Origin: Spirochaetaceae bacterium
GTDB lineage: Bacteria; Spirochaetota; Spirochaetia; UBA9216
Length of the DNA: 36,540 nt
NCBI GenBank assembly: GCA_028527945.1
Contig: JAQQAK010000213.1
Location: 1 to 36,540 of the forward strand
Direction of reading: 5' to 3'
Position 1 is the stretch's first letter. Each line of letters starts with the position of its first letter. The notes beneath the pieces are model-generated. The model ran no database searches and had not been told where the DNA came from. It was given only the letters and a program-made list of their open reading frames with translations. Shown here in pieces: positions 1-36,540 of the stretch. The position numbers were made by a program, and so were the translations under genes.

Positions 1-98
1 GCAGAGAGGTTTTCTGAAAATATAAATAACAGAAGTAGAATAAAAAAGGTACAAAGTCTCAACCTTCTGAATGCGTAACCCTTCCTCGTCTTTTTATG

Positions 99-152
99 CT
101 TCAAAACGAAATTACAGGTACTGTCATTTTTTTGTTTTGAAGTTATTTTTTT
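99..152 (+). terminator. Candidate rho-independent terminator of a + strand gene ending upstream of or at the window edge
   Basis: 9-bp inverted repeat CTTCAAAAC (99-107) / GTTTTGAAG (134-142) with an inner ACAG/CTGT stem, followed by TTATTTTTTT. Frame 1 is open from base 1 to a TAA at 76-78, consistent with the tail of an upstream gene. The loop is large, so confidence is low. Confidence 0.4.
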
Positions 153-263
153 GAGCCTCATTTCAATATTAAAAGTTTACTCATATAAACTTCTCTTGAC
201 AACAGCTTGAAAATTACAAATTCAGAATATTTTTCAAAAACCTGTTTGTTATAGCAGAGAGTC

Positions 264-1037
264 TTAAATGTGAGCTTGTTTAAAATATTCATTCAGCATT
301 GCTTTGGCCATGCTTTTTACTGGATCAATTACTGGTATATTTTTTTCTCTTTGAGATATGGCTAATGGAAGTTCTGTACATCCCAGAACAATTTTTTCTG
401 CTCCAATATTTCCTAATTCTTCAATAAATGAGTTTAGTTCTTTTCTTGCCTTCGTTGTAGGAGGGCTGTAAGATTTTAATCCCCATTCTGTGTTATATAT
501 TAAGTTGTGAACTTTTTCTTGTTTTTCATATGGTAGTTCTACCGGAATATAGCCAGCTTTTGTTAAATGATTTTTCCATACCAATGACTTTCTTGTTCCT
601 GTTGTTGACAGTAAGCCTATGCGAGAACCTTCGGAATATTCGTTTTGAAGATCTTTAATTGTTTCATCAAGCATATTGATGATTATAATTTCTGTGTTGA
701 AAGTAATCTTGTTAGATAATCTTCTTTTGAATGCGTTAAAAATAGGTTTCGCGTGAAAGGTGTTGCATGGAACTCCAATTATAAAACGATCAAATTGAGA
801 TGAATAAGATTTACAACTTTTTGCCACTATTTCTGCCATTTTTATTCCTGGATTAGTCGTTTCATTTTTTAGAAGGAATTCTGTACGATCTGGAATGTAC
901 GAAGAAAATGACAAGTGTAAAATAGGAAGGTGATCTGAATCTCCATTTGGCGCATTGGTATTCAAAATTATTTTTCTATGAAGTTCAAGTCCAGCCATTG
1001 GTCCGACCCCTCCGCCTATTATAATTAGTGAGCTCAT
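264..1037 (-). CDS. Asp/Glu/hydantoin racemase family protein (aspartate racemase-like)
   Basis: 257 aa. N-terminal GGGVGPMAG, plus the two catalytic-cysteine motifs of this family, GVPCNTFH and LGCTELPL. The start overlaps the upstream stop (TAATG). Confidence 0.85.
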   Translation of the reverse strand: MSSLIIIGGGVGPMAGLELHRKIILNTNAPNGDSDHLPILHLSFSSYIPDRTEFLLKNETTNPGIKMAEIVAKSCKSYSSQFDRFIIGVPCNTFHAKPIFNAFKRRLSNKITFNTEIIIINMLDETIKDLQNEYSEGSRIGLLSTTGTRKSLVWKNHLTKAGYIPVELPYEKQEKVHNLIYNTEWGLKSYSPPTTKARKELNSFIEELGNIGAEKIVLGCTELPLAISQREKNIPVIDPVKSMAKAMLNEYFKQAHI

Positions 1038-2107
1038 TATTTTTCTTCTATCCTGCTTTCGAGTTTTCCAGAAATAAACTCTTTAAGACTGAAGCGGGTA
1101 TGCCCATCTCTTCCTGTTACTCTTTCTGCGGAAACCAGAGAGTCTATTACTGCTTCTTCAACCGCCTCTGTTGCCGCTGAAAAGAATAAATCAAGGTGAT
1201 CTTCGTGCAAATATTGGTGTTCAAGTATTTCTGTTAACGGATAATGAGGAATTTTATTTCGCGTTGAGAATGATATTACTATTTCACCGCTGCCTGAGGC
1301 TATATAAGCTCCGGTTCTTGCCAAGCCTGAAACAGCTCTTGTTGCAAGTCTTTTTAGCTGCCTGTCTGATAGAGGCGCGTCTGTAGCAAGTATAACAATA
1401 ACAGAACCTTTGTCTGGTGATGTCGCAGACTGAAGTTTTTTAAACAACTCTCCATTGGCTTTTCCGTAGATAGAGAAGTCTTCAAGTTTTCCAAAATTTG
1501 TTAGAACAAGAGCCCCAAGGGTGTAGTTGTCTGATAAGCTTTGCACAATACAGGAGCTTGTTCCTATTCCGCCTTTCATTTCATAGCATGACATTCCCCG
1601 TCCAGCGCCAACAGCGCCGCGTTCAAAGCCCCTTCCAAGGTTACTTTTTGTGTTTTTTAAGGCCTCTTCTATATGACAAGAGCTTATGTGCTGACCTCGA
1701 ATATCGTTGAGAAATCCATCATTGCACTCACATATCACAGGATTAACTGTTCCAGTTGTTGTTCCTATTTGATCGTTTTCATTCAGCATATAGCGGACAA
1801 GGCTGTCAAAGGCTGTTCCAACGCTAAGGGTATTTGTTAAAATAATAGGGGTTTCTATATTGCCTAATTCCTGAATTTGAATCAGGCCCGTTGATTTTCC
1901 AAATCCGTTAATGACATGACAAGCTGCCGGAACCTTGTCTGTGAATATATTCCCCACATGAGGTAATAAAGCTGTTACCCCTGTCTGAATTTTTCCATCA
2001 TTCAGCGTAAAATGTCCGACAGAAACCCCCTCTACATCTGATATTGAGTTAAGCAGGCCGGTGGCGAATTTTCTGTTCTTATTTTGGAGTAGTGAAATAT
2101 CAGGCAT
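1037..2107 (-). CDS. Peptidase S58 (DmpA/BapA-type) aminopeptidase, Ntn-hydrolase fold
   Basis: Family-typical blocks GVSVGHFT, TGVTALLP, INGFGK and GGIGTSS. Candidate autoprocessing site KG|SVIVILATDAPL. I chose the ATG at 2107 (MPDISLL) over the TTG at 2137 given in the ORF track. It overlaps the upstream stop by 8 nt. Confidence 0.8.
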   Translation of the reverse strand: MPDISLLQNKNRKFATGLLNSISDVEGVSVGHFTLNDGKIQTGVTALLPHVGNIFTDKVPAACHVINGFGKSTGLIQIQELGNIETPIILTNTLSVGTAFDSLVRYMLNENDQIGTTTGTVNPVICECNDGFLNDIRGQHISSCHIEEALKNTKSNLGRGFERGAVGAGRGMSCYEMKGGIGTSSCIVQSLSDNYTLGALVLTNFGKLEDFSIYGKANGELFKKLQSATSPDKGSVIVILATDAPLSDRQLKRLATRAVSGLARTGAYIASGSGEIVISFSTRNKIPHYPLTEILEHQYLHEDHLDLFFSAATEAVEEAVIDSLVSAERVTGRDGHTRFSLKEFISGKLESRIEEK

Positions 2108-2762
2108 TTGTCTTCTTGTATATAATTCTTGCTGCAATTACTGAAGTCAGAACACAGATCGGAATTGTTATGGCAGTAGGAAAATCTCCAGCTAAATCAA
2201 GAACTATTGCGATAATTATAGGAGTAACTGCAACCTTCCAGTCTTTCAGTATGTAATAAATACCAATTGCACCAAAAAGAGCTGGGAGTATTTGCTCAAA
2301 GGCTGGTTGTATAACTGGTTGCTGAAGAACCCCTTTTAAAGGTACCAAAAGTATTACTCCGGCAATAATGATGATTTCACTGCATATTACAGAGCCGGCT
2401 ATTGCTATTGTAGATATTATTTCACCTTCTTCTGAACCTGCTTTTGTTTTGCAGACTTCCATTGCCATGGCCGCGCTTGGAATTTTCAGGTTTGTAATAT
2501 TGCCTGATAGGTACGCCATATACATTGCTCCAGAACCTAGCATTGCTGTAAATGTAAGAACCTCTACGAGTGAAACTGGCGCCATAAGTACGGATATACT
2601 GAATATCCCCTGAACCAGAGCTTTTAAATCCGGCCCTATACCGAATTTTACAGCCAGAATAATTAATGGAACAAATGTCATAAGAAGGCCAGCTGGCAGG
2701 GTGAGGCGCCCAATTCTGTGATTTATCTTTTCATATTTTTCAGGATTGTGGTTAGTATTCAT
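2100..2762 (-). CDS. Polytopic membrane protein of unknown family (putative transporter subunit)
   Basis: About 220 aa, hydrophobic throughout with several predicted TM segments. ATG at 2762 (MNTNHNPEKY) is preceded by AAGGGAGA. The track's longer ORF starts inside the upstream gene. Confidence 0.7.
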   Translation of the reverse strand: MNTNHNPEKYEKINHRIGRLTLPAGLLMTFVPLIILAVKFGIGPDLKALVQGIFSISVLMAPVSLVEVLTFTAMLGSGAMYMAYLSGNITNLKIPSAAMAMEVCKTKAGSEEGEIISTIAIAGSVICSEIIIIAGVILLVPLKGVLQQPVIQPAFEQILPALFGAIGIYYILKDWKVAVTPIIIAIVLDLAGDFPTAITIPICVLTSVIAARIIYKKTNA

Positions 2763-2779
2763 TTTATTTCTCCCTTTAT

Positions 2780-3496
2780 TTATGTTGTAAGAATGTTCCA
2801 TAATACGCATCCGGCCATTGCTCCGAGCATGCTTATTGTTAAAGCAAATTCTTTTAATTTTTCAAATTTAAACTTGAGAATTATAAGTAGACATACAAGC
2901 ATGATTACCGCTGATATAAGAAATGTCACCAGCGAAATACCGCCTGTAGTAATTGGTGAGGCCATAAAAATTGCGAAAACTCCCATGAAGCATGCTCCAG
3001 TAAGCGATTCTCTCCATTTAGTGTCGCCGTTTTTACCAAGTGTGTATCGTTTTTTAAGACCCTTGTAGAAAATTGAGACGATCATTATAGACCAGAAAGA
3101 GCCTATACACATAATCCACGCAGCATTGGCGAATACTGTGGGGGTAAAACCCTCTCCTCCAAGAGTTGTTACGCCCATTGTTTTGGCTCCAATTCCCGCA
3201 GCCATCAGTTCATAAGGCGCGGAGCCTATCACTGAAAGACGCATCCATGAGATAGGTGTTCCAATTACCGGTGTTATCGCGATAAGTGTCATAACAATCG
3301 GCAGCGCCGGTATGATACTTGTTGTTATGCCGGTTCCAAGGGCCTTTCGCATTCTCTGACTGTCAATGCCTGCAGATTTGCCCCTCTTCCATGCGACAAA
3401 TAAAAACAGTCCTGCCTGAAGAAATACAAAGATGATGACAACTGCTGCTGCAATCATCAGAACAGGTTTGTTAGCAAAATCCAGATAGTTTTTCAT
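2780..3496 (-). CDS. Polytopic membrane protein of unknown family (putative transporter subunit)
   Basis: About 238 aa with multiple TM segments. ATG at 3496 (MKNYLDF) is preceded by GGAGAG at good spacing. The track ORF begins at a TTG four codons upstream. Confidence 0.7.
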   Translation of the reverse strand: MKNYLDFANKPVLMIAAAVVIIFVFLQAGLFLFVAWKRGKSAGIDSQRMRKALGTGITTSIIPALPIVMTLIAITPVIGTPISWMRLSVIGSAPYELMAAGIGAKTMGVTTLGGEGFTPTVFANAAWIMCIGSFWSIMIVSIFYKGLKKRYTLGKNGDTKWRESLTGACFMGVFAIFMASPITTGGISLVTFLISAVIMLVCLLIILKFKFEKLKEFALTISMLGAMAGCVLWNILTT

Positions 3497-3508
3497 TCTT
3501 CTCTCCAA

Positions 3509-5095
3509 TTATTTATTCAGCAGAATTTCTCCTGCTGCATTTTCTCTGTAGAAATGAATCTCATCCCCTTCTGATTCATACTCGAGCATACCATTTACGA
3601 AAACGGCTCTGATTCCTTTTGATAGTTGTCCGGGATTCAGATATGATGCGTCTCCGCTTATTTGTTCAGGATTAAAGAGCACTATGTCTGCCTTATTGTT
3701 CTCTATAAGTTTTCCTCTGTCTGTTAATCCCAAAAAATCAGCCGTAGCGCCGCTTGTTTTTCTTATGGCTTCTTCTATTGTTAAAAGTTTATTTTCTCTT
3801 ACATATTTCTGAATAAAAAATGGAAAAGTAGCGAAATTACGAGGATGTCCGTGGAACTCTTTGTTTATATCAAGAGCATAGGCATCTGAGCCTACAACAG
3901 TCATAGGACTTTGCGCTATTACGTTTACATCATCCTCAGCCATTAGGTCTGCTACAATCTCTATACTGCCTTCTTCTTCTATGAGTAAATCATAGGCTGT
4001 TGTGTCAGGATCTTTTCCCAGCTTCTCAGATATTTGAGTGATTGTTTGTCCTATGAAATCTTTATTCTTCTCACTTTTTAAGCTTGTAATCATAATTTTT
4101 GACCATTGAAGCTCGCCGTTATTTCTTATTTCATCACTTATTTTTTTTCTAGTTTCTTGCTGTGATAATCTTTCAAGGATCTCTTCAGGTTTTCCTTTTA
4201 TCACCCAGCGTGGTAGTTCATGAAGCATTGTTGTTGAAGATGCTGTATACGGATAAAAGTCAGCTATTACCTTGAGTCCCTCAGCTTTGCCTTTTTCTAT
4301 CATTTCAAGGGCTTTTGCGGCTTCTCCCCAGTTTCTTACTCCATAAGATTTTAAATGAGAAATTACTACTGGAATCTCTGCTTTTCGGCCTATTTCAAGA
4401 GCTTCTTCAATGCTTGCAAGGAGGTTCTGTGCCTGATCTCTGAGATGGGTGGCGTATATTCCACCGTATTCTGCGGTTACTTTGGCAAGGTATGTTAGTT
4501 CTTCTGTGTCCGAAAAGCATCCAGGTGAATATTCAAGCCCTGTAGAAATTCCCCTGCATCCGTTTTCCATTTCTTCGCGCAAGAGTTTTTCCATCTTCTT
4601 CAGGTTTTTACCACGGGAAGGTTCTGGGTAAAAGCCTGATGTATTAAGACGGAGCATTCCATGTCCTACAAGTGGATAATAATTAAAGCCAATTTTTATT
4701 TTTTTCAGCAGGTCAAAGTAGTCTTTTGAGTTGCTCCATGGAATATCAATATCTTTGTTGAATGACTTCATCATTTCTTTGATTGCCGGTTTTCCATTAC
4801 TGGTAACAGGAAACAAAGAGTAGCCGCAGTTTCCTGCTATTTCAGTTGTTACTCCCTGCGAGAGTTTGTTTTCTTCTCTTGGGTTTGCAAGCGCTTCAAG
4901 ATCGGAATGGCTGTGCATGTCTATAAAACCAGGAGCACATACAAGCTTTGTTGCGTCTATTGTTTTTTCTGATTCAGCATTTTTCAGATTTCCTATTCTT
5001 GCAATTTTGTCTCCTGAGATTCCTATATCACTGTGAAATCCCGGAGCTCCTGTGCCATCAATAATTTGACAGTTTTGTAATATCCATGAGTACAT
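3509..5095 (-). CDS. N-acyl-D-amino-acid deacylase (D-aminoacylase), amidohydrolase superfamily
   Basis: 528 aa. N-terminal beta-sandwich lead-in (ILQNCQIIDGTG), metal-binding GFIDMHSHSD, and length and layout typical of D-aminoacylases. Confidence 0.85.
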   Translation of the reverse strand: MYSWILQNCQIIDGTGAPGFHSDIGISGDKIARIGNLKNAESEKTIDATKLVCAPGFIDMHSHSDLEALANPREENKLSQGVTTEIAGNCGYSLFPVTSNGKPAIKEMMKSFNKDIDIPWSNSKDYFDLLKKIKIGFNYYPLVGHGMLRLNTSGFYPEPSRGKNLKKMEKLLREEMENGCRGISTGLEYSPGCFSDTEELTYLAKVTAEYGGIYATHLRDQAQNLLASIEEALEIGRKAEIPVVISHLKSYGVRNWGEAAKALEMIEKGKAEGLKVIADFYPYTASSTTMLHELPRWVIKGKPEEILERLSQQETRKKISDEIRNNGELQWSKIMITSLKSEKNKDFIGQTITQISEKLGKDPDTTAYDLLIEEEGSIEIVADLMAEDDVNVIAQSPMTVVGSDAYALDINKEFHGHPRNFATFPFFIQKYVRENKLLTIEEAIRKTSGATADFLGLTDRGKLIENNKADIVLFNPEQISGDASYLNPGQLSKGIRAVFVNGMLEYESEGDEIHFYRENAAGEILLNK

Positions 5096-5124
5096 AATTG
5101 GATGTTCCTTTATTTATAAAGAGT

Positions 5125-5168
5125 GCAAATGCTACATAAATATGTTAAAATGATAGCAAATGCTACAT
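5125..5168. promoter_or_regulatory. Two exact 13-bp direct repeats (GCAAATGCTACAT) 31 bp apart in the promoter region of the D-aminoacylase operon; candidate operator
   Basis: Copies at 5125-5137 and 5156-5168, verified base by base. A minus-strand TTGACA (plus 5184-5189) lies just upstream, so the repeats cover the -10 and early transcribed region of the operon that starts at 5095. Confidence 0.4.
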
Positions 5169-5265
5169 TTACTATAAAAGAAATGTCAAAGCTTGTAAAG
5201 GCATATATTTTTTAGCAGTCTGAGTCTCTTGAGTTTTTTAGATCTCGCATCAATTTCAGGCTATA

Positions 5266-6132
5266 TTACTGGAATATCCCAAATGTTGAATTATATTCTT
5301 CAAGTTTGTTGAGTGATGTTTTTGTTTTGTTTATATTGCTCCAGCTGTGTTTCTGGATAATAAGCTGTATCAGGGTGAGCATTGGAATGTGTATTTCCAT
5401 ATTAAATCCGGTTGAACGATGGTGTGACAGAGAGAATTGGTAATCGGCTTTTGATGAAAGGGGATGATCCGATGTGTCTGAAATAATTGCCAGAGAAGCT
5501 CCTTTTTTTAGTCCTGCCAGGCAGAATTCTACAGAACGTTTTGGATAGCGTGATACGCTCAATAAAAAGAGTAGGCTTCCTTCTTCTATATGCTGTAGAA
5601 CCGGGTATAGATCGCCTCTTTTCTCGTTCACTATATCTACGTTCAGACCTGTTCGTGAAAGATAATAGTAAAGATATTCAGCCAATCCTCCTGTGCTTTC
5701 CCAGCCTACAATCAAAATGTTTTTATAGGTAGAAAGGCTTTCGGCAAACTTTGTTACCTCGTCAACAGATACCAGTTGACGCAGTTCTGTCAGTATCTTG
5801 TGGTTCAGGGTTAAAAGCTTTTCCAAATCATCATCTTCTGAAGAAGATTTTTCAAAATCGCTAAAACGCTCAACTGTAGTTTTCATTGAGGCAGAAACAT
5901 AGCGCTGAAGATCCTCCTGCATGGCGGAGAATCCCTCGTATTCAAGCGTTTGAGCAAAGCGGATTAACGATGCATCACTCACTTCTATATTTTTTGCGGC
6001 TTCTGCAAGGCTGAAAAAAACCGCGTCTTTGTAGTTCTCTTTCAGATAATCCGCAATTTTCTTTTTCTTTGGTGTCAGTGATGTGTAAACTTTATCAAGA
6101 CGGTTAAAAAAGGTAGATTCTTTTTTTGACAT
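5266..6132 (-). CDS. RpiR/MurR-family transcriptional regulator (HTH_6 + SIS domain)
   Basis: N-terminal HTH block (IADYLKENYKDAVFFSLAEAAKNIEVSDASLIRFAQTLEYEGF) and a C-terminal SIS-like block (ILIVGWESTGGLAEYL). I preferred the ATG at 6132 (MSKKEST) because GGAGAAG precedes it; the ATG at 6144 is also possible. Confidence 0.85.
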   Translation of the reverse strand: MSKKESTFFNRLDKVYTSLTPKKKKIADYLKENYKDAVFFSLAEAAKNIEVSDASLIRFAQTLEYEGFSAMQEDLQRYVSASMKTTVERFSDFEKSSSEDDDLEKLLTLNHKILTELRQLVSVDEVTKFAESLSTYKNILIVGWESTGGLAEYLYYYLSRTGLNVDIVNEKRGDLYPVLQHIEEGSLLFLLSVSRYPKRSVEFCLAGLKKGASLAIISDTSDHPLSSKADYQFSLSHHRSTGFNMEIHIPMLTLIQLIIQKHSWSNINKTKTSLNKLEEYNSTFGIFQ

Positions 6133-6228
6133 GTTCTTCTCCATTTCGGCCTGTATAACTTTATATAAGAGAAATTGCCTGAATGCAATAGCTTATCGGT
6201 AGGCTTGCGCTGCTGCATTTGCTCACTG

Positions 6229-6257
6229 TTGAAAGTTTTTATCTCTATATATATAAT
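6229..6257 (+). promoter_or_regulatory. Sigma70-like promoter TTGAAA-17 nt-TATAAT immediately upstream of lysS
   Basis: TTGAAA at 6229-6234, TATAAT at 6252-6257, exact 17-nt spacer. The -10 ends 9 nt before the ATG at 6267 and no Shine-Dalgarno sequence is present. Confidence 0.45.
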
Positions 6258-6266
6258 CGCTTTACT

Positions 6267-7844
6267 ATGAACATGAAATCAACACACTGGGCCGATATCA
6301 CGGCTGATAAAATAATAAGAGAGAAGGGCGACAAGGATACATATGTCTGCGCTTCTGGAATAACTCCTTCAGGAACAGTTCATATAGGAAATTTTCGCGA
6401 GATTATCTCTGTAGAACTGGTTGTCCGTGCCCTTAGGCAAAAGGGAAAGAACGTAAAGTTTATTTATTCATGGGATGAGTACGACGTATTCAGGAAGGTT
6501 CCTAAAAATATGCCAGAACAGGAGAAGCTTACAGCATGTTTGCGTTATCCTATAACCCTTGTCCCCGATGTTCTTGGTGATGAAGAAAGCTATGCGCGGG
6601 CTAATGAAAAAAGGCTTGAGATTCGGCTTCCAGAGGTAGGGGTTGTTCCTGAGTATATTTATCAGGCTGCTGAATACCGCAAGGGGCGCTATGCTTCTCA
6701 GATGAAGACCGCTCTTGATAAAAGATCTGAGGTAATGGATGTTCTTAATGAGCATAGAACAACACCTCTTGCAGATGACTGGATGCCTGTAAGCGTTTTT
6801 TGTACAGCTTGTAATTGTGACACGACAACGGTTGAAAGCTATGACGGTGATTGGAGTATTACCTATAGCTGTGAATGCGGCCATAAAGAAACGCTTGATC
6901 TTCGTGAAACCGGGGCTGTTAAGCTTCCGTGGAGAATTGACTGGCCAATGCGCTGGAAGGAAGAGGGCGTTGACTTTGAGCCGGCAGGGAAGGATCATCA
7001 CTCTGAGGGTGGTTCATTTGATACATCAAAGGTTATGGTTAACAGAATCTACGGTGGAGAGGCTCCTGTAAGTTTTCAGTATGACTTTATCCGAATTAAG
7101 GGCCGCGGTGGAAAGATTTCTTCGTCTTCAGGTGAAGTTGTTGATCTTGATGATGTTCTTGAGATTTACCAGCCTGAGGTTATTCGTTACATGTTTGCCG
7201 GAACAAGGCCAAACACAGAATTTGCTATTTCATTTGATCTTGATGTTCTCAAGATCTATGAAGATTACGATAAATGTGAGAGGGCTTACTATAATAAGCC
7301 TGAATCAGAAAAGGCTCTTAAAAAATGGGAAAAGCAGGCAAGAATATACGAGCTTTCTCAGGTTTCTGAACCAGAGGCTGAAATGCCTTATCAGATACAA
7401 ATCAGACACCTCTGTAATCTTTTACAGATTCAGTCCGGGGATATCGAAAAGGTTATTGAAAATCTTGGTGATGTAAAACCATCTCAAAAGGCTCGGCTTG
7501 TAAGGCGGGCGGAATGTGCTTGGAACTGGGTTAAAAACTTTGCGCCTGAAGATTTTTGTTTTGAGATTAAAACACCTGAATCACCAAAGGCAGAAGTAAC
7601 AGAGGCTCAGGCTTCTGCTCTAAAGATGCTTGCAGAAGCTGCGAAAGATAAAATGGATTCCATGGATGAACGTGAGTTTAGTACTAACATTTATGCTGCT
7701 GCCGAGGAGAATGGACTTGAGTCTGCTGACTTTTTCCCTGCTATATATCAGGCTCTTATCGGTAAGGATAAGGGACCACGGCTTGTAAGCTTTTTATATT
7801 CAATTGGAAGCGAGCGGGTTTATTCACTCCTTTCATCTTATTAA
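6267..7844 (+). CDS. lysS: Class I lysyl-tRNA synthetase
   Basis: HIGH-type motif TVHIGNFRE, KMSKS-type motif GGKISSSSGE, and a Cys-rich insertion (CTACNC...CECGH). Class I LysRS is characteristic of spirochaetes and archaea. The start is at 6267 or 6273 (MKSTHWAD); the TTG at 6219 is rejected. Confidence 0.9.
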   Translation: MNMKSTHWADITADKIIREKGDKDTYVCASGITPSGTVHIGNFREIISVELVVRALRQKGKNVKFIYSWDEYDVFRKVPKNMPEQEKLTACLRYPITLVPDVLGDEESYARANEKRLEIRLPEVGVVPEYIYQAAEYRKGRYASQMKTALDKRSEVMDVLNEHRTTPLADDWMPVSVFCTACNCDTTTVESYDGDWSITYSCECGHKETLDLRETGAVKLPWRIDWPMRWKEEGVDFEPAGKDHHSEGGSFDTSKVMVNRIYGGEAPVSFQYDFIRIKGRGGKISSSSGEVVDLDDVLEIYQPEVIRYMFAGTRPNTEFAISFDLDVLKIYEDYDKCERAYYNKPESEKALKKWEKQARIYELSQVSEPEAEMPYQIQIRHLCNLLQIQSGDIEKVIENLGDVKPSQKARLVRRAECAWNWVKNFAPEDFCFEIKTPESPKAEVTEAQASALKMLAEAAKDKMDSMDEREFSTNIYAAAEENGLESADFFPAIYQALIGKDKGPRLVSFLYSIGSERVYSLLSSY

Positions 7845-7852
7845 GTATAACT

Positions 7853-7885
7853 GATGGAAGAGTGAGTTGAATACTCTCTTCCATC
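7853..7885. terminator. Hairpin between convergent lysS and the DD-carboxypeptidase gene
   Basis: GATGGAAGAG (7853-7862) pairs with CTCTTCCATC (7876-7885), plus an inner AGT/ACT extension. It overlaps the stop codon of the minus-strand gene. There is no strong U-tract on either side. Confidence 0.5.
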
Positions 7886-9086
7886 ATTCATTTCTCTTTG
7901 GTTTATCAAAAATCCTTTTAAATATATTACCTTCTTTTATATTCTCTCTGGCCGTAATTGTTCCGCTTTGGTATATGTTTCCATTCCCATCTTCAAGCTG
8001 CCATTTTCCTACAGATGAACCTATAATAACTGGGAGTTTTATTTTATCCGTATAGGCCCTGATCTTTAATTCTGGAATCAGTTCTGTCCGAATAAATGTC
8101 TTTTCTCCATTACTAAATAAAACATCCAAGTTTTTTTTATTTCCGCCATATATTCTTATTTTTTCGTCTTTTGGTAATTCAGGAGTATACTCTGTCCATC
8201 CGTAGAAGCCGTAGCCCAACAAATAGGTTGCATCTATTGCTCTTCTTACAGAACCGTCCATCGCATTTTTTCCTGTCCCTCCCATTAGTATGAGGATGAT
8301 TCTTCTTCCATCCTTTTGAGCTGTTACCGCAATATTATATCCTGATTCTTCTATGAAGCCTGTCTTTAGGCCGTCAACTCCCTCGAGTCTTCCTATAAGC
8401 ATGTTATGATTTCCCTGGGTTATTGGTCCGTGAACACTTTCACCTGACGGAGGTAAATTATGCTTTTGTGGATATGTAAAACTTTTGGGGCAATGCAGTA
8501 GTTCCAGATAGTCTTTATTTTTTTCTACATATATTTTGCAGAAGTTTGCAAAGTCACGAGCTGTTGTTGTGTTTAGGGCTGAATATCCAGAAGAGTCATC
8601 AAAGCTTGTATGAGTCATTCCAAGTTTTTTGGCATTATTATTCATCAATTTTATAAAATTATTTACGCTCCCTGCCAGATATTCAGCTACAGCTATTCCT
8701 GCATCATTCCCTGAAGGAAGAGCCATTCCCTGAAGAAGTTCCTTTAGGGTGACTTTTTGCCCTTTTTCCAGGAACATTAATGATGAATGGGGCGGAGCGT
8801 TTCTAAAATCTGCTGAATCAGATATTGGAACAATATCATCAATGTTTGCGTTTCCTTCTCTTACGAGTTCCAGCGTGGTGTATATTGTCATTAGTTTTGT
8901 CATTGATGCTGGAGGAATCTGCTCATCTGGATTTTTTTCGTAAAGAATCTGACCAGTTTCTGCGTCAATCATTATTGCTGATTTGGAGTTTATTTCTGGT
9001 GGAGCAGGAATGTTTTGCGCAAAGGCCTGTAAAGATAAAAATATAAGAAATAATAATAGTAGTGTCTTTTTCATTGAAGAATTCAT
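7884..9086 (-). CDS. D-alanyl-D-alanine carboxypeptidase (peptidase S11, PBP5/6-like) with signal peptide
   Basis: Signal peptide (LLLLFLIFLSLQAFA). SxxK = ASMTK, SxN = PSGND, KTG = LKTGF. A C-terminal beta-domain is present. Confidence 0.85.
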   Translation of the reverse strand: MNSSMKKTLLLLFLIFLSLQAFAQNIPAPPEINSKSAIMIDAETGQILYEKNPDEQIPPASMTKLMTIYTTLELVREGNANIDDIVPISDSADFRNAPPHSSLMFLEKGQKVTLKELLQGMALPSGNDAGIAVAEYLAGSVNNFIKLMNNNAKKLGMTHTSFDDSSGYSALNTTTARDFANFCKIYVEKNKDYLELLHCPKSFTYPQKHNLPPSGESVHGPITQGNHNMLIGRLEGVDGLKTGFIEESGYNIAVTAQKDGRRIILILMGGTGKNAMDGSVRRAIDATYLLGYGFYGWTEYTPELPKDEKIRIYGGNKKNLDVLFSNGEKTFIRTELIPELKIRAYTDKIKLPVIIGSSVGKWQLEDGNGNIYQSGTITARENIKEGNIFKRIFDKPKRNE

Positions 9087-9272
9087 ACCTTAAAAAAGGT
9101 CTCATTTCAAGGTCTCTTTCTTGTTTATAATCTTTCTTGTTTTAGAAATGGTTGATTTTTTGTTTTGTATGGCTAATGCAGTGATTAGAGTACGGTATAT
9201 TGACCAAAAAAGGCATTAATGGTTAGTTATGTGTACGAAAAAAATAAATAAAATAGATTATGGAGGTCTTTT

Positions 9273-11081
9273 ATGCTTAATTGTTTTAATCCGGAGTTTG
9301 CAATTGAAAACCCTGATTCACCTCAGCTGTTCCGTGAACAGTTTCCTTACAGTGAGGTTCCAAGAATAATGTTTGATAATAAAACAGTTCCAATTGCTCC
9401 CCCGGAGAATTTCTGGATTACTGATACAACCTTTCGGGATGGGCAGCAGGCAAGGCCTCCATACCGACCAGAACAGATTTCTCATATTTTTGATCTTCTT
9501 CATCGCCTTGGCGGACCGAATGGTCTTATACGGCAGAGTGAGTTTTTTCTTTACAGTGAGAAGGATCAAGAGGCTGTCGAGGCGTGTCTTGATAAGAACT
9601 ATCAATATCCTGAGGTCACAGGGTGGATAAGGGCAAATGAGAATGATTTTGCGTTAGTCAAAAAGTTTAATTTGAAAGAGACAGGAATCCTTACCTCTGT
9701 ATCGGATTACCATATCTATCTCAAGCTTAAAAGTAATCGAAAAAAAACAATGGACTCCTATCTTTCTATTGTAAAAAAATCATTGGAAGAGGGGATTATT
9801 CCGCGATGCCATTTTGAGGATGTGACAAGAGCCGATATTTACGGATTTTGTCTGCCATTTGCGGAAGAGCTTCTTAAGTTATCGCAGGAAAGTGGTCTTC
9901 CTGTAAAAATAAGGCTTTGCGATACCATGGGGTATGGAATCAGTTATCCTGGCGCAGTTCTTCCGCGAAGTGTTCCAAAGATGATACATGCTTTTAGTAA
10001 GGAACTGGGGTATCCTTCTGAGCTTTTGGAATGGCATGGGCATAATGATTTTCATAAGGTTCATATTAATGGTTCTACCGCCTGGCTTTATGGGTGTTCA
10101 GCTCTTAATACCTCCCTTTTGGGTTTTGGTGAACGTACAGGGAATCCTCCTCTGGAAGGGGCTGTTATGGAATATATTGGTCTTACAGGTAATGATGGTG
10201 GAATGGATACAACTGTCATTACTGAGATCGCGGAATATTTTAAGGATGTTATCAAGGCTCCGGTTCCTACTAATTATCCGTTTGTTGGAGAGGATTTTAA
10301 TACAACCCGTGCTGGTATTCACGCGGATGGTCTTCTGAAAAATGAGGAAATTTATAACATTTTTGATACCGCCAAACTTCTATCCCGTCCGCTTCGTGTT
10401 ATGGTTACAGACAAATCCGGAATGGCCGGTATTGCAAGATGGCTCAATGAAAATGTTTTGTCAATTCGTAACGGTGAGTTGGAGCCTGTTACCAAGAGGC
10501 ATCCTGGAGTTAAATATATTTATGAATGGGTTATGAAGCAGTATGAGCAGGGGCGTACTACAAGTATTTCAGCTGAAGAAATCCTCTCCGAAGCCCGTCA
10601 TTATATTCCCTCTTTATTTGAGTCTGATTTTGTAAAGGTTAAGAATGAGGCATTATCTCTTGCTCAGAGATTTTCTGAGACTGTTTCTACTGCTTCTGAA
10701 TTGTCTGACGCCAGTAAGGAAGATATTGAAGCTTACCTTGGTAAAATGGTGCATAAAGAGCCTTTTCTTCATTTTCTTACTGTTACAGATCCTCATGGGC
10801 GTCGGGTTGGAGCTTTTCAAACACAAAGGGGAGAGAAGAATAAATTCAGAAGGTTGAGTCGTAAAGATTTTAATGATAAGGAATGGTTTAAAAAGGTTCT
10901 GGCTGAAGGCGAAATCTATCAGTCTGATCTATATTTTTCAATGTATACCGGAGAGTTGATAATGACTACAGCTGTTCCTCTGAAAAATAGTGCAGGTGAA
11001 CTTGTTGGAGTTCTTGATGTAGATTTTAAGTTTGAAGAGGTTGTAAAGCTTTTGGATGATCTTCCTGTAAAGGATATCTGA
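9273..11081 (+). CDS. HMGL-like (DRE-TIM) acyl-CoA:2-oxoacid condensing enzyme of the homocitrate / isopropylmalate / Re-citrate synthase group, with a C-terminal Cache/PDC-like domain
   Basis: GGAGG RBS. Motifs ITDTTFRDGQQ, CDTMGYG and WHGHNDFH (metal ligands). About 150 extra C-terminal residues carry a Cache-like pattern (DKEWFKKVLAEGEIYQSDLYFSMYTGELIMTTAVPLKNSAGELVGVLDVDF). Confidence 0.8.
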   Translation: MLNCFNPEFAIENPDSPQLFREQFPYSEVPRIMFDNKTVPIAPPENFWITDTTFRDGQQARPPYRPEQISHIFDLLHRLGGPNGLIRQSEFFLYSEKDQEAVEACLDKNYQYPEVTGWIRANENDFALVKKFNLKETGILTSVSDYHIYLKLKSNRKKTMDSYLSIVKKSLEEGIIPRCHFEDVTRADIYGFCLPFAEELLKLSQESGLPVKIRLCDTMGYGISYPGAVLPRSVPKMIHAFSKELGYPSELLEWHGHNDFHKVHINGSTAWLYGCSALNTSLLGFGERTGNPPLEGAVMEYIGLTGNDGGMDTTVITEIAEYFKDVIKAPVPTNYPFVGEDFNTTRAGIHADGLLKNEEIYNIFDTAKLLSRPLRVMVTDKSGMAGIARWLNENVLSIRNGELEPVTKRHPGVKYIYEWVMKQYEQGRTTSISAEEILSEARHYIPSLFESDFVKVKNEALSLAQRFSETVSTASELSDASKEDIEAYLGKMVHKEPFLHFLTVTDPHGRRVGAFQTQRGEKNKFRRLSRKDFNDKEWFKKVLAEGEIYQSDLYFSMYTGELIMTTAVPLKNSAGELVGVLDVDFKFEEVVKLLDDLPVKDI

Positions 11082-11090
11082 ATCAATAAT

Positions 11091-11129
11091 ACATAAAACT
11101 GGTATAGCTATGGCTTGTCAGTTTTATGT
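11091..11129. terminator. Hairpin between convergent genes (candidate bidirectional terminator)
   Basis: Perfect 11-bp inverted repeat ACATAAAACTG (11091-11101) / CAGTTTTATGT (11119-11129) with a 17-nt loop. The stem is AT-rich. Confidence 0.45.
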
Positions 11130-11170
11130 AAATTATATGAATAATGTGGATGATAAAATTTGAAATAAGT

Positions 11171-12484
11171 TTAATAGGTAATATTATTCTTCTCAAGAGT
11201 AGCTCTTATCTCTTCCGGTAGAACTTCTGAAGTCTCAAAGTCTATGAATTTGTTATATAATTTTTCTTTTTCTGATTTGCTAAGAGGTATTATATCTGAT
11301 ATAGATCTGCTGGATTTTGACAGATTTGTTCCTGTTGCGTGATAGGGATGTATTGTGGGGTCTCCCATGATAACTATTCCCAGATACCACGAATCATCTT
11401 CACAGCCAATATTATTGTACCATTTTTTGTATGCTTCGCCCCAAGAGTAACCTGCTGCAATAGCTTTGTGAAACTCTACAGGATAGTATACTCCACCGGC
11501 TTTTGTTGAACCCATAATAGCTATACATGATTCTGTTTGATTTATATAACTTTCAGCAACATTATCTACAGTAAATCTTGCAGCCTTACAGTCGAATAAA
11601 TTATAGAAATTTGCATTAAAAGAACTTGTTGCAATGTCTTCGGTTTTGATTAAGTTATAATTATCACCTTCATCTACAAAGAGTGCTGTAGGGTACGCGT
11701 GTATCCACTGAAAAACATATTCTACACCTGTTTGTGTTAATTTGTTTTCGTATGATGCCCTTGTTGTATTTAATGTTGTTTGATAGTAATCAACACTTGA
11801 ATATATCGAATCTAATCCAAAATAATTGTTTTTGTAATTATCTTGCCAGTCGTCATCTTTAAAAATAAACGCGTTATCGTATACAGGTGTCTCACCTGAA
11901 TTAGTTCTATAGTTATGAAGTTTATTAAAATAAAAATTAACCTCATCAGCTGTTCCAGTTAATCTTGATGTATAAATATCTATATGAAGGTCACTGTGAT
12001 AATCAAAATATCCATTTTCATCAGAGTCTGACCACACAGAGTCTGTATCCATAAAATATAAATCTGTAGGAAAAGTTTCTTCTTTGTTAAATGCGGTTTG
12101 TTCATACCAGGCTGCTGGTAGATCCCCTATTAAAAATGCACTTTCAATTACTCCGCTATATGACTTTAATAAATCTTTTAGCTCTACAACATCTGTTGAA
12201 GTCCATGTCGCAATTATGCAATCAATATCTTCTGACGACAGATCTTCTATGTAAGTGTCTACACTGCTTTTGATACTTGAGTAAAGTGAATGTTCAATGA
12301 TTATTAACATTGAGTCGGTTAAAGATGTTGTTGTTTCAGAGTTTTCGTTGCTGCTTGCTGTAGTAGTACTGTCGTTACTTGTTTCATCCAAGTTCAAGAT
12401 AAACATAGAACACCCTGAAAAAATAATAGTCGTAAGAAGTATGAATAATACAATATCTTTTGACTTGAAAAGGGGAATTTTCAT
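11171..12484 (-). CDS. Lipoprotein with clan CD (gingipain/peptidase C25-like) caspase-fold domain
   Basis: Lipobox IIFSGC followed by a Ser/Thr/Asn-rich linker. C25-like pattern PTDLYFMDTDS...DIYTSRL, candidate catalytic His (WIHAYPT) and Cys (LFDCKAARF), and AIMGSTKAG. This is a motif-level call only. Confidence 0.6.
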   Translation of the reverse strand: MKIPLFKSKDIVLFILLTTIIFSGCSMFILNLDETSNDSTTTASSNENSETTTSLTDSMLIIIEHSLYSSIKSSVDTYIEDLSSEDIDCIIATWTSTDVVELKDLLKSYSGVIESAFLIGDLPAAWYEQTAFNKEETFPTDLYFMDTDSVWSDSDENGYFDYHSDLHIDIYTSRLTGTADEVNFYFNKLHNYRTNSGETPVYDNAFIFKDDDWQDNYKNNYFGLDSIYSSVDYYQTTLNTTRASYENKLTQTGVEYVFQWIHAYPTALFVDEGDNYNLIKTEDIATSSFNANFYNLFDCKAARFTVDNVAESYINQTESCIAIMGSTKAGGVYYPVEFHKAIAAGYSWGEAYKKWYNNIGCEDDSWYLGIVIMGDPTIHPYHATGTNLSKSSRSISDIIPLSKSEKEKLYNKFIDFETSEVLPEEIRATLEKNNITY

Positions 12485-12590
12485 GAAAAAAAATATATCG
12501 CGGTTTTATTTTATTTCAATTTTAATATGTGAAATAAAATAAATTGGGATAAGATTGTCTATGTAAAAAAGTTTGGAGGATTGTTTATTT

Positions 12591-13748
12591 ATGAATAGCA
12601 ATATTAAAAGACCCTTAAGTATTGTGATTTTTTCATTAATCATGTTTTTAACTGCTTTTGTGACTATTATAGCAAATGCTTATATAAATGTTTTGCCTCT
12701 TTGGGGAGCGGGAAATATTTTTTCAAAGATGGCTGTTATGGATATTGTTGTAATTGCTATTTATCCAGTGGCTGCAGTTGCAATTTATTCAGTGAAAAAA
12801 ACTGGCTGGTGGATTTTTATCATATCAGCCACCTTTATTTTTGTTTATAACATCATCGCTTTTGTAAAGAATCCAATGGTATCTATTGGCAGTGTGATTT
12901 TATTTAATGCTTTTCTTTTTGCCGGAGCAGGCTTTTTTTTTAGAAGACATATAATTGCTCCTTATTTTAATCCAAGGCTTCGCTGGTGGGAGCAAGCCAG
13001 TCGCTATAATATTGATCTTGGAGTATCTATTCAGAGCCATGACTTATGTGAAATAGGGTACCTTGAAGATATTTCTCAGGGAGGGTGCTTTATTCGAATT
13101 CCTGCTGATGTAAAGGTTGGTTTTGTATATTCTTTGCGTATTTCTCTTGGTAATATTTTAAGTATATCCGTTATGGGGCGTGTTATGCGTATTCTTTCAG
13201 ATGAGGGAATTACTGGATTCGGTTTTATGTTTTACAATCTTTCTGAAACAGAACGGCAAGGATTGATAGGGATGATGGATGCTTTGCAAAGACTTGGTTT
13301 AGGCGAGAATCCCGAAGAAGTTGAAAGCGATGATAAACGAATATATGGTAGATACAGTATTAATATCAGTGCTTCGATTTTATATAAACATAAGGAAGTT
13401 GCGGTTCGTTTAATGAATTTATCTGCTACAGGGGCGTATGTCAGGCTTTCTTCTGATCTTGAGATGGGAAGTCTTTGTGGGTTTTTATGTTCATTAGGTG
13501 ATAACTCTGTAAGACTTGATGCTATTGTTAAATGGAAAAAACAAGCCGAGCATTCATGGATGTATGGTCTTTCGTTTAATGATGTAGCTTATAGTGATCG
13601 ACTCAAAATAATGAAAATCCTTGGTAAAATAAAAATCCTTGGCGGTAAGATTCGTGACAGAGATCAACAGGAATATGAATCAATGATAGAGCAAACTATG
13701 TCTTCAACGCCGTACAGGATTTTTCAAAAACACAAAAAAGCTATTTAA
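12591..13748 (+). CDS. Membrane protein with four N-terminal TM segments and two tandem PilZ (c-di-GMP-binding) domains
   Basis: GGAGGA RBS 10 nt upstream of the ATG at 12591. PilZ signature 1: RLRWWEQASR ... DISQGG. PilZ signature 2: KRIYGR ... NLSATG. Confidence 0.75.
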   Translation: MNSNIKRPLSIVIFSLIMFLTAFVTIIANAYINVLPLWGAGNIFSKMAVMDIVVIAIYPVAAVAIYSVKKTGWWIFIISATFIFVYNIIAFVKNPMVSIGSVILFNAFLFAGAGFFFRRHIIAPYFNPRLRWWEQASRYNIDLGVSIQSHDLCEIGYLEDISQGGCFIRIPADVKVGFVYSLRISLGNILSISVMGRVMRILSDEGITGFGFMFYNLSETERQGLIGMMDALQRLGLGENPEEVESDDKRIYGRYSINISASILYKHKEVAVRLMNLSATGAYVRLSSDLEMGSLCGFLCSLGDNSVRLDAIVKWKKQAEHSWMYGLSFNDVAYSDRLKIMKILGKIKILGGKIRDRDQQEYESMIEQTMSSTPYRIFQKHKKAI

Positions 13749-13796
13749 TTTTTAGTTTAAAAATTGGAACTTCTTTTTTGACTATTTAATAGAGCC

Positions 13797-14696
13797 TCAA
13801 TAGATCATCTTTTTTAAAAGGCCATCGTTACGGCGCCACTTAGGATTCACTTTTACACGCAGATCTAAGTGTACCTGATATGGAAACAGTTTATTTAACT
13901 CTTTTTGAGATTCTGTTCGCACCTTTTTTATGTTTGCGCCGCCTTTGCCTACAAGTATACCTTTTTGGCTTTCTCTTTCAGCTACAAGGAAGGCCCTTAC
14001 CCATAATTTTTTAATTTCTCCATCCTCTTTATATTTCATTTCCATGTCTGCAATTTCTACATAGATTGAATGAGGAAGTTCTTTCTTTGCTGTTTTAATT
14101 GCCTGCTCTCTTATTACTTCCATTACCCTGAAATCAGGCTGCTGATCTGTATAGTAGTCTTCTGGGTACATTAACTCTCCCTCAGGAGCTTTTTCAAAGA
14201 GGCATTTAAGCATTTCATTGATTCCGGTTCCTTTTTGTGCAGAAACAGGAAATACTGTTCCAGAATCAAGAAGCTCTTTTGCGTTTTCTTCTATGAATTC
14301 AGCAGTTTGTTTAACATTGCTCTCAGAAAGGTCTGTTTTGTTAAGTAAGACTATTGTTTTACCAAAATCAGGTTTTAATAAATTCAGAATTTCTCTTTCT
14401 TCTTCTCCCGGAAGTCTTGTTGTATCGAGCATGTAAATAATAATGTCTGCTTCTTCTATAGAGGAAGAGGCTATATCTTTTAAGTAGTTATTAAACTTTT
14501 TGTCAGATTGATGATAGCCTGGAGTGTCAATAAATATTAACTGACCTTCATCACGTGTAATTATTCCTCTTATTTTGTTTCTGGTTGTTTGTGGTATAGG
14601 CGAAACAATAGAAACCTTTTCACCACAAATAGTATTCAATAGTGTTGATTTTCCGGCAGAAGGCCGTCCGATAATCGATATAAATGCTGACTTCAT
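13797..14696 (-). CDS. era: GTPase Era
   Basis: G1 GRPSAGKST, G3 DTPG, G4 NKTD, and a C-terminal KH domain (VGKGGANIKK). Confidence 0.95.
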   Translation of the reverse strand: MKSAFISIIGRPSAGKSTLLNTICGEKVSIVSPIPQTTRNKIRGIITRDEGQLIFIDTPGYHQSDKKFNNYLKDIASSSIEEADIIIYMLDTTRLPGEEEREILNLLKPDFGKTIVLLNKTDLSESNVKQTAEFIEENAKELLDSGTVFPVSAQKGTGINEMLKCLFEKAPEGELMYPEDYYTDQQPDFRVMEVIREQAIKTAKKELPHSIYVEIADMEMKYKEDGEIKKLWVRAFLVAERESQKGILVGKGGANIKKVRTESQKELNKLFPYQVHLDLRVKVNPKWRRNDGLLKKMIY

Positions 14697-14776
14697 TGCT
14701 ATATTTTATTAAATTATATAAAATAGACAATAGCTGTAGCTAAATGATATGCAGATAAATTCAGGAGTTATGTATA

Positions 14777-15355
14777 ATGAGTGAAAACGAGAAAGAAAAA
14801 GCAAAACCTGAGCAGGAGCCTGTTACAGAAAAAATGCTGAAAACGAGAACAATTCTCCTTTCGGGTGAAGTAAATAAAGAGCTTGCTGAAAAGGTTGTAA
14901 GGCAGTTGCTTTTACTTGAAGCTGAGTCTGATGAGCCTATAAAAGTTTTTATAGATTCTCCCGGCGGTGATGTCGATGCCGGATATGCCATTTTTGATAT
15001 GATCCGTTTTGTAAAACCTGATGTCTACACAGTTGGAATGGGGCTTGTCGCAAGTGCCGGAGCGCTTATTCTTCTTGCCGCACCTAAAGAAAGGCGAATC
15101 GGACTTCCTAATTCGCATTATCTTATTCATCAACCGCTTTCCGGAATGCGTGGTGTTGCTACCGAGATTGAGATACATGCAAAAGAACTTGATAAGCTTC
15201 GTAAAAAAATAAATAAACTCATTGCCGACGAAACAGGGCAGGATTATGCAAGAGTTGAAAAAGACACCGATCGTGATTACTGGATGGGTGCCGATGAAGC
15301 TAAAGAATATGGTCTTATTTCAAAGATCGTATCTAACAGGAGTGAGTTTGAATAA
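14777..15355 (+). CDS. clpP: ATP-dependent Clp protease proteolytic subunit, divergent N-terminus
   Basis: AGGAG RBS. Aligns with canonical ClpP from LKTRTILLSGEV onward. Ser (VASAGA), His (LIHQP) and Asp (DRDYWM) are retained. The N-terminal axial-loop segment is replaced by the acidic/lysine-rich SENEKEKAKPEQEP. Confidence 0.9.
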   Translation: MSENEKEKAKPEQEPVTEKMLKTRTILLSGEVNKELAEKVVRQLLLLEAESDEPIKVFIDSPGGDVDAGYAIFDMIRFVKPDVYTVGMGLVASAGALILLAAPKERRIGLPNSHYLIHQPLSGMRGVATEIEIHAKELDKLRKKINKLIADETGQDYARVEKDTDRDYWMGADEAKEYGLISKIVSNRSEFE

Positions 15356-16308
15356 TGGATGCTAATTCTTTGAAAAATACATTTGGTGGATTCCAGCAGG
15401 ATGATGTGTCAAAAGACATAATCTTTAATTCTGGTAAGGTTAGAGATATTTTTGATGCTGGAGACCAATTAGTTATTTCTACATCTGATAGAATTTCTGC
15501 GTTCGATAGAATATTGTCAACTATACCTCATAAGGGAGAGGTGTTAAACCGCCTTTCTCTTTTTTGGTTTGATAAAACTAATGATATAATTCCTAATCAT
15601 ATTGCAAAGAAGATTTCTGCAAGAACGATTGCTGTAAAAAAATGTGAAGTTTTACCTGTTGAAGTAATTGTTAGAGGTTATTTAACAGGTTCAGCATGGC
15701 GTGATTATCAGGACGGAAAGGCCGTTTCCGGAATTGAGCTTCCTGCTGGAATGAAGATGAACCAAAAGTTTGATGTTCCTCTTTTGACTCCTTCAACAAA
15801 GGCTGAATTCGGCGAGCATGATATGCCGATTAGCTGTGAAGAAATAGTTAAACAAGGTCTTGTAGAAGAATCTTTGTGGCGAAAGGTTGAGAAAGCCGCG
15901 CTTGAATTATTTACTTTTGGAAGTAAGTTACTTGAGAATAATGGTTTGATTCTTGTTGATACAAAATATGAGTTTGGAATCCTTGATGGAGAACTTGTTA
16001 TTGTTGATGAGATGCATACCCCTGATTCAAGCCGTTTCTGGTATGCTGATACATATGAAGAGCTTTTTAAAGCCGGTGAAAAACAGCGAAAGATTGATAA
16101 AGAATATCTTAGGCAGTGGCTTATGGAAGAAAAAAACTTTATGGGAAAGGGAGATATTCCTGAGATTCCTGATGAAGTGAGGCTTGAGGTTGCTAACCGT
16201 TATATAAAAGCCTATGAACAGATAACAGGAACTGATTTTGTTCCTGAATCATTAAGTTCGAAAGAAGAGATCCTTGCTGTGAGTGAGTATCTTTCAACTG
16301 TCAAATAA
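15355..16308 (+). CDS. purC: Phosphoribosylaminoimidazole-succinocarboxamide (SAICAR) synthase, long form
   Basis: KVRDIF...STSDRISAFD, LVDTKYEFG and DEMHTPDSSRFW blocks. The start ATG overlaps the clpP stop (TAATG). Confidence 0.9.
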   Translation: MDANSLKNTFGGFQQDDVSKDIIFNSGKVRDIFDAGDQLVISTSDRISAFDRILSTIPHKGEVLNRLSLFWFDKTNDIIPNHIAKKISARTIAVKKCEVLPVEVIVRGYLTGSAWRDYQDGKAVSGIELPAGMKMNQKFDVPLLTPSTKAEFGEHDMPISCEEIVKQGLVEESLWRKVEKAALELFTFGSKLLENNGLILVDTKYEFGILDGELVIVDEMHTPDSSRFWYADTYEELFKAGEKQRKIDKEYLRQWLMEEKNFMGKGDIPEIPDEVRLEVANRYIKAYEQITGTDFVPESLSSKEEILAVSEYLSTVK

Positions 16309-16312
16309 TTTG

Positions 16313-16343
16313 AAGCGCCCTCAAGCAGGGCGCTTATTTTTTT
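16313..16343 (+). terminator. Rho-independent terminator after purC
   Basis: 8-bp GC-rich stem AAGCGCCC (16313-16320) / GGGCGCTT (16328-16335), 7-nt loop, then ATTTTTTT. Confidence 0.7.
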
Positions 16344-16345
16344 AC

Positions 16346-17368
16346 ATGGCTAATATTAAAAAGTTTTATGTAATTATCTTTTTTATTGTTTTAGGATGTA
16401 GTGCTGAATCTGAAGAAAATACTGTAATTACTATAATGTCCTGGAATGTTGAAAATTTCTTTGATGATGTAGATAACGGAACAGAATACTATGAGTTTGA
16501 TCCGGGGAATAATAAATGGAATTATGATTGTTTTACCAGGAAAGCTTCAGCAATTGCAGATGTTATAACTTCCGCAGAGAATGGTGGTCCTGATATCGTT
16601 CTTCTTCAGGAAGTTGAAAATTATAATGCTCTGGAATATCTAAATGACAGCTATTTAAAGGCCTTGTCTTATCCATATCTTTGCTTTTTCCCTACTTCTA
16701 ACTCTGCTGTTGGAACCGCAGTTCTAAGCCGGTATCCTATAGCAGGTGTACATAATCATGCAGTAAGACTTGATAATCTTTTATGTGGACGTAATATTGC
16801 TGAAGTTGAAATCTTTCTAAAAGAAGAATCTCCTTCTCTTGTTGTTTTTATAAATCATTGGAAGTCCAAACTTGGTGGAGCTGAAGAAACAGAACCTCAA
16901 CGTATTGCTGCTTCTGTATTACTTAATGAACTTATGCAGGATGCAATCCTTGCCGGTTATAATGTTTTAGCTGCAGGTGATTTTAATGAATCTTATGATG
17001 AGTCTTCTCGAAATAATGAAGCTTATCAGGCTGCTATTGTATGCGGTGATGATGTTTGTGATGGTTTGAATCTGATGTCTTGGGGTTCTAAAGACGAAAT
17101 GAAGAATGGATACACTGACAGATATTTTAATCCATGGTGTGAGCTCGAAGGTTACGGTAGCTATTATTATAATGATGGGTGGGAAACTCTTGATCAGTTT
17201 TTTATAGGGGATAGCTTTTTTGATGATAAAAGTCCGGAGTATTCGAGTTTTAGGATTGTAAAACTTGGGTTTAATGAGACGTCTCAGGGAAAACCTCTAA
17301 GTTGGGATTCCGGTTCAGGCTTAGGGTGTTCTGATCACTTTCCTGTAATTTTAGAATTATTTTTTTAG
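16346..17368 (+). CDS. Endonuclease/exonuclease/phosphatase (EEP) family lipoprotein
   Basis: Lipobox IVLGCS. EEP motifs SWNVENFF, LLQEVEN, GDFNES and SDHFPV. ATG at 16346 was chosen because the track's upstream extension runs through the purC terminator. Confidence 0.8.
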   Translation: MANIKKFYVIIFFIVLGCSAESEENTVITIMSWNVENFFDDVDNGTEYYEFDPGNNKWNYDCFTRKASAIADVITSAENGGPDIVLLQEVENYNALEYLNDSYLKALSYPYLCFFPTSNSAVGTAVLSRYPIAGVHNHAVRLDNLLCGRNIAEVEIFLKEESPSLVVFINHWKSKLGGAEETEPQRIAASVLLNELMQDAILAGYNVLAAGDFNESYDESSRNNEAYQAAIVCGDDVCDGLNLMSWGSKDEMKNGYTDRYFNPWCELEGYGSYYYNDGWETLDQFFIGDSFFDDKSPEYSSFRIVKLGFNETSQGKPLSWDSGSGLGCSDHFPVILELFF

Positions 17369-17422
17369 TTTGATGCTATATTGAAGCTTTAATAATTTTA
17401 GTCTTGGTCTGGTCGTTTTTTT

Positions 17423-17467
17423 ACCGCATGCAAAATTGATATAATTTTGTATGCGGTTTGTTTTTTT
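17423..17467 (+). terminator. Rho-independent terminator after the EEP gene
   Basis: 15-bp stem ACCGCATGCAAAATT / AATTTTGTATGCGGT (one G-U pair), 5-nt loop GATAT, then TTGTTTTTTT. The U-tract overlaps the rex stop codon. Confidence 0.7.
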
Positions 17468-18125
17468 AGTTTTCTTCTGTTGTTGTTTCGTTTAGCACGT
17501 TGACTTGGTAGAAAAGGTGTTCAAGTTCAAGGCAGATGTTTATATTGTGAATTGTACAACCGTTAGCCTTTGACCTGAGGTCGTCCTTATTGTTTATTCT
17601 TAATTCAATTGTTGCAAAGTTAAGAATGCCCTTTATACCGGATTCTATCATTAAATCAAGGGTAGAGGCTGCAGCGCTGTCTGGAACACTTATTATGCCA
17701 ACTTTTGTATCGTTTTTATTAACAAATTCCTTCATATCCTTTATATGGTAAATAGGAACCCCGGATGTTTTTGATACATTCTCCGGTGCAATATCAAAGC
17801 CTGCTATTATTTTAATGCCTTCGTTTCTAAACTCTTCATACTGCATTAGAGCTGTTCCAATTCTGCCGCATCCGGCTAAAATAACTTCCTGCGGTTTGTC
17901 TCTTCCCAAAACTATATCCAGCTTTTCAATTAACAAATTTATGTCATATCCGCCGCGTTTGTTTCCTGGTAAACTCAACATTGAGAAATCTTTTCGCACA
18001 AGTGATGGTGCAACACCAATCGCATCACCTAAATTGTTGGAGAAAACTCTTTCAAGACCCAGTGCTTTTAGTTTTGATAATAACCTTTTATATTTTGACA
18101 AGCGTAAAATCAAGTCTTTATTCAT
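17466..18125 (-). CDS. rex: Redox-sensing transcriptional repressor Rex
   Basis: N-terminal winged-helix block (RLSKYKRLLSKL...SNNLGDAIGV...VRKDFS) and a Rossmann NAD(H) site GCGRIG. AAGAGG RBS. Confidence 0.9.
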   Translation of the reverse strand: MNKDLILRLSKYKRLLSKLKALGLERVFSNNLGDAIGVAPSLVRKDFSMLSLPGNKRGGYDINLLIEKLDIVLGRDKPQEVILAGCGRIGTALMQYEEFRNEGIKIIAGFDIAPENVSKTSGVPIYHIKDMKEFVNKNDTKVGIISVPDSAAASTLDLMIESGIKGILNFATIELRINNKDDLRSKANGCTIHNINICLELEHLFYQVNVLNETTTEEN

Positions 18126-18173
18126 TTATATAACCTCTTAATTGTTGTGAAGTTTATTTTATATGAAAATGTT

Positions 18174-18225
18174 TTATTGTGCAAATGGTAACAATAAACA
18201 TAAAATTATATTTACTTATTGTTAC
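18174..18225. promoter_or_regulatory. Nested inverted repeats in the rex-hydC intergenic region; candidate Rex operator
   Basis: TTATTGT (18174-18180) / ACAATAA (18191-18197), and a 10-bp repeat GTAACAATAA (18188-18197) / TTATTGTTAC (18216-18225). The 18-mer TTGTGCAAATGGTAACAA (18177-18194) matches the general Rex consensus TTGTGAA-N4-TTCACAA at 11 of 14 specified positions. Confidence 0.35.
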
Positions 18226-18372
18226 TGAATCAACATGAACATGCTAAAAAGATGTTGAAATAGCAAATATTGAAGGCAATTATTCACAAATGTATTGAAA
18301 TTTTCACACAATCCAACTATTCTCTTTAATAGGGTAAAACTTTTATAAATACAAATTAACTTAGGAGGGATT

Positions 18373-18861
18373 ATGGCTGTAGATACGGCTCCTCAAATTG
18401 AGTTCTCTAAAGAGCTTGAGTCTTTTATTGAAGAATGGAAGCCTAAGCCTGGAAATCTGATAATGGTTCTGCACAGAGTGCAGGAAGAGTTTGGATACAT
18501 TCCACGCGAGGCTGCTATCAAGGTTTCTCAATTGCTTGATACACCGCTTGCCAAAATTTATGGTGTTATAACTTTTTATCATTTCTTTAAACTGGATAAA
18601 CCCGGAAAATACAATATTCAGGTTTGTATGGGGACCGCTTGCTATTTAAAAGGTGGTGAAGATTTAATCAACGAAATGGAAAATCTTCTTGGAATTGGAG
18701 TTAACGAAGTAACTGATGACGGTCTTTTTTCAATAGAGTCTGTCAGGTGTGTAGGTTGTTGTGGTCTTGCTCCTGTTATGATAGTTGATGGAGAAGTTTT
18801 TGGTAAAGTAACCAAAGATGAACTTCCGGAGATAATCGCAAACTATAGAAAGCAGGGCTAA
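18373..18861 (+). CDS. hydC: [FeFe]-hydrogenase NuoE-like 2Fe-2S subunit (HydC/HndA type)
   Basis: GGAGGG RBS. Thioredoxin-like 2Fe-2S cysteines CMGTACYLKG and RCVGCCGLAP. Confidence 0.9.
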   Translation: MAVDTAPQIEFSKELESFIEEWKPKPGNLIMVLHRVQEEFGYIPREAAIKVSQLLDTPLAKIYGVITFYHFFKLDKPGKYNIQVCMGTACYLKGGEDLINEMENLLGIGVNEVTDDGLFSIESVRCVGCCGLAPVMIVDGEVFGKVTKDELPEIIANYRKQG

Positions 18862-19425
18862 ATGCACGCATCCGTTTGTGATTTCATTATTGATTGTGTA
18901 CAAAATTCTATAGAGGCCAACGCAGAAGAGATTCTTCTCTTTTTGTATGAGTCGACAGACGATTTTTCAATAAAAATAATTGATAATGGTGCGGGAATGA
19001 CGGATGAAGAAGTTCAAAATGCTGTAGATCCGTTTTATACAGATGGAAGCAAGCATAAAGAGCGGAAAGTTGGGCTTGGTATTCCTTTTATGATTCAATC
19101 TGTAGAACAGGTTAGTGGTAAATGGGCTATCAATTCTAAAAAGGGTAGGGGGACAGAACTCTCTTTTAACTTTCCATTAAATAATATTGATACACCTCCA
19201 ATTGGTGATATCAGTGGAATGTTGCTTCAGGTTCTTATGTTTGATGGAGATTTTGAACTAAAATTCGATAGAGTTTTAGTGCGGGACAGTAGTGAACTGA
19301 AATATACAATAAGCAGATTAGAGTTAAAAGAAGTTCTTGGAGATTTAAATTCTGCTGATTCACTTATATTGGCAAAGCAGTATTTAAGATCTCAGGAAGA
19401 AGATTTAATTGAAGGAGACAGTTGA
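18862..19425 (+). CDS. Stand-alone GHKL (histidine-kinase-like) ATPase domain protein embedded in the hydrogenase operon
   Basis: 187 aa. N box QNSIEAN, G1 DNGAGM, G2 GLGIPF. No DHp/His phosphoacceptor, sensor or TM region. Starts immediately after the hydC stop and ends in a TGATG overlap with the next gene. Confidence 0.8.
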   Translation: MHASVCDFIIDCVQNSIEANAEEILLFLYESTDDFSIKIIDNGAGMTDEEVQNAVDPFYTDGSKHKERKVGLGIPFMIQSVEQVSGKWAINSKKGRGTELSFNFPLNNIDTPPIGDISGMLLQVLMFDGDFELKFDRVLVRDSSELKYTISRLELKEVLGDLNSADSLILAKQYLRSQEEDLIEGDS

Positions 19426-19817
19426 TGGCTAAAATGACTCTGGAAGAATTGCGAAAGCTTAGAAATCAAAAGAAAGATGAGCTTGATAAAAGAGATACAG
19501 AAGGAAAAGATGTTCATATAATAATTGGAATGGGAACCTGCGGAATTGCCGCCGGAGCAAAAGATTCTCTTGATGCATTTCTTGATGAAATAGAAAAAAA
19601 TAAAATAGACAATGTTACCGTTAAGCAAACAGGTTGTATGGGACTATGTTATGTAGAACCTACAGTAGAGGTTAAGGTTCCTGAAATGCCTGACACAATT
19701 TATGGTAATGTTGACGCGGAGACTGCTCGCAATATTGTAAGAGAGCATGTTCTTGGTAAAAAGCTGGTTAGCGAGCATGTCTTTGACAGGCCGTCCAAAG
19801 ATATAGTTAAGGAATAG
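19425..19817 (+). CDS. Thioredoxin-like 2Fe-2S ferredoxin (HndB-like)
   Basis: GMGTCGIAAGA and TGCMGLCYVEP motifs. GAAGGAG RBS 7 nt upstream of the ATG at 19425. Confidence 0.8.
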   Translation: MAKMTLEELRKLRNQKKDELDKRDTEGKDVHIIIGMGTCGIAAGAKDSLDAFLDEIEKNKIDNVTVKQTGCMGLCYVEPTVEVKVPEMPDTIYGNVDAETARNIVREHVLGKKLVSEHVFDRPSKDIVKE

Positions 19818-19828
19818 CGGGGGAAAGT

Positions 19829-21625
19829 ATGGCGGTAAAGAATTTTATACTTGTTTGCGGTGGTACGGCCTGTGAATCAAGTAAAGCTAACGATATCTTT
19901 AATGCGCTTAAATCTGAGGTTGAAGCTCAGGGTGTTGATAAAGATGTTCAAATAGTAAAAACAGGATGTTTTGGTTTTTGTGAAAAAGGACCAATCGTCA
20001 AAGTTCTTCCTGAAGAAGCTTTTTATGTTGAGGTAACACCCGAAGACGCAAAAGAAATTATTTCAGAATCTATTGTAAAAGGTAGAATGGTAAAACGACT
20101 TCTTTATGTTGATGATACTGACAAGAAGAAAGAAGATGATTTTGATATTGAAAACATCAAGTTCTATCAGAAACAGGTTAGAATAGTTCTTAGAAATTGT
20201 GGTTTTATCGATCCTGAAAAAATTGAAGAATATATTGCAAGAGATGGTTATGCTGCTCTTGAAAAAGTTCTTTTTGATATGAGTCCTGATGATGTTATAA
20301 ATGAACTTAAGGTTTCTGGTCTTAGAGGCCGTGGTGGCGCGGGTTTTCCAACTTGGATGAAGTGGAATTTTACCAAAGGCGTTGAGAGTGACCAGAAGTT
20401 TATTGTATGTAACGCTGATGAAGGGGATCCCGGCGCATACATGGATAGATCCACCTTGGAAGGTGATCCGCATTCAGTTCTTGAAGCTATGACTATTGCT
20501 GGTTATACAGTTGGTGCTAACAAGGGTGTAATCTACATTAGAGCTGAGTATCCTCTTGCAATCAAGAGACTTGAAATTGCAATTGAGCAGGCTCGAGAAT
20601 ATGGTCTTCTTGGAGAAGATATTCTCGGAAGTGGGTTCAGTTTTGATTTTGAAATCAGACTTGGTGCTGGTGCATTTGTTTGTGGTGAAGAGACAGCTCT
20701 TCTTCGTTCTATTGAAGGAAACCGTGGTATGCCAACACCTAAGCCACCTTTTCCGGCAGTTGAAGGTCTTTGGGGTAAGCCTACTGTAATTAACAATGTT
20801 GAAACATGGGCAAATGTTCCAATGATCATTCTAAAAGGCGGAAAATGGTTTAACTCTATAGGAACAGAAAAGTCTTCTGGAACCAAGGTTTTTGCGCTTA
20901 CTGGTAAAATAAATAATTCTGGTCTTGTTGAAGTTCCAATGGGAACAACTCTTCGAGAAATAGTTTTTGATATTGGCGGTGGAATTAAAGACGGTAAAAA
21001 GTTTAAAGCTGTTCAAACCGGCGGTCCTTCCGGTGGTGTTCTAACAAATGATTTTCTTGATACTCCAATTGATTTTGATCAGCTTACTGCTATTGGATCT
21101 ATGATGGGCTCTGGTGGAATGATTGTTATGGATGAAGACGACTGTATTATTGATGTCGCCAAGTTCTATCAGGAATTCTGTGTTGAAGAGTCTTGTGGAA
21201 AATGTGCTCCTTGTAGAATTGGAACAAGAAAGCTTTATGATATTCTTGATAAGATTTCAAAAGGCAAGGGAACTCACAAGGATCTTGAAAATCTTGAAAC
21301 AATAGGAAACGCAATGAAGAAAGCAGCTCTCTGTGGTCTTGGTCAGACAGCACCTAACCCTATTCTTTCGACACTAAAGTATTTTAAAGATGAATACCTC
21401 GAGCATGTTGATGATAAAGTTTGTCGGGCTGGAAAGTGTAAAGACCTTGTTAGATTTGAAATCGATCCTGAAAAATGTATTGGTTGTACTGTTTGTTCAA
21501 GAAAGTGTCCGGTTGGCTGTATCTCAGGAGAGAGAAAACAACCTCATTCTATTGATCAGAGCCAGTGTGTTAAGTGCGGAGCTTGTTATGCTGCATGTAA
21601 GTTCGGCGCTATTAAAAAAAGCTAA
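19829..21625 (+). CDS. hydB: [FeFe]-hydrogenase NuoF-like flavoprotein subunit (HydB/HndC type)
   Basis: N-terminal 2Fe-2S (CGGTAC...GCFGFCEKGP), FMN/NADH site GLRGRGGAGFPT, 4Fe-4S CGKCAPCR, and a C-terminal dicluster CIGCTVCSRKCP / CVKCGACYAAC. Confidence 0.92.
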   Translation: MAVKNFILVCGGTACESSKANDIFNALKSEVEAQGVDKDVQIVKTGCFGFCEKGPIVKVLPEEAFYVEVTPEDAKEIISESIVKGRMVKRLLYVDDTDKKKEDDFDIENIKFYQKQVRIVLRNCGFIDPEKIEEYIARDGYAALEKVLFDMSPDDVINELKVSGLRGRGGAGFPTWMKWNFTKGVESDQKFIVCNADEGDPGAYMDRSTLEGDPHSVLEAMTIAGYTVGANKGVIYIRAEYPLAIKRLEIAIEQAREYGLLGEDILGSGFSFDFEIRLGAGAFVCGEETALLRSIEGNRGMPTPKPPFPAVEGLWGKPTVINNVETWANVPMIILKGGKWFNSIGTEKSSGTKVFALTGKINNSGLVEVPMGTTLREIVFDIGGGIKDGKKFKAVQTGGPSGGVLTNDFLDTPIDFDQLTAIGSMMGSGGMIVMDEDDCIIDVAKFYQEFCVEESCGKCAPCRIGTRKLYDILDKISKGKGTHKDLENLETIGNAMKKAALCGLGQTAPNPILSTLKYFKDEYLEHVDDKVCRAGKCKDLVRFEIDPEKCIGCTVCSRKCPVGCISGERKQPHSIDQSQCVKCGACYAACKFGAIKKS

Positions 21626-21640
21626 GCAAGGAGAATAACA

Positions 21641-23392
21641 GTGAGTACTGTAGATATAAAGGTAAACGGCAGAGCTTTAACTGTGCCTGCCGGAACTTCA
21701 ATTTTAAAAGCAGCAAAGCTTGCCGGCTGTAAAATCCCGACACTTTGCTATCATTCAGATCTGGAGCCATGGGCTGCATGTGGTATCTGTGTTGTTAAAG
21801 TAGAAGGCAGTCCCAGAATGGTTAGAGCCTGTGCCACAATGGTTACAGCAGGTCAGAATTACATAACAGATGATCCTGAAATCCATCAGATTAGAAAGAC
21901 TGTTATAGAGATGACTCTGGCAGATCATCCGCAGGAATGCCTTACATGTGCTAGAAATCAAACTTGTGAGCTTCAGAGGCTTGCCGCGGAATATGGAATT
22001 AGAGAGATTCCTTTTGACAGAAGAGTTAAGAGGCTTCCTAAAGATGAATCAACTCCGTCAATTGTTCTTGATCCTTCAAAATGTATTCAGTGTGGGCGTT
22101 GTGCTCAGGTATGTCAGCAGCTTCAGGATGTATGGGCTCTTGAGTTCATAGGACGTGGGGAAAAAACTAGGCTTATGCCTTCTGCTGGTGTTGTTCTTAA
22201 TGAAAGTCCATGTATTAAATGTGGTCAATGTTCCGCACACTGTCCAGTTGGCGCAATTTATGAGAAGGATGAGACAGATCTTCTTATGAACGCTATACTT
22301 GATGAAACAAAACATGTTGCTGTTCAGATGGCTCCTGCTGTTCGTGTTGCTTTTGGCGAGGCTTTTGGAATGGAGCCTGGCGAAATAACCACAGGAAAGA
22401 TTTATGCCGCTCTAAGACGTCTTGGTGTTGATGCTGTATTTGATACTAACTTTTCTGCTGACCTTACTATTATGGAAGAAGGATCAGAGTTTGTTGAACG
22501 ATTTGTAAATGGTAAGGGTGAACTTCCTCAATTAACATCATGCTGTCCTGCATGGACAGATTATATGGAAAAGTATTATCCGGATATGATTCCTAATTTT
22601 TCAACCGCAAAGTCACCTCAGATGATGCAGGGAGCGGTAATTAAGTCTTATTATGCCAAGAACAAAGGTATAGATCCAAAGGATATTTATTCTGTATCTA
22701 TTATGCCTTGTACAGCTAAAAAGTTTGAACGCGTACGAGATGAGAATATGAAATCTTCCGGTTATAGTGATGTCGATCTTGTTTTAACAACAAGAGAGCT
22801 GTCTAGAATGATTAAAACTTTCGGAGTAGATTTTGTTAATCTTCCGGAAGAAGACGCAGACAGTCCTGTAGGAAAATACACTGGCGCTGGAACTATTTTT
22901 GGTGTTACCGGTGGTGTTATGGAGGCTGCTGTAAGATCCGCCTATTATCTAATTACCAAAGAAGAGCTTTCTAATGTTAATATTGAAGCTGTTCGAGGTA
23001 TGGATGGTGTTAAGGTTGGAGAAGTTGATATAAAAGGAACTAAAGTTAAGGTTGCTGTAGCTCATGGAATGGCTAATGTTAAAGCTGTTCTTGATGAGGT
23101 TCGAGAGGCTAAAGAGAAGGGACTTGAGCCTCCTTATCACTTTATCGAAGTTATGGCATGTCGTGGTGGCTGTATAGCTGGTGGTGGCCAGCCTTATGGC
23201 ACAGAAGATGATGTACGTGAGAAGAGGATTGCTGGTCTCTATAAAGATGATGAACAGTCTGAGTTTAGATGTTCTCATCATAATCCTGAAATTACACAAA
23301 TTTATAAGGATTATCTTGGAGCACCTCTCAGTGAGAAATCTCACCATCTTCTTCACACACATTACACTCCAAGACCTGTTTACCAAAAATAG
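21641..23392 (+). CDS. hydA: [FeFe]-hydrogenase catalytic subunit (multi-cluster M3-type)
   Basis: GTG start after AAGGAG. N-terminal 2Fe-2S and accessory 4Fe-4S motifs (CIQCGRCAQVC, CIKCGQCSAHCP). H-cluster motifs TSCCPAW, MPCTAKKFE and EVMACRGGCIAGGGQP. Confidence 0.95.
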   Translation: MSTVDIKVNGRALTVPAGTSILKAAKLAGCKIPTLCYHSDLEPWAACGICVVKVEGSPRMVRACATMVTAGQNYITDDPEIHQIRKTVIEMTLADHPQECLTCARNQTCELQRLAAEYGIREIPFDRRVKRLPKDESTPSIVLDPSKCIQCGRCAQVCQQLQDVWALEFIGRGEKTRLMPSAGVVLNESPCIKCGQCSAHCPVGAIYEKDETDLLMNAILDETKHVAVQMAPAVRVAFGEAFGMEPGEITTGKIYAALRRLGVDAVFDTNFSADLTIMEEGSEFVERFVNGKGELPQLTSCCPAWTDYMEKYYPDMIPNFSTAKSPQMMQGAVIKSYYAKNKGIDPKDIYSVSIMPCTAKKFERVRDENMKSSGYSDVDLVLTTRELSRMIKTFGVDFVNLPEEDADSPVGKYTGAGTIFGVTGGVMEAAVRSAYYLITKEELSNVNIEAVRGMDGVKVGEVDIKGTKVKVAVAHGMANVKAVLDEVREAKEKGLEPPYHFIEVMACRGGCIAGGGQPYGTEDDVREKRIAGLYKDDEQSEFRCSHHNPEITQIYKDYLGAPLSEKSHHLLHTHYTPRPVYQK

Positions 23393-23410
23393 GTTGGAAA
23401 ACTTAAAAAA

Positions 23411-23445
23411 AGCCGTTCAGAGTATACTTTGGACGGCTTTTTTTA
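23411..23445 (+). terminator. Rho-independent terminator after hydA
   Basis: 9-bp stem AGCCGTTCA / TGGACGGCT (one G-U pair), 10-nt loop, then a T-run. An A-run precedes the stem. Confidence 0.75.
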
Positions 23446-23521
23446 TGATTAATTGAGTGAAATTTAAATAAATTAAAAGAGCTTTAATTGAAAGCTCATA
23501 CAGTCTATTTTTTTCATAATA

Positions 23522-23549
23522 TTGACACTATTATTCTTGTATGTATGAT
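23522..23549 (+). promoter_or_regulatory. Sigma70-like promoter of the symporter gene
   Basis: TTGACA (23522-23527), 16-nt spacer, TATGAT (23544-23549). A GGAGGG RBS and the TTG start follow about 15-30 nt downstream. Confidence 0.5.
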
Positions 23550-23577
23550 TAATGCAGCTTAATTTGGAGGGCTAATT

Positions 23578-24933
23578 TTGGCTGAGTTTATTATACTATT
23601 GTCTATTTATGCTGTTGCAGGAACAGGAATAGCTGTCTATGCAGGTCGTCAACGAGGTGGTTCAGATCAGGAGTCGTATTTTATTGGTGGCCGAGGAATG
23701 GGATGGCTTGTCAGTGCTCTCACTTATGCAGCTACTACTTATTCATCATTCATGATGGTTGGTCTTGTTGGTTTATCTTATTCTACCGGCGTTGGAGCGA
23801 TGTTGTTTGAAATGACCTACCTTGTCGCAACTGTAATATTGCTTTCAATCTATGGTAAAAAAATATGGCAAATGAGCAAGGAGAATTCTCTTGTATCTCC
23901 TATGGAAATATTTTCACTTAGATATGGAAAATTGACTGGAGGCGTTGGCGCTGCAATCTCTGTAATAGCACTTGTGCCTTATACTGCCGCTCAGGTGATT
24001 GGTCTTTCAATTATCTTTCAGAATTTTGGAATCAGTTATGGTGCAGGTGTCGCAATAGCTGCTGTACTAATTTGTATATGGTCGCTTGTCGGAGGCTTGC
24101 GTGGTGTAGCTCTTACAGACGCGATCCAAGGTTTGTTTATGCTGGCTGTTGCAATAATAGCTGTCTTGTGGGCAAACAAGCATTTTAGTGGTGTTGAAAT
24201 GTCTACCTTTCCTAATAAGGTCTGGACTCCAGTATTTTTTATAAATATGACATTACCCTGGGCTTTTTTCGCTTTAACAAACCCTCAGGTTGTACAAAGG
24301 CTTTTTATTATAAAAGACAAGCAAGGGCTAAGGAAAATGATTGTTTTATTTGCAGTTATTGGAGCTGCTTATACAATCATAACTTGTTTAATAGGTTTTT
24401 CTGCTAAATATGGAACCCTTAGTGGTACATTTGCAGAAATACAGGGACGTGATAACGTTATTTTAGGTTTGTTAGGACTTATGGGGAAAGGCTTGGGACT
24501 TGCGATAGCTCTTAGTATTGTTTTTGCAAGCATTTCAACATCTAACTCTATAATTTTAACTCTTTCATCTATGGTTACACGAGATCTTGCCCGAAATAAA
24601 AATAACGTTTGGTTTGGAAGAATTTTTATTGTTGTTATCACTGCTGTTGTAGCATTATTTGCGTTGAGAAAAACTTCATATATTGTAGAGTTATCTGTTT
24701 CAACTTCAAGAATATTAATGTGTTTTCTACCTTTGTTTCTTGATATTTTTCATTTCAAAAAAGGTGGCAAGGTTACAGGTGTAATTACGATTTTTGGTGG
24801 AGCCGTTTCTGCTATAATTCTTAGCAAAATGGGACTTTCTTTAAGTTCTGTATATTCACTTGCTGCAGCTTTTGTGTTTTATTTTATTGGAGTTTTTATA
24901 GATAGCAGAAATAAATCAGCGATAAAGGCTTAG
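23578..24933 (+). CDS. Sodium:solute symporter (SSF) family transporter, substrate unknown
   Basis: 451 aa and highly hydrophobic with many TM segments. SSF-like N-terminal block YFIGGRGMGWLVSALTYAATTYSSFMMVG. TTG start 6 nt after GGAGGG. Confidence 0.8.
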   Translation: MAEFIILLSIYAVAGTGIAVYAGRQRGGSDQESYFIGGRGMGWLVSALTYAATTYSSFMMVGLVGLSYSTGVGAMLFEMTYLVATVILLSIYGKKIWQMSKENSLVSPMEIFSLRYGKLTGGVGAAISVIALVPYTAAQVIGLSIIFQNFGISYGAGVAIAAVLICIWSLVGGLRGVALTDAIQGLFMLAVAIIAVLWANKHFSGVEMSTFPNKVWTPVFFINMTLPWAFFALTNPQVVQRLFIIKDKQGLRKMIVLFAVIGAAYTIITCLIGFSAKYGTLSGTFAEIQGRDNVILGLLGLMGKGLGLAIALSIVFASISTSNSIILTLSSMVTRDLARNKNNVWFGRIFIVVITAVVALFALRKTSYIVELSVSTSRILMCFLPLFLDIFHFKKGGKVTGVITIFGGAVSAIILSKMGLSLSSVYSLAAAFVFYFIGVFIDSRNKSAIKA

Positions 24934-25628
24934 TTTTTTTTACGACCTTCTATTGCTTTTTTTATATTTGTAAAAGATAAAGCTTCAATTTCAAATGTAT
25001 TGAAGCGGCAGGCAATGTCGTCTATGTAATGGGCGTCTGAATCTTGTAGTAAGGTAAAATCTCCTGTCTCTACAGGGCAGGGGATTCTAACTGTTTCGAG
25101 GGCTGTATATTCCATTTGTGGAAGAAAGCCCAATTGAGATGGGATGCTGAAAACTGGTTTATCAATATGGGCTGGAATGAACATGCCCCCTATTGTTTTT
25201 ACTATATCGAATAATTCTTCAAGAGGTATATCTGTAGCACTTACAAGGTATTTATCAACTTCTCCAAGAATATTATCATTTTCATCAACATAAACTTGAT
25301 CCCCGAATTTTTCAGGAATATTAAAAATATCAGGAAGTCTGTCATAGACAATTTCTCCCATTTTTTCTGCCTGCTTTACGGTTTTAAACAAACATAAAAT
25401 ATGGGCTTCTTCTTCTGATGTGACTTCTAAACCAAAAACTGGAAAAATCCCAACATCTCTACAACATGAATCAAAAGCTTTACAGTTTAATGCTGTATTA
25501 TGATCTGTTAGAGCTGCGACATGCATGCCCCGCTCCATTGCTGTTTTTGCAATGGAAGCTGGAGACATTTCAAGACTCCCGCATGGGCTGAGACATGAGT
25601 GTATATGAAGGTCTGCTTTTATTTTCAA
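24930..25628 (-). CDS. PHP-domain metal-dependent phosphoesterase
   Basis: 232 aa. PHP motifs ADLHIHS and ALTDHNT, with further His/Asp ligands (PAHIDKP, DSDAH). TTG start 4 nt after the upstream stop. The 3' end overlaps the convergent symporter stop. Confidence 0.8.
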   Translation of the reverse strand: MKIKADLHIHSCLSPCGSLEMSPASIAKTAMERGMHVAALTDHNTALNCKAFDSCCRDVGIFPVFGLEVTSEEEAHILCLFKTVKQAEKMGEIVYDRLPDIFNIPEKFGDQVYVDENDNILGEVDKYLVSATDIPLEELFDIVKTIGGMFIPAHIDKPVFSIPSQLGFLPQMEYTALETVRIPCPVETGDFTLLQDSDAHYIDDIACRFNTFEIEALSFTNIKKAIEGRKKN

Positions 25629-25632
25629 TTGC

Positions 25633-25965
25633 TCAATATATTCCTAATGTTTTTGCAACCTTAATAGACGCTTCAAACTGTGAAAGAGGTGTTTTGAGTA
25701 TTGCGATATTCTCATTGTTAGCGGCTTCTATCATTTCATCAGGGGCTTTTCTGTTATTACAGATGATAATAGCATTTATACCTGCAAGAGACGCAACCGC
25801 AATTGTATTTTTATGCGCTTGAATTGTTATTAAAGCAGATTCATCTGGGGCATTGCCCATTACATCACTTAAGAGATCTGAGGTGTAAGCTATTACCACT
25901 TCGGTATCCGGACATGTTGTTAAAAGTTCAAATCCAAGTTCTTTATAAAGTTCCTTAATTTTCAT
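25633..25965 (-). CDS. Single-domain DRTGG protein (copy 2)
   Basis: About 110 aa. DRTGG-type pattern SDLLSDVMGNAP...ALITIQAHKNTIAVASLAGINAIIICNNRKAPDEMIEAANNENIAIL. ATG at 25965 is preferred over the GTG at 25971. Confidence 0.75.
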   Translation of the reverse strand: MKIKELYKELGFELLTTCPDTEVVIAYTSDLLSDVMGNAPDESALITIQAHKNTIAVASLAGINAIIICNNRKAPDEMIEAANNENIAILKTPLSQFEASIKVAKTLGIY

Positions 25966-26039
25966 AATCACATTCTAACGTTTATTTTATTAATTGTCGA
26001 GTTTTTGGAGCTTGAAGGGTGAAACTGATTATTTGAGAA

Positions 26040-26435
26040 TTATTGAGCTATAAAAACATCAGGTAATTCTACTTCACAACCTTTATACAGAATCTTGTCT
26101 ACTTTATGCATACACAAAACTACATTATTATTGCTGTTTATTGTTACATCAAGATTTGCACCTTTAAAAGTTAATTTTGGAAAATTAAGGTCTGTCAAAG
26201 ATATTATGTTATTGTTCTCATCAATAACGCAATGGGTAGATATTGTCCACCATTGATCGCCTGAAGGATTTATTTCAATAATTCCTGTTTTATATTCATT
26301 TTCTACGTCGGCAGATTTTTCTATAGCAACAGCATAAATTACATCAGGGCTGAATTCGTACATGTAAAGATCTAATGAAAAAACTACAGCAGCATTGAAA
26401 AAGAGTATTATTAAACAAAGATATTTTTTTATCAT
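26040..26435 (-). CDS. Small secreted protein of unknown function
   Basis: 131 aa with an N-terminal signal peptide (LCLIILFFNAAVVFS). No recognisable motifs. The start overlaps the stop of the CBS-kinase gene (ATGA). Confidence 0.55.
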   Translation of the reverse strand: MIKKYLCLIILFFNAAVVFSLDLYMYEFSPDVIYAVAIEKSADVENEYKTGIIEINPSGDQWWTISTHCVIDENNNIISLTDLNFPKLTFKGANLDVTINSNNNVVLCMHKVDKILYKGCEVELPDVFIAQ

Positions 26436-27382
26436 TTTTGAACCTTTTTTGTGGAATCTGTTTTTATGATTTCTGGAAGGTTTATTACTATGCGTATTTC
26501 TGTCCCATTTTCGGAAGAATTTATATTAAATATATCGGAGACTCTCTTTACATTCGGCAGACCCATTCCTGCTCCGAATCCCATTGACCTTATCCAGTCG
26601 TTAGCGGTTGAATAGCCTTCGCTGAGAGCCAGATCTATATCTTTTATTCCCGGACCTTTGTCCCTTGCAAGAATTTCTATATGATTATCTGTTATGCGGC
26701 ATATTATTTCTCCACCCAAAGAATGTGCTACAAGGTTTATTTCTAATTCGTAAGCAGCAGTTGCTACTGCTCTTATTGTTTTTCGATTGACTCTGTGTTC
26801 CTGGAGAACTTTCTTGATTCCACTGGATGCTTTTCCTGCGTTTTTAAAATCATTTTGGACAACCGGATATCTTCGTATTATGTTTCCAATTTCAGTGCGG
26901 ATTCCTTGTTTTGCAGAGTCTTCAAGTCTTTTTATTTCCTTATTCATTACAGTTATTGTATGAAGAGTAATGTCTCTGCTGGTTATCATTCCGACAATTT
27001 CTTTATTGCTGTTTAGAACAGGAAAACGGTTGTAGCTGTATTTTTCAAAATAGTCAATTGCAAAGTTTATCGGCATTTGCTCTTCAAGAACAACCGGGTT
27101 TCTTGACATATGTTTGCTTACAGGTTCATCCATCAAGCCGTCTTCAAGAGCGTTTAGAAGATCTTCAATGCTTATAATTCCTAAAAGTCGTTTACCGTTT
27201 ACAACTGGCAGTCCGCTTATCCCGTTATTTTTCATCAAAGTTTTAACTTCGCGCATGATTACATTTGGCCCTACTGATACAATATTCTTTGACATAATGT
27301 CAGAAATTTTGTATTCCAGAAGTAGATCTAGTATCACTATTGGTGAGTTGTTTTCGTAAACCGGGATAATTTTTTTAATCAT
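26432..27382 (-). CDS. Tandem CBS pair fused to an RsbW/SpoIIAB-type GHKL serine-kinase (anti-sigma-factor-like) domain
   Basis: 316 aa. Two CBS repeats (ISDIMSKNIVSV...GLPVV; VSKHMSRNPVVL...FPVL). N box YELEINLVAHS, G1 RDKGPGI, G2 GFGAGMGLPNV. No DHp domain. Confidence 0.85.
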   Translation of the reverse strand: MIKKIIPVYENNSPIVILDLLLEYKISDIMSKNIVSVGPNVIMREVKTLMKNNGISGLPVVNGKRLLGIISIEDLLNALEDGLMDEPVSKHMSRNPVVLEEQMPINFAIDYFEKYSYNRFPVLNSNKEIVGMITSRDITLHTITVMNKEIKRLEDSAKQGIRTEIGNIIRRYPVVQNDFKNAGKASSGIKKVLQEHRVNRKTIRAVATAAYELEINLVAHSLGGEIICRITDNHIEILARDKGPGIKDIDLALSEGYSTANDWIRSMGFGAGMGLPNVKRVSDIFNINSSENGTEIRIVINLPEIIKTDSTKKVQK

Positions 27383-27385
27383 ACT

Positions 27386-27724
27386 CTAAGTATTTAGCTT
27401 TTGAAAAACCGCCGCGCAAGTTTCGAACATGGTCTTTTGAGTTGAGATTAAAGAGAGATCGAATTCTTTTGCTAATTTTAGCATTCCGGGTTGAGGACTT
27501 TTTCCATTAACCAGAATGATTCCCACTGCATCGACTATATTGGCAGTCCTGATAGTTTGTTCTGTGTTCAGAGCTGTTATCAGGATCAGGTTTTCCTCTT
27601 CTGCTACTAATACTTCACTCATGAGATCGCTTGCAACAACATGTTCAATTTCTACCTGACTGAAGCTGCTGCCTTTTGTATGATTTTGACAGCATAAATC
27701 TGATGCTAACTTTTCAATTGTCAT
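27386..27724 (-). CDS. Single-domain DRTGG protein (copy 1)
   Basis: 112 aa. Pattern ASDLMSEVLVAEEENLILITALNTEQTIRTANIVDAVGIILVNGKSPQPGMLKLAKEFDLSLI. GAGAGGGG RBS. Confidence 0.75.
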   Translation of the reverse strand: MTIEKLASDLCCQNHTKGSSFSQVEIEHVVASDLMSEVLVAEEENLILITALNTEQTIRTANIVDAVGIILVNGKSPQPGMLKLAKEFDLSLISTQKTMFETCAAVFQKLNT

Positions 27725-27810
27725 TAAACCCCTCTCTATTGTCCTATTTTCCGAAATTTAACTGTGTAGGTCAAGACTGTATAGAATAATGAAGTTATCT
27801 GGTATAATTT

Positions 27811-28854
27811 CTATTCTATATTAATTTCAGTCAGGTTTAAATCTTTGTCAATTTTAGCTATTTTTTTTGAATCTTTTGAAAGCAAATAGTAAAAGTTGTC
27901 ATAAGATCCTACATTTTTTAGGTTGTATTCTTTTAAAATGAGTGGTGATTTTATCATTATAAGATTCTTGTTTTTTTGGATCTTAAGTTTTCTAACTATT
28001 TTTTCTCCATTTAAACCATTTGAAAAAACTATATATGAATTATCTATTTTGAAAAGGTAATTAAAAGGATCTTCCATGCTATAAATTAATTTTAGTTTTA
28101 TATCTTTTAATTCTGGCCCAAGTTTTTCTATCTTATATAATTTATAAAGATTACGCTCATCTTTTTCATCATTGTAGAGAAAGTTTGCGTTTAGCAGATC
28201 TTCTCCTAAAAAATATAATGAAGAGTTGTCGTTAGAACCAAAATAATCTTTAACAATATCTATTGAGATTTTGTGTTCTGGGAAATATAGCTGAGAGCCT
28301 GTATCATTATAGACCAGACTCATTACAAGCTTATTATCATACCTTATCATTCTATATTTACTGTTCCAGATGGCTGGAATTGGAGTAATTTCTGTAATTT
28401 TATTATTCGGCATTGATAGACCTGCGGCATAAAGTTGTGTTGAATTATTATTTATTCCGGCCACATATATTTTATTAGATGATATATCTATACCAAACCA
28501 TCCGGAATACTGGTCAAAATAGTCTATTATGTAAACATTTCCTGTTGCTTTTTCTATATATATAGGAATGATTTTTTTTTCTTCTGTATAGACCGACGCG
28601 TATACACCATTATTTGATGGTTCTTCAAGAATTCTGTATAAATTCCTGTTCTTGAAATTGTATTTAGCAATTACTTTCTCTTTGTCTGGATTAAACAATA
28701 TTATTTCTGAATTATCAGAACTTTTCAGATAGATTATTTTATCATCACTTTTGGTAGCTTTATATCTTTGAGGAACCAGACGGACAGTCCCTGAGGACTG
28801 CCCGCAGCTTATTGTTATTAAACTTAGTAATAATAAAATCCAGATACGACGCAT
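27811..28854 (-). CDS. Lipoprotein of unknown function, repetitive beta-rich sequence
   Basis: Lipobox LITISCG. Asn/Lys/Tyr/Ile-rich with recurring short beta-strand-like segments. The DNA is visibly more AT-rich than its neighbours. It starts 2 nt after the upstream stop. Confidence 0.6.
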   Translation of the reverse strand: MRRIWILLLLSLITISCGQSSGTVRLVPQRYKATKSDDKIIYLKSSDNSEIILFNPDKEKVIAKYNFKNRNLYRILEEPSNNGVYASVYTEEKKIIPIYIEKATGNVYIIDYFDQYSGWFGIDISSNKIYVAGINNNSTQLYAAGLSMPNNKITEITPIPAIWNSKYRMIRYDNKLVMSLVYNDTGSQLYFPEHKISIDIVKDYFGSNDNSSLYFLGEDLLNANFLYNDEKDERNLYKLYKIEKLGPELKDIKLKLIYSMEDPFNYLFKIDNSYIVFSNGLNGEKIVRKLKIQKNKNLIMIKSPLILKEYNLKNVGSYDNFYYLLSKDSKKIAKIDKDLNLTEINIE

Positions 28855-28856
28855 TT

Positions 28857-30182
28857 TTACCTTGAAAGACTTTCTACTATATTAGTTGTAGCGCTGTATG
28901 TTTTATATTTATATGTTTTCCAGAGAATCTTAAATTTGTAATATCTGTCACTTGCTGATGAGATTATATCATCTGGTGCTACAAGGTAGCCTCTATTTGT
29001 ATTGGAGGTGTCTCCGTCTACATTAATTCCTGCTTTTTTCCATGCTGAATAGACAACCTTGGTACAATAGGGATTGTTTGATATGTTTAGATCGTGGCTT
29101 GTATTACCTATGTAGACAGCTTCAAGGTAAGGTAGATCATAATCTGCCGGCTCATCTACATCTATAGCTGCTTTTGCGTAAGCAATAGCTGTTTTAGCCG
29201 CGTCTTCTGTGTAAGATTTCGGTCTCAAAATCTTTACGGCTTTTGATCTTGTATAATATGTTAATGGATCACGTGTTACATGTCCGGGGTTTTCTGCTTT
29301 TACTTCTTCAACCATCCCGTCCTGATCAGATTGAGCTGTTAACACAGAATATTCATCATCTTCTCTTCCATTTCGTGACCAGTAATTATAGTCAAAGATA
29401 CCGCCGTGATGGTAGTCGCCGATTATGTAATGCGAAATAGCACTCATTGTTGATGGATTACAGAGTTTTACAATAAGTATATCTCCATTTTTTAACTGAG
29501 AACCGAGATCGTCTGTCATAACTGTATCGTAATGGCTTGCGGAAGAAAGACCCTTGCTCGTAGATGTTTCTGAATAGTTATCAACACTTGCTTTCAGATT
29601 TTTTACTTCATTGATATTGAGTGTGACTTCAAGTTCTTCTGCAAGAGCTGATAAAGAGTCCCAGTTTTCGTCAGAAACATAAAGACTTGCTATATAACCT
29701 GCAAATAACGGCTCTTCAATAGCCATTTCATTTCCGGCAACATAAATAGTTTTGTTTGATACTGTTTTTCCTAAAAATGCTGAGTTAATAAATGATTTTA
29801 GTTCGCTTCTTGCTGACAATTCTTCAATGTCTTCGTCTGAAAGGTTTCCTGAATCGTTATCGATTTCTTCAGAGATTTCAATCTCAAGATTGTCTGACGC
29901 AAGGATTTTTGCCTGTTCTTCTTCTGTCATTTCATCAAAAACACCAAGAAGCGCAGTCTTCATATCTGCCGGCATTCCTGTTTCTTCAGAATCACTGTTC
30001 CTTGAGTCTGGTGAGAAAAGATTTGATATTGTACTCTGATCCATGCTTGCATCCCAAGTGCTCAGAGTTTTTGTGGTTCCATCTTCTGTTTCATCGTTAT
30101 CAGCAGTAATGCCATTTTGACATCCTGCAAAAACAAGGACAAGAAGAAGGACGAATAGATTGTAGTATAATCTTTTTTTCAT
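28857..30182 (-). CDS. Lipoprotein with C-terminal permuted papain-fold (YiiX/YaeF-like NlpC/P60-related) domain
   Basis: GGAGGGG RBS. Lipobox LVFAGC and an acidic Ser/Asp/Glu-rich linker. The motif order is His-before-Cys: NGDILIVK...DYHHGGIF, then NNPYCTKVVYSAWKKAGINV. This is a motif-level call only. Confidence 0.6.
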   Translation of the reverse strand: MKKRLYYNLFVLLLVLVFAGCQNGITADNDETEDGTTKTLSTWDASMDQSTISNLFSPDSRNSDSEETGMPADMKTALLGVFDEMTEEEQAKILASDNLEIEISEEIDNDSGNLSDEDIEELSARSELKSFINSAFLGKTVSNKTIYVAGNEMAIEEPLFAGYIASLYVSDENWDSLSALAEELEVTLNINEVKNLKASVDNYSETSTSKGLSSASHYDTVMTDDLGSQLKNGDILIVKLCNPSTMSAISHYIIGDYHHGGIFDYNYWSRNGREDDEYSVLTAQSDQDGMVEEVKAENPGHVTRDPLTYYTRSKAVKILRPKSYTEDAAKTAIAYAKAAIDVDEPADYDLPYLEAVYIGNTSHDLNISNNPYCTKVVYSAWKKAGINVDGDTSNTNRGYLVAPDDIISSASDRYYKFKILWKTYKYKTYSATTNIVESLSR

Positions 30183-30510
30183 TACACCCCTCCATATTAG
30201 TTTGGTTATAAGTGTGAAGGTGTAACGTTAGCTTGATTTTGAGGTACGATTAAAATGGAGTTAGAATTTGATGAAATAGAAGAGCTCTATTTATTTTTCT
30301 TAATCTTGTTTTCTAATCTTTTTTATTTGTCGAACGGAGAGATTCCTTGATGCTTAACTCCAGCTTGATTGATTGTAAGATGGTTATAGTTTTGGATTCT
30401 TTTCCAACATTACAGTATATTATTTAAAAATATTATTGATACATTATATTCACATAAATCTAACTCTAATTTAACCTTTTCTTAGTATTGACCCATCTTA
30501 ATAGAAGCTA

Positions 30511-31563
30511 ATGGAAATAAGGCTTGAAAATATACAAAAGAAGTTTTCTTCAGTTGTTGCTGTTCATGATATGAATATCAGAATCAAGGATGGTAGCTTG
30601 ACGGGTTTGCTTGGTCCGTCAGGTTGCGGAAAATCTACAACTCTTTTTATGATTGCCGGATTATATGCTCCTACAGCCGGGAATATTTTCTTTGGTGATG
30701 AAGCGGTCACGCTTTTACCACCTGAAAAGCGGGGTATAGGACTTGTTTTTCAGAATTATGCCCTTTATCCACATATGACAGTACTTAAAAACATTCTTTT
30801 TCCTCTTGAGAATATGAAAATACCAAAAAAAGAAGCCTTAAAGATGGCTGAAGAAATGGCGGATATTGTTCAAATTCGTGATTTGCTGGATAGAAAACCT
30901 TCTCAGCTTTCCGGAGGTCAGCAGCAGCGTGTTGCTATAGCAAGAGCCCTTGTTAAAAAGGCTAGGGTACTTCTACTTGATGAGCCTCTTTCAAACCTTG
31001 ATGCTCGCCTTAGGCTTGAGACCAGAGAAGAGATTAGACGTATACAAAAAGAAACCGGTATTACAACCATCTATGTCACTCATGATCAGGAAGAAGCTAT
31101 GAGTATAACGGATGATATTGTTTTAATGGATAAGGGGTGGATTCAGCAGCAGGATAGCCCTCAGCAAATGTATTTAAATCCGGGAAATCAATTTACTGCA
31201 GAATTTCTTGGTAACCCTCCTGTTAATATCATTGATGGTAAAATAACAGATTCTGTTCTTGTTGTTTGTGGTGAGAAGCTATGTGGATTTGATGGAGTTG
31301 AAGATCAACCTGTTGTTGTTGGGATTCGTCCTGAGGCTGTTTTAATTGGAAATGGAGATATCAAAGCTTCTGTCCGCTTAATTGAAATAGTTGGCAAAGA
31401 CAAGATTATTAGTCTTGATTTAAAAGGCTGTCTGATAAGGGCAATAGTTAGTCTTGATTATGATTGTAATGTTGAAGAATTGTTGTCATTCTCTGTTAAG
31501 CATAGCGGTGTCTTTTTGTTTGACAAGACTACGGGCGCTCGTATAAAGGGATTTGCTTCATGA
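30511..31563 (+). CDS. ABC transporter ATP-binding protein, MalK/UgpC/MsmX type (CUT1)
   Basis: Walker A GPSGCGKST, Q-loop FQNYALYPHMTV, signature LSGGQQQR, Walker B LLLDEPLSNLDA, H-loop VTHDQ, and a C-terminal regulatory/TOBE-like domain. Confidence 0.9.
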   Translation: MEIRLENIQKKFSSVVAVHDMNIRIKDGSLTGLLGPSGCGKSTTLFMIAGLYAPTAGNIFFGDEAVTLLPPEKRGIGLVFQNYALYPHMTVLKNILFPLENMKIPKKEALKMAEEMADIVQIRDLLDRKPSQLSGGQQQRVAIARALVKKARVLLLDEPLSNLDARLRLETREEIRRIQKETGITTIYVTHDQEEAMSITDDIVLMDKGWIQQQDSPQQMYLNPGNQFTAEFLGNPPVNIIDGKITDSVLVVCGEKLCGFDGVEDQPVVVGIRPEAVLIGNGDIKASVRLIEIVGKDKIISLDLKGCLIRAIVSLDYDCNVEELLSFSVKHSGVFLFDKTTGARIKGFAS

Positions 31564-32462
31564 GTATAATTGAAGGGCGTAATACCGCAAGAGGTACAGT
31601 CGCAGCCTGGGTTTATCTATTGCCAGCACTGATTATTATCTCGGTATTTGTATTTTATCCCCTGATTATGGCGTTTCGAATGAGCATGTATGAAAGCTAT
31701 AATTTTTATAAGAATGTTGGCACTGGTTTTGGTTTTGCTAGTTTTAAGCGAGTTCTTTGTGATTCAGATTTTCATATAGCTGTAAAAAACACCCTTTTCT
31801 TGAGTTTTGTGGCAATGCCTGTTTCTATAATCATTTCCTTGGTAATAGCTCTTTTGATAAGTTCAATAAAGAAGTTTCAGGCTCTTTTTCAGACATTCTT
31901 TTTTCTCCCATATGTTACCTCTGTAATAGCAGTCGGAATTGTTTTCCGCTGGCTTTTTCATAGCAATTATGGTCTTATAAATTATTTTCTTGGTTTGTTT
32001 CATATCCACCCAGTGGCTTGGTTAAATAATCCGAAAACCACTATCTATGCTCTGGCTATTTATTACATTTGGGGAAATCTTGCCTTTAATACGATCATAC
32101 TTCTTGTAGGTGTTCAGAATATTCCAAAGATGTATTATAACGCGGCCAGGGTAGATGGAGCAAAGTGGGGGAAGATTATTTTCAGAATAACCCTGCCTCA
32201 GCTGTCTCCTACCATTATTTTTCTGACCATAGTTGGTTTTATCGCTTCTTTCAAGGTTTATAACGAAGTCTATGCTTTGTTTGGAGATCTAGGGGGGGCT
32301 GCAAATAGTGCTTATACTATTGTTTTTTATATCTATCGGACTTTTTATGGTGCCGGGCGTATGCATATAGCGGCGGCGGCCGCGGTTATACTTTTTGTGG
32401 CTATTTTATGTATAACCATTATTCAGATGCTTGTTAGCAAAAAATTTGTTCATTATAAATAG
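31560..32462 (+). CDS. ABC transporter permease (MalF/UgpA-like)
   Basis: 300 aa with about 6 TM segments and an EAA-type loop (YYNAARVDGAKWGKIFFRITLP-like). ATGA overlap with the ATPase gene. Confidence 0.85.
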   Translation: MSIIEGRNTARGTVAAWVYLLPALIIISVFVFYPLIMAFRMSMYESYNFYKNVGTGFGFASFKRVLCDSDFHIAVKNTLFLSFVAMPVSIIISLVIALLISSIKKFQALFQTFFFLPYVTSVIAVGIVFRWLFHSNYGLINYFLGLFHIHPVAWLNNPKTTIYALAIYYIWGNLAFNTIILLVGVQNIPKMYYNAARVDGAKWGKIIFRITLPQLSPTIIFLTIVGFIASFKVYNEVYALFGDLGGAANSAYTIVFYIYRTFYGAGRMHIAAAAAVILFVAILCITIIQMLVSKKFVHYK

Positions 32463-32480
32463 GTTTACAGGAGCCTTGAG

Positions 32481-33335
32481 TTGGAAGTTGTAGAAGATAT
32501 TAAAGATAAATCTCCAAGGCATAGAGGGGCAAAGATAATCATTTATGCGGTTCTTGTTTTTGGCTCCTTTTGGATGCTTCTTCCATTTGTATGGATGATT
32601 TTAACATCCCTTAAAAGCTTGCAGGAGGCAATTTCTGTTCCGCCAGTTTGGTTTCCTTCAAAACCTCTCTGGTCTAATTATCAGAAAGCTTTGTCTGTTG
32701 CTCCTTTTGGAAGGTATTTTCTTAATACCGTTATAGTTTCTTCAGTTAATACAGTATTAACTATTATTGTTACAATACTGGCAGCATTCTCATTTGCTCG
32801 TCTTAAATTTGTTGGTAAAAACCTTCTTTTTACATTGATTCTTGCTTCAATGATGGTTCCTGGAGAAATGCTTATTATTCAGAACTATGTAACCGTAGCA
32901 AAGCTTGGATGGATAGACTCATATGCAGCTTTAATTGTTCCATGGATAGCCAGTCCCTTTTATATTTTTCTTCTCAGACAGTATTTTATGCAGATTCCTG
33001 ATCAGCTTTATTATGCAGCAAGAGTAGACGGATGCAGAGACTTTAAGTATTTATGGAAGGTTATGGTTCCCAATGCCAAGAATACTATTGTGACAATAGG
33101 TATTCTCAATTTTGTTGCCAGCTGGAATGCCTTTTTGTGGCCATTGTTGGTCACTAACAAGGAAAGAATGAGGGTCCTGACTATCGGATTAACTGAATTC
33201 ACCAATGAAGCTGGTTCTGATGTACATCTACAGATGGCCGCGGCAACCTTCATCATATTACCAATGATTATAGTATATATAATTTTGCGCCCCTACATTA
33301 TTGAGGGCGTATCGAGAAGTGGAATTAAGGGATAA
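32481..33335 (+). CDS. ABC transporter permease (MalG/UgpE-like)
   Basis: 284 aa. EAA-type loop YYAARVDGCRDFKYLWKVMVP. TTG start 6 nt after AGGAG. Confidence 0.85.
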   Translation: MEVVEDIKDKSPRHRGAKIIIYAVLVFGSFWMLLPFVWMILTSLKSLQEAISVPPVWFPSKPLWSNYQKALSVAPFGRYFLNTVIVSSVNTVLTIIVTILAAFSFARLKFVGKNLLFTLILASMMVPGEMLIIQNYVTVAKLGWIDSYAALIVPWIASPFYIFLLRQYFMQIPDQLYYAARVDGCRDFKYLWKVMVPNAKNTIVTIGILNFVASWNAFLWPLLVTNKERMRVLTIGLTEFTNEAGSDVHLQMAAATFIILPMIIVYIILRPYIIEGVSRSGIKG

Positions 33336-33383
33336 TAATAGTCCTGATAATATTCTTTAAGGAGGGATGATAAAAAGTCTTTC

Positions 33384-33409
33384 AGCGCGCTAAACGCGTT
33401 TTGTTTTTT
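33384..33409 (+). terminator. Candidate intra-operon terminator/attenuator between the permease and binding-protein genes
   Basis: AGCGCG (33384-33389) / CGCGTT (33395-33400) stem with loop CTAAA, followed by TTGTTTTTT. It is nested inside a longer AT-rich inverted repeat ATGATAAAAA (33367-33376) / TTTTTATCAT (33405-33414). Confidence 0.5.
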
Positions 33410-33508
33410 ATCATTTTGAAGTCTGAATAAACTCAAACTTCACTCACTATGACAGCCATCTAATCTGCCATAGAGATTTTGGCAGAATTTGTATAAGAGG
33501 AGAAAATA

Positions 33509-34849
33509 ATGAAAAAGATGATGCTGATTATTCTCTCTCTGTTTTTGCTTGGAAGCACAGTTTTTGCTTCCGGGCAGCAGGAAGAGCCCAAAAAAGAAGA
33601 TGCTAAAAGCAAAGAACCTGCCAAGGCAGAGGTCGTCTCTATTAATAAAGAGATATCAAGCCCTGTTACTGTTGAGTTCTGGCATGGAATGAGTGCTAAA
33701 CTAGGAGAAACTGTTGAGCTTTTAGCTGATGAGTTTAATCAGACTATAGGCGCAGAAAAAGGTATAACGGTAGTACCTGTTTTTCAGGGTGGATACACTG
33801 ATCTCAAGCAGAAGCTTACTGCTTCCATCAAAGCAGGAACTGCTCCGGTAATCTCACAGGGGTACTCAAACTACATTGCTGAGTTCATGCAGGCAGATGT
33901 CGTTGTTGCTCTGAACGATTATATCTATGATTCAGAGGTCGGCATTAAAGACTTTGAAGATATTTTTCCCGGCTACCGAGCGGAAAATTGTCAGATTGAT
34001 GGCAAGACCTTCTACAGTCTTCCCTTTAATAAGTCTACAGAGGTAATTTTTTATAATAAAACCTTCTTTGAGGAGAACGGTTATGAGGTTCCTAAAACAT
34101 GGGATGAAATGTCTGCTCTTTGTAAGACTATCTATGAGAAAACTGGAAAGCCTGGTATGGGGTATGATTCTCTAGATAATTATATGATTACTATGATACA
34201 GCAGTTTGGAGGCAAGTATACTGATGCTCAGGGTAATATCTATTACAGTCAGAATGATGCCGCAGTAAAGGCTATAAATCTCTTCAAAGAGAACTTTGAC
34301 AAGGGGTATTGGAGAATTGCTGGAGAAGACAAGTATTTATCAGGTCCCTTTGGAAATGCTGATGTATATATGTATATTGGTTCAACTGCGGGAGCTTCGT
34401 ATGTTAAGCCCAATGGTTTTGAGTGGGATAGCGCTCCCATTCCATATGTATCGGCTGATAAAAAGGCTGCTATACAGCAGGGAACTAATGTCTTTTTGAT
34501 GAACCAGAACAAGAGTGATGAAGAGGTTTATGCTGGTTATGAGTTTATAAAATACCTTGTAAGCAAGGACGCAAACTTTATCTGGTCAACCAACACTGGT
34601 TATCTGCCAATCAGAAAAAGTGTTGTTGAATCACCTGAATATAAGAAATTTCTTGCAACTACTACCGATACAACCAAAATTTCAGGTCCTGCTCAGGGTG
34701 ATTATTATTTTTATGAACCAGGTTTTTTTACTCCTAACTATTCGTCATATGATGTACGTGTTAGCTTGAGAGCTGCTGTTGAAGATGCTCTTCTTAATGG
34801 AACAGATGCCAAGACTGCTGTTGATACAGCATATGGTAAATTAAAGTAA
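33509..34849 (+). CDS. Extracellular solute-binding protein, family 1 (carbohydrate-type)
   Basis: GAGGAG RBS. Signal peptide (LSLFLLGSTVFA). 446 aa, with the size and composition of CUT1 binding proteins. The substrate cannot be called from sequence. Confidence 0.85.
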   Translation: MKKMMLIILSLFLLGSTVFASGQQEEPKKEDAKSKEPAKAEVVSINKEISSPVTVEFWHGMSAKLGETVELLADEFNQTIGAEKGITVVPVFQGGYTDLKQKLTASIKAGTAPVISQGYSNYIAEFMQADVVVALNDYIYDSEVGIKDFEDIFPGYRAENCQIDGKTFYSLPFNKSTEVIFYNKTFFEENGYEVPKTWDEMSALCKTIYEKTGKPGMGYDSLDNYMITMIQQFGGKYTDAQGNIYYSQNDAAVKAINLFKENFDKGYWRIAGEDKYLSGPFGNADVYMYIGSTAGASYVKPNGFEWDSAPIPYVSADKKAAIQQGTNVFLMNQNKSDEEVYAGYEFIKYLVSKDANFIWSTNTGYLPIRKSVVESPEYKKFLATTTDTTKISGPAQGDYYFYEPGFFTPNYSSYDVRVSLRAAVEDALLNGTDAKTAVDTAYGKLK

Positions 34850-34855
34850 TTGTTA

Positions 34856-35809
34856 ATGAATATTTCTAATGCTTTGCTTGCAAAACAAATATTTGAACAA
34901 ATCAAAGCTTCGGACAAGATTGTAGTCTGTAGTCATGTTAAACCGGATGGAGATGCCTTTGGCTCTTCATTCGGACTTGCGTATATTCTTCGGGATAATT
35001 TTCCACAGAAAAATATTCTTGTAAGTTCTGTTGAGCATGCTCATATTCGGTTTTTCCCATCAGGAGATTTTATAACGGATGAGTTTATGTCGCAAAGCCT
35101 TGTTATAATTGTTGATACAGCAAGTGGAATACGGGTCTATGATCAGAGATGGTCTCAGGGGAAATTTATAATTAAAATAGATCACCATCCCTTATTTGAG
35201 AGTTTTGGAGATATTGAGCTGGTAAATGATTCCTATCCATCTTGTTGTGAGATTATTATTGATCTAATAAGAGAATGGGAGCTTAAGATTTCTCAAAAAA
35301 GTGCTGAATATCTTTTTGCCGGGCTTACTACAGATACAGGACGTTTTCGTTTTCCTGGAGTAGGAAAGGCAACTTTTGAAAGGGCTTCTTTTTTATGTAG
35401 TCTTGGGGTACACCCCTCTGATGTGTATGATTCTATATATCAGGAAAAGGCTTCTGTCCTAAGATTTCGCGGATGGGTGAGTTCTAATTTTGTAAATAAT
35501 AATGGTTTTGCTTATGTTAAAGTAAAAAAAGATATTACTTTCCACTATGGAATAAGTCCTGAACAAGCTAATTCTATGGTAAACCTATTATCAGATCTTG
35601 AGGATGTAAAGATCTGGACCTTTTTCTGTGAGGATCCGGTATCTGGTCAAATAAAAGTAGAATTTCGTTCCTGTTCTATTGCTGTAAATGAGATAGCTCG
35701 GAAATTCGGAGGATGGGGACATCGTCTGGCTTCAGGAACTGTTGTAGAAAACTGGAAAGTTGTTGATTCTATAATTGAGTATATCAATGAAATGTTGAAA
35801 AGTTCATAA
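34856..35809 (+). CDS. DHH/DHHA1 phosphoesterase (NrnA-like oligoribonuclease / pAp phosphatase)
   Basis: Motifs HVKPDGDAFGS, IVDTAS and IDHHP, plus the DHHA1 motif GGWGHRLASG. ATG at 34856 (the TTG at 34850 is also possible). No gap after the binding-protein stop. Confidence 0.8.
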   Translation: MNISNALLAKQIFEQIKASDKIVVCSHVKPDGDAFGSSFGLAYILRDNFPQKNILVSSVEHAHIRFFPSGDFITDEFMSQSLVIIVDTASGIRVYDQRWSQGKFIIKIDHHPLFESFGDIELVNDSYPSCCEIIIDLIREWELKISQKSAEYLFAGLTTDTGRFRFPGVGKATFERASFLCSLGVHPSDVYDSIYQEKASVLRFRGWVSSNFVNNNGFAYVKVKKDITFHYGISPEQANSMVNLLSDLEDVKIWTFFCEDPVSGQIKVEFRSCSIAVNEIARKFGGWGHRLASGTVVENWKVVDSIIEYINEMLKSS

Positions 35810-35828
35810 CTTTTAGATGTTTTTATAG

Positions 35829-35865
35829 AGGTTCTTTCAAAGCTTAAAAAGTTTTGAAAGAACCT
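35829..35865 (+). terminator. Hairpin after the DHH gene (candidate terminator)
   Basis: Perfect 13-bp inverted repeat AGGTTCTTTCAAA / TTTGAAAGAACCT with an 11-nt loop. The downstream tract TTTATAATTT is T-rich but interrupted. Confidence 0.5.
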
Positions 35866-35955
35866 TTATAATTTATAAAAAGCTAGAAGTAATATTTTTT
35901 TCAGGAAAAATTAAAATATTTGACAAATCATTTAAGATCTGCAATCATTATTTTT

Positions 35956-36540
35956 ATGGAAAGTTCAAAAAAGAAAAAAGCATTAATAATGAAGCAGAAG
36001 GTTATGTTTCAGGTTCTTTATGCTCTAATACCTCTGGCTATCTTTTCTATTTATTTATATGGTTGGCGTTCTCTTTCTATTCTTATCATTGTTAATGTTG
36101 CAGGCTTTCTTAGTGAGTACGTCTTTGCTAAAATCTATAAAAAGCAAGTAAGTTCTGCGGTTTTTGTAACAAACTTTCTATATGCTTTATCTATGCCTCC
36201 GGCAATCCCATACTGGATAGCAGTTGTTGGAATTGTTTTTGGAGTTGTTTTTGGTAAAATGGTTTTTGGCGGATTTGGCCGAAATATTTTTAACCCTGCT
36301 ATATCTGGCCGAGCTTTTGTCTATATTAGTTTTGGTGCTCCAATGACCTCTGGATTTGTTCAACCTTCCGGAGGCTTTCCTGGCGGCTTTGTTCATTGGC
36401 TTTCCGGGGTTGATGCTGTTTCAAAGGCTACGCCTATTGCTGCTTTTTCAAGCGGAAGTAATGTTGATTTATTAAATCTGATAAGCGGAATAACTGCAGG
36501 ATCTCTTGGTGAGACCTGTGCTATTCTTATAATTATTGGA
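35956..36540 (+). CDS. rnfD: RnfD/NqrB-family membrane subunit, 5' partial (runs off the window)
   Basis: Open frame from the ATG at 35956 to the window end; it is absent from the track because it has no stop. Family blocks MFQVLYALIPLA, FGKMVFGGFGRNIFNPAISGRAFVYISF and VDAVSKATPI. The start codon is uncertain because no SD is present. Confidence 0.8.
   Translation, partial: MESSKKKKALIMKQKVMFQVLYALIPLAIFSIYLYGWRSLSILIIVNVAGFLSEYVFAKIYKKQVSSAVFVTNFLYALSMPPAIPYWIAVVGIVFGVVFGKMVFGGFGRNIFNPAISGRAFVYISFGAPMTSGFVQPSGGFPGGFVHWLSGVDAVSKATPIAAFSSGSNVDLLNLISGITAGSLGETCAILIIIG

Follow-up and report, generated by a model that had tools for sequence, protein, structure and literature searches.

A CBS-kinase/DRTGG/PHP gene cassette beside a HydABC-type operon: a candidate signaling module for bifurcating enzymes

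What might a run of small signaling-type genes be doing beside a bifurcating hydrogenase operon? In the window (the whole 36,540-nucleotide stretch of Spirochaetaceae DNA analyzed here), a HydABC-type hydC-GHKL-2Fe2S-hydB-hydA operon (18373..23392, plus strand) was found by ORF calls and Pfam to encode NuoE-like HydC, NuoF-like HydB, and the [FeFe] hydrogenase HydA, together with a 131-aa thioredoxin-like 2Fe-2S protein and, as originally predicted, a second orphan GHKL ATPase (187 aa). A Rex-type redox-sensing repressor (Put_DNA-bind_N plus CoA_binding; 17466..18125, minus strand) is divergent from hydC. The four minus-strand genes described in the original prediction, encoding a DRTGG protein (DRTGG-1), a CBS-CBS-GHKL protein, a second DRTGG protein (DRTGG-2), and a PHP-family phosphoesterase, carry the claimed domains, and the PHP gene ends about 1.5 kb past hydA, as had been estimated. 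The gene observations were thus partly confirmed, being real with one correction, and their interpretation as a whole was partly supported. The correction is that the cassette in the window comprises five ORFs rather than four, all on the minus strand: the genes are not joined throughout by gaps or overlaps of 3 to 4 nt, since a 131-aa ORF and a 68-nt gap split the kinase gene from DRTGG-2.

At its N-terminus the inserted ORF (26040..26435, minus strand) resembles a signal peptide, and it meets the kinase stop in an ATGA overlap. The ORF is missing from the closest relatives (L081 and L082, with kinases 71 to 74% identical), the insertion being confined to this lineage, and four same-length relatives (53 to 29% identity) were found among 1.84 billion representatives, none adjoining cassette genes. 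It represents a real, very rare small-protein family outside the conserved cassette. The 68-nt gap that follows holds a promoter-like element directly upstream of DRTGG-2 (TCGACA-17-TAGAAT; 25972..26000, minus strand), at 10/12 the region's best site; CTCGACAAT and the second hexamer are kept in the window, L081, and L082, and the element is a possible internal promoter for DRTGG-2 and PHP. Upstream of DRTGG-1, a further site (TTGACC-17-GAAAAT; 27746..27774, minus strand; 9/12, a consensus match only, which does not show function) is a possible start of the cassette transcript.

The 316-aa kinase (26432..27382, minus strand) consists of a tandem CBS pair, a long linker helix, and a SpoIIAB-like ATPase/Ser-kinase domain, with Pfam scores of 102.8 bits for CBS and, both over cut-off, 32.8 bits for HATPase_c and 31.3 bits for HATPase_c_2; Pfam found no HisKA/DHp domain. 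The motifs quoted for it (ELEINLVAHS, DKGPGI, and GFGAGMGLPNV) were all present, and E212, N216, D241-x-G-P-G, and G268-FGAGMGLPN, all ATP-binding motifs, were invariant over 74 kinase sequences. In an AF2 model (pLDDT 81), the first GHKL fold matches of the ATPase domain were SpoIIAB structures (1til_E, TM 0.83; 1l0o_A, TM 0.81), with a resemblance spanning the whole SpoIIAB chain, and spIIAB was the best GHKL NCBIfam match (34 bits, under cut-off). The proposed assignment to the anti-sigma-factor Ser-kinase type agrees with these matches and with the lack of a DHp domain.

No sigma factor, STAS protein, or PP2C phosphatase was detected by domain search among the window's 35 large ORFs, as had been claimed, or in the Pfam-annotated neighborhoods L081 to L085, which makes the two always-adjacent small proteins the obvious partners. 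DRTGG-1 (27386..27724, minus strand) is a 112-aa single-domain DRTGG-like protein scoring 23.2 bits, slightly below the Pfam DRTGG cut-off of 25.2 bits; DRTGG-2 (25633..25971, minus strand), also single-domain, scores 24.0 bits for DRTGG and 29.0 bits for Hpr_kinase_N and is 112 aa long from 25971 or 110 aa from the public gene call at 25965. A D-L-[LM]-S-D motif is invariant in both paralogues, which have its Ser and Asp in common. In DRTGG-1 it reads D33-L-M-S36-D and is joined by T50 and T60 (D33, S36, and T60 being 100% conserved over 42 orthologues), and in DRTGG-2 it reads D-L-L-S-D and is joined by T49, Q51, H53, and N55 (alignments of 62 and 50 sequences). An AF2 model of DRTGG-2 (pLDDT 96) places the invariant Ser in the first helix turn after a strand, a structural context shared by SpoIIAA Ser58. 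The 232-aa PHP protein (24930..25628, minus strand; PHP 42.2 bits), whose gene starts 4 nt past DRTGG-2, has the expected DLHIHS and LTDHNT motifs, a complete, fully conserved set of metal ligands, and an LSPC motif that is likewise invariant, the invariant residues being H8, H10, S14, C16, D42, H43, N44, E68, E73, H76, H154, D198, and H200. By analogy, a kinase/substrate/phosphatase reading of these candidate partners is plausible.

Loci were collected through the kinase: at least 600 matches to it were obtained, and the best 80, drawn from 12 phyla or more, were analyzed. All co-occurrence counts over these 80 loci ignore shared ancestry. Of the 72 testable loci in this best-80 set, 62 have a DRTGG gene after the kinase and 59 have PHP, bearing out the four families as a conserved cassette; its gene order is kept in at least 12 phyla, which is more than chance. 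DRTGG-2 belongs to a portable core of kinase, DRTGG, and PHP, and this minimal triad also stands alone. Co-localization with hyd genes, the other half of the neighborhood prediction, was strong: NuoF/NuoE-type hydB/hydC lie within 10 kb in 24/36 fully flanked loci (median, 2.7 kb; best 80 of at least 600), giving a binomial P of ~2e-27 against a generous chance rate of at most 3%, kinship ignored. Three distinct layouts of cassette and hyd genes recur in many phyla, with individual cassette genes often placed between hydC, hydB, and the orphan GHKL; outside the phylum of the window, all five genes of its operon are likewise found beside the cassette. In many relatives, Rex is the gene immediately upstream of DRTGG-1 and has the same orientation (Rex-DRTGG1-KIN order in L008, L009, L016, L017, L025, L028, L047, L053, and L056). 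Of the two paralogues, it is DRTGG-1, upstream of the kinase, whose presence goes with Bfu/Hyd genes nearby: it is present/absent in 18/2 loci with Hyd nearby versus 6/10 without (Fisher P=0.0014, odds ratio 15; same best-80 set, kinship ignored). The predicted hydrogenase link holds near hydB/hydC but is not restricted to hydrogenases: FDH-like and HdrA-like fusions can also take the hydrogenase's place as catalytic partner, so what the cassette accompanies is the NuoE/NuoF-type Bfu (bifurcating) class as a whole.

The input side of the cassette varies systematically. Within the set of 80 best matches (out of 600 or more), 0/58 CBS-fused kinases, versus 21/21 kinases without CBS, had a gene for a sensory hydrogenase of Group D (TamHydS type) in their cassette. 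From this mutually exclusive split, which is new here, the CBS pair and the sensor hydrogenase appear to stand in for each other as inputs to a single core. In the Bacillota, the gene for the sensory hydrogenase sits among the cassette genes. The window has no second hydrogenase-like gene, so HydS is absent as stated, in keeping with this pattern. The taxa named in the original prediction stood for Thermoanaerobacterales with sensory hydrogenases (Group D/M2e) but not for Thermotogae, where the kinase stands by itself at a Thermosipho locus (L058) and T. maritima has a Group C/M2f system, different from the cassette's Group D/M2e association. We tentatively regard the cassette in the window as the HydS-less, CBS-input version of a widespread signaling module for NuoE/NuoF-type (Bfu/HydABC) enzymes.

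Mechanistically, the sensor part, here the CBS pair, would set kinase activity, probably by reading adenine nucleotides or energy charge; the kinase would bind one or both small DRTGG partners and phosphorylate the invariant Ser of D-L-[LM]-S-D at the helix N-terminal end; the PHP enzyme would take the modification off; and the phosphorylation state would pick the partner held by the DRTGG proteins or the kinase. The logic would be that of partner switching, with DRTGG replacing STAS and PHP replacing PP2C. None of the cassette genes encodes a DNA-binding domain, and output on the neighboring HydABC may be post-translational (via HydB/HydC, the orphan GHKL, or the 2Fe-2S protein) or through Rex. 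A regulatory rather than a maturation role is indicated by the production of active HydABCD in E. coli without cassette genes: (HydABCD)2 of Caldanaerobacter subterraneus was active there from hydC-tte0891-hydD-hydB-hydA plus HydEFG only (PMC4694547).

Two details of this mechanism are weakened by the protein comparisons. The idea of DRTGG proteins as STAS analogues was not supported by fold, which is unlike STAS: DRTGG-2 matches AF1212 (2ioj, TM 0.84), the DRTGG domain of CBS-PPase, the HprK N-domain, and the N-domains of Mur ligases and LpxD. These neighbors include uridine-nucleotide-binding N-domains, and those of LpxD, the Mur ligases, and the CBS-PPase regulatory insert are ligand-binding or oligomerization modules. 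Seven invariant polar residues of DRTGG-2 (D, S, D, T, Q, H, and N) lie in strand-to-helix loops after two strands and, judged from the alignments and the AF2 model, resemble a binding pocket more closely than they do a simple phospho-acceptor loop. CBS and DRTGG are also combined in nucleotide- and Ap4A-regulated pyrophosphatases. For PHP, proposed as the opposing phosphatase, the profile's nearest PDB match was Endonuclease Q (E=1e-13), followed by TrpH-type enzymes, and its near relatives, including TrpH/RNase AM/pAp-phosphatase types (also NCBIfam matches), act on nucleic acids or nucleotides, which weakens the kinase/substrate/phosphatase reading; the PHP protein phosphatases CpsB/YwqE went unmatched in the PDB search even at E≤1.

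These same features would fit a cassette that regulates Bfu/HydABC differently, with DRTGG proteins as nucleotide sensors or oligomerization subunits docking on GHKL, the GHKL protein having another target (HydB/HydC, Rex, the 2Fe-2S protein, or the orphan GHKL) or working as an ATP-driven binding switch, and PHP hydrolyzing a nucleotide- or nucleic-acid-type signal. We consider this alternative rather unlikely, though it is the strongest: both DRTGG genes are retained in the Bacillota where the kinase has no CBS pair, which ties DRTGG to the GHKL domain itself; a minimal kinase, one DRTGG, and PHP have the composition of a kinase/substrate/phosphatase triad; the residue invariant in both paralogues, besides Asp, is Ser; and the cassette has no nucleotide cyclase or synthetase gene. 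It is quite improbable that the core is a general energy-charge signaling device without a particular link to hydrogenase, lying near hydABC in the window by coincidence or solely through shared regulation. In Sphaerochaeta-type genomes the core is indeed surrounded by housekeeping genes, and any hyd gene is more than 10 kb away, the kinase is an orphan in some lineages, and in the window a convergent SSF symporter parts PHP from hydA, which lies on the opposite strand; yet the 24/36 proximity to hydB/hydC in three often interleaved layouts and the sensory hydrogenase gene within the Bacillota cassette speak against it. Least credible is a role in assembling or repairing the flavin/Fe-S subunits of Bfu enzymes (HydB/HydC) or in inserting their cofactors, with a chaperone-like GHKL protein (the superfamily includes chaperones) and a nucleotide-processing PHP, which would suit hydB/hydC as the constant neighbors, rather than any one catalytic subunit, and a cassette lacking a DNA-binding output domain, but which is at odds with the active enzyme made in E. 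coli with HydEFG only, a GHKL domain like SpoIIAB and unlike Hsp90 or MutL, inputs of classical sensor type (a CBS pair or a sensory hydrogenase of low activity), and cores without Bfu genes nearby.

Published work on M2e hydrogenases mentions just "a kinase" nearby, and this kinase/DRTGG/PHP signaling set, which adjoins hydrogenase-type energy-coupling enzymes in 12 or more bacterial phyla, has so far gone unstudied. Read as a signaling module for NuoE/NuoF-type enzymes, the cassette offers the missing candidate partners for the "hydrogen-sensor" hydrogenases.

On the minus strand, the stretch 24930..27724 contains five ORFs rather than the four of the original prediction: DRTGG-1 (27724..27386, 112 aa), a kinase in which a CBS pair is fused to a GHKL domain (27382..26432, 316 aa), an extra ORF without a Pfam match (26435..26040, 131 aa), DRTGG-2 (25971..25633, 112 aa, or 110 aa in the gene call), and a PHP protein (25628..24930, 232 aa). 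The earlier description was essentially right, and every motif quoted in it is present, but the inserted gene had been overlooked; of the tight gene joins it described, those between DRTGG-1 and the kinase (3 nt) and between DRTGG-2 and PHP (4 nt) hold, whereas the join between the kinase and DRTGG-2 is loose. The surroundings include a gene for Rex (17466..18125), a hydrogenase gene cluster (18373..23392) in the order hydC, orphan GHKL ATPase (187 aa, 18862-19425, plus strand), thioredoxin-like 2Fe-2S protein (131 aa, 19422-19817, plus strand), hydB, and hydA, and a convergent SSF symporter gene (23578..24933). The orthologous kinase, DRTGG, and PHP genes and this entire hydC-to-hydA cluster all fall inside 10 kb. 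In other phyla, the orphan GHKL gene directly follows PHP, which suggests that its product may be a member of the signaling module rather than of the enzyme; published work reports it outside the purified holoenzyme.

When all large ORFs of the window were surveyed with Pfam, no sigma factor, STAS protein, PP2C phosphatase, or second hydrogenase-like gene was identified, in agreement with the original prediction. The same survey recovered no HisKA or response regulator domain in either the cassette or the window, and a two-component histidine kinase system was rejected on that basis. A terminator scan between the cassette genes gave nothing convincing. Matches to the Rex operator consensus (TTGTGAA-N6-TTCACAA) numbered 5 against 4.1 expected, a count that provides no evidence for Rex control of the cassette. 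Directly upstream of the cassette are two minus-strand ORFs of lipoprotein/signal peptide type without Pfam matches (27811-28854, 347 aa; 28857-30182, 441 aa). Elsewhere in the window, plus-strand genes encode an unusual fusion of an HMGL-like (pyruvate carboxyltransferase-type) domain with a C-terminal dCache_1/PDC sensor (9273-11081, 602 aa) and a putative c-di-GMP receptor with two PilZ matches (12573-13748, 391 aa). An RnfD/NqrB-like gene lies at the window end (35893-36540, plus strand), ~8 kb from the cassette. In the two closest related loci, L081 (1958-5839) and L082 (5540-9475), an Rnf/Nqr-like cluster with desulfoferrodoxin and rubredoxin instead sits directly upstream of DRTGG-1, pointing to local rearrangement.

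The co-occurrence and hydrogenase proximity checks proposed with the original prediction were both run. A scan with the kinase alignment, using one genome per species, returned at least 600 matching places, from which the best 80 loci were kept and the window proteins mapped onto them by tblastn. These loci cover Spirochaetota, Kiritimatiellia, Verrucomicrobiota, Chloroflexi, Cloacimonadota, Fidelibacterota, Atribacterota, Acidobacteriota, Ignavibacteria, Planctomycetota, a bin labeled Bacteroides, Thermotogota, and Bacillota. Among them, all chosen via the kinase and with counts uncorrected for phylogeny, a DRTGG gene was found downstream of the kinase in 62 of the 72 loci with enough flank (53 of 72 in an HMM/ORF recount; small, divergent proteins are under-detected by tblastn), PHP was found downstream in 59 of the 72, and a DRTGG gene was found upstream in 44/77. 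The genes for the NuoE-like and NuoF-like subunits, hydC and hydB, lay within 10 kb of the kinase in 24 of the 36 loci having at least 8 kb of flank on both sides, with a median kinase-to-hydB distance of 2.7 kb (binomial P of ~2e-27 at a generous chance rate of 3.3%, loci being taken as independent despite shared ancestry).

Three distinct layouts recurred, which argues for repeated selection: (a) hydA-hydC divergent from Rex-DRTGG1-kinase-DRTGG2-PHP; (b) hydC-2Fe2S-hydB-DRTGG1-kinase-DRTGG2-PHP-GHKL-BfuA-like; and (c), in Bacillota, the kinase, both DRTGG genes, and PHP flanking a gene for a Group D (M2e, TamHydS-type) sensory [FeFe]-hydrogenase and followed by hydC-GHKL-2Fe2S-hydB-hydA. The catalytic partner in layout (b) was not a hydrogenase: it was an HdrA-like fusion in L055 (12371-15634, 1087 aa) and a molybdopterin/FDH-like fusion in L038 (15626-17533), these being FCB group and Verrucomicrobiota loci. 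Since hydrogenase, FDH-like, and HdrA-like partners vary, the constant companions are the NuoE/NuoF-type subunits, the orphan GHKL protein, and the 2Fe-2S protein. Judged by gene neighborhood, the cassette is tied to NuoE/NuoF-type electron-bifurcating (Bfu) enzymes in general, HydABC included. A DRTGG-kinase pair in an Anaerolineales bin (L040, 2188-7730) was observed ~2 kb upstream of small and large subunit genes that resemble those of [NiFe]-hydrogenases by sequence motifs only; if this assignment is right, the association reaches past [FeFe] enzymes.

The input to the kinase is modular. The match to the kinase in Bacillota was confined to its GHKL half (residues ~158-304), consistent with a stand-alone GHKL protein, and a gene for a 393-546-aa protein was found between the kinase and DRTGG-2, the slot occupied by the inserted ORF in the window. 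This gene encodes two [4Fe-4S] clusters, an Fe_hyd_lg_C domain, and a PF04060 FeS motif, the M2e/Group D architecture of TamHydS. An M2e HMM built from the Bacillota sequences scored 141-660 bits in 21/21 cassettes with a CBS-less kinase and in none of 58 loci whose kinase carries a fused CBS pair. The absence of a sensory hydrogenase gene from the window, remarked upon in the original prediction, fits this exclusivity, which makes the window the CBS-input form of a common core; from the gene content of these loci, a CBS pair and a Group D sensory hydrogenase look like substitutes for one another as inputs.

In known Group D/M2e clusters (TamHydS; Cthe_0335, Csac_1857, and TTE0887 upstream of HydABC), the Bacillota kinase, both DRTGG proteins, and PHP are orthologous to those of the cassette, whereas the window has a CBS pair on its kinase in place of an M2e hydrogenase. 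A histidine/serine kinase-like gene between M2e and HydABC has already been noted (PMC3561251, PMC8163306), and the M2e genes Cthe_0335, Csac_1857, TTE0887, and Teth39_1463 lie exactly three genes before hydC (table in Carere et al.), which fits layout (c), with a tentative gene-by-gene assignment based on locus tag numbering.

The 131-aa ORF (26040-26435, minus strand) has a signal peptide-like N terminus, overlaps the kinase stop codon via ATGA, and is followed by a 68-nt spacer. The closest relatives found, L081 and L082, encode kinases 71-74% identical to the window kinase, for which public assemblies had no exact match on record, in the order DRTGG-kinase-DRTGG-PHP, the kinase being followed directly by the second DRTGG gene; the layout of L082 is otherwise exactly that of the window (PHP, convergent SSF, hydA-hydC, Rex). 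DNA alignment with these relatives revealed a clean ~400-bp insertion in the window, and by this comparison the ORF is a lineage-specific insertion. Four relatives of the same length (53-29% identity) were recovered among 1.84 billion representative proteins, indicating a real but very rare gene family. In two metagenome loci bearing such relatives, the contexts were unrelated and cassette genes were not found. The ORF was therefore rejected as a regular cassette member, being missing from close relatives and having homologues located elsewhere. Just downstream of the insertion and upstream of DRTGG-2 lies the best promoter-like site of the region, TCGACA-17-TAGAAT (26000..25972, minus strand), which is conserved in three spirochete sequences (window, L081, and L082). 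This conservation suggests that DRTGG-2 and PHP may be under their own promoter and that the cassette may comprise two transcription units.

The AF2 model of the kinase (pLDDT 81) consists of the CBS pair, a long helix, and the GHKL domain. In a PDB fold search, CBS proteins ranked top, and the first GHKL matches after them were SpoIIAB chains: 1til_E, from the complex with SpoIIAA (TM 0.83 normalized to the target, whole chain, rmsd 2.4), and 1l0o_A (TM 0.81). No histidine kinase catalytic domain was among the 50 fold matches listed. HATPase_c_2 scored 31.3 bits against a Pfam cut-off of 27.4, with further matches to CBS (102.8) and HATPase_c (32.8) and none to HisKA; the original reading of this protein as an anti-sigma-type GHKL kinase lacking DHp/HisKA was upheld at the level of sequence and fold, SpoIIAB being matched over its whole length. 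The ATP-binding motifs are intact, as E212, N216, D241-x-G-P-G (D241, G243, G245), and G268-FGAGMGLPN (G268-N277) are invariant in 74 orthologues and correspond to the GHKL N-box (E-x3-N-x3-H), G1 box (D-x-G-x-G), and Gly-rich G2 lid. The best GHKL-specific NCBIfam model, TIGR01925 (spIIAB), scored 34.3 bits, far under its cut-off of 135, which marks the kinase as a distant relative rather than a SpoIIAB orthologue; none of the cassette proteins is named by an NCBIfam model. Because single-sequence PDB searches were uninformative for the isolated GHKL domain and DRTGG-1, searches by fold and by profile were required.

Neither DRTGG protein reached the Pfam gathering score of 25.2 bits for PF07085 (DRTGG-1, 23.2; DRTGG-2, 24.0, with Hpr_kinase_N at 29.0), and in the signature itself the D is invariant while R and TGG are substituted. 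The AF2 model of DRTGG-2 (pLDDT 96) nevertheless points to the DRTGG fold: its best PDB match was 2ioj (AF1212, Pfam DRTGG; TM 0.84, E=2e-6), followed by the DRTGG domain of a CBS-pyrophosphatase (3l2b, TM 0.71), the HPr kinase N-domain, and the N-domains of Mur ligase and LpxD, with no STAS domain among the PDB matches listed. The two paralogues are 27% identical and share a D-L-[LM]-S-D motif in which Asp and Ser are 100% conserved (42 and 62 sequences), and the DRTGG-2 model puts the Ser at the opening turn of the helix that follows strand 2. Both also have an invariant Thr, and in DRTGG-2 a Q, an H, and an N are invariant as well. The upstream paralogue was present in 18 and absent from 2 loci with a Hyd/Bfu enzyme nearby, versus 6 and 10, respectively, for loci without one (Fisher P=0.0014). 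Public names for the DRTGG-2 family clash: homologues (P0137, P0160, P0163, P0193, P0208, and others) are called "iron-sulfur binding hydrogenase," "serine kinase of HPr protein," or "predicted transcriptional regulator." With a single Cys and no match to an Fe-S or hydrogenase domain in the window protein, at least the first of these names looks like an annotation error.

The PHP protein scored 42.2 bits against a cut-off of 26.4 (PF02811), its metal-ligand set is invariant (H8, H10, D42, H43, E68, H76, H154, D198, and H200), and it carries an unusual, likewise invariant LSPC motif. Searching the PDB with the family profile placed Endonuclease Q closest (5zb8, E=1e-13, whole PHP domain), followed by TrpH-like phosphoesterases, RNase AM, and a pAp phosphatase-type enzyme, and also TM0559 and the PolC PHP domain, with no chain of the CpsB/YwqE protein phosphatases at E<=1. 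The latter were accordingly discarded as the closest characterized relatives in favor of Endonuclease Q/TrpH-type enzymes. The trinuclear metal site ligands are shared with this branch (RNase AM and pAp phosphatase included), but the cassette protein is a bare PHP domain (232 aa) without the Zn finger and C-terminal domain of Endonuclease Q, and it differs from the branch in its LSPC motif and its fixed place 4 nt downstream of a DRTGG gene.

The reading we tentatively favor, at a little short of an even chance, is a partner-switching-like phospho-switch of HydABC/Bfu enzymes. The SpoIIAB-like kinase, gated in the window by its CBS pair, would bind one or both DRTGG proteins and phosphorylate the invariant Ser; PHP would undo this modification, and the phospho-state would be passed to the HydABC/Bfu system. 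Conservation, co-localization, folds, intact active sites, and modular input are shown by the data; the substrate, the phosphatase role, and the output are the parts of this scheme that we infer. The original interpretation is partly supported: the conserved four-family cassette near hydB/hydC and the SpoIIAB-like kinase hold, but the DRTGG partners are not STAS-like in fold, and the link extends past hydrogenase. The main rival is also regulatory: the DRTGG proteins would serve as ligand-sensing or scaffold subunits and PHP as a nucleotide or nucleic acid hydrolase. The DRTGG fold neighbors, the cluster of invariant polar residues in the DRTGG proteins, and the nearest relatives of the PHP family all favor this account, which we regard as possible though doubtful. 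An all-purpose energy-charge device, not specifically linked to hydrogenase, seems unlikely; in its favor, Sphaerochaeta-type genomes encode only kinase-DRTGG-PHP, away from any hyd gene, and a few lineages have a lone kinase. A role in maturation or assembly is quite improbable, as E. coli lacking the cassette genes has yielded active (HydABCD)2 (PMC4694547), which favors regulation.

The system is akin both to anti-sigma-type kinase signaling and to the kinase-linked sensory hydrogenase cluster. Like the SpoIIAB/SpoIIAA/SpoIIE and RsbW/RsbV/RsbU systems, the cassette encodes a small anti-sigma-type GHKL Ser kinase without DHp, with the SpoIIAB fold along its whole length, beside small alpha/beta single-domain proteins and a metal-dependent phosphoesterase, and some genomes have a minimal kinase-DRTGG-PHP triad. 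In contrast to those systems, the partners have a DRTGG rather than a STAS fold, the hydrolase is PHP rather than PP2C/PPM, the neighborhood has no sigma factor gene, the kinase either carries a CBS pair or is paired with a sensory hydrogenase, and phosphorylation is only proposed. A canonical partner-switching system was rejected, as neither a STAS antagonist nor PP2C/PPM (SpoIIE included) was found in the window or the annotated related loci L081-L085, where PHP occupies the phosphatase position. Group C clusters (M2f, HydS/HfsB; R. albus, T. maritima, and hfsABCD of T. saccharolyticum) similarly place a putative H2/redox-sensing unit and putative components of reversible protein phosphorylation beside catalytic or bifurcating hydrogenases. 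They differ in having a hydrogenase with a fused PAS domain and, in HfsC, a Ser phosphatase of the PP2C type, with no DRTGG, CBS-GHKL, or PHP genes; with HfsC a PP2C-type phosphatase, HfsD a hydrogenase, and neither PAS nor PP2C in the window, hfsABCD was rejected as a known equivalent. CBS and DRTGG domains also meet in the CBS-pyrophosphatase insert (CBS-DRTGG-CBS) and in CBS adaptor proteins (AcuB) as an adenine nucleotide/Ap4A-responsive unit, but the cassette encodes them as separate proteins, has a GHKL kinase as effector in place of a pyrophosphatase, and keeps DRTGG even where CBS is absent.

Our literature searches found no open-access paper joining DRTGG, PHP, or partner switching (SpoIIAB/RsbW) with sensory or bifurcating hydrogenases and no relevant paper on an anti-sigma regulatory factor together with hydrogenase, and reviews on multimeric hydrogenases and on the mining of clostridial hydrogenases do not mention PHP, DRTGG, anti-sigma, or regulatory kinase genes. 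Within the papers searched, the DRTGG and PHP members, the CBS/HydS modularity, and the extension to Bfu enzymes of FDH-like and HdrA-like type thus appear to be undescribed.

HydABC/Bfu enzymes set the balance of H2, NADH, and ferredoxin in fermenters, syntrophs, gut bacteria, and biofuel strains, and little is known of their regulation. Group D "sensory" hydrogenases have been under spectroscopic study since 2020, and a 2026 study listed their interaction partners as unknown and identifying them as critical (PMC13104023). The SpoIIAB-like kinase, the pair of DRTGG proteins, and the PHP enzyme can now be named as candidates; this set is conserved around Group D hydrogenases and, with CBS input, in many phyla that lack the sensor, which suggests that a single switch receives either redox/H2 or energy-charge signals. 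Judging from gene numbers, the tractable C. thermocellum, Caldicellulosiruptor, and Thermoanaerobacter seem to carry the Bacillota version, making the hypothesis directly testable, and the DRTGG domain, which has been without known function, gains a testable role. In its most far-reaching and more doubtful form, single-domain DRTGG proteins would constitute a new class of phospho-acceptor in partner switching, phosphorylated at the invariant Ser by a SpoIIAB-like kinase and reversed by PHP as a new type of Ser-phosphoprotein phosphatase, with CBS (energy charge) or a Group D hydrogenase (H2) as interchangeable inputs and direct posttranslational gating of NuoE/NuoF-type enzymes across more than 12 phyla as the output. 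If true, this would assign the DRTGG domain its first function and supply the signaling pathway still missing for Group D sensory hydrogenases.
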